Source: Rhizodiscina lignyota
Taxonomy: Eukaryota
Assembly (NCBI GenBank): GCA_010015805.1
Contig: ML978122.1
Location: 2,204,453-2,268,452, forward strand
Direction of reading: 5' to 3'
Length of the DNA: 64,000 bases
Shown here: positions 1 through 64,000 of the stretch, one piece after another
How the letters are laid out: each line of letters begins with the position of its first letter
How positions within the stretch are numbered: the first letter of the stretch is position 1
Program-made: the position numbers and the translations under genes
The notes under the pieces: model-generated
Told to the model about the DNA's origin: nothing
What the model saw: the letters and a program-made list of their open reading frames with translations, nothing else
Database searches by the model: none

Positions 1-363
1 TGTACAAGAAGAGCAGAAGAACATTCTCGAAAGGCAAACGTAATATCGTTCTTTGCAGAGGCGTACATATGTAGTGGAACCACTAAGCCACAAAATGTTT
101 ACGCAACCCCCGCCTTCACAGATCTCGTCTGCGCCACCATCTTCGCAAGCCGTTCTCAATGTTAACCTCTTAACCTCTTTCGCTTCACCACATCTGTTCA
201 GTCATGCAATTTTTGTATCATATGTCTCTTTCTTTCTCCAAAGGCTGGAAGCGGTCACGCTTTAAGTTCCCCTTCCGGACATTTCGCGCTGTATCCTTCC
301 TCACTTAAAGGTCGCCGCTTTATTTAGACCTTTCTTATTGTGAATTCATTAGAATCGATTAAG

Positions 364-2137
364 ATGAATCGAGTGAACATCTCAACTTCAAACAGTGCGA
401 TCCCACCCGACGCGAGACCGATCAACGATACACTCCTGACGGGTGACAGCCTCCTGGGACCTGTGCGCCGCCTTACTCCAGCAGAGACATGGGTTGCGCT
501 TCAGACACCGTACCAGTACCAGTCGTTGGAGCCCGGTTGCGTCCGTCTAGTCAGTTTCGACGAGGGCACAACGGCAGACGATTATCTTGTCATCAACATT
601 CAGAACGTTCTGCTTTGCAACGCTACAGAGTTGAATTCGTACGGTGCTGTCTCATACGTAGTATGTCCTTCGAACCCACTTAGCTCCTTGCGGCTTGCCG
701 AGACTGCTGTTAACTTTGAGCGTCTCGATGTAGTGGGGAGAGCCCGATTTTACCGAGTCAGTGCTCTGCGAAGGGGGCAAATCTCATTTGAAGGTCACAA
801 AGAGACTTCTGAATATTCTGCGCGCCCTGAATTCCTCGACCAGGAGTTCCGGAGAGGCAGATTTCGAGATCTTTCCCAAGTTCTGGATAGACGCAATTTC
901 CATCAATCAGAATGATGTCCAAGAGAGAAACCATCAAGTTCATCAAATGGCTCAGATTTATCGTCGAGCTTCCCTTGTCCACATCTTTCTGGGCACACTA
1001 TCGCTCCACCCACACGAATGTCTGAAAAGCGAGTGGTTCCATCGACGCTGGGTAGTCCAAGAAGTCATGTCAGCCCGTGTAGCGATAGCACATTGCGACA
1101 ACGGAACATCGTTGTCTTGGGATAAGCTCATTCGCCAGACTAAAGCATACCTACCTAAAACGCCCCTTCCCGTCGACTTTAAAGGCACGGAATCCGCAGC
1201 GCGGATGGTCCACGAGCTAAGCTACTTGCACGACTGCGATATGATTAGGCCGGGGATCCTCTTCCTCCTTCTCAACTTCCAGCACACGCAATGTAAAGAT
1301 CCAAGAGACCGGCTCTTCGCTTTCTTCGGTGTTGCCGATGACCTCGCCCCACCCGCTCAAACGAATAGTTCCGGGGAAGTCGGCTTCTGCGATGAGGTAT
1401 CAGAAGAGAGGCAAGAGACCACGTCGGCCAAGATAGATTGCTCGATTGACTACAATCTCACGACAACCGAGCTCTACACTTACTTCGCTGAGGCAGTCCT
1501 ACGGTCATCTTATCCCTTTGACCTGTTACATTGCGCTGGTGCATTTAGAGATCGCAAGCTAATTAACGACCTGGCCGTTCCGTCAAGTCTTCCAACATGG
1601 GTCCCGGACTGGCGGCTACCGCCTCTGTACAGTCCTCTCCTGAATACCATCCAGTTCTGGTCTGGAAAGTGCACCTTTCCTGGCTCGGACGCCAATCCAC
1701 GCTTGAGATATTCAAAATCGGGCCCATTCTCGAAACCCGATATTCAGCTCCATCACAACGAGACACAGAGTAGAATTACCGTGGCCGGCGTCCGCATTGG
1801 AACTGTCTCTGCAGTTCTGGATTCTCCTCCCGACCCTCGCTGGTGGCACAAAGTCCCGTACGAGTACGAGAAAAGTGGGAGGAAGCTGGACAAATTCCTT
1901 GGCCGAGTTCGTGTCTCCGTTACGACGGTATCTGATCAATCTAGACTGGGGTGTGCGCCCCCTGACGTCAGGACTGGCGATGTTGTTGTGTGCTTTGCAG
2001 GTGGAAAGACTCCGTTTATTCTTCGGCCATTTGGTCAAGGCATCTTCCAGCTAATTGGGGATTGCTTCGTTTGGAATTTCATGGATGGAGAAGCTTTTCA
2101 ATATGCGCCGCCTCTTGAAAGGTTCATCATCGCCTGA
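364..2137 (+). CDS. Stand-alone HET-domain (heterokaryon incompatibility, HET-6-like) protein; 2 exons, intron 661-733
   Basis: Splicing GTATGT(661)...TAG(733) joins YGAVSYV to WGEP, giving the HET motifs Y.A.SYVWG, FWIDAISINQND..ERNHQV.QM.QIYRRA, WF.RRWVVQE, C.DPRDRLFA, LPTWVPDW and GDVVV..GG..PFILR...LIGDCFV. Confidence 0.88.
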
Positions 2138-2152
2138 AGAGAAGGTCAGCCT

Positions 2153-2679
2153 TACGAAGAGGAGGATACAAATGCAATAATCGCCTTGGCTCTTTTCCGT
2201 TCCATCCACGCTCGACAATTTCCAAATGGTGGCTCCAGTACAAGATTCGGGTTGGAACTCTGCTCAGTTCAGGCGAAATCTCCACGCCGACGATACTCGC
2301 TAACGGGCTTGACTTTCCAGGAGTCCGAGCAGTACTAACCGACCAGCTCTTAGATAAGCGCATCCATCTGAAGTATCATCCTCGCTCTTGCAGCAAAGTC
2401 GGCCTCTTTGTGTTCGGCGACCTCATTCAGGAACGTCCCCGTCCGACGGACCTGCATCATTAGCCTCCATTCTCCGTCCGGAAGCTCTTCCCCTAGCCAA
2501 GCACTGTTGAACACGCACTCGACGTCTGGCCGGAACTTCTTCCAAGGCTCGAAATGGTCTTTGACATTTGGAAAAGTTTGCCGGCCTTGGGCAAAACGTG
2601 CTTGAGATGTATGGATTTCCGCACACACATAGCGAGATAAGGCTTGACCGCTTGGAGTCCTTCTTCGGACCGGAACCAA
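2153..2679 (-). pseudogene. Probable degraded gene remnant of unknown family
   Basis: The frame of ORF 2350-2679 continues protein-like through TAA, TAG and TGA stops (each one C->T change from CAA/CAG/CGA); no clear start codon. Confidence 0.3.
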
Positions 2680-3118
2680 CCCTATTTTTAGTACCTTGTA
2701 CTTAAACGGGCCCTGAGGATCTTAAAATCTTCATTAGATAAGAGAACACTGAACGATTCGAAATACGTTGTTGATAAACAAGAGGAGCTTCATCTTACAT
2801 AGATGGAGAGTGTCTACCCGTACGACTCATGCTAGCATCTTTTTTTGATGTTCCGACTCCCCCTTACGTCGCCGACCACGTAAGGTACCGAGGTTCTTAC
2901 GCTAATTCAGACGACGCTAGCAAGACCCCTGGTAGGATTTGCGCTAAATGAGTCGAAGTGGAACCCAATTGCTCAAGTTGGTTAAAATTTTGATGCTTGG
3001 CATAGCATGTGCCAATGTAATTCGGTGAAATTTAACCATATTCAGGTAGTTCCTCTCATAGCGTGCTACGATCTTTCTAGCGCTATCCGGATAAACCCCC
3101 ATCAAACATCAACTTGCG

Positions 3119-4360
3119 ATGGACACTCCAGGTCCACAAGCATCAACGATGCGAATTCTCACTCGCCCTTCGGTCTGCAATGGTAGCACAAAGCTGCTAT
3201 CATGTCCTCATCGCGTAAGGCATTTGGCGGCCCAAGCGACTGGCAAGCACTTTGACGCCATCATCATTGGAGCCGGTCCAGGCGGTTTGACCTGTGCATC
3301 GAACGTGCTGGACCAAGGAGCATCGAGGATTTGCATCTTTGACCCTGCTTTCAATGCTGGGCGCATCGATGAGAAATATCGCGAGGTGCCAAGCAACACC
3401 AAGGCCGGTTTGTTTGTGCAGTGGGCGACTGGCACGAAGGTCTTCTCCGAGATCATCGACCGCGCCCCGAAGGGCAATGCCTTTGAAAGGCTAAAGTCTG
3501 TCGACCAGGACAAGACTTGCCAGCTGGCGGATGCCATTGATGTAGCTAAGCTCCTATCCGATGGCTTGAGGAGCGACCCGAGGGTCACAAGCATCACCGC
3601 CACCGTCAGCCATCTCGCAAAGCAGAAGGACGTGTGGAGTCTTCTCCATGGAGACATCAGTGCGGACCGAGTGGTGATGGCACCCGGCTCGCATCCCAGG
3701 CCCAATCCAATGGTCAACGACTATCCTCATCTCACACCCCTGGATCTGGACACAACCCTCGCGCCTTCAGTTCTTCGCAAAGTCGTGCCAGCCGGATCAA
3801 AAGTCGGCGTCGTCGGCGCGTCCCATTCCGCCATCCTCGCACTGAAGAATCTGTTCGACCTGGGCGACATCTCGATTGTCAACTTTTATCGCTCACCACT
3901 TCTCTATGCTATCTACAAAGACGGCTGGATCCTCTACGACAACACTGGCCTGAAAGGTGTGGCCGCAGACTTCGCGAGGCAAGTGCTCGAAGCGGAGCAC
4001 TTGCCGCCAAATCTGCGTCGGGTGAACCTGAAGGAAGATGCGAGGAGCGAGAAGGAGATCTACGACGCTGAGCTGAAGGACTGCACCCACGTCGTCAGCG
4101 CGATCGGGTACGATACGAACGAGCTGCCGAGGATTGAGGTTGACGGAAGGGAAGTCCAGCCAGAGTTCGACCCGCTGACCGGGAAGTTCTATATGAGTCA
4201 GGGGGATCGCGAATACCTGAAAGGACTCTTCGGAGCCGGCATTGCTTTTCCAGAACGCACTACCGATCCAGAGGGGAACGTTGAAAGTGCCGTGGGTTGG
4301 TTTAAGTTCATGAAATTCGTGAAGAGAGTCTCGCCGACGTGGCTCGAACAAGGAGCTTGA
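3119..4360 (+). CDS. FAD/NAD(P)-binding pyridine nucleotide-disulphide oxidoreductase-like protein
   Basis: 413-aa intronless ORF with two Rossmann motifs (DAIIIGAGPGG, VGVVGASHSA) and GLFGAGIAFPE; Arg/Ser-rich N-terminus could be a mitochondrial presequence. Confidence 0.8.
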   Translation: MDTPGPQASTMRILTRPSVCNGSTKLLSCPHRVRHLAAQATGKHFDAIIIGAGPGGLTCASNVLDQGASRICIFDPAFNAGRIDEKYREVPSNTKAGLFVQWATGTKVFSEIIDRAPKGNAFERLKSVDQDKTCQLADAIDVAKLLSDGLRSDPRVTSITATVSHLAKQKDVWSLLHGDISADRVVMAPGSHPRPNPMVNDYPHLTPLDLDTTLAPSVLRKVVPAGSKVGVVGASHSAILALKNLFDLGDISIVNFYRSPLLYAIYKDGWILYDNTGLKGVAADFARQVLEAEHLPPNLRRVNLKEDARSEKEIYDAELKDCTHVVSAIGYDTNELPRIEVDGREVQPEFDPLTGKFYMSQGDREYLKGLFGAGIAFPERTTDPEGNVESAVGWFKFMKFVKRVSPTWLEQGA

Positions 4361-4488
4361 CGATAGTCTTGGTGGTGCGGCTGCGATGGACGTCTATGGT
4401 GTTTGTGTTTCCATTATCGCGTGTCATGACGGCATGGCCGTTCGCATAGCAAATATTCCGTAGAATTTTTAGACTGCCGGAGAGATAC

Positions 4489-4511
4489 AGACTATAGACT
4501 ATAGACTATAG
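4489..4511. repeat. 7-bp tandem repeat (AGACTAT)x3
   Basis: Read directly from the sequence. Confidence 0.8.
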
Positions 4512-5087
4512 AGAAAGGAGGAGCTTCTTGGGAGAGTTCCATGATACATGGTCACCTGACGAGAACGAGAATCAGGCAGGGACGGGACTGAGGTTTGCAA
4601 TAGAAGAGAGAAGAGAACCATAGGCATCACTCCAGTCATAGATCTGCCATAAGAGAAGAATTTTCCTGCACTCCAAGAAGTGCTGATACTGAGCGCTGAG
4701 AGCCACATAGGACGTTGCCACACTGACTCTGAAAATCTAAAGATCTTTATCAAGTGGATATTCGCGAATCGCGATTAAGCCATTACTGTCGCTGCCTTCT
4801 GTTCATGAAGTGACTTTGCATCCTGCCATGAAAGAACTCTTCAAGACCTCTTACTTATACCTTCCCAGATATCTCCGATTTCTACAACTAAGGCGTCTAC
4901 TACTTTCTTACGTGCCAACTGTCTGATGGCACCCAAAATTGACTATTAAGAAGGCGGTCTCGGCCATTTCCCCATCGAGAACCAATGTATCGATGCCGTT
5001 GAAATATCTGTAGTGAAATGCAGATATAGAGGGAACCTTTTCCGGGCCTTACGGCGGTCTGGAAGTTGAACTGCAACCATCTCTTGC

Positions 5088-5107
5088 TGATGATGATGAT
5101 GATGATG
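5088..5107. repeat. (TGA/GAT)n microsatellite
   Basis: tgatgatgatgatgatgatg. Confidence 0.85.
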
Positions 5108-5484
5108 TACGGTGCATCCATCGCCTCTAAATTTCGAGACCCTTTGAGCAGGTCTTGAGGCAAGAAGTCCTTTAGAAAGTTGCACGACATTGCGAAATTC
5201 ATGTAATTTATCGTGTCAGTGTTATTTAACTAGGCTAGTACTATAGTAAATAGATACGAGGTGGAGAGATGCTCTTGGTCTTATATGTTAATATGGTATA
5301 TAGGATTGTTTAAGGCTATCTTATATAAAGTACGAGGAGTTATATATGAAAGTTGAATCATTTTTCCGCTATCCGCTCTTATTCGCTGAAATTATCTAAT
5401 AGTGTTGGGTACTCAGCAACGAAGACTCAGAGCATAATCTAAACAGTTGATTGAAAGAGAGAAGGAGTTGAGAGAAGGAGATGA

Positions 5485-5549
5485 GAAAAGGAAGTAAGAA
5501 AAGGAAGTAAGAAAAGGAAGTAAGAAAAGGAAGTAAGAAAAGAAAGTGA
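5485..5549. repeat. 13-bp minisatellite (GAAAAGGAAGTAA)x4 plus one degenerate copy, inside a polypurine tract
   Basis: Units start at 5485, 5498, 5511, 5524 and 5537. Confidence 0.9.
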
Positions 5550-5841
5550 GAGAAGGAAAAGAGAGAAGGAAAAGAGAGAATGAGAGAATCCTAATATACA
5601 CAGGAGGTGGTGACGCCAGCGGCGTCAGCAACACAAAAGGACTGCAAAAGGACTGAATGAACACCTCTGACAAATAGAACAGAAACTTCCTGCATCAGTG
5701 CATTCTAAGAAGTGCTGATAATGAGAGCTGAAAGCCACATGCGATCTTGCCTCCAGACCAGTCCAGAACAGAGAGATATGAATAATTGAAGAACGTGTGG
5801 AGGGTTCCGCCGAACATTTCGAGCCCCAAACTCCCATTCAA

Positions 5842-6255
5842 TCAGACAAAGCTCTCAACACCCCAGTAGAAACCCCAAGCGCTGCAGACATAAGGATGGA
5901 AGCTTTGTTTCGAAACACTCAGAGTCGGATCCATAAGATGAAGACTCAAGTCCTGGAGGCCTAGTTGTGCCTGTTGAAGGTATGAGATGGCAGCGTTGGC
6001 TGTTTTCGGGTGGCCGGGCACAAAGGGCGAGCAGGGAAGGGGGCCTGCGACTTTGGAGATGAGGTCGCCGAATTGGTTGCCTCCAGTCACGTAGTCTTTC
6101 TTGAGACTAGCTTTGCTCTGGACGATGTCGTTTATGACGTTGTTGATGGTGATCTCGAGGGTTTGGATGTTCTTTTGGAGGACGGCGTTCGGTGCTGGGG
6201 CGGCGAGTGCACAGGAGCCGCAGAGAGTAAGAGCCGCGATGAGAGAGAAGCGCAT
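5842..6255 (-). CDS. Small secreted protein (137 aa), effector candidate
   Basis: ATG at 6255 gives signal peptide MRFSLIAALTLCGSCALA followed by APAP; two Cys in the mature part; no recognised domain. Confidence 0.75.
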   Translation of the reverse strand: MRFSLIAALTLCGSCALAAPAPNAVLQKNIQTLEITINNVINDIVQSKASLKKDYVTGGNQFGDLISKVAGPLPCSPFVPGHPKTANAAISYLQQAQLGLQDLSLHLMDPTLSVSKQSFHPYVCSAWGFYWGVESFV

Positions 6256-7306
6256 GTTGTTGATGATCTTGGTTTTGTATCGAAAATTGAAAGTCAGATA
6301 GATGAGGATTTTGATAATGAGTTGGAGGAATGAAAGAGGCTTTGCTTTGTTGACTTGATATTTGTCGATGCTAGGAAAACCGAACAGACGCAAATTTTAC
6401 GACCCTTATATACTTGTCGTCCTCAGTAGAGCAGAAGAGCGTGCTTGTTGAAAAGACTCATTCAGCTTGTGAAGCGACATCATGCTCTGCGACGTAGAGT
6501 GGAGGTTTCAAATACTGAGCGGTGTAGCCGTTCGAGTCTTGAAAGATCGCAACACGGTAGCATATACACTCTCGTAGCTCATGTGCCATCGCTTAGAAAC
6601 GTGGCTTCATCTATGTGCGGACGAAGAGTGGTATGAAAGTCGCATTTGAGGCATAGCATGTAGGTAGAGCATGAATAACCTGCAGTTTAGAGGGCTGAAA
6701 ATGCATAGACAGAAGCCCCACTGAACTTGATATGCAAAATGAACAGAACAACTCACCTCCTGGTAACGTCCCATAGTCGTATCGCTCTGCGACTAAGCCC
6801 AAAGAGGGTTCAGCTTCATGTTCACCGTCCTCGCTTAGACTCTTGATGGGACTCTGGATGCACCTGTACCGCGGTTTGAGAAGCCCATATTCGACGACGC
6901 CACTTTTCTCACTGCTCAGCTCATCGACGGATGCGGTATGCAGTTACGCTTCTCCACACTTCCATCATGCACAATTGAGGTGTGCCCTACCAACTTGGCA
7001 TCGCAGTTGGCCAACCAGAACTCCTAAATGTCGGGCGTGGATGTGACTCCTGCAGGCCATTCCCAAAAGTGTGGGGCTGAGTCTCGACCGCCGAACCTCT
7101 GCATCCATATTCTCAAGGCCCTGTTTCCAAGTCACTCCGTCACCGACATACTCTCCGAGCAGATATGAGGCCGAGTTCATATGGAGTCAGTAAATCTACT
7201 TCAGGACTGAGCAAACAAATTGGCTAGTACACGGTAAAAGGTGACCAGACGCTGTTGGCGCTCACCCATCGGCTTGACTCGGCACTCGGCCTCCATGCTT
7301 TGTACG

Positions 7307-9311
7307 CTATACAATTGTCACTTCATGTGTCTGTGCGTCACTCCACCATCGCTGCTCGGATTCGACGGTTATGCATATCCCGATCCTCGCGTAAGTGGCT
7401 TTTTGAGAATCAACTGGTAAAAGAATAAGTGAGATCAAATCAGAGCGTGACAACGCTAGCTGTAGACATTGAATCTCGGATGCCTTTGAAGCTCTCTCCA
7501 TGCCAGTCCTATCGTCGTCATCGAAAGAAATGGCTCCGACGGTTTTTTCTTCCCTTTCGTCCACGTCTAGCCCAATCAGTTCTGGTGGACCCTCTTCAGG
7601 TCGCCCGGATTTGTAACCGATACGATGGGATTGTTTCATCAAGCTGCGGAGTACCAGTCGCCCTCCTTTAACCTCGCTAAAAGGGGCGCTTGGATCTAAA
7701 AGATCGATATTGCAGTCAACTATGCTGGCTGTAAAAGAGGATTGCTTGTAGGGCCTGTTCGCATAGATGTAGGTGACCATTCCATCCATCGAAGCCCAGG
7801 ACCAAGATGGTGCTCTGTAACTCAGGGGCCTGGAGGTTCGTGCGTGTGAGAAGACCCCACCCCACGGTCCAGACTCGTCTGTACGCCTCCAAAGCAGATC
7901 GCGCCAAAGGGTGTTGCGCCACAGTCCAGCCAGATACTCACCAAAGTCTCCCTCAGCATCATAAGAAGAGGATATTCCAGCCTTCTTCGCAACGGCATTA
8001 GCCTTGGCCAGAGCCTCCTTTTCATCGCCTGCTCTATTGGTGTATATGTGTGCCGCCAACCCTGCGATGGCAGGAAGCTTGTCCTTTTCTTTGGTCAAGT
8101 TGCGTCCACAGTAATTTTGAACAAGCCAGGTCCATCTTGGCTTCAGTGGTGGCGTTGGCAATCTGAGCTTGTATATGTTGTGCCATTTGGAGCTGCCATT
8201 GGGTTGATGAGTCGCACTGGATTGATGAACCAATCCAAGATCGCAATGCCAACATACTTCATTCAGGCAGAATACCGCATTCCGTTGCGAAAGCAGGCCC
8301 TCTTGCAGTGTCCATGCTCGGTTTACGATTGGCTCATCCTTATAATCACGCTGATCTAACATGGTTAGTTCTGCTAGAGAGTCGATTGTATGTGCTCTGT
8401 TAGGATTCTTGATGGCAACTTGCGTTGGAATAACGCAGCGATAGAACAACCCTCCATCACAGTGTCTGGACGCTGCCGCAGAGAGGGTGAGGTACGCATT
8501 ACCATAGATTTTTCCCATTTTGCCGGCTTCATGCTCCCAGTCCTCTTTTGCTTCGCCATCAGATCCTTGAAGAATGCATAATACATCCACCCAAAGATAG
8601 GTGACGCCAAGTTGTTGTGCAACCTCCACAGCGTCTCGTAAAGTCTGAGGGAGTTCTTTTATAGAGAAGCATCTAAGCCGGTCATGGAGCGTCTGAGTTG
8701 ATGTTACAAAGGTTTTTGCTTTGCCCCAGCAGTACGATAACGCAATGTACTTTCCAGTTGATCCTTCAGTCGGTTCAACTAGTCGGAGATTGCTCGATTC
8801 GCCATCACTAACCTGGATCAGGCGTTTCGGAAGCTCTCGATGTACATCTGGTTAACAGCCGTATTCGTTGCATTCTTTCAGTTGCTCTTTCACAAATCGG
8901 ATGCCGGCTAAGCCGTTTGGATGCGCGGCAATATCACCGTTGGAAATGAGTAAGTTCTTCGAAGGGCCTGAGGAGTGAACATGACTACTGTAAAGACTTC
9001 TGAGAGCACTCACCTTCGAAGTGCGCCAGACGAACCGAATTTGCTACTGTTTCACCACCTGGCTGCTTCTGAACAAGAATCCTTAGCTGGCTCAACGTTG
9101 GTTCATGCCGAAGTCTGACGACTCCATTTTGTGGTAATGCTTTTTGGCTCAGGCCGACCGCAGCATCAATGAAGGCACAAAGTCGATATCCACGTTCTTC
9201 TCCGAGAAGCACCTCTTTCATCGACAAATGCTCCAAGGTCCATGGCTCGGTTGGGCCCGGGAAAGTGATGGTGTTACAGAACGCGCACAAGCCGTTATCA
9301 CTGGAGTTCAT
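7307..9311 (-). pseudogene. HET-domain gene with an in-frame TAA at 8852-8854; intron about 8968-9013
   Basis: Spliced frame reads ...KECNEYGC*PDVHRELPKRLI...YIALSYCWG...LPQTLRDAV.VAQQLGVTYLWVDVLCILQ...DWEHEAGKMGKIYGNA...RAWTLQE...YLAGLW...APSWSWAS, all HET-family motifs. Confidence 0.8.
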
Positions 9312-10607
9312 TTTCGCACCTGCTTCATAGGTTGTCAGGAATTCTTTGAAACTGCACAGCCAAATAGGTAGCGAAGCATTATACAGTGAAATATTCGGAA
9401 TGCTGCAAACTCTTTGCGAGAGCTCAGACGTTTGTGTTCGTTCGTAAACCTCTAATTACCCGGATATTTTCCGGGTATCAACCGAAGCTAGCTAGAGTAG
9501 GATAACGCAGCACTACAAACTCAACTGTGTTCTTCTCATATCACAAACTTCATAGTGTAATAAATATCACTATCAATAGCCTGGCACATAAGCAGACCTG
9601 GGAGACCCTAAGCTCCTGGAGTAATTTCTATTGCAACGCATATTGATCACACGCAGGGCCTTAGCGAGCCCGAGACGCCCATCGTTCACTCAGACTACTT
9701 AGAGGTCCGACAGGATCTCCTGAACGAGAAGTAGACCCCGCGCAGTCACAGCAATGACGACAACTTCACAGTATGACCCAGCAAGTTGAAAGAGACTGGG
9801 AATGAATCCGGAACTTGCTGCCAATCATCAGCGGTTCCGAGTCCGAGATACACCTTGCTATGAGTGAGTCTTTGGAGCCCGAGTACGAGCATCCTTGCAA
9901 TGGGACGTACTTCGACAGCAAAATACTAGAGCTTACGTCTCTATAGAGCCTACCATCCCTCAAGGATTCAGCGAAAGGATTTCCACGTAAGGTTATGCTT
10001 GGCCAATCGCAGTTGAGCTTTTCCGACAGACGCCGACTACTGTTGTACAAATCAGGGCATCCTACCAGCCCTCGGCACCAGAAGCACCAGGAGCATCACA
10101 GTTTTCATCAGCTTTACCGACTAATTTCGCCCATTGGACGAAACATGCACTGCATGGATATCGGTCCTCCTAAAGCTATAAACGGCTCTCAAGTGGGATC
10201 TGTTCAAGATATTGGCTGTGCATTGCGTGCTACGTGCCAGCTCCGATGCTGCCGGACGCAACGCACTCTCCAGCCCCCTTGAAGTGACGTTGGTCATTTA
10301 ACTAAATGGGCCGATGACGCGCCATTCAAGATCTGCCGTGCGTCTCGGTGGACGAATTTCGTAGGATCAATTGGTTCCATGAATATGGCGAAGCAAGATC
10401 AACGTAAGATTCTCTGCTCATATATCTCTCGTCCGTAGGTCATCCATCTATGGTTACTACTTATATCTCTTCACAGTTTCGTATTCCACTCTCAAATCTC
10501 AACATCTCCTTCGAACCTCCAGATCTCGTTCATTAAACGCTGCTCCATACAGTCAGCCTTTCGCTCGAACAATTAAATCAAAAGCCTCTTTTACAATATT
10601 AATCACT

Positions 10608-11011
10608 ATGCGTTGCTCCATTATCCTCATCACGGCTCTCAGTACCTTCGCCATCGCCCAAGATAGTAGAAGCCTCGAATCTGCTGCCAATTCCTACGCC
10701 AGCTCTCTCTCCAGCTCCGCGTAGAGCGTAGCAACCTCTCTCGTCAGCCAAGCTCTCAGCAAAGGGAGCTAAAGGCTAGCACTGTTGTTGCTGGTACTGC
10801 CACTCATGTCACCAGCTCCTCCTCTTCGAACAGCGCGACAACCACTTCTGCTGGTGGTGCTCCTGTCACCTCTTCGGTTACTGCTGCATCGGCTTCCGGT
10901 TCTAGCTCAGCTCCGGTGAGCGCGTTTACTGACGCTGCTGCTGCCACAAAGATTCCGCTAGCAGTGGGTGGCATTCTTGGTGCTGGCCTTGCTGTTGCCG
11001 GCATGTTGTAA
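10608..11011 (+). pseudogene. Small secreted Ser/Ala/Thr-rich, GPI-anchor-like protein gene; disrupted, or carrying an atypical intron at 10721-10779
   Basis: Signal peptide MRCSIILITALSTFAIAQ; TAG at 10722 and TAA at 10770 in frame, then a shifted frame ending in hydrophobic IPLAVGGILGAGLAVAGML*. Confidence 0.6.
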
Positions 11012-11545
11012 GGCAAAATCGCCTTAGCACAAGCAAATGTTGGTGGCTAAGGGAAGGGGATGTGGGAATAGTGTGAGGGTTGGTTGATGAGGATTAGAAT
11101 AGACGCTTGAGCGTTTGATCTTGCTTAATGGAGCGTAGATAAGACATATAGCTTAATTAGGCGACATTTCTTTTACGCAGAATTCCCTTCATTCAGAACC
11201 CCGAATGCGATGACGAAATCACTCAATTTCGAGATTATTGGGAGCTTCTAGATGACAGTAGATGTCTCAGTGGACCGAAGATCGATAAAACAATAGTTCT
11301 TTCATCAAATGGTACTTTGCGATCTGTCCCGAGATTCCGTACAAACAAAGAACAAAGCATCGAGATGTGGATACACATGACCACGCCAAACAAAGCGACA
11401 GCTCGAATCCGTTTGCATCCTCACTAATATCAATCAAACCAAATCATTCCGTTCATCCATGAGTAAATAATATCAGTAGAAAATAGAATCAATGGCAATT
11501 ACATATCGACACTCCTTATTCCGCATCCTGATCGCGTATTACACT

Positions 11546-12607
11546 ATGGCTGACTTGGAACATCCGACGAAGGCTGGCCTGTCCCTTCCATCTCATCCAA
11601 CCCCAGTATATACCTGTTTGCGGCGTGTCTCTCATCCGCCTACCCCTAAAGAGACCCAATTCCCCGCTTACCAACAGACGCTCGAACCGCATATTCGCCG
11701 ATCGTCTCTTGCACACTCTCACGGCCATGGGGCAGCGGACGAAGACACACGCGCGTGCACACACAGGCACGGGTACTCGCTGCGTACATCTGCAAGCCCA
11801 TCGCTCGCACGGAAGATTGCCAAAGACAAGGGCGAAGTACCGTCGGAGATCCCGCAAACGTCACTTGCGGCAAAAGGGGCATGGAGGATGCTGACCCATT
11901 ACACGCGCGATGTATCGTTGATAAAGATGCGAACTGCGAACGCCCAATGGCTCACTAGCGTCGATGCCAACATGATTGCGGCAGCGATCGTACGGGAGAG
12001 AGCAGAATGTGAGGTGCTTGAGCGAGAGAGGAAAGATCGCGGGAGAAACCGCAGCGAGTCGATATTCTCCAAAGGCCAGTCGAGCGAGAGTAAGAAGGAA
12101 TCGGAAGGGGAGGAAGTATCGGACAGTTCAACTAATAGGAAAAGCGGGCTTGTGGCGGATAGAGTCCGGGAATTCGAGGTCAGGAAGTCGTTAGATGCAG
12201 ATTCGGAAAACGTGCCACACTCGAAAGTCAACGGTTTCGAAGCTAGTAGCACCGTTGGGACGTCGACAGGCGATGTACTGCGCGAGAGCATGTACGACGA
12301 GCTTTCGACCTCTCCTCCGCTGTCGTCAAGCACTGCTCAGCAGATGTTCCTCAAAACAGCGGAGAAATTCTCCGAGCAACGTAAGAAAACGAGTATAGAC
12401 GAAAGAAGGCTGATACATGAAGCAGCATGGTGCTGGATAGAGTCGCATCTGGACCACTACGCGAAGGTGTTCAGGAACAATATGGAGAATCCAAGAGCTT
12501 CGAAGACGATTATGTGGGAACAATTGGTGGAGTTAAGGAAGCGGAAAGATGAACTGGAAGAAGAGCGGAAAGTCAACAAATTGTTTAGGAAGGAGAAAGG
12601 TGCATAG
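11546..12607 (+). CDS. Hypothetical protein, charged and low-complexity, possible coiled-coil C-terminus
   Basis: Uninterrupted ORF of about 353 aa from MADLEHP; no family recognised. Confidence 0.6.
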   Translation: MADLEHPTKAGLSLPSHPTPVYTCLRRVSHPPTPKETQFPAYQQTLEPHIRRSSLAHSHGHGAADEDTRACTHRHGYSLRTSASPSLARKIAKDKGEVPSEIPQTSLAAKGAWRMLTHYTRDVSLIKMRTANAQWLTSVDANMIAAAIVRERAECEVLERERKDRGRNRSESIFSKGQSSESKKESEGEEVSDSSTNRKSGLVADRVREFEVRKSLDADSENVPHSKVNGFEASSTVGTSTGDVLRESMYDELSTSPPLSSSTAQQMFLKTAEKFSEQRKKTSIDERRLIHEAAWCWIESHLDHYAKVFRNNMENPRASKTIMWEQLVELRKRKDELEEERKVNKLFRKEKGA

Positions 12608-12831
12608 TGAGGAAGACAGCATTCTAGTAACCTCCGGGATATAGGGATATTCCAATATGTAAGACAACCCAGTCTTCTGAAATATCGCACAGCTGCCACA
12701 TGTCGGAGGGTCTGAGAAAAGGGCGGGTTTTAACAGTCAATGTATGTAAGGAGAAGAACCTCTGGGTTCATTGGGTATCTATTGACTGACCATTCATCAT
12801 TCCATTCCGATACTCCTATTGAAAATGCCGA

Positions 12832-13984
12832 CTATTTTGCACCTTTTCCCTTAGCTTCTGCTTCTCCCATCTCCCTGATGAAGACCTTGACTACGCCGTC
12901 CACAACGTCATTCTTGGCGTCTTCAAAGCCAGGGCTGATTCCTACAGCCAAGTATTTGCCGTCGCTTGAGAAAGACAAGCTTGCTATGCTCGAATTGTAG
13001 CGCTGATACTGCCTGATCCTCCTCTTCGCGAGCCCATCCCACAGAGCCACCACACCATCGCCTCCACCGGATGCGAAAGTCCCGTGGACTGGATGGAATG
13101 TTAAGGCGTTCACTGGATACACCACATCGACTCCATCTTGTTGCTGACGATGGCACTTGAATGCGTATTTCCTCGCCTGCGACTGTTCCGATGGGTCAAA
13201 CCACTCTACCGCAATGCGGCCTTCTATGCTGCTGCTTGCGTATCCTGCGTCATCCGGCATACATGCTACTGCGCGAGTCATAAACTTCATGCTACTTTCT
13301 CGGCGTTGCCATGGCTCCACCTCGAGGTTGTTTGGAGGACCTTGTGAGGATTGAGACGCAAGGAGCGCGAGCGATTTGAGATCGTAGATGTTGACTGCAC
13401 GGGCGGCCATGGCGACGACCAGTTTTGTTTCGGTACTTGAGAGGGAAAATGGCTTGTTTGGAAGATGGATCGTATTCGGCGTGTGAGAAGGCTTCGAGGG
13501 GAAATGGATGTGGAGAGTGGAATCCCATGAGGCGGAGACGAGGACTTTGTGGTCGAGGCTGTAGACAACAGACTTGACACCTGCGCCATGAGAACTGAGT
13601 ACTGTTTGCTCACCAGTCTCGAGGTTTATCCTACAATATACAGGTTAGTTATGCAGATTTTGGCTACGAAGTAAACAGACCTCTTAACATCCCAGTCCAA
13701 TCCAGCGCTGAAAGCCTCATTTTCATCTTTGCCCCAGCAGACGTCTAACACGGGTGCGCGGTGCTCGAACTTTGCGATGAGTTTGCCACCAGACTCTTCG
13801 TGAGTGTCGTAGAGGTAGACATGTCTATCCCACGAGGATACCAGAAGACGCGTCGATGAACCTGGCGCGAACTTCACGGCGGATATCACGTCGGACGGCG
13901 GCTCCGAGAGCTCGAATTGGCCCATAGCTGAGTGTCAGCGACGGAGAACGGAGTTATTGGAAGGAGGAAATTACCTTGACTCAT
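12832..13984 (-). CDS. BUB3: Spindle checkpoint WD40 protein Bub3; 3 exons
   Basis: ATG AGT CAA G|gtaa micro-exon; PPSDVISAVKF, LLVSSWD, RESSMKFMTRAVACMP, SSIEGRIAVEWFD, KYAFKCHR, YPVNALTFHP.HGTFASGGGDG. Confidence 0.92.
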
Positions 13985-14348
13985 ATTGATTTAAATAATA
14001 GTGTGTGTTGAGGAAGGCGCGGTCCTCTTCACAGTTTCTTCATTCACAGAGCGTTGCCAAGGCCGCCGCCTCCACGCGTAAAATTGGCGAAGTCTTAACG
14101 TCAATTCACATGTTCAACTCATCACTATCATCGCAACAGACTTTATTACAGTCTCCCTCAATTAAAGGAGTCTCTTCTTCGGCTTGAACTGTCGTGTACC
14201 TGTGCGTTGGGTCACAGTGGAAGCCAACTCAGAGCTACGTCTGCTTTTGCATCATATCCTGCCATGGGCTCCATTAGCTCTATACTCAACACCGTTTTCT
14301 GAGTTATTTCATGTCTTATTCATCTATATCTACAAGTAGTGTTTCTAT

Positions 14349-15236
14349 TCAATCTTCCACATCGTACCGCCAAAGCTTCCTCGGATTTTCGACCCAGATC
14401 TTACGGATAAGGCTCTCATCCCCGTCACACCAGTCAATGCATTGCTTGACAAATCCAATGTCGTCAATTTTCCGGTAATCTTGGTGTATATGTCTGTTTC
14501 CACCTGGGTTTGCCTCTACTGACCCTGAATGTGGCCAATCACTCGCCCAAACGATACGATCGGGAGCTGTCTGGATGATTCCACGGCAATACGAGTCCAT
14601 ATCTGGCAGCTTCGGGAATCGATATGTCCCGCTCAGTTTGATCCAAATTTCTTTCTTTCGTAGACTCTCCATCAGCTCAGCGTAGCCTTCCTGTCCAGAC
14701 GCTGGCCTTGACTGGTCGGGATGTCCAACGTGATCTATGCAAACGTCTACTCCCAATTTCGGGATCTCATCGGCGATAATGGCAAATTGGCGAAGAGCCA
14801 TGTACAGTTGCAGGACCCAATTTCGACTTCTGATCTTGTCGGCGTACAAACGGAGCAATTTCGCAAATGTCGCCTTGTCGAGATCAACACCTCCAGTCTT
14901 AATATTCAATCGAGCCCCTCGTACTCCGGCGCTATGCAATGCGTCAAGCTCTTCTTCGGTAATCTTCTCTGGATCCAGCAGAACAACGGCTCTTCCTTTA
15001 CCCTTCAGGTCATTCATAGCCTCGATCGTAATGCGATTGTCGTTTCCGTACGTCGATATGTTGATGATGCAGACATGATCAATTCCTAGCGTGCTTTCGA
15101 ACCGGAGTAGATCGTTTAAGTCAGCTTTCTTTGGTCGATAGAGGTAGTCGGGATCGAATGGATAGCGCTCTTCATCCACGACGTGAACATGCGAATCCCA
15201 TGACCCGGGGGGCAGTTTATAGTTTCCAATTGTCAT
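14349..15236 (-). CDS. Amidohydrolase_2 family lactonase (LigI / COG3618-like)
   Basis: WDSHVHV, YGNDN, GVRGARLN, IDHVGHP, IKLSGTYR and WASDWPH motifs. Confidence 0.85.
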   Translation of the reverse strand: MTIGNYKLPPGSWDSHVHVVDEERYPFDPDYLYRPKKADLNDLLRFESTLGIDHVCIINISTYGNDNRITIEAMNDLKGKGRAVVLLDPEKITEEELDALHSAGVRGARLNIKTGGVDLDKATFAKLLRLYADKIRSRNWVLQLYMALRQFAIIADEIPKLGVDVCIDHVGHPDQSRPASGQEGYAELMESLRKKEIWIKLSGTYRFPKLPDMDSYCRGIIQTAPDRIVWASDWPHSGSVEANPGGNRHIHQDYRKIDDIGFVKQCIDWCDGDESLIRKIWVENPRKLWRYDVED

Positions 15237-15837
15237 GGTGGCAATTCGTGCACAGTTTTATTTATGTCACACTTCAAATGAGTCGAACTGAAGAGGAGTA
15301 TCTTGACTAATTTCGCAGATGTCGCCCAATTTAGCACCTGACACTTCTGAGATTTGATATTTAAGGAGTCTGATTTTGGTCCAGTGCTAACTAACCGTAG
15401 TCCGACGGACCTTGCGAAAATCGGCTTAGCATCCACTGTCCTGCCTGCACATCTACAGGTTTACGGCCTTCAATGTGCCGCGAACATACGGAGTCCTCCT
15501 CGGAAAACCCGTGCTCTTTTCCACAGGATTCAACCCAGTTGTATGGAACTCTTACCACACAAGACGATCTTCACTCCGTATGGCCGCGGGCCGCCAGCTT
15601 CCCCGCAAAAGTACACTCGGATCCATGCATCCGGAGGCTCGACAACCACGCAGGAGATCTTGGCAGTCAGGTGTTTGCAAATCACGACGCGAGAAGATGA
15701 GTCGCGACGGGGAGTTATGCAGTAGGGGTAGGCTGCAGAGTGCCGGCCATTTGCAGGATTGAATAATTCTAAAGTAAAAGGAGCCATGTTCACTTCCATT
15801 AGTAGTATATCTCACGCTCTCTTCATTCAGAGTCAAA

Positions 15838-17668
15838 ATGGTAGACAAAGGCAACGTTCACGTTGAAGATGCTCCTAACAATGGAGCCGTAAATACTATA
15901 GATGAAGAATATGGCGAGAAGAAAGATTTACAATATGCGTCGGAAGAAATCCAGCAGCAAACGCAGGTTCTTGATTCACCGGAGAATTTAGAACGCATTC
16001 GACGCTACTTGTGGAAATTGGACTATATCATTCTACCTACCATCTCAGCTCTGTACTTCTTCGAATATCTCGGTGAGTGAGCGATACTCTCGTTATTAAG
16101 TGGTCGACGATGCTGACTGATTTTAGACCGTGGCAATATTGCAGTAAGTGCGCTTTGAAGAGATTGGACCAGTTCTGAGGCTTACGTCCGAACAGAACGC
16201 AAAGCTACTCGGCATCGCCAATGGACACGATACAAAATTGGACGGCGTTGGCTCTGGGACCACAGCACTTAATGCAACGCAGTGGGAGACTGTGATTATG
16301 ATTTTTTATGTTGGACTTATCCTATTTCAAGTTCCCGGATGCATTGGTTATCGTATTTTCTCTCCGTCTAAGGTGCGTTTGAAGCACAAGCAATCAAATT
16401 AGGATCTAAAGCAGCTACGCTAACTTGTCTCAGTGGATTGCCTTTACTGTATGCTCCTGGTGCGTCGTTGTACTGTTTCAATGTCTTTGCTCGAGCTACG
16501 GTGGCCTACTTGCATGCCGCATTCTCCTGGGGACCTTCGAGGGCTTGTTCGGCACCGGAATTGTGTACTACCTATCCCTCTGGTACAGAAGAGACGAAAT
16601 GGGCTTGCGCGTATTCTGGTTCTTGGGACCTACAGCAATCGCGGGCGCTTTTGGGGGCCTGATTTCGTACGGCTGCGGCAAAATTGCATCTTCGATTCCC
16701 AAATGGAAGATTCTTTTCCTGATTGAAGGCCTGCCTGGATTCTGTCTCGGAGCGTTCTGTCTGTACTGGTTGCCAGATCGGCCGTTGAAGAACTCGCGGT
16801 TTACCAAAGATGAAAAAGTGATCGCAAAAGCGAGGTACTACCACGAGTCGTTTGACAGGGCTGGAGCTATTTCCTGGAAGCATGCCCGCTTGACTGCTAC
16901 GGACTGGAAGCTGTACGCCCAAGGTAAGTAATAACCTCATCTGATGGATCCATGGAGCCTGACAACTTAAAAGCTGCGATCTACCTACCAACCGCTGCGC
17001 TATTATCATCCATTAGTGGTTTTCTACCTAGTATCGTGCAAGATTTAGGCTACAAATCTCCAACGAGTGCGAATCTGATGACCGTCCCGCCTTACGCATG
17101 CGCTTTTGCGTTAATGTTCACGACATCGTGGACATCAGATCGTTTCAAGGAGCGTGGTATCCATATCACGATTCTCGCGTCGATCGCAGCAATATGCTAT
17201 GTCTGCCTTGCGACATTGTCAGAGGACCAGCTGCATGCCAAATATGGTCTTATGGTATGTGCCGTATGCGGAAACCATTCTCTCCCAAAACACTAACACG
17301 CTCTGTAGTGCATCGCTGTCTCTTGTGTGTACAGCACATATCCGCCGAGCCACGCGTGGGCAGCCAACAACTTTGGTAACGAGACAAAACGAGCTATCGG
17401 TATGGGCATGTACACAGCGATTGGCAATATGGGCTCCATTGCCGGATCCTTCTTCTACCCGTCCACTGAAGCGCCACTTTTCCGAAAGGGACACTGGCTC
17501 TGCTTCGCAATGTCGGTCGCGACCGCCGTTATTTCGCTATCAAACAGCTTGGTTCTCCGCGCAGTCAATAAGCGTCGTGATAGGCTATACGGAAAGCCAC
17601 TAGAAGGAGTACCAGTCGATGTCAGCGAGGATGCGGACAAGAACAAGATGTTCAGATTCATCACATGA
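15838..17668 (+). CDS. MFS transporter, anion:cation symporter (Tna1/Dal5-like) family; multi-exon
   Basis: KLDYIILP...YLDRGNI, RILLGTFEG, YLSLWYRRDE, W.ILFLIEG, LPDRP...F, ANLMTVPPY, WAANN...TKRA, FRFIT* tail. Confidence 0.9.
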
Positions 17669-17752
17669 TTAGGAACACGAAGATTCGTAGCTTTTCATTG
17701 CAGAAAAGGCGGTTGAGAATACTATGTACATAGGCAACGCAACCTTCGAGAA

Positions 17753-18706
17753 TCATACAATTCTTCCGGGCACGTCCTTGCCCTCCAATAATGCCAGCAC
17801 AGTCTCGACACTTGCAAGACCACTACGAACTTGATTCTCAATGGTCGATCCACCAATATGAGGGGTCATGATAACATTCTCGCACTTCAAAAGCCCATCT
17901 CCATATGCTGACATTGTCGGAGGCTCGTAGTCCATTGCGTCTAGTCCTGCTCCGCCCAGCTTATCCTCCTGCAGAGCCTTGAGCAACGCTGCTTCGTCAA
18001 CCACGCCTCCTCTTGCAGCATTGATCAAAATGGCATCCTTCTTCATCAATGCCATTTCCTTCTCACCAATCATGTGTTTCGTCTGGGGAGTCAGAGGCAC
18101 ATGCAGCGTCACCACATCCGACTCCTTCAATAGCTCGTCCATTTGTTGCACTCTCGTGTGCGGGATGTCTTTCCATTCCGGTGCAATTGGATCGTACCCG
18201 ATGACCTTTCCCTCCATAGCTCCTATCCACTTCTTCGCAATGACTTTCCCAATATTCCCCATGCCGATGACGCCGAGGGTCTTGCCATACAAGCTCTTGC
18301 CAAGCGCTTTACTCCTGACAATCTTCTCGCCGCTGCGTATGCGCCGATCAAACTCAGACAGGCGACGTGATATGGACAACGCTAGACCCAAGGTGAGTTC
18401 AGCGACGGCTTCGCTGTTGAGTCCGGGAGTATTGGCAACAGCGATTCCATACTTCTTCGCATCTTCAAGATTGACATTGTCAATGCCGACGCCCTGCTTG
18501 ACGACTGCTTTCAGCTTCTTTGCCTTTGAGAATTCCGCTTCGCCTAGTCGTGTCTCTGAGCGGATGAGAAGTGCATCTGCATCTTCCTGCCAGTTTGATT
18601 TACGAGGGTCTGTGTAAATGATGGATTCGACTGACGAATTTGACTGGAGCAAATCAATCGCGTCTTGGTAGTACGGATCCACCATATACACTTTTGGCTT
18701 CGACAT
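17753..18706 (-). CDS. D-isomer-specific 2-hydroxyacid dehydrogenase (PGDH-like, no ACT domain)
   Basis: GVGIDNV, NSEAVAE, GKTLGVIGMGNIG, TLHVPLT, INAARGGVVDE, LDAMDYEP and TPHIGG. Confidence 0.9.
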   Translation of the reverse strand: MSKPKVYMVDPYYQDAIDLLQSNSSVESIIYTDPRKSNWQEDADALLIRSETRLGEAEFSKAKKLKAVVKQGVGIDNVNLEDAKKYGIAVANTPGLNSEAVAELTLGLALSISRRLSEFDRRIRSGEKIVRSKALGKSLYGKTLGVIGMGNIGKVIAKKWIGAMEGKVIGYDPIAPEWKDIPHTRVQQMDELLKESDVVTLHVPLTPQTKHMIGEKEMALMKKDAILINAARGGVVDEAALLKALQEDKLGGAGLDAMDYEPPTMSAYGDGLLKCENVIMTPHIGGSTIENQVRSGLASVETVLALLEGKDVPGRIV

Positions 18707-19201
18707 GATGTGGATAGGTCCTAAAATATTGCAATTTCACCACTTTGAAAGTTGAGTATCAGACGGTTTCGGTCGCGTGACGGCCTTCTGTGCACCCCGT
18801 TTCTAAGATTCTTCCCAGTGCCTTACTCGTGTATCGAATCCTCACGCAAGCCAAGGGATGATTCAGCCTCAAAGGTTAATAAATTAGTATCTTAAATCAT
18901 CTCGCTGCCTATTTCAGATACGCATTCAACGTTCCGATTTAAATTGGCTGCGTGCTTCCGGAGTTGAAGTGATGCTCGCGACTCAGAACACCGACTTTAG
19001 CGGATGGTCTCGCTCCGTTTTTGACAACTCCTAGATCGGAGCAGCTTCGAGTCTGCAAGTCGCCATATCTGCACGGAATATCTTATGACGAATGTTTAAA
19101 GTCGGCTTGACGCGTCTTCCGGGATATTCGCGCGTCGTTTGAGAGAAGAGACAAACCTTCACTTTTAGGTCTCAAAACTAAGAAAGAGAAATCTTGCAAT
19201 C

Positions 19202-20060
19202 ATGGCGTCCGATCCCATAGTAGAGGAGTTGAAGAAATTCACGACGTTCGTAATTTTCATATTGAAGCTCAATTGAATTGGTGGTGAAGATGTCTGACAA
19301 TTTGCTAGGTGTGATGTTTCCGATGCTCTTATCAAGCTCAAGTATCCTCACGGAGGATTCCTCCCTGATATCACCATGTTCTCGCCTCAGCGCATGGACG
19401 GCGATTGCAAGATAGTCGGCCCAGCATACACTGTTCGCTATGTCCGCAAGACCTATGATTTCGAACCGAGTCCAACCGAACACTACGTAAGTCACAGCTG
19501 GGTCGGGTTATGGCTACACAGGAATCTAACAATTGCCCAGATAGACGGCGTACCGAAGGGCGCAGTCGTCTTCCTATCAACACCGGCAGGAACCGTGAAT
19601 GCTGTATACGGTGGACTGATGAGCACACGAGCGAAGGCTTGTGGCGCGGTAGGATCAGTGATAGATGGCAGAGTGCGCGATTTGCAGGAGCATCGCGGCC
19701 TCAACTACCCCATATTTGCAAAGTCTGTCGGAACCCCACCGCCTACTGAAGTGGTTCGGGTAGCAGAGGTCTGTACTGAAAGTCTGAACGTAAGATACGC
19801 TTGCTGATAAGTCCAAGGTAAATGGCACTGTACGGTTCCAAAACGAAGGCATGGATGTACCGATCAATGCAGGTGACTACATCATCGGTGACTTGAATGG
19901 CGTCGTTTGCCTGCCGAGAGAATTGGCTAAGAAAGCACTGGAGCTCATGCCGTCGCAACTCGAGGCAGATGAGAAGATGGCGGAGGATATCTTAAGCGGC
20001 CTCACTTATACCGAAGCGGCTAACAAGCACAGAGCACATGTCAAGTACCCTAAATTGTAA
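19202..20060 (+). CDS. RraA-like HMG/CHA aldolase-oxaloacetate decarboxylase family protein (YER010C/LigK-like); 4 exons
   Basis: Spliced MASDPIVEELKKFTT|CDVSDAL; GPAYTV, AVYGGLMSTRA, VIDGRVRDLQE, GDYIIGDLNGVV. Confidence 0.88.
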
Positions 20061-20116
20061 AGCAGCCTTAGATATTCAATTGGCGTAAGCCAGAGGGTAT
20101 AGATAAAGGATCGAGT

Positions 20117-21238
20117 TCAAGATACCAACTTTGCATCACATCCCCATTCCGCTGCTGTCTTGTGTAACGCATCGATCTCTCCTTTCGTGAATGCCACACC
20201 CTTTTCTCGATTTTCTTTCTCTTTGATGAACTCGATCTCCCCTGGAGTATATATTCTGTCGACTCCGGCAGCTTTCTCACTCTCTCTTACTGTCTTCATT
20301 AGCGTTTCCATTCGGTCGTAGTACTCGTCCATGGAATCAAGGAACATGTCTGGTTTGAAGACCATGAACCAGTGGCCAACCCCATGCTTCTTGTCAAGCA
20401 CCTTGTACTGGTCTTGGACATTGCCAGCAAAGCTTGCGCCCGTGAGTAATCCGCCGAATATATCCATCATCATGGCAATTCCAGAGCCCTTCGGACCCCC
20501 AATCGGCAAAACGACTCCCCCATTCAACGCTGCTGCGGCATCGGTTGTATGTCGACCTTCAGCATCAAGAGCCCAACCTTCAGGGATTGGTTCTCCTCGC
20601 CTTGCTGCTTTGCGTATTTTGCCCTGCTAGCGGTCAGTCTCATATGGCTCCTACGGTCCGGAAAACCTTACTCGTGCGACTACAGATGGCGACATATCAA
20701 GGGTCCAATGATCTCCGTTCTTTCCAGGTAGTCCGACTGCAAATGGGCTTGTTCCTAATAGAGCCTCTTTACTTCCCCATGCTGGCATGCTCCTCGACGC
20801 ATTCGTGAATACCATAGCCCCCATCTCATTTTCAATTGCTTTTAATAAGTAAGTGGCCGCCATTCCAAAATGGCCACTATCCTTCACGGCACAAATTCCA
20901 ACGCCATAGATCTTGGCCATCTCCACTGCTTTGCTGACAGCCAGATTCGCCGCAACGAAGCCGAACGTATTCTTCGCATCCAAGACCGCCATGACCGGTG
21001 ATTTAGAGACGAAAGAAAGCTGAGGCGAAGGGTCCAACACGCCGGCTTTTACGCGTTGTAAATAGACTGGTACACGGTTTACACCATGAGTGTCGACGCC
21101 TCGGAGATCAGCCAAAGTAAGTGAATCTGCAATTAATGATGCATGCTCTGGCGGTACGCCTGCGGCTTGAAAGATGGAAGTTACAAAAGAATGAATAGAG
21201 GAAGGCGGAACGCGTACGAGTTCCGATTGTGTCGCCAT
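20117..21238 (-). CDS. Ldh_2 family (type-2 malate/L-lactate/ureidoglycolate/sulfolactate dehydrogenase-like) oxidoreductase; intron about 20627-20670
   Basis: ADLRGVDTHG, DAKNTFG, SGHFGMA, GTSP, LDMSPSVVAR|GKI, PIGGPKGSG and YTPGE. Confidence 0.9.
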
Positions 21239-21931
21239 TTTGTATACCAATTGGTTTTTCTAGAAGATGTCGCGTGCTTGGTTCATTACTGACTATTAGG
21301 AGAAACACATGTACGCGGTCATAATTTGACACAAAGGGCATTCACGCCGAAGTCGGCAAGGCTCAAAAAGCCCCAGAAATAATATATGCTAGGATTGAGT
21401 CAAGACCAATATGGAATGAGAAGAGCTGGTTCGAGTGCTCAGAGCAGAGGCGGATTGTAATGATCCGTACGGAAAAGTTTCCGATCTGTTTAAGCTCGGG
21501 AGCATACAACCCACCGGAGAACGACGCTGCTTGGACAGAGACGAGTTACAACCGAGAAATAGGGTAGAATCAGTTCGAAGGTACCATATCTACGCTCGTG
21601 ATTCCATGGGATCGTAGTTCGACGCGTGTATGAGATCGCGAAAGGAGAAACCACTTGACGTTAAGATTGAGCACGCTCTAATGGGAGTAGCCAATATTAG
21701 TGCATCTTCTATAGCAGAAGAAAAACGTATTATTCTTTCATCAACGAGAGTTTGTCCAAATGCACACGCGTGAAGAGTATCCTCCAGGGCAAGCGCCAAG
21801 CGGCCAAGATGCTTGAGGCATTTGCCGCTGCCGCGTCTAAAACGCCACAATCGTCGAGCGCGCGTCTATGACGTCGATCTTTAATCTGCGCTTCTGCGCG
21901 GCGAACGTTCGCATTCAACAATCTTTACATC

Positions 21932-23174
21932 ATGCCTTTCGCACAGCTAGTGATCGGGCCTCCTGGCTCTGGCAAGTCGACATACTGCGATGGCCTGCAC
22001 CAGTTCATGTCTGCAATCGGTCGTCCCTGTTCCGTCGTCAATCTCGATCCTGCAAACGATCATGTTTCGTACAAAGCTGCCCTGGATGTCCGAGATTTGG
22101 TGTCTCTAGAAGAAGTGATGGAAGCAGAAGAATTGGGCCCGAATGGCGGTATTCTATACGGATTGGAGGAGCTTGAGCATAACTTTGAGTGGCTCGAGGA
22201 AGGACTCAAGCAGCTAGGCGACGACTATGTCTTGTTCGACTGCCCCGGCCAAGTGGAGCTCTTCACGCATCACTCCTCGTTGCGAAACGTATTCTTCCGT
22301 TTGCAAAAGCTCGGGTACAGAGTCCGCTCTCCCATATCTGCACGCCCCTTCATTATTTACAAATCACAAGAAATATTTTACTAACGTTGCACAGCTCGTA
22401 GTCATTAACTTAATCGATTCCTACGTTCTCACACAGCCATCATTATACATCTCGGCACTCCTGCTAGCTCTGCGGAGCATGCTGCAAATGGACCTCCCAC
22501 ATCTTAACGTCCTCACGAAGATCGATAATCTCGCCTCATATCCACCACTAAACTTCAACCTCGACTTCTACACTGAGGTGCAAGACCTCAATTATCTGCT
22601 CCCATACCTTGATGCAGAGCGACCGCATCTGGCGACTGCAGGCGCAAAGACTTCAAGTAGTGAGAAAGCGAAGAAAGAATCGAACGAGGAAGGCCAAGAA
22701 GCAGAATCGGATCCACCACCCTCCAAATTCCATGCTCTCAACGCGGCGATAATCGAGCTTGTCACAGACTTTGGCCTAGTCGGCTTCGAAACACTTGCAG
22801 TAGAGGATCGCCAATCTATGGCAACACTCTTGCGTGCTGTCGATCGCGCTGGTGGATATGCCTTTGGACCAGCAGAAGGTGCAAACAGCACGGTGTGGGA
22901 GGTGGCGATGCGAGAAGGCGCGACAACAATGGAACCTCGAGATGTGCAGGAGCGTTGGATAGACCGTAGAGAAGAGTTTGATGAGTTGGAGCGCAAGCAG
23001 TGGGAAGAAGAGGGTAAGGCTTTGAGAGGGGGCCCCGCTGCAGAACAAGAAGAGCAGGATCAAAAGATGGAGAATCAGCTCGATGAAGATAGCGATCCAG
23101 AGATGAGACAGTTGCGAAATGTTCCCCTGCAGGATTCCGGCATCAAGATTATCAGAAAAGATGATCCGAGATGA
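21932..23174 (+). CDS. GPN2: GPN-loop GTPase 2; intron about 22322-22395
   Basis: MPFAQLVIGPPGSGKSTYC, VVNLDPAND, LGPNGG, FDCPGQVELFTH, HLNVLTKID. Confidence 0.92.
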
Positions 23175-23406
23175 CATTAGAAGGAGACCTGTATCTTGAC
23201 TATGGCAAGTCTCAGAGGCGATACATTTGTTTCATCTGGCAATCCTTATTTTGTTCATTGGGGCTGTGTTTTCTTGATAAGGACTATCTGAATCATTAAG
23301 CTAAGCTTTCAGACGCTTTTGCTTATGTTGGACAGCAACGTCTTTATCATTCTAACCCTTTCGACCATCGAGCTTCAATTGCTGTCTCATCCTATCTCAA
23401 AACCAA

Positions 23407-24264
23407 TCAGTTAAGGACACCCGTGTCCCGCAAGCGGCGCCTGAACCCCTCCGCTGGCCGCGCTGTCCCAGGCTTGTAATTCTGGAGGTGCACCCTTCCC
23501 TTCTTATCCCGCGTCGGAAACAGTACCCACTTTTGGTTGTCCATTATGACACTAAAACGCAAGTCCCGCTTTACCAGTAGAGAGCCAATACTGTGGTCGC
23601 ACCTCAAAGTCCAAGTCAGGGCATCAAGAGCCGCGGACGCTTCTCGCCACATACCAATACCACGCGCAAACTCCTCTTCTGTCACATGAGAAGTTCGACA
23701 GAGCAGCTCCCACCAGCAGAATACAATTTCGGTCTGACGTGTAGCCTCCCCATGGATCCGGGCATGGTTTTCCCTGATGTGGCGGAGGAATTTCAGTATG
23801 ATTCGGTATTCGTTCTCTTGCCCGAAGTAAGGCGAGAGGCACACATAGAATCTAGCGTTTCGGAACGACATAGCAGTTTCGATGGCCAATTGGTGGTCGA
23901 AAAGATCATTCTCAGGTGTATCCTGGTATTGATAGAAGTCGTGGCCGTAAAGTTCCACCATTGCGGAGTTCTTAGGTGAAGGAGGATCTTGAACCTTTTC
24001 GAATACCCGCATTAGGCTGGCGCTCATGAAGACTATGTTGAAGAATGCTTTATCTTTGAAGACAGCCATAGCCTCGTGGTATATTTGCCAGCAAGTTAGT
24101 AGCAACTCCGTGTGCACTCTGGTTACACCTGGCTTCGCATTGTGGTTTATGTATCGGGGCCGGACGAAGCTGTTCGGGCCAAGGGGAACGAGTACTTCTT
24201 CGTAAATTTTGTTGCGAAGCTCGGAGGGGAGCAACAGGAGTTTGCAATTCGTCATGTCCATCAT
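23407..24264 (-). CDS. Hypothetical protein with F-box-like N-terminal motif
   Basis: LLLLPSELRNKIYEEVL...LLLTCWQIYHEA, typical of lineage-specific fungal F-box-like proteins. Confidence 0.65.
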   Translation of the reverse strand: MMDMTNCKLLLLPSELRNKIYEEVLVPLGPNSFVRPRYINHNAKPGVTRVHTELLLTCWQIYHEAMAVFKDKAFFNIVFMSASLMRVFEKVQDPPSPKNSAMVELYGHDFYQYQDTPENDLFDHQLAIETAMSFRNARFYVCLSPYFGQENEYRIILKFLRHIRENHARIHGEATRQTEIVFCWWELLCRTSHVTEEEFARGIGMWREASAALDALTWTLRCDHSIGSLLVKRDLRFSVIMDNQKWVLFPTRDKKGRVHLQNYKPGTARPAEGFRRRLRDTGVLN

Positions 24265-24529
24265 AGTGTTAAGGAGCTGTTGGGTGTTCCTGTGGTGAGC
24301 CTGGCACTTGTAAAAACGAAGGAGATCAGGTCAGAATATTTATAATAGCAGAAAGTGTCACTAAACGCGGATATGTTCATGTTCACCACGCTGTGTCGAA
24401 GTATGCGGAAGCCATATCGTCGATTCGCCTTCTTGTAAGGTGAAGTATCATATTCGACTATGCGTGTTGAACGTTAAGGAAGTGTCCTCCCACTCACGTC
24501 GCGTTTCGAGTGTTCCACCTCTTTTCCAC

Positions 24530-24973
24530 TCACGGCTCTTTCGTCACCATAGCCATACACTCAAACTCACACAAATATCTGTCATCAGTCATTCCGAAGA
24601 CCCTGAGAAAGCAGCTCGCAGGGCGATTCCCTTCCAACCAAGCTCCGACTTTACCTCCAATCAATTTCACCGCCGCACCTTCACCTTCCTTGACCTCATA
24701 TTCTTTGACTCCGTGCTGGCTGATGTAGTACATGAGTCTCGTGAGATCCGTCTTCTTCGCACCCGCGTCTTCGAGAATCGCCGTCAAGCGGGACAGGCAA
24801 AGATCCAGCTGAGCCTCCAGGCCGGATGGGACTACTCCCGTCTCGATGTCCTCTGCTACTTGCCCGGCGACTGTCACGAGAGTTGTCGTTGGGGAGAGAG
24901 GTGCTGTAGTGTAAGAGGAATAGAGCGGATGGGGCCTTTTAAAGGAAGATGGGTCGTGTGCAGTGGCGGGCAT
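24530..24973 (-). CDS. RidA/YjgF/Endoribonuclease L-PSP family protein
   Basis: YSS...LVTVAGQVA, EAQLDLCLSRL.AIL..AG, RPASC, LCEFECMA. Confidence 0.82.
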   Translation of the reverse strand: MPATAHDPSSFKRPHPLYSSYTTAPLSPTTTLVTVAGQVAEDIETGVVPSGLEAQLDLCLSRLTAILEDAGAKKTDLTRLMYYISQHGVKEYEVKEGEGAAVKLIGGKVGAWLEGNRPASCFLRVFGMTDDRYLCEFECMAMVTKEP

Positions 24974-25841
24974 TGTAGAGAAGTGAGTAGACTGTCAATG
25001 GTCTTTCTAGCCGTACATACACTTTTTGAAAAGTGGATATTGCTGGGGCTAATTCAGGACGATGAAGTATATTGATCCGCCGACTCGATTGAATCAATTG
25101 AAAGGAAATTAGAGAGACTTATCTCAAGACGACACTCTGCTTTATTCCACGGTAGTCGGTGTCAGACGGCGAACCAACTCTATATCTGACCAGGCCAGGG
25201 CTAGGTATTTCCGAGTTCGTAATGCAAAGACCTGTTTGCAGTAATTACTATATGCTGAGATAAGTCTAGACCGCAGTATATGCCAAGTGCAGATCTGCCG
25301 TTCAGCGGAAAGGTCTGGAAAGGCGGCCACATGGTTCTGTCAAGCCAGGCTTGGTAACTGCTAAAAAGGTTAGAGTGTCACTAGAGCAGCTTGAACTATT
25401 TACACAGGCACAGTACACGAGTCGAAAGTAATCCTTCGAGGTTACTTTACACTGTATGCTAATACGCCGTGCGGTTTAACTTCTTCAATCCAGCTCGCAG
25501 CGTACGTGGAAGGCCGTGAAGTCGCAGTTGGCCTTCTCCTACTAAGCTCACACTAGGCGCGTAAGTTCATTCCGCTGTGCACTTCACCTTCTTCCACCAA
25601 ACTCATACCACATGCGAAAGTGTACCAAGTCATGCAATCAACCTTGTTCTTCGAGTTTACACTGCTGTACAATATGGTATCCTACATTGAGCGGACGATC
25701 GTCCTTTTTCCTTTCCATCCAATTGTGCCATCTATGCTACAAAAAGCCGAAGCCGCTGCCACGGCCCCAATTTTAGAAGCAACGCCCTGCAAATGCTCAG
25801 AAATACAAGAAGTAAGGCGTGTAATATGTACAGTTTCCCCC

Positions 25842-28800
25842 TCAGGAGAAGAAATACTGACTGTCCCTCAGCCTTGTAACGTCAAAGTCACCTTTAGCTG
25901 GGACGTCTGGGAATGTAAGCGGGACCCAAAGTGGTATCTTCGGCTCCGTTTTGAACTGTTTCGTGGGCTTGGAGGTCTTGGCTCCACCCTCGGAAGGTTC
26001 CTTCGATTCCGAATCCACTGCTTCATCGATATCTGATGCGGACGCTTCCATATCAAGCGCCTCGTCGCTCTGTCCAGCCTCGTCCGCTGCAGCGGCAGCA
26101 TCACCCTGCTCTTCGCTGTTGCCCAAGCTCATAGGCGGTTCGAAAGCCTCAGCATCTCCAGCGGCCTGGAAGATGCTCGCAGCCGTGACCATGGCCTCGC
26201 CCTTCTTCCTCTCCTCCGGGTCTTTAGATCTCAACAGTTTCTGTCGCTTGTGCTCCTCCAACAGCTCCTTCATGCTCGCCTTGCTGTTGATTGCACGCAT
26301 GTTCTGCTCTGCCGGCTTTGAAGCCCTGAGCTTCTTAATGGCCTTTCCGACTGGGCTGCGCGCGTAGACATGGGTCAGGTAGATCGATTTCTTATAGCGC
26401 GCCTTGAATTCCGCTGCTAGGCGACCGATGATGTCTTCCGAGTGCATGCGTACGAATGCATCACGCAGAACACGGTTCATGACCGGGATATCTGCTGCAT
26501 GTGTCCAGAATGAATCGTGGACCGATGAGAAAGTCAGGCCAAGTTCGCTACACTTGATTGCCGAGAGCATCATGTGCGTAGCGTCGAGAGAGTGGATAAA
26601 GTTCGGAGGAAAGCCTTGAAGCTGCTTGCGCTTAGCCACAGGGTCGTTCAGCTGCGGCTCACGCAATGCAATATCTTGCATTGTTGTCCGGATCTGTCGT
26701 ACTCTTGTGGTACGATATGGCTGAACGACAGGCATCTTCAGTGGTGTGGTCCAGACAACACAAGATCGAAAATGATCAGACAGGAGCTTCCCAGCACCAT
26801 TGATACCTTTTCCCTTTCTGACAAACTTCTTGATCTTGGTAGACATTTTTGGACCGTAGTCATCGGTCTCTCCAGTTTCCTTCTTTACCATGAGCTCAAG
26901 TTGTTCCTGCGTGATGGCTGTCGAGATCCTGGCGGCACAATGACCTAGCCATCTTTGAATGTTTTGAGCACCAGTGAAGAGTGTGTCCAATGATGCGAAT
27001 ATCTTGTGAGCGATATAAGCCGAGAGTTTGTAGTTGTCGAGGGCAGGGTCTCCATCGTCCGGAATGATTTCGTCCAATTGCTTGTGAACTTGGGCACGAG
27101 CTCCGACAAAAGTCACACCATAAACGTTGGTCATGACCGTCTGTTTTACAACTTTCCGGGTAAGCTTCCCAACAAGTTTCCGCGCCATTGGGTTTTTCGC
27201 TTCTGCGTCTTTCGCGATGTGCTCTTTGACCAGTTCAGCAACCGCAGTATATATATCAGCTGGTTTGTCGCCGGGTTCCAGGTTCACTTGTCGAGCGCCT
27301 AAAGAGTCACCACCAAGAGCGGCATAATGCTGCAGACCATTGCAAGTTCCATCTTGATGAATAGGAAGATGCGAAACAAACTTTTCTGGGTTCTCCGAAT
27401 TCAAAGCGTTCTTGAGTTCGAAACAGGTCGCAAGACATTGCCAGGGATCTTCGGCCTTGAGCCACCACCTGTTTCCGCTCAGCGGGTTCGAGACGGAATC
27501 AGTGATATCGTCCATGTGTTTTATCGCGAAGTTTTCCCTATCCTCCAAACTGGCCTTGTCGAATCCAAAGACATTCGCGAGGTGAATCTTGAGCCATTTC
27601 AGACCAGTATGGCCAAGTTCCTTGCCGTTTGCAAATATCAAAAGGCCTCGTGCATTGTCAGCTCCCATGTGATTGAGATATGGAGGGATTGGATAAACTC
27701 TGCCACGAAAATCGAGATTGTGGGGGCAGTAGAAGACTTCGTGCAGATATGCGCGTGCAATTTCCATTTGGAAATTCTGAAAGCATCGTTGAGAGTGAAG
27801 GCCGGACCTTTCGTTGTTGATTACCGAAACTCTCTGCAGCCAAGCCTTGCGCGCGTCGCGATCTGTTGGGTCTTCTGGTTCGGGTGGATAAGGGATCTCT
27901 GGGTTATCGGGAGCGATCTTGGCGATTTCTTCGCCCGAATTCCACGCCTCAAGCATCACGTTGAAGACGTTTTGATTTATCCTCCATGGGACCGTCCCGA
28001 GGACGTTCAGCCCCTGGAAGACTTGGTCCATGTCGCCTTTCTCGATCGCTGCAATAGTGTACAGCTTTTGTGTGTCACTGCTCTCTTTCTGCCTGACGAG
28101 ATTGCTTGGATAATGAAAATATCCGCCGTCTTTAAAGCCAGTCCAGGCTTTCGGCTCAGCCACCATAGGAAGCCGTGCCCCGAGAATACCTCGCAGTGGT
28201 TCTCTTTTCAACTTTTCGACAATCTCGGGGTGGATGTGGACCATGCCATTGCGTCGCCCATTCTTGTAGACTGTCTCGTGTCGAAATGCATGTTCTATCT
28301 GAGGCTCAGTGGTATCACCATCGGACTTGTCGACAGTAAATTTGGCTACATCCAGGAGTTTGGACATGAGTAGTGCAGCTACTTGCGTCTTTACTTCTGT
28401 GGGCCACTCCTCCTTTTCGACATCAACGAGTCTGTGCGCAAGATCGCTCTCGAGACTAGGCCTAACCGACATGCCAGCATCAACAGAGGTTTGACGGGTC
28501 AGACCGGTCATGTTTCGAGCGACACTTTGTCGGCGCCCACTACGAGTCTTGGAATTATTTTTTTGCCGAGCACGAAGTCGGCTTTCGGAATCTAGAGCTT
28601 TTCCGATTTTGGATGTGACAGAGACGAGCTTCGCTCCAGATGCTGCACCCTGCGTCGCGAGAAATTTCATTGCCTCGATGACAGTGATGGCGGAGATGTG
28701 CTCTGCTGGTAGCGCTTCCAGGTATGGTCCATATCGAAGGCGGTGGGAGTTCTCTTCACCGCCTCCTTGTCTTGGTTTGGCAAGAGCCTCTTTCACTGCC

Positions 28801-30047
28801 TTCAATTCCTCCTTTACGGCAGGCTCTAGTGCCTTATGCCATTGCCACAAGAGCGCCGTCATTGTCTTCGATTTCAAGGCAGGTGAGATGCCCATATCAA
28901 GCATATGCTCATTCTCCACACGCCATTGCATGAGGGCCTCTTTCACGACACTCTCCTCGATGGCTTCTTGTCGCAGCCTTGTCCATTTCTTCTCCTTCTC
29001 TTTGTTCGTCAGCGCCTCGTCATGAGGAAACGGCACTGCTTCTGGATTGTCCAGGTAGTAGAGACTCTTCACAACGGTGCGAAGGCCTTCTCCTTTCTGA
29101 TCAACGGATTTCACCTGTACATCCTTTCCGGTTGCTAATCGGTGAGAGGTCAAAGTTGACGGCGCACCAGCTGCTGGAGCAGGATCATCCCCAATTAAGA
29201 GTCTGTCCGCAGAGAGACCTTGATATACTCTTTCCAAAGTATGAGCTTCCGAGTCTTCTAACTCTTCAGATGCCAACGTGTCTTCAAATAGTCCAGCGGC
29301 TTTGGCCATTGATAGGTACCTTCGCAGCGTTCGGTCTCTCCTCAATCCGCTTTGGACTGTAAGCGCAGCACGACACATTAGAGCGAATGTATCGGCGTTC
29401 GGAGGAACGGATGGCTTGAGATCCCTCTCAAACCACTTTTGAACCGCAAGTATATCTCGCGGACGAGTATCTTCGTGATCCTCAAGATCCTCTACCATTG
29501 CCCTCAGACACATGTTGTGCGCCTCAATCACTTCAGGAGCAGATGGATGGAAGGTCTCCTGAATTCGCTTGACAAGATTGCCAGCCCTTTCATATCGTCC
29601 CACCCGCAGGCAAGCATGAAGATTCTGAAAGAGCTCTGGCACATCCGCGCCAACCCCAAGAAAATTCCAGACGGCTTGTGGAGGATTCATGGCGCTGTCT
29701 TGGAGCATCAGGACCTGAGAAGCGTCCCATTGACGAAGGTTCGATTTCGAAGGATAAGGCGAGTATGACGGAGATTGTGCATTAGGTCTGTAAAGGAACG
29801 GAATCGGGTCAGGACTAGGTGTGAGGACTTCGGCAGCAGTAGCTAAAGGGCGAGTGTCTTGACGTGCGCCGGCTGCTCCTGAGTGCCGCAGGCGAAGGTG
29901 GTCCCCGAGTATAGAACGGCTTCGGGAGGCCGCGGTAGTAATACATCGTGTTTGTATTGGACATATTCGACGCGAGAGAAGCTCTGGAAAAGAGAATTGA
30001 AGACTTTTCGAGGGCGGACGATGTCGTCGCGCCGCTCGTGCGAGCAT
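25842..30047 (-). CDS. RPO41: Mitochondrial single-subunit (T7-like) RNA polymerase
   Basis: About 1400 aa; presequence MLARAARR; NLDFRGRVYP, HQDGTCNGLQHYAALG, RKVVKQTVMTNVYG, PPNFIHSLDA.HM, VHDSFWTH, C-terminal YFFS. Confidence 0.97.
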   Translation of the reverse strand: MLARAARRHRPPSKSLQFSFPELLSRRICPIQTRCITTAASRSRSILGDHLRLRHSGAAGARQDTRPLATAAEVLTPSPDPIPFLYRPNAQSPSYSPYPSKSNLRQWDASQVLMLQDSAMNPPQAVWNFLGVGADVPELFQNLHACLRVGRYERAGNLVKRIQETFHPSAPEVIEAHNMCLRAMVEDLEDHEDTRPRDILAVQKWFERDLKPSVPPNADTFALMCRAALTVQSGLRRDRTLRRYLSMAKAAGLFEDTLASEELEDSEAHTLERVYQGLSADRLLIGDDPAPAAGAPSTLTSHRLATGKDVQVKSVDQKGEGLRTVVKSLYYLDNPEAVPFPHDEALTNKEKEKKWTRLRQEAIEESVVKEALMQWRVENEHMLDMGISPALKSKTMTALLWQWHKALEPAVKEELKAVKEALAKPRQGGGEENSHRLRYGPYLEALPAEHISAITVIEAMKFLATQGAASGAKLVSVTSKIGKALDSESRLRARQKNNSKTRSGRRQSVARNMTGLTRQTSVDAGMSVRPSLESDLAHRLVDVEKEEWPTEVKTQVAALLMSKLLDVAKFTVDKSDGDTTEPQIEHAFRHETVYKNGRRNGMVHIHPEIVEKLKREPLRGILGARLPMVAEPKAWTGFKDGGYFHYPSNLVRQKESSDTQKLYTIAAIEKGDMDQVFQGLNVLGTVPWRINQNVFNVMLEAWNSGEEIAKIAPDNPEIPYPPEPEDPTDRDARKAWLQRVSVINNERSGLHSQRCFQNFQMEIARAYLHEVFYCPHNLDFRGRVYPIPPYLNHMGADNARGLLIFANGKELGHTGLKWLKIHLANVFGFDKASLEDRENFAIKHMDDITDSVSNPLSGNRWWLKAEDPWQCLATCFELKNALNSENPEKFVSHLPIHQDGTCNGLQHYAALGGDSLGARQVNLEPGDKPADIYTAVAELVKEHIAKDAEAKNPMARKLVGKLTRKVVKQTVMTNVYGVTFVGARAQVHKQLDEIIPDDGDPALDNYKLSAYIAHKIFASLDTLFTGAQNIQRWLGHCAARISTAITQEQLELMVKKETGETDDYGPKMSTKIKKFVRKGKGINGAGKLLSDHFRSCVVWTTPLKMPVVQPYRTTRVRQIRTTMQDIALREPQLNDPVAKRKQLQGFPPNFIHSLDATHMMLSAIKCSELGLTFSSVHDSFWTHAADIPVMNRVLRDAFVRMHSEDIIGRLAAEFKARYKKSIYLTHVYARSPVGKAIKKLRASKPAEQNMRAINSKASMKELLEEHKRQKLLRSKDPEERKKGEAMVTAASIFQAAGDAEAFEPPMSLGNSEEQGDAAAAADEAGQSDEALDMEASASDIDEAVDSESKEPSEGGAKTSKPTKQFKTEPKIPLWVPLTFPDVPAKGDFDVTRLRDSQYFFS

Positions 30048-30722
30048 TTCAATTACTCGCAAAAAGGGGATGAGCACGAGCTCAGATTTTTATCGCCATC
30101 GCATTGAAAGGAGTGAATAAGACAGAAAGCCGAAAACTCCTGCAAGGAGGCTGAGGTACTGCAAAGGTGGAGTGGATGCGCTGGTGTGTAGCAGATGTTA
30201 TCTCGAGGAGTTCCAAAAGCATCGCGCGACACTTTCTTTTTCATTCGGCTTTTCTTCGGCAGAAAGGCCGATCTCAAGCCACTTTGCCACAGTAACATTC
30301 CGCTCGATAAGTTCACCAAGTTTAAAGAAGGATATGTCTCGTTCGAACCGTGCACGAATGTTGCGTCCAGATATTAGAGAAGCTACCTCAATGACAGCTC
30401 CAGCACCCTAGGACCTCTACCAGTGCCAAAACCTAAGTTACTGACATTTATATCAATATTGTAATAAATGCCGAAAGGATAGATTCTGCTATCATGCAGC
30501 ATAGAGATTAGCGTTAGACTATACTCGCAGGACAGTTCTCGTATGGAGGACTATTGCTGTCGTTGGTGTTGTGAATTTGCCTTGCTCCCATTGGGCAGAG
30601 AGGCTTTTCGGAAAATCCCGCCTCTGCCATCCCGTTGTCGAACTTCATCCAAGCCCCGAAAAAAGAGCTCTCCAAGCTCTCAATCGCCTCGCAACATCCT
30701 CTCTTACCACCTCCAACCCACC

Positions 30723-31662
30723 ATGCTCACGCCCTCAGCCGCCTCCGGCGCTCTCGCGCGCACATGGACGCGGCACGCCCTCCCTAACGCCGTGCGCAGC
30801 TCCGCCGTGGCACTCTCGGCTCAGCAAAGGAGGAACGTCACTGAAGTGGCGGCCAGCAGCAGCTTCGACAGCCCGTTCAAGGGTCTCGGCAGCAGCGAGA
30901 AGACGACTAAGATCCCGAGCTTCAGCCACTATAAGAGCAGCGGGAACGAGGAGTCGAATAAGCTGTTTCAATACTTCATGGCAGGAACGTTCGGCGCGGT
31001 GACGGCAATGGGCGCAAAGGCCACGGTACAAGGTGCGTCGGTATCATATGGTATCCCCATTGGAGCAATTTGGAAGGATGGTTGAGATGTACGAGCGGTA
31101 TTTGAGCAACCAATGGCTAACGATATTTGTGTGGCAGACTTTTTGGTCAACATGTCGGCATCGGCGGATGTCTTGGCACAGGCAAAGGTTGAAGTCGACT
31201 TGGCTAGCATACCTGAGGGCAAAAACGTGAGTGCATAGAGGCGGCAGAGTACATTTCGGATGCTCATAAGTGCACAGGTTATCATCAAGTGGCGTGGCAA
31301 GCCCGTCTTCATCCGACATCGAACTGAAGACGAGATACAAGAGGCAGAAGCTGTAGACTGGCACAAGCTGCGCGACCCACAGCCAGACTCTGATCGCGTG
31401 AAGAAGCCGGAGTGGTTGATCATGCTTGGTAGGGCTACATTCTACAGTTGATGTATGGCAAGACTAACGAACATTCTTAGGCGTGTGCACACATCTCGGA
31501 TGTGTTCCCATCGGTGAGGCCGGCGACTTCGGAGGCTGGTTCTGTCCCTGCCACGGTTCACACTACGACATCTCTGGACGTGTAAGAAAGGGACCGGCGC
31601 CACTGAATCTGGAAGTGCCGGAGTACGACTTCCCCGAAGAAGAGGCTTTGGTGATTGGTTGA
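30723..31662 (+). CDS. RIP1: Cytochrome bc1 Rieske iron-sulfur subunit; 4 exons
   Basis: [28 protein letters not shown] and CPCHGSHYD. Confidence 0.97.
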
Positions 31663-32748
31663 GGTCGTGAGTGCCAGGCTGAGCGAGCCGTGTATCATAA
31701 GACTTGCCACTGTAAATTCTCTTTTCGTCACATCAAGCGTGGAAATAGACGGCTTTCGCCGGAACAACATCCCATATTTCTCAGACAAGGTGTGCATTCA
31801 ATACACTCGATCTTAAAAGCGCAACTCGAATTGCTGGCACCTACGGAGTATTGTATGGGTCTACGGTTCATTAATAAGAACAGGACCAACGACTCTGCCA
31901 ATGTCTGATTTGAACGTGGATGCGTAAAAACAAGTCATAGTTCGTTTTTCATGGCAAGTAGCCCTGCCCGTTAAGGCACGGCGATCAATGGATTGCTGTG
32001 CTTCGTGCAAGATTGCGTTAAACGCGAATGTCCATTAAGTGATGAGATTGACATTCTTCTGCCGAGCTCGTACCGTGCACAGAGACTGCTTTGGATTAGA
32101 GCACCTGGCAGCTTCGGAACGTCTGAAACAGCCAGTTTGATCAATGGCAATTAGTCAATCGGATGAATACTATTAATCTGTGCCGAGATTTATAACACTA
32201 CTGTGCTCAAGTGCCTTAACTATAGGGTTTTGCACGACGAGACAGGGCATCAGTTGCGAACCCTCCCTACGGAGTACTCCGATGGTCCTCAACGTCCTTC
32301 GAACATAATCCGAACATGTTGAACACATGTTCGAAGCTAGTAGCTAACCGGTTACTAACTAATCAGTACACTAACAGCTAACCGGTAGCTACTTCTGTAT
32401 TCAATACCTCTCTTCAGATCAAGATAATTTTACTGTAGAGGACTTCAGATATTCTCTTCCCGTTCTGTCTAAATATCCATGACGCGATATTACTTTATCT
32501 TCCGTATGATTGTGCTATGACTCTCTCGCTTGCTCTCAAAGCTCTTTCCATCTTGTGTAAAGTAAGTAATGAACCCTACTAGAACGCGGTAGGAGGAACA
32601 CCTTTTTGGGGCTCCCCTGAAATTTCTGTCTTCTCTTTCATTACATTACCTCCCACACTCCGCTCTATGCAATTCTTCTTCTTTTGTATGCAGGGACCAA
32701 TGACACTTTATTGGAATTCACTCTCTTCTCCTCTACAAATATCCAGCA

Positions 32749-33976
32749 ATGGCTTCTACGCACGACTCTCCTCCAAACTCCGACACCACCGGAAAGCGAA
32801 AGAGGGCATACTCTGTCCCAGACGTCGAGGCCACTATTCGTGATGAAATTCAAGCTGGTGTCAAAAAGATACGAGAGATCTTCACCACCGAGATATACGA
32901 ACTCAGAACGGCTGTTCAGGCCAACTCCACGCTCATTGCTGGCACTCAGCAGGCAGTCTCGATGAAACAACATACCATAGAAACGAACACAACACAACTC
33001 CTAAATACCAATAGGCGTGTCCTAAAGGCCTGGGAGGCGATTTTTCGCCTTCAGGTTAAACTTTTGAAAGCCAATAACACAACTCAAGCTACAAATTCAG
33101 AAAGAACCGTGCTACAGGAGCAAATGCAGGACGAAGACCCCTTATCAGGTCCCATAGCCCCGGACGATATCGTTCACCCAGACGACGCGAGTAGTGTGTC
33201 AGCAATACGAGCACCTCTTTCTCCGCCCAGAGATATGAATTACTCTACGATTTCCTCTACCCCATCTTTGTTCTCTACGGCGCCACCGAACCTTCCTGGA
33301 ACGATACACATCACCGGTACTGAAGACATATTGTAAAAATGCAAGTGCAGAACGGGATCTTGCGCCAACTGCAGGTGCAGTGTCAAAGGTTATATGTGCT
33401 CTGCAGCTTGTCGTTGTGGTGGCCGCACCTTTTGTGGGAGTCCGATCAACTACTTGTCAGGGGCCATTTTCGGTGCCACCACTGGCTTTCAATTAATTGT
33501 CTGTTTTCTCAAATACGTCCGAGAAAACAGGAAGAAGGGACGCACCATTGACCGCTTCCACTTGCGAGATCAACTCCTACCTATCCCTGAAGAAATGATT
33601 CGTCGCGATCCTGGACTTCAGCGCTGGCAAATAAACTGGGACAATTTCTCTGAGAATGAAAGAGATTCCTTACTTCTCCCTGAGCTGTTCAAGCTCGCAC
33701 TGACAGAGAATCCCTGTGATTTCAAATACTCTCACTGCACTAACTCCTGGGAAGGAGTGGACGATACATGTGACTACGAGGGGTACACAAGCTGTGACGT
33801 GTCACGGTTCGATCAGCGGGAGTTGTCACCGCCGCGTAGCCTCTTACCACATCGCCTGCAATAAGCTGCCTTGCGAGGCCTGCGATAGTCTTGCTTCTCG
33901 ATGGATCTTGGGGACTTTGAGTGGCATACAGGGGCATTTTGTTTTCCTTCTTGTATCTGGTGCAAACCCGACCTGA
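32749..33976 (+). pseudogene. CXC-like / Cys-His finger family, copy 1 (TAA at 33334-33336; degenerate, frameshifted C-terminus)
   Basis: Frame continues past the stop as KCKCRTGSCANCRCSVKGYMCSAACRCGGRTFCGSP...LFKLALT...YSHCTNSW; LPCEACDSLAS lies in a shifted frame. Confidence 0.7.
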
Positions 33977-34251
33977 AAGTCCAATTTGAAGCTTTTCATA
34001 ATTGCTTGGATTTGATGTCACTTGTACTCAGCCCAATTACTCGGGAAGAATCCAGTCTTGAGCGTGAAATAGAAACCATGTAAAGTAGCACTTATTCTGA
34101 TATTTGAAATTGACTGGGGGAAGCCTGAGAGTTGATACAACTTGGCCGTCGGCGCAAGTTGAATTAGTACCTTGTCAGTGTAATAAAAATATCAGCTATC
34201 TATGGGTCAATTTCAGTAAGACGCGAGTTGTGATATCGTAATAGTAATTGA

Positions 34252-34296
34252 ACGCGTTTCAGACATAACGCGTCTTTCTACCACCGTTTTACGCGT
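34252..34296. promoter_or_regulatory. Three ACGCGT (MCB-like) boxes upstream of copy 2
   Basis: ACGCGT at 34252, 34268 and 34291; ACGCGA at 34221. Confidence 0.55.
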
Positions 34297-34582
34297 TCCG
34301 GGTATTAGATGCGTAATGGTTCACATTTCGAGCTACTGCAAGGACGCCATACTACCCTGGGGCCATCCCGCGCCAAATTTAGGGGGATTATACAGTAAGA
34401 ATGAGCATAGTTCTGGAGGGGTGTATCGACGGAACGTCTCCTTAAAGCCCGCTCTCCTCCTTCATATCTCTCATGAACATTCAATCCAACTCACAACCTA
34501 CATACATTCCAAACCTTCGTAATAATCTGTCCTTTTAGAACATCCACTCATTATTCAAACTCTTTCATTCTTTTTCTGAACA

Positions 34583-35701
34583 ATGCCCAAACGAAGACGC
34601 GGCGGGCAGGCGAATTGGGACGCCTACTGGACCAGTGCTCGCATTAAAGAAACGCTGAACGCAATCTATCGTATTCAAATGGAGACAGATGTGAGCATTT
34701 CGCTTCAACACTATTGTTTTCGATGTGTCCGTCTGAAATTACCTCTCGTTTGCTGACCTTGTAAAGCGGCGCTTCCAAATAGGCCTATCGGTCGAAGATT
34801 GTATTTCTGATCGTCGAGTCCCCGGAGACATGAGGCAAGAAAGTGACCTTGAGCTAGTGTCTCGATCTATTCAGGACGATATGGACAACTTAATCCAGTT
34901 AGAGGATGAACAACATAGTTGGGCGAGCGGACAATGCACGGAGGTATGTTTCCAATAAAACTTATTGTGAGTTTGGCCGTGAAAGGAGTCTGACGATATC
35001 ATTCCCAGGTTACTATCAAACCACCCGAAACATCTACTTTCCAGAAGATGACCTGTCGTTGCAAAGGAGCCTGTAAAGGATGCAGGTGCAGCAAATGGGG
35101 AAAGGGTTGCAGTTCGTCCTGCGGCTGTGCACCAAACTCTGCCTGCCAGAATCCTTTCAATACTATCACCACCCTCTTCGAAGAATCTGAGTCTGTGCCA
35201 CAACTAAACGGTTGTTTCGTGTCCTACGTCCGCCAACAAGCTACACAGAACAACAAATGAAAAGATGGGAAAGAAGGGAATGAGATTACAGCACATTCGC
35301 TACAGCGTCTACTTCTGGGTGGAGCGTCTTACGTTACTGATCTCGATGACGCGTGCGAATTCGACGATGACCTGAAGGATTGGAAAGACAAGTGGGATAC
35401 AATGGTAGAGAATGAGAGGCCGGAGCATTTGAAGAAGCTCTTCTTCATCGCCCTCACTCAGCGGGGCAAATGGTTCTACTCGTTCTGCAGGGGTTCGTGG
35501 GAGGAGGAAGTATGCACCACGCATTGCTGGGGTTGCGGAGAGTGCGCCGACTGGAGAGAGTGGCATTGCAAGAACTGCAAGAACTGCGTTTATGGAGTAT
35601 CCAGTGCATGCGATGGCTGCGGTGGTGTTAGCAATTCGTACGATCCGTCTCGGGATAAGCCGCCGGTAGGTTCGAGAGCGGGTAGGTCAAACTCACCTTG
35701 A
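34583..35701 (+). pseudogene. CXC-like / Cys-His finger family, copy 2 (introns about 34691-34766 and 34944-35008; TGA at 35258-35260)
   Basis: MPKRRRGG...QCTE|VTIKPPE...CRCKGACKGCRCSKWGKGCSSSCGC....CQNP...QNNK*KDG...[12 protein letters not shown]...YSFCRGSW...[24 protein letters not shown]. Confidence 0.78.
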
Positions 35702-35993
35702 GATGACTTCTGGTTGTTCTGCTTGAGCTTTTGTACTGTAGAGCCTCCCGTTTATTGGTGGTGCTTTTAATTATCGATGTCTTTCGACTGCATGTGGGCT
35801 TCGTGTCAGGTTAGCGTAAAATGGTCTTCTTATTCGGGGATATAAAATCCATGCGAATTGTGACCAGTCCAAATCGTTTCGAGCGATATTCTCCCTTTGA
35901 AAAATTGTGCCTTCCGCAGTGGTTCGCGTCACTGGCGTGTGAGGCCGTCGCGAGTCAGTTCGAACCAACCCCAGCTTGACATGACTCAGTGCA

Positions 35994-36032
35994 ACGCGTC
36001 TTCCATGCACGCGTCACGCCCCTTTCACGCGT
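35994..36032. promoter_or_regulatory. Three ACGCGT (MCB-like) boxes upstream of copy 3, next to TGACTCA at 35982
   Basis: ACGCGT at 35994, 36009 and 36027. Confidence 0.55.
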
Positions 36033-36154
36033 CAGAAGTCCGAAACTGTGTTTCACCATAATTCCCCGAAGACCCGAACCGTTTGATTGATACTGCAATG
36101 ATTGTCTGCATTCAAAAAGTCTAGCCTTTCACAACTTTTCTAAGAGCTAGCGCA

Positions 36155-37406
36155 ATGGTTGATAAGAGGACAAAGAGATCGAAACCCCAGAGAGTATGGA
36201 GAGAAAACAAGGCGAGAAAGAGACAAAAAACGTCGCCCCGTTGTGAAATCATCGATACTGTGGAATCTCGCATTGTGAACATCACGGAATGCTTACGGAA
36301 GGACATTGAAGCTATAAGAACCAAGGTGGCGCAAGAAGAAGGCGGAGACGAAGCGGAGATATTCAGATATGGCGCTGCCGTTCTAAAGGAGATAGAGTGG
36401 ATGGAAACAGAGCACTACCGCATCTGGCGGCGCCGACAAAAAACAACTCCGACAGATCAAGACGACCAGCATAACGAAGGATCAGACGAAGGTGCCGATG
36501 GAGGCCTCGATGACAGCGAAAATGGCCGTGACACGAACTCCAATGAGCCACCTTCAGAGCAAAGATATCAGCCAAATGCTACATGTACAGAAGTATGTGT
36601 CCTTTGCCAGGGCGAAGTCTGGCGACTGAAGTGAACTGACATTTCACAGGTTACTACTATCCCCCCAGAACCTTGCGTACTTCAGGACATAAAGTGTACC
36701 TGCAATGGCACTTGCAACCGGTGCAGCTGCAGCAAATGGGGTAAAGCCTGCAGTTCTTCGTGTGGATGTGTGAAAGACTCTGCTTATGCTGGGTGCAATA
36801 ATCCGTTTCAACAATATCGCGTGCTTTTTCGAGGAACCCGAGGCCGCTTTACAGCTGACTGATTGCTTTGTGCACCACGTACGTGCTGTAGCTGGACGAA
36901 ATAATAAGCGGAAGCACTGGCGGCTGGAAATCACTGAGCAATCGCTCAAATACCTGCTATTTGGGGGAGGAAAGTTCTACGCCTCCCTTGGAGAAGGGGC
37001 AACGCTCCACCCTGTAGGCCAGGCGTCCATACCACCGACACCAAAGGGCGACGCTTTCAAATCTGATGATGAACTAAAGGATTGGAAGAGTAAATGGAAC
37101 GCGATGACGGACGAGGAGAAGCCACAGCACCTGAAGAAGCTCTTCGAGCACGGCCTAACGAATCATCGCGGTAAACTGTTCTACTGCTTTTGTCGAGGCT
37201 CGTGGCAGAATACGGAGCAAATAAGGCACTGTTGGACGTGTGGAGAGTGCATGGAGGCCTGGAGACAATGGCACTGCGGAAAGTGCAAGAAATGCGTTTA
37301 TGGAGTCACTCTTCCATGCGCTCGCTGCGGAGGCGTCAGCAGTACGTATCATCAGTACCACGCCCCGGAGTCGAGCGATTTGGAGACCCCGTTTGTGTCA
37401 ACTTGA
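36155..37406 (+). pseudogene. CXC-like / Cys-His finger family, copy 3 (intron about 36593-36649; one-base frameshift at about 36806-36808)
   Basis: MVDKRTKR...TCTE|VTTIPPE...CTCNGTCNRCSCSKWGKACSSSCGC...CNNPF, then shifted [10 protein letters not shown]...YCFCRGSW...[29 protein letters not shown]. Confidence 0.78.
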
Positions 37407-37938
37407 CACATTGTCCAGAAACCGACACTGTTTACACGCCAAGCATCTTGCTGCTGGAATGTGGAATAATGGATCAAGTCGATAATCTGAAGTCTGGTGG
37501 ACTGTTCAGTCTCATCGACTGTCGCTTAACCGTTTAGAATTATATTCTTCGACCGAGTTTATCGGCTTACCCGTGTGTATAGTAATTGACCATCCTCAGG
37601 TAAAGGCTAAAGGCGTGTTTCCGTTATGACCCGAATCGTCCAGTTGAGCCTCCATAAGATCTGGCCCAGATCTTCAGGGTCACCCTCTCCGTCGCCTGGT
37701 TTCGGGTAGGATCCTGGACGCTTTACACTCGACGCCAGTGCTCACACATTGTCCCTGTCGGAGCTCTCGAGGCCTTAATCATCTTTAGATCATCACATAC
37801 AATCCAAATTAGAAGCGGTTTGGCCTGTAGCAGCCTCTCCGCACTCTTAAATCCGCCAAACAGTGATTAGGAAGCGGTCTCCAAGCAAGTAGATGGCCAT
37901 GACAACGCATGGCAGCCGTATCCCTTGAATCTTTGTAA

Positions 37939-39108
<1,170 letters not shown>

Positions 39109-39894
39109 ACGGCGAGCAGTACACACACACTTGTCGAGATTGGGTGGGGGAGACATGTGGATGTTGAAACGATAAGGGAGATAACAGGGGTAGGAGCGAG
39201 GGTCTGGAGCTCTCAGAGAACTGGGCTGCTTACTTGGGATCTGCCAGGGGATTAAAATTACATATCATGGCTTCTCTTGGACATAGCAAAAGCTTGAAAT
39301 GCAGATGCACTGTCATGTGCTAGAAGGATCAACTGATTCCATATATGCATACTCCTTTGCGGTGCCTGGCCCTGATGTGATGTGATGTGTCGATGCCCTG
39401 GATGGCCAACTCGCGCACATGGGTGGCTCTGCTTGCAGTAGCTCCCGCTCCTCTTCATGCATCAATCGAATACGGGGATTGATGCTCAGATCTTCGACAA
39501 CCTCGGCACCAGCAAGGCTTGGGGTCCATGTGCCCAGCCTGGCATACTGGAATAGTTTAGTTCGAGTTCAAACATGCATGGTAGGGAGCCCCTTCGTCAC
39601 ATTCAAGGATCGCGATCATTTTCGAGCACTACTATCTTACAGATAATCTCAGGTAGATGTATCTGTCTGAGACTGTCACATCAACATAGACACGATCGTC
39701 AAGCTGTGTATCGCGCGAACAGAAGACAGGAAAGCAGTGCTTAACTCCGGACACTCAGCGCACACTCTGAGGTAAGAGAGATCGCACAGGATTCTCGAGC
39801 AGTCCACTTCAACAATGCCAGGATGCATTTGAAAGCAGCGACCAGGAGTGTGGATGGACACAAGGACGCCTACATGCAGATCCACATGACAACA

Positions 39895-42636
39895 CTACTC
39901 AATCTCCTCGTCAACCTTCTCCTCGTCATCAATATCCAACTCCTGTACCCTGCCCTCCAAACTCGCCTGGCTGTGCGGCTGAGCTCGTCGAACTTTACCC
40001 TTGCCCTTCCTCGCAGCGCCTTTCTTCTTCGCCCCTTCGACGGTAAGCGGTGCCTCACGCACCCAGCGCGCAATGGCCTCCGCTCGCTCAGTCGAGATGG
40101 GATATTCCTTCCCTTCATCCTGCGCCCACCGTTTAGGCGTCGAAGAAGGTGCAGGTGGCGCTGGTTTTGGAGGGGGCGGTGGCGTCTGCTCTTTGGCCGG
40201 CTCAACTACTTCTTCTTGTGCGCATTCAGAGGAACAAGCCGTTGTGTCTGTCTCTGTGGTTGGGGTCGTCGAGGTTTCGAGAAGAGATTGTGCCTGCTCA
40301 GCTTCCTCATCTTCCTGTTGGCGCTGACGTCTCGCCTGAACCGCACGCTGGAAGCTGTCTTCGTCGACGACTCGCTCATCTGCTAAGGCCTCCATGATGG
40401 CTTCGTGCTTGAGTCTCTCTTTTCTAAGCTTCTCGAGCTTTTCTGCCCTCTCTTTCTCCTTAGCTTTCTCTTCCTCTTCCTTGGCCTTGTCCACTGCGGG
40501 TTGACGTGACAGTTCTTTTCCACCACTTGTCCCGTTCGCATGACCATTCCGAGAGGAGCCAGGATCGCGCGAAGATTGGGTAGGGAGTGGTGCTGGCCTA
40601 CAAAGAGCCTCCCAGCTTCCTTGGAGCCCAATCCAATTCCCAGCCCTCCTCAACACTTCAACCCAATCAGCACGACTTGGACTTCGTGCAGCGAGGAAGA
40701 TGGGATATCCGTCGCACACCCTCGCTAACCTCGCCGCATTGTGAGCGTGTCGGAGCAATTCCGTAGGACTAGTCTGAAGCAAACTGTGGCAAAGCAGCAT
40801 TGAGTGCAACGCATCCGTCAAGAGAGGATGGTATGTTATCGCCTCATGAGAATCTGCGAGCGCTGCAGCCGTAGAATCTCCGTTAGACGTACTAGTCGTA
40901 TCTCTCAGAGGCGATGGTCGGGCCAGTGCAGTGGAAGTTGGTGCGGGGTACTGAGGTAAGTTTGGCGGCGGCGTTGGCGAGAAAAGCTGCGAGACTTGAT
41001 ACACTGTTGGGGTAGGAAGAGATGGCCATGAACTGTTAGGGTTGACGTTCTCGCCTGAAGGGTGCTTTCTGAAGGGTATGAGCGCATCGGAGTTCCCGCT
41101 CGCCCCATTCACAGGCGAAGGAGTTGAGTCGATCCGCCGCGGTGCTGAGCGCTTCGGTGTTCTGATGCCATTGGCAGCGCTGTTAACACGTCGTATGAAT
41201 TCTTCAGCAATTTCATGCGGTAATCCTGGAGTGTAGTCGAAATGTGACAAGAATGCTGTATAATCCCTAAGCGCTCGCTTCGCATTCGTCTTGACCGTCT
41301 TCCTCGCCTCGAGCCTCTTTTTCTGGGCATCCCTCTCTTTTTGCTCCATCAGCGGCAAGTCTTCTTCTGGAACATCTGAATGCTGTTCTCGGTGCGCGCG
41401 CCTCGCCTCCTCATACTCTTTCAATCCATCCAGTGCAGCATGGACATGTTGGCACGCGATCGTCAAGTAAACTCCAGCTCGATGGAACAATAGTTGAGCC
41501 TCCAGACTAGTTGGTTGGTCTTCTTCTTCAACTTTAACCTCTCCTCTCCACTCTTGTCTTCTTCGTTCAGCATCCTCTCTTGCAGTCCTCGCTAATATCA
41601 ATTGATCCTTTCCCTTACGATGCTGTTGTGCTGCAATTCTTGCAACTGCCAAGCCCTCCGTGAGATCCCTCACTGCGCCGCTCCAATCCTCTTTAAACAA
41701 CCTCGTCAGTGCTCTTGTCCGCCACGCGCTCCCGTCACTCGGGCGTTCGCTTATCATCCTATCCAACGGCTCAAGCGGCGTACACTGAGCCATCATACGG
41801 CTCGGAATCTTCTCGTGGAAGAAATGCACATATCGTGCGTCCCAATCGCTCTTGTCCCTCTGCAGCACCAATTGCGCGACATCTTCCAGAGTACTCGCGC
41901 CTTGCATTGTAGCCACGCTCGCGGCTATCTCGTCCAAGTGGTACGCCTGGCTGAGCTTCTGACTCGCGAGTTCCCTCATCCTGCCTTTTCTCTCGCGGCT
42001 TAGCTTCGCGCCTCCCCCCGTGCCTCCATAGCCCAATCCTAGTGCCGCGGCGCCAGCAGCGCCTAGAAGCCCATTCGAAGAATTGAGGCTGGACGACAAT
42101 GCGGCGGAAGTGAGTCCGCTCTGTGCGCGCACCGCAAGGTCAGTCGCCTCGTCAACGGCGCGGCGAATCTTCACCAGGTCGTAAAAGGTCGCTGGGTCGA
42201 TGGGATGAGGGCGAGGCGAGAGGTAGTTGCTGTGGGCGAGCGACTCTAAGACTTCTGGTGGAAGCTGGAGCCATGGTCCATGGAACGAGGAGATGTATCT
42301 CCAATGTCTGCGAGAACAGTTAATTTTGTTATGACAAAGAATTATTATAAGTTGAGAAGAGAGGACGTTGCAAGTGCCAAACTGGACCGTCCCACAACCC
42401 AGTTTGCTCGTCGCAACGGCGCATAAAGGATTGTGATATACATACTTATTGCGACAAATAATCAGCGCTGATGTCGACGGCTGCGCCTCGGGTTGCGCTT
42501 TCGCGTTCGCCTTGCTGGACGTCGGAGGAGTTTGCGTTTGAGGTACGGACGGGCTTGGTGGTAAGGAGGGCGCAGAGGCGGTACTTGGGGTGCCATTGGC
42601 GGCGTCTGGCGCCGCCGACTTCTTCTTCTTCGCCAT
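39895..42636 (-). CDS. Conserved fungal hypothetical protein with TPR-like helical segments; intron 42308-42445
   Basis: MAKKKK start; spliced ICRNK|HWRYISSFHGPWLQLPPE; YVHFFHEKIPSR, YHPLLTDALH, CDGYPIFLAARSP, YPISTERA. Confidence 0.8.
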   Translation of the reverse strand: MAKKKKSAAPDAANGTPSTASAPSLPPSPSVPQTQTPPTSSKANAKAQPEAQPSTSALIICRNKYVYHNPLCAVATSKLGCGTVQFGTCNVLSSQLIIILCHNKINCSRRHWRYISSFHGPWLQLPPEVLESLAHSNYLSPRPHPIDPATFYDLVKIRRAVDEATDLAVRAQSGLTSAALSSSLNSSNGLLGAAGAAALGLGYGGTGGGAKLSRERKGRMRELASQKLSQAYHLDEIAASVATMQGASTLEDVAQLVLQRDKSDWDARYVHFFHEKIPSRMMAQCTPLEPLDRMISERPSDGSAWRTRALTRLFKEDWSGAVRDLTEGLAVARIAAQQHRKGKDQLILARTAREDAERRRQEWRGEVKVEEEDQPTSLEAQLLFHRAGVYLTIACQHVHAALDGLKEYEEARRAHREQHSDVPEEDLPLMEQKERDAQKKRLEARKTVKTNAKRALRDYTAFLSHFDYTPGLPHEIAEEFIRRVNSAANGIRTPKRSAPRRIDSTPSPVNGASGNSDALIPFRKHPSGENVNPNSSWPSLPTPTVYQVSQLFSPTPPPNLPQYPAPTSTALARPSPLRDTTSTSNGDSTAAALADSHEAITYHPLLTDALHSMLLCHSLLQTSPTELLRHAHNAARLARVCDGYPIFLAARSPSRADWVEVLRRAGNWIGLQGSWEALCRPAPLPTQSSRDPGSSRNGHANGTSGGKELSRQPAVDKAKEEEEKAKEKERAEKLEKLRKERLKHEAIMEALADERVVDEDSFQRAVQARRQRQQEDEEAEQAQSLLETSTTPTTETDTTACSSECAQEEVVEPAKEQTPPPPPKPAPPAPSSTPKRWAQDEGKEYPISTERAEAIARWVREAPLTVEGAKKKGAARKGKGKVRRAQPHSQASLEGRVQELDIDDEEKVDEEIE

Positions 42637-43072
42637 GCTGTTATATCGAAATTCCAGACGCCATACGGTACTGTGGGTGGAATGAAGCGCAGTCCGCGGA
42701 AGTGAGACGTTGGCTTTGAAAATGTTCGCCAAGCTTCAATATCGGCGGGTCACAGATCCACCAGGATGAGTTGAGCCTACCATTTTTCCCCACTAGGCTA
42801 CATAAATCCCCCATGGTCTTACACGAATTTATCCAACAAAGAATGGAAGACTTCTTTGTTATTACAAGCGCTATCGTGAGCGATGAGCGCAAGGCTACCA
42901 AGCTACGTATACAATGACCGCGGGTATTCTAAGAAACCATGTCCCACCCCATGTCCCGCCACAGCTGTGAAACAAACCTACTTAGACATGTGATGAGATG
43001 CTCGAGTCACTTCAATGGTCCTATTTTACCATCCATCTTTCAGAAATTCGTCCCAATCCACGTGGTGCTCCA

Positions 43073-45476
43073 TTACCATGTCTTCCCTTGGTGCTCATAT
43101 GCACTACTATCCAACGCCGGGATACTAAAGCCATATCCATGTGTATGTCCCTGTGCATCATTGGGACTTATCTCCACACGTAATGATACATCTAGTCCGT
43201 ATCTGCCACCCAAGCCAGTCTTCGTCACTCCGCTTGCAGCAGGATGATCAGTTCCTGCCTTCTTTTCTCCATCGTGCAGCGCATGTCTGGGGTTGAATTT
43301 GCTGTCTCCGTTCGGCACTGTCGTAGTATCCGCTCCTTCAGCTCCTTCGCCATTGGTTGGCGGAGCTACCCCGTTGGTCGGGTGCATGATCTCAGACGCT
43401 GAATGCGACTCTGCGATGATGGCGTAGTTGCGGCTCGGCATCGTCGCATGGTTTGCATCATTCGTCTTTTTCTGGATGATGTGATTGCCATTCGTGGTGC
43501 CATTGGTATCCGGCTTGCCATTTCTCATCCCAGGATCGTGGTCAAACATCTCTAGCAGTGTCTCATCAGTGTCATGGTCCAAGTGGTGAACCTTGTTTCT
43601 GCGAGCGAGTAGATTCGCGACTGCAGCCGGCGGAGGCTTGTTCGTAATCGCTGAACTGATGATGTTGGGCATGTATCGCCAGTCTTTCTCTGCCGGAATG
43701 CCAAGCTTCGGTTTGCTGTAAAAGCGCCCAATGGCTGCAAGGTGGACGTCTCCTCCCAGGATCGAAACACGGATGCTGTGCTTTTTGGAGAAATCTTGCA
43801 GGCGCTGCACCAGTTCACGACGTTCGGCTTTATGCTGGCGTGCAGTGTAATGGTCGTCCAGGTCGTCGAGCAAATCGACATTACCGTCGAAACGGTTGAA
43901 GAAGCCTCCAGCCAGGCCGAAACGTTTGTTCAGGAATTTGATTGGGCCTATGATTGGAGAGTTGAGGATATTTTCCAGCCATTGTAAACGTGGATAGGCG
44001 ATCGGCACGCCCAAAAGCAGAATCAGATGCTTCAGATTCCGGTTGGCTTCGAATGCAGACTCAAGGTGCTTGAAAATTAAATCGTAGGTCTCTGGATAGT
44101 TAATCTGATGCCGCGTTCGCTCAGTACGTGCGTCAATCCCAAGAAACGCAATGCGTGCACCAAGTTGACAATAGATTGAACGGCTATGTTCTTCCACATA
44201 AGGCCCAGGCCTTGAGCCGATTATGAATGAAGGGTCTTCACGAGGCTCCACGGCCACAAAGGTGTCTTTTAATTGAGCAGAATCTGCGGGGGTGCTTTGA
44301 TGTCCATGGGAGCTGGTCGTTTGCGATGCATCCGTTGTAAAAGTACTCTTCGGTGGTGCGAGATGATGCTGGAACAGCATGTAGTACCTGGAGAGGAGCA
44401 ATGTCAGCAAGGATTCATCTAGCATTGTCGTCGACCTACTTGAAAGCAACGCCACCAATACCACGGAACACAGCGCAGCGCATGAAATGGTCCGTATAAG
44501 AACCAAATCCATCGATAATGTCATGATCGTCCCAAATATTGATCTGAGGGATCTGCCCATTGGCTGTCCTGAAAGGGTCCGACCCATACCACTCAATGTA
44601 GTTCTTGTAATAGTAGTCGTCGCACTCGGCACGTAAGTACTCTGGGAATGGGTATTCACGTCTCTTCTTTGGATTTCCAATATCCGTCCATGGCTGGAGA
44701 GGTCCATTGACACGGACACCATCGTTGTATATCTGGTCTCCACCTCCGATCATCACGTGGAATGGCTGTTCTTGATGGACGCGCAAGACGTCGTTCCATA
44801 GTGCTGGACCATGCCAGTAGTCGATGTCAGTTCCAACGCTGAAACCATTGCAAGAATGGAAGAGTATGCGCATCGATTGTGTCCTCGAAGGAACGGCGAA
44901 TACGTGTGGTTTGACCTCTTCGCTGTCCTTGGAATACGCAAGCTCCTGAATGTGATATTCCCACTCTGCTTCGAAATCCTGAAACGGGCAATCGATTTCG
45001 AATCGCCAAAACTCCTTCTTGAAATCCGCATACAGCTTGACGCCGGTGAAAGTGCGCTGGCCAGCCGATACTGGTCCCGCTCCTTCACCTCCCACTGCGC
45101 CCACGCAGCGCAGGCTCAATTCGGGGTGTATCTGCCCAGGCGTGGTGACGATCAACACACTTCCATGCCATATTGGTGTCTCTGACAGCTCATCGCTCAT
45201 GCGCTTGTAGTTCAGCAGCGGGCCGCATTGAACTTCCAGCTTCCCAGCTGTTGATACCAGCTTTGGGCCCTGACCAATTCCGGGTACGCCATTGCCTTCT
45301 GTTTCTTGTACTGTTTGTCCAGAACTATCCACCGTCGAGATGGGAGGTTTCTGCTGATGTGGATCGGGGCCGGTAAACTTCGAGGCAGTGTAAGATACTG
45401 CCGCGCCAGTAGCTGTCTGATGGGTGTCGGTGTTGCCCGCTTGTCGAGCACCAGCTTGAACTTGTTCGTCGGACAT
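43073..45476 (-). CDS. PhoD-like metallophosphatase domain protein; intron 44388-44439
   Basis: FHSCNGFS, GGGDQIYND, NIWDDHDIIDGFGSY, DARTER, LGGDVHLAA. Confidence 0.85.
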
Positions 45477-46864
45477 GATGTCTTTCTAGTCCGCCAGATT
45501 CCGCGACTCGATGGCGAGGCTATCAGCGAATTAAAAAGGTACAATTAGGACACGATTGATCTGCAAGTCGCCGAAATGAAGACTTGGCGAGGATCATGTA
45601 AATAAGGAACGGCTGCAGAATGCAAATACACGGCACCCAAGAATATTACAAGATCTGCCAGAAGTGAAGAAACCTGGAGGAAGAAGAGAGAAGTAGAACA
45701 ACAAGAGAGTGACGGCGTGGGATTGGGATGCGCAAGAGAGTGTGGCTGATGGTGGAGATGAAGACCAATTGCATCGCAAACAGGGAAGCCACGACCTGGC
45801 TGTACTGCAGCACGACGTCAAATTACTTGGCGCCGAGCCAATCCGCCAAGATCCCACGGCGCACCCGTTCTCCGAGCAACTCCCGCTCCGCTTCCAGGTT
45901 CTCCTGACTCCCCATTCAGTCAACGCTCCAAGCGAAGGAGACTTCCAGGAATGCCTCCGTCTCAAGATCACAGTCATGATCGAATTGACAAACCCAGCTC
46001 ATACATAGAACGAAGTGTCTTAATCTCAACGAATTCCAGTTACACTAGAACGGCTAGTCACTTCCACGCGCCGTGGCACGGCAATGCGAGTTTGATGGCC
46101 GTTCCACAGCATCTAGGTTTCCTGTTTTCAGTTTATAATGTAGCTTCCGGATAGATCCCCCAGTCTGAAAATCTTTTCACAATACTCCTCGGTTGCCAAA
46201 CATAGGAAATGTCTGATTTAGCGATCGCGCAGATTCGAGACAAGAGCGGGAACTTGCAGCGCACTGTCGTTGTGATACTACCTCACAGCTGAATTTTGAA
46301 AACTACTTCCGTTTTATGCAAGAAAATATCGTTGAGTGGAGACTATGACTGAGCCGTGCGACTTATCAGCTCTATTGTTACTCCCAGGATAACCTTCGCA
46401 GGGATCTTCAGGGTTAAAGGAAGCAGCCTCGAGGGTGACGAAATAGCTAGCTGTAACGCCTAAGGGCGAACGGCTCTTACACTACAATGCAGGCGAGACC
46501 AGCTCTGAAAGCTCAGTTCTACGTACTTTGGAATGTATGTAACAACGGCATCCGTTGAAAATATCGTACAAATTATTATTTGCAGAGGTCATACACCACA
46601 GCTGTTCAGTGTCTTGAAAGTCGGGTCAACTTTTTTTCATCACCCTTGAGGTCGCTTGAGCCTTTCAAATCCAGCCCCTTGTGTTTGATGGACAGCGTGG
46701 GCGGACTTCGCGAGCTTGTGTGCAGATACGATATTTAATATCACAAACCCCAGAATAATAGCTTCTGCTCATGGTCTTTACGCATGATTCCGAGCCTCTT
46801 CATCTCATCTATATCGCGTGCTGTGTCTTCATGCAAGCCTCGGAATCGAATGTCACATCGCTCT

Positions 46865-47765
46865 TTATGGCCAGAGCTCTTCCTCTTCCCAATCTCCCAC
46901 CTCTTTTCTGAACGTCCACCGCCATCTGTGTGCCTTTGTCGGATCTGCAAGGAACAGCTTCTCTACCTCGTCCGGTTTGATGATGCAAACTCTGAAGTGC
47001 TTTCGCGCAATCTCGTCATTCAGGTCCTCGACCTTTCCGCCGAGCTTTAATCGCTTGTCATACGGTGCGTCTTTCCTCTGCCCTGGTGGCGGTGCTCGAA
47101 ATGTCCCTAAGCCATCCCATATCAGTAACGGCCTTCCTTGCTTCCCTCTAATATGTGCTAGTGGCTAACAGACCTCTCATTCCAGGACTCATGTTCCCAA
47201 AGTGTCCGGTAATCTCTTTACCCCATCTCCACTGCTCTTCCTTGCCCTCCATCCCTTTTACTACTCTCATCCGCTCACCAACCTCACTCTTTACCGTCCT
47301 TACTCCGCTATCATTCCCCTCGTCCATGTCCATGCCAACCACAAAAGCCCGTCCCTTGAGTCTCCACTGCACGCCTTCGCCCTTGGCCCACCACACTGCC
47401 TCGACCTCTCCTCCACCTCCACTACCTAGTATCTGCTCAACACTTTCAAGCCCATCTTTCCCCGGAGAGCTCGCGAATAATTGGGAAATTTTCTCCATAC
47501 GGATGTCCGTCGTGAACGTGGGCAAATCGCTCTCGTATACTTTTTCATTCGTTTCTGCGGGATTGTGATCATTTTCCGGCAGCTCAGCCCACATGCCACG
47601 GAATATACAGTATCTAGCACGAGGGAGGTATGGTGTGGGTGCGCTGGCGGCGGGTGCCACAGTTGCTAGGACAAATTCGGGAGAGTCCATCTTGGATAAT
47701 GAATTGAGAAAGGTAGTCCGCCATGGCGCGGGTTTCGAGAGCCCAGATGAAGCTGTGGAGGACAT
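46865..47765 (-). CDS. Pyridoxamine 5'-phosphate oxidase-like FMN-binding protein; 2 exons
   Basis: APWR, PRARYCIFRG, FTTDIRMEK, EAVWW...QWRLKG, MSPGMR|GTFRAPPPG, ARKHFRV, EELWP*. Confidence 0.85.
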
Positions 47766-48687
47766 CTTTGGGGAAGAAATACTATGTGAATTGGGTCGTG
47801 GATTCAAGGATCGTGATCGAGGAGGGAGGTGGTGGAGGAGTGAGGTGAGGCGGCGTAAAGCCGCTCTTTGGGGCGCAATTGTTGCGACGGCAAATGGACC
47901 TTAAGGGATTAAAGTCAGTTAGAGTGGCAGTCTTTAACTCTAAGCTTAGAAGCAGATCTCACTGTTTCCATCTAGACGACGGAGCTTGAGCTTGGCCTGA
48001 TGTAATGACGACAACGATCTTATCTTATCGATCGCAGGTCGTCATCTCGACTCCTCTTACCCCTGACGCTCAAAGCTCCTTCAGAACGTCCGGATTTCGA
48101 TTCAATCTTTAAAATCGAAGCCATATACTCTGTAAGATGCGTAGCAGGAGGGCTCATTCTAGAGAGACTAATGTCATTGCACGGAAAAGTTGATTGGGCT
48201 AATGTTAAGCACTGTTCCAGATGTCTGTCTCATTTCACGCTATGGCTTCACTCGATTTCTTCACTCGATTGCTTCACTTACTCTGTTCTCCCGTGGACGT
48301 TTAGGAGAATGAGATATCTGTAGATTCCCATTTCCTTACGACTATATTAAAACAGGAAGGAGCGTAAAGACCCCTAAGACTTAGAGCTATTCTAAATAGC
48401 CTTCTTCCCTTGGTGCGACGCTGGTAATGGGCCTTGGACACACTCTCACATTGTGAGGGACTTGTTAAGCTTGCGCGAGCGGTTGCCGTTGATATCCGTT
48501 ATCGGTTTTCCACGGCTTCGTTTTAGTTGTTTAGGCAACACTTCTCCGGCAATCTCTTCTTTCCCACAAACTTTGCTCTTCACCTCGATATCCTCAAGCT
48601 CGAGGTCTTCCGCTGCAGCTCATCAACTCCTTCTGATCACGTACAGAATCTTTTGGTCTGTCGCGGTCTTTGCCAGTGACTAGCGTC

Positions 48688-50115
48688 ATGGCGGATCCTG
48701 ACCCGCTCTGTGCGAATTGCCCCAAGCCGCACAGCAAAATCTGTGCAGGATGCCGCAGCATCCATTACTGCTCAAAGAAGTGTCAGAAAGCTGACTGGCC
48801 TACTCACAAGCTCCTCTGTCGCTCATTTGCCACATTTGATATCTCGACCAGGCCAACCGAATGGCACTACCGAGCGATCCTCTTTCCGACAGATGAGCGC
48901 ACACCTCACTTTATCTGGGTGTTTGGGCTTTGGAAAATTCTTCCGGGGTGTCAATACCAGTGCTACGAGACAGCAGAGCTTCTGGACGGTGATTGCGGAG
49001 CTTCCATGTATATACAGGAAAACACGCGTCTTGGCCGAGAACTCAAGAACTGCATTCAAATCGAACATCGCGACGCTTTCTTGCACGATGGGTCTAAGCC
49101 AAATCTCAGCATTCGTTCTCTCACAGGATTCAAGCAATACTACAATTGGCGTGGGCCAATTGTCGTCTGCGGAAATCTCGGGGCCCCGACGAAAGAGATG
49201 TGCAGAGACATCGATATGTTGGACGTCAGGCATCTGGTAGACTACATCAACGCCTAAAATCCGGAACCGAGGCTCAGTCTAAAGCCTGTATATCTCGTTA
49301 TCGCAAAAGGAATCCGTATCAATTGCCTCGGAGATCAAGAAATATGTGGGCACAAGGTGTTCGAGCAAGTTGAGATTATCTTGAGCCATCCAATTCTCCA
49401 TAATCACGACGTACCCGACATTCCTAACCGCGTTGAAATCCCTTTGTGGACGTGGCAGTATCCACCCAACGAAAAGTGGATGAACCTCCCAGCGACGAAC
49501 TTCGGTGGCAAATCGCCGTACTCAAACTCGGCTGCATCCTATCTACACACCATTTACGAGATTGATGTGTACGATAAGTCTCTCATCAACTCCTCTGATC
49601 CCGGACCAAACGAGGCTCATGTGAACCTCAAGAATAACTGGTTTAAGGCGGCGGGCATCAAAGCGCCCTTAGGGGACTGGCCTCTGAAGTGGAAGAGGAA
49701 CGTGGGTAGCATCATGGTGATGCGTGGAGACATGATGGAACTTCACCCTGCGCATGTAAAGGCGCTTGTCAACTACTGCTTCTGGAAATACAGCGCATTC
49801 GCGCCGCTCAGCACGGGAGCCAATGACGAAGATGTCAAGGAGAAGCTAAGCGCGGAGCAGGTCCTCTCCAGCATATCCAAGGCCAGCTTTGAAGATTTTT
49901 GGAAGGGAGCACACTGGAGGGATGCGGGTTTGCAGAGTGAGTCGAACGGACAGTGGGACATCCCCGGTGAAGAGAACGCGGTATCTCCATATGACGTGAA
50001 ACCTTCGACCGAGAAACCAAGATTCTACCCAGGTAAAACCTCATTCTATGTTTCGCATCGTAAATCGCTTCTGAATTCCCTGACTGACTGTTGCAGTGGA
50101 TGCGCCTCTGCCTGA
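48688..50115 (+). pseudogene. MYND zinc-finger protein gene with an in-frame TAA at 49255-49257
   Basis: CANC...CAGCRSIHYCSKKCQKADWPTHKLLC; the same frame continues past the stop (NPEPR...KGIRINCLGD...FEQV) into ORF 49357-50115. Confidence 0.8.
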
Positions 50116-51085
50116 GACTGTGGGCAATCACGATGGGCGGGTGCTCTCGTCGCAGATAACCAGTCTGCGACATTCCTTTTTCTCAATTACAATCCGAAGT
50201 CTAAACAGTTCGTCTACGCACCGACGAAGTGGGACAGAAGAGCTAGCAGTGTTCTAGTCGTTCGCAAAGATCACAAGGATCTAGAACCGTGCCATACGAT
50301 ATAAAGCACTTCCGCTCTTTTGCACTCACATAGCGAGTACGACCCTAAAGTAGCGATCATCAATAAAACAGCATTTGTGCATGTCTCTAGGTTAATGTTC
50401 GTAATCTTTTAGTAGTTACGAAGCGAGATGGCGTTTCCGTGCAACGGTCCCTGCCGAGGTGATTCTCTGAGAAGCTCAACCAGATTTACGAGCGATGGAA
50501 CAAAATCGAGAGTCGCCTCCTGGACGGAGATGGCCTCGGTTACCTTGGGACAAGAGTTGCTCGAGCTTTGGCGTTGCAGCTCGCGCGGCAGCCCAACTAT
50601 TTTGTCAGCCCTCAAGACGTGTTCGGCAGAGATCGACGACACACTTTCAACCTTCGAATGGATGAGTTCCTGCTCAGTACAACCACATGGTTTTCAACTC
50701 CAAACTCCAACAATCCTTTCGTTGGCGCTGGTGGCCAATACTTCTCGGTTTGCTTCACGTGTTATTTCCCTTCCCCGAAGCGGTGAGTAGACTACCGTGG
50801 AAGAGGGGCTGCACGTCTGTTGAGCACTGCGCCCACTTCACACCATCAAGAGATGGAAATCTACCCTTTGCTTGTGGGCGCATCTATTGACAGTATACTC
50901 CGACCGCTAATCATGTTCGCACCAGCTCTCACGGCTGAAAAGTGTTTTGACATGTGGAACTGGTAGGTCAGCGCTCGTCTTCTCGATAAGTCTCGTCAAT
51001 CCCACCAACGGTTCACCTCTCTCATCTCTCCTCCCTCACTGTCGTTTGTTTGAGGTTTCTCGCTTGAAGCACATTGTATTCGCCA

Positions 51086-52028
51086 TGAAGGTATCAATCG
51101 CTACGATTGTCACCGCTTTGGCTGGCATTACTTGCGCATTGCCGTCAAATGATATCCAGAACGTTCAGGTCGGCCACATTCGTCATGCCGAGCGACGTCC
51201 GCAGCGTGGAACTGCCCCTACTCCTGAGGACTTCCTTAACGACGAAGCGTTTCAACCTCTTCAGGTTCATCGCGAGCGTCCAATCCGTAGACAGGCAGCT
51301 CCATGCCCAAAGAACGTGTAAGTTTTGATAGACATCCGTGCGAGTCCGAGGTTGCTAATAGTCCGTCGTAGGAACGCCGATACTCAGAGGACGAGGGGAA
51401 TTTTCCCAATCTCGCAAACCTGTTCGTGAATCATTGTCCATTTGCTTGATTCCTCCCCGGCTAACATGATGAAGTCCCTACTTACCACTTTGGAAATGTC
51501 GCTACCCCAGTCATTACTCCCGGTGATTTCTGGTAAGTCCCTCACCACCTCCAGCGCACCGTATGAGTAGCTAGTGACTAATGGAGTACAGCACAATCTT
51601 CAGATTCGTGATTCGTATGCTCCGCCCCACAGACTCTGGTCTTTAATCCACCCTACTAACCATAGGCAGCGCAAACTACACGCCAGAACACTTGTGCGAT
51701 CGAATTCATCTTCCCGGAGCTCGATCAGACTCACGCGTACTACTTCCACGGCCAGGGACACTTTTCCTTCTCAGGGTACTTCGGCTACGCTGCCAATGAC
51801 CAAGTGACCTGGAAAACCCAACCTCCTACTAACAGCTCATTGGCAACCTCGCACACTCTTAGACCTGGCAACGTCTACACGCTCAACGACCCGCACCCAG
51901 GCAACTGCTACAGCAACAGCACGAGGAATCTGGTTATCGGTGGCAGGCTCTGCTCTCGTGACTCTTACCTCGCATACTATCAGGACACTGCGCGCTGCCC
52001 GATGGGATTGTTCGTTGACGTTAGCTAA
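51086..52028 (+). CDS. Secreted But2 C-terminal-like domain protein; about 5 exons
   Basis: Signal peptide MKVSIATIVTALAGITCA; spliced GIFPISQT|FPTYHFG...CTIFRF...CAIEFIFP...YYFHGQGHFSF...PGNVYTL...YYQD...CPMGLF. Confidence 0.65.
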
Positions 52029-52857
52029 GCGTATTCCACCACGCAATGTGGAATTACCATGGGTTGTTGGGAGGGACAGGGCACACCGGAGTGGACGAGA
52101 ACGGAATTGCGACAATAGAACCACAGCAAATTTGACATAAGATATAGCGTAATTACTGCAAAGGCTTTTATCATTAGCACATTCGGCCAAATTCCATTCG
52201 TATCATATCGAGATCAGGAGCCAGCTTTCTCTGACGGTGGATTCATACATGCCCATTTTTCTTCTCCACAAAAGTTGTGCTTGCGCGACAGAGTTAATAA
52301 GGCTGAGTTCTGCGATTATTCGAAAAGGCGTGAAATGTAGTTGACATAGGATATGGGCCCTGGAGCTTTGAAATCTGAAGATTCTGCTTTTCCGCGGCTG
52401 GCTATTGTATCTGCAGGTCAGAGGGTTAGGGTTTGAAGTCGATTTCCAACGCCACGACCTCTTTCCTCACTCGACCCCTTGTTCCGTCTCAGAAGAGAGA
52501 ACCACACTGCCCGGAACAGCCAGAGGCCCAAGACTTTGCCTCCGCCCTCCCCTCGCCTGCGGCGTGCCGCTCATGTCCGTAGCTCGGTATCTATCCGCAG
52601 TGAGTTAGAGGTTAGTAATGATGCCGAGAAACTACCACTTTCGGGTGCTCAGAATGTTATCCATGTACCATTGCGGAGACAGGGGCTTAGTAAGTTGACA
52701 TCGTCACAATTAAGTATGCCAGCGATCTAGATCGATAGACCCATTTTCGTCCTCACTTTAAAGACACTTATTCCCGTGAATTGAAGTTCTATATCTACGA
52801 CTCAGTCCAGCGGTACCCCTTACATACGAATTCGAAGCTCCAACAACAGAGTTGAAA

Positions 52858-53795
52858 ATGTCAGCCCACAATCCGGTGGAAGCGTACGGCTTCACCAACA
52901 TTCCCCGCGCCTTCAGCAAGATTCTCGAGCGTGTGGACGCAAAGAACAGCAAGCCTCTACTTGTCGAAGACCTACCGTTGCCGCACTCAGATGAAGTCGC
53001 GAAGAAGGCTCATGCGTACGCAAAGGAGCATCTACCGGCGCAGACATTCAATCACTCGATGAGAGTCTTCATGTGGGGTGTGTATCATTCCATATTTGAT
53101 GTCACGTGAAGTTGATAGCCTTTGATCTGTACTCCACATCCATTATTCTCTCTAGGTTTACGAATGTCGATTTCATTTCTCATATTCAAATGCAATCCAG
53201 GTTAGGATAACAGCTTCCCAGGATCTGCTCTCCTCCAAACGCATCTTCCCGACCTCACTGCGTCTGCCTCGACTGCTTCTTTTCTCGAGACATTTTACCT
53301 ATCCTGTCTGTTGCACGACATCGGCACCACGCCGACCAACCTCAAGGCAACTCTCATGTCCTTCGAGACATACGGTGGCTATCTGGCCCTCGATCTCCTC
53401 CAGTCCTGGGGTGCAAGCAAGGCCCAAGCCGAGAGCGTCTGCGAGTGCATCGTACGGCACCAGGACCTCGGCGAGACGGGTGAGATTACGGGAGTTGGCG
53501 GGTTAGTTCAGATCGTTACGCTGTTGGGTAAGTCTTGCCCCTCTTCCCCTATTCAATTCCATTCCGACGATTTCTAATCTCTTGTGAACCAGATAACATC
53601 GGCGGCAACATCGAGCTCATCCACCAAGACACGATCGACGATGTGACGAAGGCGTACCCGCGTAACGGATGGACGTCATGCTTTGCCTCGACGATCCGTG
53701 AGGAGATTGGGCTGAAACCGTGGTGCCACTCGACTTCCATCGAAAACTTTGCAGGAAATGTCGAGAGCAACAAGGTCTGGCCGAAGTACGACTAG
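52858..53795 (+). CDS. Cyanamide hydratase family HD-domain protein (CAH / Ddi2-3-like); 3 exons
   Basis: YGFT.IPR, TFNHSMRV, LLHDIGTT, TLMSFE.YGG, IVRHQD, YPRNGW..CFA..IREE..LKPWCHST. Confidence 0.9.
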
Positions 53796-54016
53796 ATTCA
53801 ACTGATTTATGACGCATGATGCATGGAGAGAGCGGAGTCGAGAGCTCAGAGCTGCTTTGTTGCACCATAGTGGTGTTTGATGAATTTATTGCATTCTGAG
53901 TTTGTTTTGCGTTCGATAGGAACCTCTGGTCGCAGAATTTGCGGGGATGGGCTGACGCAGAGAACCGTATCGGTGGATCGATTGTGTGCATATGCTGAGG
54001 AACTGAGGGACTCGGA

Positions 54017-56154
54017 TCAATGCTTCCCCAAACGAGGTAGCTTGATGAAAGCAAGAAGAATAATGACGACAGCAAAGTAGAAGAGGGAGGAGGAGAATGT
54101 CCACCGTATCGTATCTTCGTAAGCGGCCATGACTATCAGATTCAGTTAATCAGCAAAAGCTCTCGTTAGAATTATCAACTTCGGAGTGTAGATTACCTTG
54201 CTGCTGGTGCACTGGAGGTAAACCGCCAATTGCCCTGACAGATTTCCTCACAAGCTCAATTACTTGCTGTTTATGCGGACCCGTGACATGTTCCTCTAAG
54301 CTGGTGTACAACACATTCTGCACAATCAGACTGCTGATCGCGACTCCCATTACAGTACCCAGACTTCTCCACAGCGACAGAGTAGTTGTCATGACCGCCT
54401 GTTCCTCCTTCGTGCTGACTGCGAGCGTACCAATCGTGGTAGCAGGGAATGTGAGACCCTGTCCGATGCTCAGCGGTACGATGAACAGCGTGACAACCCA
54501 CGTTGGTATCCCGGGCCAGATTGAAGTTAAAAGGATCGAACCGAGAAGCATCCACAGAGCACCAAAAAGTTGAGGTCCCTTTAAGCGGCCTGTGTATGTG
54601 ATATAATACCCCGTGGACACTCCAAAGATTGTTAATGCAAACGTCGGCGGTGCGAGACGAAACCCGGACATGGTCGGCGTGTCGAGCTTGACAGCCTGGA
54701 AATAGAGCGGGGCATTGAAAATGACGGTATTAAAGCCCATTTGCGCGAAAAAGTTCGAGAAAACCATATTTCCACGCGGACTGCTGAAAAGCAGAGGTAG
54801 TGGCATGACGGGCCGGTCAACCTTGGATTCCACGTAGATGAGAATCAAGGCACACAGGAATGAGACACACAGAGCTATAATGACCAGTGGGTGCGACCAT
54901 GGGAAGATGTTGCCGCCGAGATTGAGACCCAGGATCAGACTACCGACAAATGCCGTGAGGAAGAACGATCCAGCCCAATCAAAGCTACGGAGGATACGCC
55001 AGACAGGCTTGTCGGACGTTTTGGCAAGGTTGGGTCCAAGGCCAGATGGTGTGGTGAATACAGCAATGACCTAAAGTGCGTGGTATACGTTAGTAGATTC
55101 AGATTGCGGTGGTTTCTACTCAGTGGAACGCGCAAGTCCGGAGCAGTTTGAAATCGCGTAGAGACTCGTCAACCCAAACACCACCGAGTGTTTTTAGAGT
55201 GGCGGAGTAGATTCAAAGAATCACACAATTTTCGGGCATAGAATCTGGAGAAGGATTTGGTTCTTACCAAAAGAATAACGATAGGCGGAAGCTGGATAGC
55301 GAAAGCGCCACGCCAGCCAAGCAGATCGCATAGCACGCCACCGAATGCAGCACCGCTGGCTGAGCCAAGGCCGAAGAAGATGTTGATATATGCCTGAAAG
55401 GTACCTCGGATTTCGATTGGGACGAGATCGTTTATCATGATTGTGCCCTGGAGGGTGTTAGTCTAGATTACTTATATAAGAACTACCAGAAAGTCGATTG
55501 ACATACCATGGCCATTACGCCGCCGGCGCCCAAGCCGCAGACCGCTCTTGCAGCAATGAAAGATCCAATACTCTGCGCGAGCGCACACCATAGCGTGGTG
55601 AGTGAGAACATGGCCAGGGAGAAGATATATAGCGGTCTCCGACCGAACGTGTCTGACATTCTTCCAAAGAGCGGCTGAAATGATGTACTCGTGAGAAGGA
55701 AAGCCGTCGAAAGCCATGATGCGGCATTCGAGGCATTAAAGTAAGAAGTAATGACCGGATGGCTCGAAGCCATGAGCGTCGAGTCGAATGTGGCTACGAA
55801 ATATTGGAACAGGATCCCGCCCATGATAATCCAGAATCTCGTCTTGCTCATTCCATCATGGTATAGAGACACTGACTGAGGCTCATCATCTTCCACTGCG
55901 TTTTCATTGTCTTCCTCATTCTGAGAGGGAGCTGCTAAGGCCTCGGTGTCTGCGACCAGCCAGGCACCAGTTTGGCCTTGAGACGAATATCGTCGAACTG
56001 GAAAGCCATCGACATTTTGTTCGCTTCTGGAAGTATGTGTGCGATGAATTGGAATTCGAGAGACCCGATTCCCATCCTCTGGCGAAAGCAATGGAGTTTG
56101 CTCGCTCACTTGGCGGTCGTCCGATGTCGCAGCAGCTTCGTTTGGTGGAGACAT
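54017..56154 (-). CDS. MFS transporter, 14-TMS DHA2/VBA-like family; multi-exon
   Basis: SEQTPLL dileucine motif, FDSTLMASSHP, SWLSTAFLL, GRMSDTFGRR, ARAVCGLGAGG, PLYFQAV, WRSLG. Confidence 0.88.
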
Positions 56155-56470
56155 TGTACACGATCAACGAAAAATATACAATGATAAAGGATGCATATCG
56201 CTGATGAAGGGCAATTCTTTTAAAGAAGAGAAGGGCTGTCACATGGACCTGTACGTTATACGGCTGAACACAGTAATATGCGTTTGTTGAGCTTTAAAAT
56301 GGTAAGTATGTCACACCGGCGGAAAATGCGGCAGGAGGGCGGCGATTTTGTTAGTCATCGGAGAGGTTTCTCTTTATCTCGATTATACAAGTTCCTTATA
56401 AGATCCAATATTACCCTTGTATCCTGAAAGGACCGTATTTCAGATTATCCATTCTATCCACACAGTCAAA

Positions 56471-57332
56471 ATGAAGCCGCCTCTCCGGATAGCGATGCTG
56501 GAGTGTGACACTCCGTTGCTGAAAACAAGGGGAAAATATGGTGGCTATGGTGGCGTCTTCAAAGCCCTTTTCGAGGCTGGCGCTGATGCACTCAACATGC
56601 CGGACGTAATTTCGAGCAAGAAAGGCATGGAAATAACGACTTGGGATGTAGTTAATTCGGAGCTTTATCCGAAGCTCGAGAATGTCGACGTTGTCCTGCT
56701 TACGGGGTCAAGTGAGTTAGGGCGATGAGCATGGATCTCCTTCTGTAAAATGGATAACTGACCAGATGCAGAAAGTAATGCATTCGATAACGACCCGTGG
56801 ATTTTGAAGCTCGTTGATTTCGTTAAGGATGTGCTCGCTCAAGATCGCATTCGCATTATCGGAGTTTGCTTTGGTCATCAAATTTTAGGAAGAGCAATGG
56901 GAGTCAAAGTCGATAGGGGCAGCGGATGGGAGATTTCAGTGTGCGAAATCAATCTGTCCGCGAAAGGCAAGGAGCTGTTCAAGAAAGACAAGTTGGTGAG
57001 TATTATGTCACTGTCAGAGAATTGGCACCGACGTGTTGCAGAATCTTTATCAGATGCACAGAGATATCGTATATGGATGCCCAAGCGATGTTGAAGAGTT
57101 GGGATGGTCTCCCACGTGCAGCAATCAGGGGATGTACGTGAAGGGCAAAGTGATGACCGTCCAAGGACATCCCGAATTCACAAATCCCATCGAGACAGAG
57201 ATTATGGAAGCCCGGCATGGACAGGGAATCTTTGACGACGCGACGTTTGAAGATGGGATGAAGAGAGTGGGCTCCCACCACGACGGCGTGGCGGTAGCAC
57301 AAGCGTTCATCAGGTTCCTTTTGGAAGACTGA
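56471..57332 (+). CDS. Class I glutamine amidotransferase-like protein; 3 exons
   Basis: LRIAMLECDTP, LLTGS, GVCFGHQI, QMHRD and QGHPEF (Cys-His-Glu triad). Confidence 0.88.
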
Positions 57333-57934
57333 AGTGCCGTTTTCGTCCATCTGACACTCGTACCGCGGCTACATTTGCGTTTCAAGAGGGTGTTTCGCGT
57401 TTTGGAGGCGTCTCATTGGCTGGATAATAGAGGGTGTGCGGCGTGGATCGCGTCAGGAGTTGGTGTCAGCACGTCTGGCTTTCACCCGAATGGAGAATGT
57501 GCACACTGATGTCATTTGCATATCCCGCGGGGAAGCCTGTGAAGACGCGCGTTCGAGAAGGCCCCTTATATACAATATTAGAGCACATTGCAGGCACTTC
57601 TACTCCATAATTCCATATACACAGCCCTATCGCGCACCCGTAACACGCTTCGCAGCTGAAGTGCGCTCGCGTCCCCATTGGCCGGCTCCGCCTTCTTTAT
57701 CGTTTCCGTGGCGTCGTCCCGACCCCTGCTAGCGCCTATTTTTGTCCGCGCAATCGCCCAGCGCTCAAGAAAAGTTCGAGGCTCTGCAACAACATTCCAT
57801 TTCCCCTCTCCAAAGCTGCTTCCACCGGTCCCAAAGTCACTCGTTACTCCAATCCGTACATGAACTCTTCCTTTCACCTAATGTCATGACGACTTTCTCC
57901 TCGTAGCATTTAATACAATACCTGCATGCACTCA

Positions 57935-60421
57935 ATGGGCAAGTGTACGTATCCCTTTCCAGCCGCGCCCGCGAACGCCACTCAGGCTCTGGAACCACCA
58001 CTGACATCTGATAAGGGAATTTCGGCGTGATCCTGGATGCTGGTTCATCGGTACGTCCTATGCGACCTTCAAATAGCGCGCAAGATGAGAATTGTAAGAC
58101 TGGACGAGCCGCTGACGTTGTGCCCAGGGAACCCGTGTCCATATCTACAAGTGGAAGAAACATGAGCGAGCGCTCAAGGACGCCGATAAGAAGGACCTGC
58201 AACGCCTTCCAAAGGTGAAAACGGACAAAGACTGGACTAAGAAGATACACCCAGGTATGTTGGACGTAAGTGGCGGCCTGAACCGAGAAGCTGATCGCGT
58301 TTAGGCGTATCAACATTTGGCAACAAGCCCGAACAAGTCGGACCGGATCACCTCAAACCTTTATTCGAACATGCGCTCTCAATAATACCTAAAGATGAAG
58401 TTCCGAACACACCGATATTTCTCCTCGCGACAGCTGGCGTGCGCCTGCTGCCAGACTATGAACGCCAGACCTTGCTAAAGGAGATTTGTTCTTACGCGCA
58501 GAAGAACACAAAATTTCAACTACCGGACTGCGATATACACATACAAGTAATTCCAGGAGAGACAGAGGGTCTCTATGGTTGGATAGCGGCCAACTACCTC
58601 TTGGAGGGATTCGATAAGCCTGACGAGCATGACCATGGCAAGGGCCATCATACGTATGGATTCTTGGATATGGGTGGTGCGTCTGCGCAGATCGCATTTG
58701 CGCCAAACTCCACGGAAGCCATAAAACACGCGAATGACCTCAAGCTATTAAGATTGCGGACGGTGAATGGCGAGGCCTCAGAGTACAAGGTTTTTACTAC
58801 GACATGGCTGGGTTTCGGAGCAAATGAATCTCGACGGCGATATGTCAATGCTTTGAAGGAAACTACGAATGCAGATGAGATGGAGTTGCCGGATCCATGT
58901 CTTCCAAAGGGGCTGGAAGTCACAGAAGAAGGCAAACCTATCTCACCTGGAACAGACGAAGCCAAAGGCAAAGCTCTTAAGCTCGTTGGCACTGGCCAGT
59001 TTCAAGAATGTCTCAAACGAACGAAACCACTTCTCGAGAAAGATGCGCCATGTTTGGATGATCCATGTCTGCTGAATGGTGTTCACGTCCCTTCCATCGA
59101 CTTTGACGTTAACCACTTTGTTGGTGTATCGGAGTACTGGCACACAACCCATGAAATCTTCGAAATGGCGCACAAGGACAAGTCATATGATTGGCATACC
59201 TATCAGGACCGTGTCAACGAGTTCTGCGGTTCAAACTGGAAGGATATCGTCAAAGATGTAGAAGCGCACACATGGGGCAAGAAAGTTGATGGACAGACAG
59301 CACAAGAAGTCTGTTTCAAAGCATCGTGGCTTATCAACGTGCTCCATGAAGGCATCGGGATACCACGAGTCGGACTGGAGGATATGAATGGAAGCGGACA
59401 CAACGGCACTAAAGCTGTTCTCGACAAGGCAAAGCAGAAAGGATACCTTGAACCGTTTCAAGCCGTTAACAAGATCGAGGGAGTCGAAGTGAGCTGGACA
59501 CTTGGAAAGATGGTGCTCTACGCTTCTAGCCAAGTTCCACCAGCTGAAAAGGCCCTGGCAGTGGGCTTTGGCAGCAACATAGCGGGCATTCCCTCGGACT
59601 TCCAGCACGCAGGGGGCTCTCCACTTAATAGCGGTTATACGGGCGATGACGACGATATGGATTGGCACGATCAACTTTTCAAAGATTCTCCCCGACGAAT
59701 ACCAGGGCTCGTCATCTTCCTACTCATCGTGGCATTAGCCGCATACCTCCTCTGCGGCCGTGATCGCCGTTCAACGCTCTCTAGTAAATTCCGAAGGATG
59801 GTGGGCGGTCCAGGCACGAGTGGTTCTTCAAGGCGACGCAGGTTTCCGTTTATATCGAGCATTCCCGGCGCGAGCAAACTCTTCTCGCAGATACCTTCCG
59901 GACCCGCATACGACCGTCTCGAGACAGGCGAAGTCGAAGACACAGACTTCGAACTACCAGATATGGGCTCCCTCGCCGCCTCCGACTCCGATTCTCAAGG
60001 ATCGCCAAAAGTTGCAGGCCGCTCAAGCGGTTGGGCAACGCCACAACTCACCGCTTCTTCTTCGGCTACCCAGCTCGACGCCTCCAGACCTCTCCCATTC
60101 AGCAACAATCACCATCTCGCGCACCCACCGACATACTTTGACCTTGCACCAGGAAACGCGGGAGCGTCGCATCCGCCAAAGTCGAGCGGCGGTCTGGGAC
60201 CGGGCCTGTATAGTGGTAATGCAATGGATCGCGGTGGGTTATTGAGCCGCACGGAGAGCAGAGATCGTTTGAGCCCACCGAGTCTCGGCGGTAGCCCTAA
60301 GAGGGAGCGGGCGAGCCGTACAGGGAGTCCGACGAGGAGTATGCTGGGAATTGCAACGGGCGGGAGGAGTCCGATTTTAGGTACTGCTTTTGGGAACAAG
60401 GAGAAGGAGAGTGTGGATTGA
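57935..60421 (+). CDS. YND1: Golgi apyrase, GDA1/CD39 family; multi-exon
   Basis: Spliced GVILDAGSS|GTRVHIYKW, ATAGVRLL, GETEGLYGWIAANY, LDMGGASAQIAF, VSWTLG; single C-terminal TM helix and long cytosolic tail. Confidence 0.9.
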
Positions 60422-60824
60422 GGACTCGGAATGGATTTTGTGCTTGGGTCATGATATACCTAAATACTTGGGCCGGCGCTTGGGACGAGTCCATAGTGGA
60501 TCCTCTCGAAAATGGAATGTGCTGTCCGGGTGACAAGTCATGTCGTGATGAATACCTTTATCAGTTGTAGAAATAAGAGAATTTATTAATCAACATCATA
60601 CTCTGCGTTTTGAGTCAGGTGTGATTAAGTACTATCTGGGAACAAAGGAAACGGTCTTTGGCATGTGGTGCAATTCCTGAAGGAGACTCCAGTCTGTTTC
60701 AAACCACATTCCAGCAAACGTGCGCCCTCATCATCTTTTTGTTCACTCTGTTTAACTTGACCATCAGGCCTACTGAAGTGCGGATTTAGTCGTTTGCAGG
60801 GTGAGAGAAATGCACGGCTAAGCG

Positions 60825-63361
60825 TCAGACTATCAAAAGATATTGAGGTACAAATTTCGGCAGCGGCTCGTCTGGGCCCCATTCGTAAATGCCTCTCCAT
60901 TCCGCTTCCCATTTGCCTATCATACCGCACACAGCAACGACTGCACCAGATCCATCATGAGTAAAGGAAGCTGGAACTGGCTTCTGGTCTGTGTTGATGG
61001 CCATGGGTATTAATAGAGCTCCCCTTTGATACCCCTTCAGGTACATGTCAATAATGACTGCAAGATGGGAGTTACACCTCGCTGCCGACGTGCAGTGAAA
61101 TCGGTGAACGCACCACCAGCCTTTGAGGCCTTCAGGGGTCACACGGCAAATATTAATGTCATGTGGTGCCTCCGATAGATGTGCTTGCTGGCCTTTCGCA
61201 TCCTCTTCTGCCGTGGTTCTCACTGCAGGGCAGAGTGGTGCCCAGCTGAAGCCTTTCATGCCCTTCATCCGTGGCGCGCTCGACATGAGAAAACCCGAGT
61301 TCACATGGGATTCACGCGTAGAGCAGTGTCTCCACATCGCTTCGGGGGTCTCGAATACTTCTTTGCTGAACAGCAGGCTCCAAATAACAACATCGTCGCC
61401 GTCCCTGGATGCATGTCTCTGGCTCAGGAGAGCTCCTGCCTCTTCCAAGCTGACGAGTCCTCCCTTAGACAGAGTAGAAAACGGCCCGCTTAACGGAAAG
61501 GGCATCAAATGTTGAGCGGTCAGATAAAGTACGGCGATATCAATAGCTCCATGCACAGAAACGACTTCGAGCAACTCCGTGAGAGAAATGACTGCATTAT
61601 CGGCACACAAGAGATGAATGCTCTTGCGGCCCTTCATCGCTTCCAGGAGAGTCCAAGCTCTTACATTCCAGTCACAAACGAGAAGAACAGCTAGGAGTGT
61701 TTCCATTGTTTTGATGGCGGATGGCGTATAGGTTGTTTCTCCTGGATTGGCCGTTGCCGATTTCTCACGTTGGGACATTTGGATCTCCGAGACATCCAAA
61801 TTCATCAGATCTTTATCACAGACTAGAGTCAACTTACTCGCTGCGAAGACAGAATTAATATTCTCTATTGCTTCCTTTCTGAGCTGATGATCCTGAGGAA
61901 TGCATGGTGTATCCATCCAGTAGGAATCGCAGCCCATCTGCGTGGCCAGAGACTTGTAGCGGCGGTGAAGACATGCGTTGAGACCACCTTCGCTGGGGTC
62001 ATTGGGATTGTGTTCTGGTCTTCCGCCCTGTCCATGGCTCCACACATGTGAAATTGCTATAGTCCGCTCCGACACAGTACAGTAGTGCAGTTCCGTGTCC
62101 GTAGAGACAACGCACACGGCTCGAGCTCCTTGGATATTGAGGTATGAAGCCCTGTTCCAATAAAGCCTTGCACAACGTCCTGGCCCCGGACAAAGAATAT
62201 CATGAGCTGACTGATCGACGATTACAGCTCCTTTGAAGCGCTTGCAGTGCTCAGGAGACTTGCCATCGCACTGCCCACTCCCTGGCAACAGGCATCTTGC
62301 AGGACGACTGCCAAAGACATCGCTAAAACGGGCGTGAAAGCGTCTGAAGTCAAACGTGACGGCCGATCGTTCCGTGCACACCAATCGAAAGGCCCAGGTG
62401 CACATATAATCCGGTATGTGTTGAGTCTTTCCATGCTGAGTCCGCTCATTCGCAAATACGGCTCTTGAAATTGGTGTTCCTCGCATTGCCAAATCAGTAT
62501 TCCATACAGAGATATAACCATTGTCCAAGTAAATGCGCAGGGCATTCCTGTTACACAACACCGTTATATCGTGGTTCTATGACATAAGTTTATCGACCTG
62601 TTGAAGTATTGAAGTACTCACCAGAAAAAAAGCATTGTGATTCTTTGCCAAGATGACCACAGGAAGGCTTGTGCAATGAAGATGAATTGCTTATGGTTCT
62701 CATCACAAGGTTCTTTTGATAGCAGGATCATCTCTTCTAGCAAGTCTGCTGTTGTATCGCCCAACCGTCGGAGTCTGCCGGGAAATGGGGCGGTTTCACT
62801 TCCATCAGCTAAGATCAACGCAAGCCGCAAGATATTGGAATTGAAATCGACAGAAACAGTCAGATTTGCCCATGTTTCGTGAACTGTCGAGTTATTTGAG
62901 ACCTGCTTCTTGAAGTAGTGCTTTGGTAAAGAATGTAAAGGAGTTTGGCACAATTCCAACCGAAACTCAACCGGATCGTGTGGAAGTCTTGCAAGTATTC
63001 CTTCTGCTCTCGCCACAAGTGCATCGGTCTCAGCTTCATCACGTTTCTCGACAAAAACACAACTAACGAGTTTTGTGTATACTTGGTCGAGTCCATGGAA
63101 ATGGCCTTGAGAATCTGCAGCCGCCGTGACGAGATCAGCACAATACTGCCCGATTGAGACGTATTCATCCTCAGAGGCGTGACCGATCCCACCATAGTAG
63201 ATACGTTTCCCATCCTTGTACTGCACAGACCCATGACAGTCGAGTCTAGACTTATCAGGTGATGGGGACAGGTTTGAGCTGTGGTGTTTCCAGATGCGTG
63301 TCAACCGCTTTCTTAAAGTTTCAGCATCAGATTGAGCGTAGACATCTTCTATGTACGACAT
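60825..63361 (-). CDS. HET-domain-containing protein with long N-terminal extension; intron 62548-62621
   Basis: Spliced WQRITMLFFW|NALRIYL; AISHVWSHGQGG, YWMDTPCIP, R.EAI..IN..F..S..TLVCD, CDWNVRAWTLLE, RHASRDGDDVVIWSLL. Confidence 0.8.
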
Positions 63362-63825
63362 GTGATATATCGACTGGAAATTTGGCACTGTGCGAAGGAC
63401 ACGAGTAAAATATATGTGATGTCTTGTGGAGGGTGTATACAAAGGAAAGGAACGCAGTTACTCTATGCATAAGGGGTGAGTGGCGTTTCGGATACGATAT
63501 CCTAGAGCGCTCTAGGTAACTGGAATTCTACCGAGATTTGTCCATGAATCGCAAGAAAATGGAGAGAATTGTCGACGTCTTCCAATCGATCACAAGACTA
63601 CCGATGGTGCCTCTGAAATTCATCGAACACTAACTGCGCAGTCACTATTCGGAGCTCAAAGAGAGCCATTTCCTCTGGGAATCTGATCCTACTTGGGAAA
63701 AGCTTCTAGTCGCACAGTTCATAAGCCGAAGCCTGATTTGTATCGCGCTGCAAATTGCGATTATCTAACATACCAACCCAAGCTGAAAAGAAACATAGAA
63801 GTCAAACTTTTGGCTATTTCCCCTA

Positions 63826-64000
63826 CTAGATTATTGCATTTCGATACGTTGCTGACTCGTAAGCTCGTCATACCAACGCACTCGCTCCTGGATAATCTTG
63901 TCCAACAGCTCGACCGGGTCGTACTCCTTATAGCTCTCCTTCATCTTCTCTGCATTCTGTTTGTAGCTCGGATTCGACAGGATCTCATCTACAGAAGCCG
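63826..64000 (-). CDS. 3' end of a probable UDP-glycosyltransferase (GT1), truncated by the window edge
   Basis: Minus frame reads ASVDEILSNPSYKQNAEKMKESYKEYDPVELLDKII...*, resembling the fungal UGT C-terminal helix. Confidence 0.55.

Follow-up and report, generated by a model that had tools for sequence, protein, structure and literature searches.

A five-gene cluster conserved among ascomycete fungi and very probably devoted to consuming an acidic lactone

Five neighbouring genes of Rhizodiscina lignyota, at positions 14349-21238 of the window analysed here (the whole stretch of DNA, 64,000 nucleotides of contig ML978122.1), very probably encode a still undescribed pathway that consumes an acidic lactone, because many fungi that are not related to one another, and some bacteria too, keep these genes together. 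The grouping of the five genes is not due to chance, and the cluster is real, since orthologues are linked in many fungi. That the cluster is a genuine, selectively maintained ascomycete catabolic unit for an imported organic-acid lactone is a reading to which we give about an even chance. No description of the five-gene set was found in the literature searched, which agrees with the original prediction that no fungal cluster of such composition had been characterised.

RESULTS

Layout of the locus

All five genes were confirmed at the positions and on the strands first proposed for them, and their identities are supported by Pfam and NCBIfam matches and by database proteins identical to three of the gene models. 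The predicted arrangement of two divergent pairs is also seen in the coordinates, with convergent gaps of 84 bp (17669-17752) and 56 bp (20061-20116). The head-to-head intergenic regions between the lactonase and permease genes (15237-15837, 601 bp) and between the D-2-hydroxyacid dehydrogenase and RraA-like genes (18707-19201, 495 bp), with lengths taken from the gene coordinates, are presumed bidirectional promoters, and the 693 bp between the start of the Ldh_2 gene and the next gene (21239-21931) is the presumed Ldh_2 promoter.

Outside the cluster, the left flank is occupied by a WD40-repeat gene (12832-13925, minus strand) with at least two exon ORFs and with Pfam WD40 and beta-propeller matches on 12835-13644 and 13626-13925, and the right flank by a gene of the GPN-loop GTPase family (21932-23174, plus strand) with Pfam ATP_bind_1 matches on 21872-22381 (E 4.6e-46) and 22218-23171. 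At the family level, these flanking genes appear compatible with BUB3 and GPN2, respectively. A survey of ORFs of at least 140-150 aa over the whole 64-kb window revealed neither a dioxygenase nor a hydratase, a dehydratase or a Zn2Cys6 factor, and no LigAB-, LigC- or LigJ-type gene, as expected from the original prediction that the cluster lacks a dioxygenase and a hydratase or dehydratase.

The lactonase and the permease

The LigI-like Amidohydro_2 lactonase (14349-15236, minus strand; 295 aa, one exon; identical to database protein P0001) matches Pfam PF04909 with E 2.4e-35. Its best solved relative is LigI (4d8l), with E 2.4e-29, or E 5e-51 when the family profile was used. In a fold search with the AlphaFold model (pLDDT 93.6), LigI was again the best match (TM 0.80, E 1.6e-20), 4do7 gave TM 0.67 and E 1.6e-8, and by TM-score the match to Atu3138 (4mup), which we take to be an aldaric-lactone isomerase, was as high as that to LigI (TM 0.78-0.81). 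L-fuconolactonase entries were absent at E <= 1e-3 when solved structures were searched with the family profile, and the family is closer to LigI than to sugar lactonases, clearly so in the case of the solved L-fuconolactonase. The score against the NCBIfam model of 4-sulfomuconolactone hydrolase is 128.8 bits (cut-off 500).

The equivalents of the catalytic His/His/His/Asp residues and of Arg124 of LigI are kept in the window lactonase. Among 120 fungal relatives, the equivalents of LigI His31, His33, His180, Asp248 and the carboxylate-binding Arg124 are found in 119-120 where present, and the other near-invariant cationic residues are R106, K200 and R206. The position of LigI Arg130, the second arginine that binds 2-pyrone-4,6-dicarboxylate (PDC), is Gly in the window lactonase and Arg in only 50 of the 120 relatives, so the number and placement of the carboxylates on the substrate are uncertain. 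A Lys or Arg stands two residues before this position in 101 of the 120.

The permease, a major facilitator superfamily (MFS) protein of the anion:cation symporter (ACS) type (15838-17668, plus strand), is a predicted model of 519 aa with six exons (15838-16072, 16127-16143, 16196-16372, 16434-16923, 16974-17254 and 17309-17668). Its spliced frame is open, with five GT..AG introns of 50-61 nt, and its exons match Pfam MFS_1. Exon 4 scores 69.6 bits against TIGR00893, the D-galactonate transporter subfamily, which is below the cut-off of 395.

The two dehydrogenases and the RraA-like protein

The D-2-hydroxyacid dehydrogenase (17753-18706, minus strand; 317 aa, one exon) matches Pfam PF02826 (E 2.3e-56) and PF00389 (E 7.4e-24), and 1wwk (E 1.2e-63) is the best among its solved relatives. 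It is of the short type that resembles phosphoglycerate dehydrogenase or glyoxylate reductase without the regulatory domain, and these two also give the NCBIfam scores of 282 bits (phosphoglycerate dehydrogenase, the best; cut-off 454) and 220 bits (glyoxylate reductase; cut-off 455). A GxGxxG motif and Arg, Glu and His motifs, which we take to be those recognised in D-2-hydroxyacid dehydrogenases, are readable in the translation.

The second oxidoreductase belongs to the Ldh_2 family of type 2 malate/L-lactate dehydrogenases (20117-21238, minus strand). Its two exons (20672-21238 and 20117-20623) both match Pfam PF02615, and the spliced product of 357 aa is letter for letter database protein P0121. 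It scores 239 bits as an L-sulfolactate dehydrogenase (cut-off 500), 221 bits as a ureidoglycolate dehydrogenase (cut-off 356) and 161.6 bits against the 3-dehydro-L-gulonate 2-dehydrogenase model. The solved relatives of exon 1 are 3i0p, 2x06 and 1v9n, with E of about 1e-31.

The remaining gene (19202-20060, plus strand; exons 19202-19245, 19309-19486, 19541-19768 and 19818-20060) encodes a Pfam RraA-like protein of 230 aa that resembles HMG/CHA aldolases and is a letter-for-letter match to database protein P0241. Among solved structures, yeast YER010C (2c5q, E 1e-37) is the best relative. It aligns with the HMG/CHA aldolase 3noj and keeps the 'vrd' Arg-Asp motif, and it scores 57.3 bits against NCBIfam ligK_PcmE (cut-off 304.5). 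As the fungal protein is closest to the widespread YER010C type, of which many fungi have a gene, its role could be broader than this cluster. None of the enzymes attains a curated equivalog cut-off of NCBIfam, LigK included, so each specificity is putative.

Conservation of the cluster in fungi

We examined 80 metagenome loci anchored on Ldh_2. In two fungal contigs among them, L001 and L002, all five families lie within ~7.5 kb, with identities to the window proteins of 48-51% for the lactonase, 62-65% for the permease, 57% for the D-2-hydroxyacid dehydrogenase, 47-53% for the RraA-like protein and 60-65% for Ldh_2. Their gene order differs from that of the window, and the head-to-head pairs of lactonase with permease and of D-2-hydroxyacid dehydrogenase with RraA-like gene are retained. 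A third contig, L003, keeps Ldh_2 and RraA together.

In seven named fungi, which by source name belong to several ascomycete classes, two or three of the enzymes likewise have locus tags or accessions that are nearly consecutive. The locus tags are those of Bogoriella (M1820_008830, 008832 and 008833 for lactonase, Ldh_2 and RraA, respectively), Cladophialophora immunda (CLAIMM_08122 and 08124) and C. psammophila (A1O5_06462 and 06464), and the GenBank accessions are those of Coniochaeta ligniaria (OIW25717, 25719 and 25721), Aspergillus pseudoustus (KAL2858529, 532 and 534), Talaromyces proteolyticus (KAH8697896 and 898) and Mollisia (KUJ07653 and 655). Apart from the window's own contig, 16 contigs, as judged by identical length, are apparently common to the best 120 lactonase and the best 120 Ldh_2 matches, and one database protein, P0187, is a single 656-aa model that fuses the lactonase and Ldh_2. 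Orthologues are thus linked elsewhere, as the original prediction would have it. It had also held that the cluster has no regulator, which is true of the window but not of other fungi: Zn2Cys6 factors adjoin the cluster in L001, L002 and L003, and they are orthologous, with 64-73% identity in the Fungal_trans domain. A dedicated regulator exists in these other fungi.

A CGGAT-N6-ATCCG palindrome, a motif picked post hoc, lies at 15618-15633 in the lactonase/permease intergenic region and is conserved in neither L001 nor L002. A second palindrome, CGGAT-N7-ATCCG, also picked post hoc, lies at 21451-21467 in the presumed Ldh_2 promoter. No promoter motif common to the three fungal loci was found.

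Bacterial counterparts

Bacteria hold operons analogous to the fungal cluster, and in one of these all five families are present. In that locus (L044), the genes for an HpcH-type aldolase, a 2-hydroxyacid dehydrogenase, RraA, an MFS permease, Ldh_2 and an Amidohydro_2 protein are all co-directional. The full set is rare: Ldh_2 lies within 10 kb in only 2 of 80 bacterial loci anchored on the amidohydrolase, and of the 76 bacterial-type loci anchored on Ldh_2 just one has RraA. The amidohydrolase is present in 18 of these 76. RraA and a 2-hydroxyacid dehydrogenase occur together in seven of the 80 amidohydrolase-anchored genome loci, which come from Variovorax, Acidovorax, Pseudacidovorax, Pseudomonas and an alphaproteobacterial MAG.

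Up to 5 kb from the 80 bacterial amidohydrolases, the families seen most often are TctC tricarboxylate receptors (26/80) and the beta-decarboxylating 2-hydroxyacid dehydrogenases of the Iso_dh type (14/80). The Iso_dh gene lies on the same strand and within 135 bp of the amidohydrolase gene in five loci, and is nearby in six of the eight bacterial rows closest to the fungal lactonase clade. Most bacterial lactonases close to that clade adjoin genes for tricarboxylate-binding proteins and Iso_dh. These neighbours suggest a substrate class.

DISCUSSION

The enzymes look catalytically competent, because the LigI catalytic and Arg124 equivalents are conserved and the Arg-Asp motif of the RraA-like protein aligns with that of HMG/CHA aldolase. 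We infer the reactions, their order and the substrate as follows. An anionic compound would be taken up via the ACS-type permease, and its carboxyl-substituted lactone ring would be opened by the metal-independent LigI-type amidohydrolase to give a free 2-hydroxy di- or tricarboxylic acid. Either dehydrogenase could then oxidise the 2-hydroxyl to a 2-oxo group in an NAD(P)+-dependent manner, with Ldh_2 taking the L/(S)-type configuration and the D-2-hydroxyacid dehydrogenase the D/(R)-type; both epimers may be used, or the second dehydrogenase may reduce a carbonyl co-product. Finally, the Mg-dependent RraA-like enzyme would cleave the 2-oxo acid between C3 and C4, and the products would feed central metabolism. 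We hold this sequence of import, hydrolysis, oxidation and cleavage or decarboxylation with middling confidence. The order is chemically coherent and agrees with the bacterial gene neighbourhoods. Several observations count against it. As LigI itself already releases a 2-oxo/enol acid, a lactonase of this kind need not be followed by a dehydrogenase; the Gly at the Arg130 position, the scores below equivalog cut-offs, the YER010C-like character of the RraA-like protein, the rarity of the full set in bacteria, the fold match to Atu3138 and the lack of a common promoter motif are further points on that side. Two reactions are known for the RraA family, namely retro-aldol cleavage, here to pyruvate and a carbonyl acid, and beta-decarboxylation of an oxaloacetate-like 2-oxo acid. 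The retro-aldol step to pyruvate in the original prediction stands as one of the two, but the bacterial Iso_dh neighbours agree with beta-decarboxylation at least equally well. As substrate class we commit to lactones of 2-hydroxy polycarboxylic acids, e.g. dicarboxy-butyrolactones of the isocitrate, alloisocitrate or hydroxycitrate-lactone kind, and the likeliest substrate is an isocitrate-lactone-like or PDC-like lactone.

The best of the alternatives, which we nevertheless regard as unlikely, sees in the cluster a fungal form of the lower protocatechuate-4,5/gallate meta-cleavage pathway. The lactonase would convert PDC to 4-oxalomesaconate, the RraA-like protein would act as 4-carboxy-4-hydroxy-2-oxoadipate aldolase to yield pyruvate and oxaloacetate, hydration would be spontaneous or encoded elsewhere, and the dehydrogenases would merely process products, e.g. 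oxaloacetate to malate. The rank of LigI in both sequence and fold matches, the conserved catalytic residues and Arg124, the cationic residues at or near the Arg130 position in many relatives and the alignment with LigK-type aldolase all favour it, and so do the habits of many cluster-bearing fungi, judged by source name (e.g. Coniochaeta ligniaria, Mytilinidion resinicola and Cadophora), which are wood or lignin associated. However, an extradiol dioxygenase, LigC and a LigJ/GalB-type hydratase are absent from the window and from the flanks of the cluster in both L001 and L002, and no LigAB-type dioxygenase is among the annotated neighbour families of the 80 nearest bacterial amidohydrolases. 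The low ligK_PcmE score and the Gly at the Arg130 position also argue against it. Moreover, two conserved dehydrogenases would be left without a necessary role.

Slightly less probable still is the breakdown, without a dehydratase, of an aldonic, aldaric or ascorbate-derived sugar-acid lactone, in which the lactonase would open the ring, a dehydrogenase would form the 2-keto sugar acid, the RraA-like aldolase would cleave it, and the D-2-hydroxyacid dehydrogenase would be a hydroxypyruvate, glyoxylate or 2-ketoaldonate reductase. Sugar lactonases occur among COG3618-type amidohydrolases, and known RraA-type aldolases favour 4-carboxylated substrates, the latter speaking against this route. In its favour are the strong fold match to Atu3138, the permease exon that matches the D-galactonate transporter subfamily, the resemblance of the D-2-hydroxyacid dehydrogenase to glyoxylate and 2-ketogluconate reductases, the inclusion of the 3-dehydro-L-gulonate 2-dehydrogenase model (161.6 bits) in the Ldh_2 family, and the SMP-30/gluconolactonase genes in the Variovorax and Pseudomonas operons. 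In addition, PMC11066805 describes an epimeric pair of carboxylated lactones from plant ascorbate breakdown. Yet the lactonase is closer to LigI than to L-fuconolactonase, the dehydratase or kinase typical of sugar-acid routes is absent from the fungal clusters examined, and it is tricarboxylate receptors and Iso_dh, not sugar-acid dehydratases, that predominate around the bacterial amidohydrolases. The galactarate genes of A. niger, as given in Table 1 of PMC5153877, belong to other families.

It is improbable that the cluster serves to detoxify, make or modify a lactone toxin or secondary metabolite instead of assimilating carbon. A lactonase could inactivate a lactone toxin, and fungal secondary-metabolism clusters typically join a Zn2Cys6 factor with an MFS transporter and with tailoring oxidoreductases, but no backbone enzyme (PKS, NRPS or terpene cyclase) is present in the window, L001 or L002, the transporter is of the anion-importer type, and in bacterial operons the same families are accompanied by uptake systems (TctC, TRAP, MFS) and by lyases of central metabolism. 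Fortuitous adjacency of five functionally unrelated genes, from families that are all large and common in fungal genomes, is hardly credible given their joint occurrence in independent fungal loci with rearranged order, their linkage in named fungi of several classes and their recurrence together in bacteria.

We therefore return to the breakdown of a carboxylated lactone by way of a 2-hydroxy polycarboxylic acid, and regard the cluster as a good testable lead, not a revolutionary one. It is not a plain copy of the bacterial lig pathway, as the original prediction also maintained, for it has no LigAB-, LigC- or LigJ-type gene in the window and its aldolase-like protein falls short of the LigK cut-off. 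With regard to the Iso_dh genes beside the bacterial amidohydrolases, a dehydrogenase together with an RraA-type decarboxylase would be the two-protein equivalent of Iso_dh.

Gene content of the locus

Translation of the region with the standard genetic code gave two intron-free and three spliced genes, and the family of each is supported by Pfam. The five gene identities that the original prediction had read from the sequence alone are thereby borne out. The intron-free genes encode an Amidohydro_2 lactonase (AH; 14349-15236, minus strand, 295 aa) and a D-2-hydroxyacid dehydrogenase (HADH; 17753-18706, minus strand, 317 aa). The spliced genes of the window encode an MFS permease (six exons, 519 aa), an RraA-like protein (four exons, 230 aa) and an Ldh_2 oxidoreductase (two exons, 357 aa), and their introns are all 45-63 nt long with GT..AG ends. 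Residue by residue, the spliced RraA-like and Ldh_2 models equal the database proteins P0241 and P0121, whose source name is Rhizodiscina lignyota, and the AH equals P0001. The convergent gaps are 84 bp and 56 bp, as had been noticed, and the divergent promoters are 601 bp and 495 bp long.

A WD40 gene adjoins the cluster on the left and a GPN-loop (ATP_bind_1) gene on the right, beyond which a mitochondrial-type RNA polymerase is encoded; the five genes are therefore placed among housekeeping genes. The polymerase gene (25845-30089, minus strand) is a single ORF of 1415 aa, of the phage-type single-subunit (mitochondrial) kind with RPOL_N and RNA_pol domains. The window also holds three genes with a HET (heterokaryon incompatibility) domain, at 734-2134, 7310-8851 and 60828-62576. 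We examined ORFs of 140-150 aa or more throughout the 64-kb window and found no dioxygenase, LigC, LigJ/hydratase, dehydratase or Zn2Cys6 factor; within that scope, the claim that the cluster lacks a dioxygenase and a hydratase or dehydratase stands.

Conservation in fungi

A search of metagenome contigs with the Ldh_2 alignment gave 80 loci. When the five window proteins were compared with these by local tblastn, all five families were located in two of them, L001 and L002. Both contigs are fungal, because their ORFs are split and they carry Zn2Cys6 and Fungal_trans genes. The order AH(-) MFS(+) HADH(-) RraA(+) Ldh_2(-) of the window becomes RraA(-) HADH(+) Ldh_2(+) MFS(-) AH(+) in L001 and HADH(-) RraA(+) Ldh_2(+) MFS(-) AH(+) in L002. 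Gene order is thus rearranged, yet the AH and permease genes, and likewise the HADH and RraA-like genes, stand head-to-head in all three loci, as is expected of shared bidirectional promoters under selection. The contig L003 and its near-duplicate L004 hold only Ldh_2 and RraA of the five families; they represent the same Ldh_2, RraA and Zn2Cys6 locus in different assemblies, with identical match coordinates and scores, and were counted once.

In named fungi, linkage was inferred from the homologue lists of three window proteins. Locus tags are neighbouring in Bogoriella megaspora (M1820_008830 for AH, M1820_008832 for Ldh_2 and M1820_008833 for RraA), Cladophialophora immunda (CLAIMM_08122 and 08124) and C. 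psammophila (A1O5_06462 and 06464). GenBank accessions are near-consecutive in Coniochaeta ligniaria (OIW25717, 25719, 25721), Aspergillus pseudoustus (KAL2858529, 532, 534), Talaromyces proteolyticus (KAH8697896, 898) and Mollisia scopiformis (KUJ07653, 655); judging from record numbering, consecutive accessions would be neighbouring genes. The best 120 AH and best 120 Ldh_2 matches share 16 contig sizes beyond that of the window's own contig, and some of the contigs so shared are merely 12-26 kb long. Linkage in other fungi, on which the original prediction depended, is upheld by L001 and L002 and by the near-consecutive tags or accessions in these seven fungi. Co-location of functionally linked genes in several distant species, beyond conserved synteny, marks a fungal metabolic (catabolic) cluster, and the locus shows it.

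Some homologues deserve mention in their own right. P0187, a 656-aa model on a 2.5-kb contig, joins PF04909 and PF02615; it may be a genuine lactonase-Ldh_2 fusion or may result from the gene caller merging two adjoining genes. P0242, P0211 and P0236, close relatives of the fungal proteins, have labels that include a Terriglobus roseus MAG (RraA, 79% over a 76-aa exon query, 6-kb contig) and Quercus suber (Ldh_2, 58-60%); these are probably fungal contigs within non-fungal assemblies.

Regulator and promoters

A Zn2Cys6/Fungal_trans factor adjoins the cluster in L001 (14859-17252) and L002 (7981-9328) and the shorter gene set in L003 (11133-13273). These three factors are orthologues that share 64-73% identity across the Fungal_trans domain, and no homologue of them was found in the window. 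That the cluster has no regulator, as first proposed, thus holds for the window locus and fails for L001, L002 and L003; the regulator-less cluster is therefore peculiar to the window's locus. Where present, the adjoining factor is an obvious experimental handle for turning the cluster on.

The three cluster promoters in the window share no 8-10-mer. A comparison of nine promoter regions, drawn from the window and from L001 and L002, gave no k-mer that rose above shuffled controls (the top 8-mer was present in 4/9, with a null maximum of ≤5). A CGGAT-N6/7-ATCCG palindrome has exactly two copies in the 64 kb, at 15618-15633 in the promoter between AH and the permease and at 21451-21467 upstream of Ldh_2. 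These two copies compare with 0.11 expected, and 1/100 shuffles reached two; the pattern was derived from these very sites. A near-copy, CGGATGGTCTCGCTCCG, lies at 19001 in the promoter between HADH and the RraA-like gene, and the palindrome was not found in L001 or L002. As a cluster promoter motif it is only a lead.

The lactonase

The AH has the Amidohydro_2 (beta/alpha)8 barrel of the cog3618 type (PF04909, E 2.4e-35). Its closest solved relative is Sphingomonas LigI, the 2-pyrone-4,6-dicarboxylate (PDC) hydrolase, with E 2.4e-29 by single sequence and E 5e-51 by family profile. The AlphaFold model (pLDDT 93.6) has LigI (4di8 and 4d8l) as its top fold matches, with TM 0.80 and E 1.6e-20. 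Atu3138, with TM 0.78-0.81, is as near as LigI by TM-score; solved L-fuconolactonase entries are missing from the profile search and match the fold more weakly (TM 0.67, E 1.6e-8). The sole NCBIfam match is 4-sulfomuconolactone hydrolase NF042924, almost over the full length (E 2.3e-37); its 128.8 bits fall short of the cut-off (500). ESM Atlas, queried with the lactonase, gave generic bacterial Amidohydro_2 clusters only.

In the pairwise alignment with 4d8l, H16, H18, H169 and D233 of the window protein align with LigI His31, His33, His180 and Asp248. We take the three histidines of LigI to polarise the lactone carbonyl, Asp248 to activate water, and Arg124 and Arg130 to bind the carboxylates. 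Among 120 fungal AH relatives, the equivalents of His180 (120/120) and Asp248 (119/120) are kept, as are those of His31 (72/73) and His33 (73/75) where the position is not a gap. The Arg124 equivalent, R109 in the window protein, is kept in 119 of the 120. The Arg130 equivalent is Gly115, so that the pair of carboxylate-binding arginines is incomplete; the residues at this position among the 120 relatives include Arg (50), Thr (36), Ser (14), Phe (7) and Gly (4). A Lys or Arg stands two residues before it in 101 of the 120, and R106, K200 and R206 are near-invariant. Judged from these residues, the pocket very probably has a strongly cationic character.

The dehydrogenases, the RraA-like protein and the permease

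The nearest solved relative of the RraA-like protein is yeast YER010C (2c5q; E 1e-37 over the whole length), which reportedly has aldolase and oxaloacetate-decarboxylase activities. Pfam places the protein in the RraA-like family, whose members carry out retro-aldol cleavage of 4-carboxy-4-hydroxy-2-oxo acids and decarboxylation of oxaloacetate. In the alignment with the HMG/CHA aldolase 3noj, 'grvrd' pairs with 'agvrd', which retains the Arg-Asp pair that we take to be catalytic in this fold. The RraA-like protein has little similarity to bona fide LigK (E 1e-5), and full-length P0241 lies under the LigK equivalog cut-offs TIGR02798 (57.3 against 304.5 bits) and NF006731 (56.0 against 179 bits).

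PF02615 covers exon 1 of the Ldh_2 gene at profile positions 3-180 (E 9.4e-64) and exon 2 at 231-332 (E 9.5e-23), and an alignment with 30 relatives has 81 invariant columns. We compared the protein with L-sulfolactate, ureidoglycolate and 3-dehydro-L-gulonate dehydrogenases among the Ldh_2 subfamilies, and it stays under every curated cut-off: 239 against 500 for L-sulfolactate, 221 against 356 for ureidoglycolate, and otherwise 213 against 496, 173 against 336 and 162 against 316. The HADH has the catalytic and NAD-binding domains (PF02826 and PF00389), and GMGNIG, AARGG, YEP and TPHIGG are readable in its translation, presumably as the GxGxxG and the Arg/Glu/His motifs. Its nearest models are those of short phosphoglycerate dehydrogenases and of glyoxylate reductases, whose cut-offs it does not reach (TIGR01327, 282 against 454; NF009714, 220 against 455). 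Since all four enzymes score under the curated cut-offs, none can be named by homology. For the permease, whose exons were scanned singly, exon 4 scores 69.6 bits with TIGR00893 (cut-off 395) and 42 bits with HpaX, which makes the protein a candidate member of the ACS (anion:cation symporter) family of MFS.

Origin of the fungal genes

The fungal AHs form one clade of 20 rows with an SH-like support of 100 (FastTree, 127 rows in total), and the fungal Ldh_2 proteins form one clade apart from the bacterial ones (29 rows against 78; SH-aLRT 99.8, quick IQ-TREE), in trees that are not reliably rooted and, for Ldh_2, have outgroups on very long branches. Single fungal clades in both trees thus give no sign of recent or repeated transfer, and a recent horizontal acquisition from bacteria is unsupported. 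The ∼50% identity of Ldh_2 to its bacterial relatives leaves room for an ancient transfer.

Bacterial counterparts

The remaining 76 Ldh_2-anchored metagenome loci are intron-less, with ∼47-53% identity, and have AH in 18/76, 2-HADH in 4/76 and RraA in 1/76. The one locus with RraA, L044, encodes an HpcH aldolase, 2-HADH, RraA, MFS, Ldh_2 and Amidohydro_2, all co-directional, and so has the full fungal set. Its AH (12050-13027) has at the N-terminus an RRxF-type motif and then a hydrophobic stretch, an extension that is missing in the fungal proteins, and by this feature may be exported via the Tat route. Also among these loci is a recurrent module of Amidohydro_2, a ∼333-aa protein without a Pfam match, Ldh_2 and a metallo-beta-lactamase-fold protein (L063, 5299-13444; L077, 4514-9828; similar in L046, L056, L068 and L078), near which are AtuA with AtuA_ferredoxin, HpcH aldolase, an Amdase-family protein, a TPP enzyme and ABC or TctC uptake genes.

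A search of bacterial genomes with the AH alignment gave 80 loci, with 2-HADH in 13, RraA in 9 and Ldh_2 in 2. RraA and 2-HADH occur together in 7 of the 80, from Variovorax (three), Acidovorax, Pseudacidovorax, Pseudomonas and an alphaproteobacterial MAG. Annotation of three such loci (L097, L134 and L146) revealed uptake genes of the TctC or MFS type together with LysR, IclR or Crp regulators; the Variovorax and Pseudomonas loci additionally encode an SMP-30 lactonase. We then clustered all ORFs within 5 kb of the 80 AHs and annotated the cluster representatives. The commonest neighbours are the tricarboxylate receptor TctC (26), beta-decarboxylating dehydrogenases (Iso_dh; 14), family III CoA-transferases (12) and LysR (10). 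Iso_dh lies directly upstream of AH on the same strand, with a gap of -36 to 135 bp, in five loci, and is nearby in 6 of the 8 bacterial rows nearest to the fungal AH clade, a placement whose support is weak (85).

Proposed pathway

Enzymes of the Iso_dh family convert a 2-hydroxy acid by oxidation to a beta-keto acid, which they then decarboxylate, and TctC proteins bind di- and tricarboxylates. That the lactonase is coupled with such partners points to the lactone of a 2-hydroxy polycarboxylic acid as its substrate. From the gene content, residues and linkage observed directly, we infer every reaction step. The lactonase would open the ring, and oxidation and carbon loss would be divided between a dehydrogenase and the RraA-like enzyme: Ldh_2 would act on an L-type centre and the D-2-hydroxyacid dehydrogenase on a D-type centre, and the RraA-like enzyme would carry out retro-aldol cleavage or decarboxylation after the oxidation. 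Alternatively, the second dehydrogenase could reduce an aldehyde or oxo-acid co-product, e.g. glyoxylate or hydroxypyruvate. We regard the chances for and against such a breakdown of a 2-hydroxy polycarboxylic acid lactone as about evenly balanced; within it, dicarboxy-lactones of the isocitrate or hydroxycitrate kind are favoured. This reading gives every gene a job and would explain the cationic pocket of the LigI-like lactonase.

The enzyme superfamilies themselves are known and ordinary; what is new is their combination in a fungal catabolic cluster without a characterised counterpart. For many fungal routes for plant- or lignin-derived organic acids and lactones, the gene-level basis is still missing. 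The cluster is compact and widely conserved, has a dedicated regulator and bacterial analogues, and comprises four enzymes and one permease; as these proteins are few and easily expressed, it is an unusually tractable entry point. It is a solid lead, conserved, present in two kingdoms and cheap to test, with the substrate a guess. A pathway could be assigned in two kingdoms at once, and would supply the first physiological roles for fungal YER010C-type RraA proteins, for fungal Ldh_2 and for a large branch of LigI-like lactonases. Should PDC, or a comparable bioplastic precursor, be the compound broken down, the cluster would matter to lignin valorisation, and its genes could be deleted from production hosts or exploited for other purposes.

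Comparison with known systems

The lower pathway of bacterial protocatechuate 4,5-cleavage and gallate degradation shares with the cluster a LigI-type lactonase, which is the best match in sequence and fold, a C-C lyase of the RraA/HMG-CHA aldolase superfamily with the Arg-Asp pair kept, and a putative anion transporter alongside the enzymes. PDC itself as the substrate is accordingly the main rival. It is rather unlikely: no ring-cleavage dioxygenase, LigC or hydratase was found among the larger ORFs of the window or beside the clusters in L001 and L002, and compared with the lig and gal pathways the fungal cluster adds two 2-hydroxyacid dehydrogenases, has a LigK score of 57 against 304.5 and does not keep the Arg130 equivalent. 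A further difference from the bacterial pathway is that the fungal cluster has introns and a eukaryote host. A broader proposal, that the cluster and its bacterial counterparts form an undescribed pathway for dicarboxylated ring lactones (PDC and related ring-fission or plant-acid lactones), seems to us improbable. If true, ascomycetes would own a LigJ-independent, dehydrogenase-coupled 'meta-cleavage lower pathway' and could feed on lignin- or tannin-derived compounds of the PDC type, which would contradict the view that fungi treat aromatic ring-fission products solely by the ortho (3-oxoadipate) route. The AH belongs to the same amidohydrolase subgroup as 4-sulfomuconolactone hydrolase NF042924, a subgroup that acts on carboxylated or sulfonated unsaturated lactones; it is, however, not an equivalog (128.8 against 500), and the rest of the cluster gives no hint of sulfonate chemistry.

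The next rival, improbable in our judgement, is that the substrates are sugar-acid lactones. The fungal non-phosphorylative routes for L-rhamnose (LRA cluster), D-galacturonate and L-fucose have a lactone step and a pyruvate-forming aldolase, and are often clustered and controlled by Zn2Cys6 factors. They employ a dehydratase and DHDPS-type aldolases, whereas the cluster has no dehydratase and has an RraA-type lyase, Ldh_2 and D-2-HADH instead. Several described systems were also considered and set aside: T. reesei L-fucose catabolism follows the dehydratase and DHDPS-aldolase logic (PMC12370193), galactarate catabolism in A. niger relies on other families (Table 1 of PMC5153877), neither an amidohydrolase nor an aldolase is mentioned in the account of the tannic/gallic acid regulon of that fungus (PMC10512348), bacterial L-threonate and sugar-acid clusters are unrelated (PMC12994016), and the families of the cluster are not combined in ascorbate breakdown (PMC11066805). 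Full-text searches, which did not extend to subscription journals and supplements, turned up no account of this gene set in fungi, in agreement with the initial statement that no characterised fungal cluster with such a composition is known. Compared with YER010C and the HMG-CHA aldolases, the fungal RraA-like gene is distinguished by being embedded in a conserved catabolic cluster.

For the breakdown of a 2-hydroxy polycarboxylic acid lactone that we favour, Cupriavidus necator offers a precedent. Its L-ascorbate pathway reportedly uses an amidohydrolase-superfamily lactonase, which opens a carboxylated lactone before an NAD-dependent decarboxylation by a PdxA-family dehydrogenase. The partners reported for that route (a WD40-like rearrangement enzyme, PdxA and L-lyxonate dehydratase) are not in the fungal cluster, and we know of no 2-hydroxyacid dehydrogenase able to oxidise the tertiary C2 of 2-carboxy-pentonates. 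The bacterial Amidohydro_2-Iso_dh-TctC modules, found for example in Cupriavidus numazuensis (L081), Ottowia (L141) and Bordetella, Pusillimonas and Pollutimonas (L104, L126 and L151), encode lactonases that in bacteria rank with the closest relatives of the fungal clade. These bacteria also have genes for cupin and aldehyde dehydrogenase, which the fungus lacks. The uptake proteins of the modules are for carboxylates, as the fungal permease may be, and the modules probably share with the fungal cluster the logic of lactone opening, 2-hydroxy acid oxidation and loss of a carbon unit; in them, one beta-decarboxylating dehydrogenase would do the job of the fungal pair of a dehydrogenase and an RraA-like enzyme.
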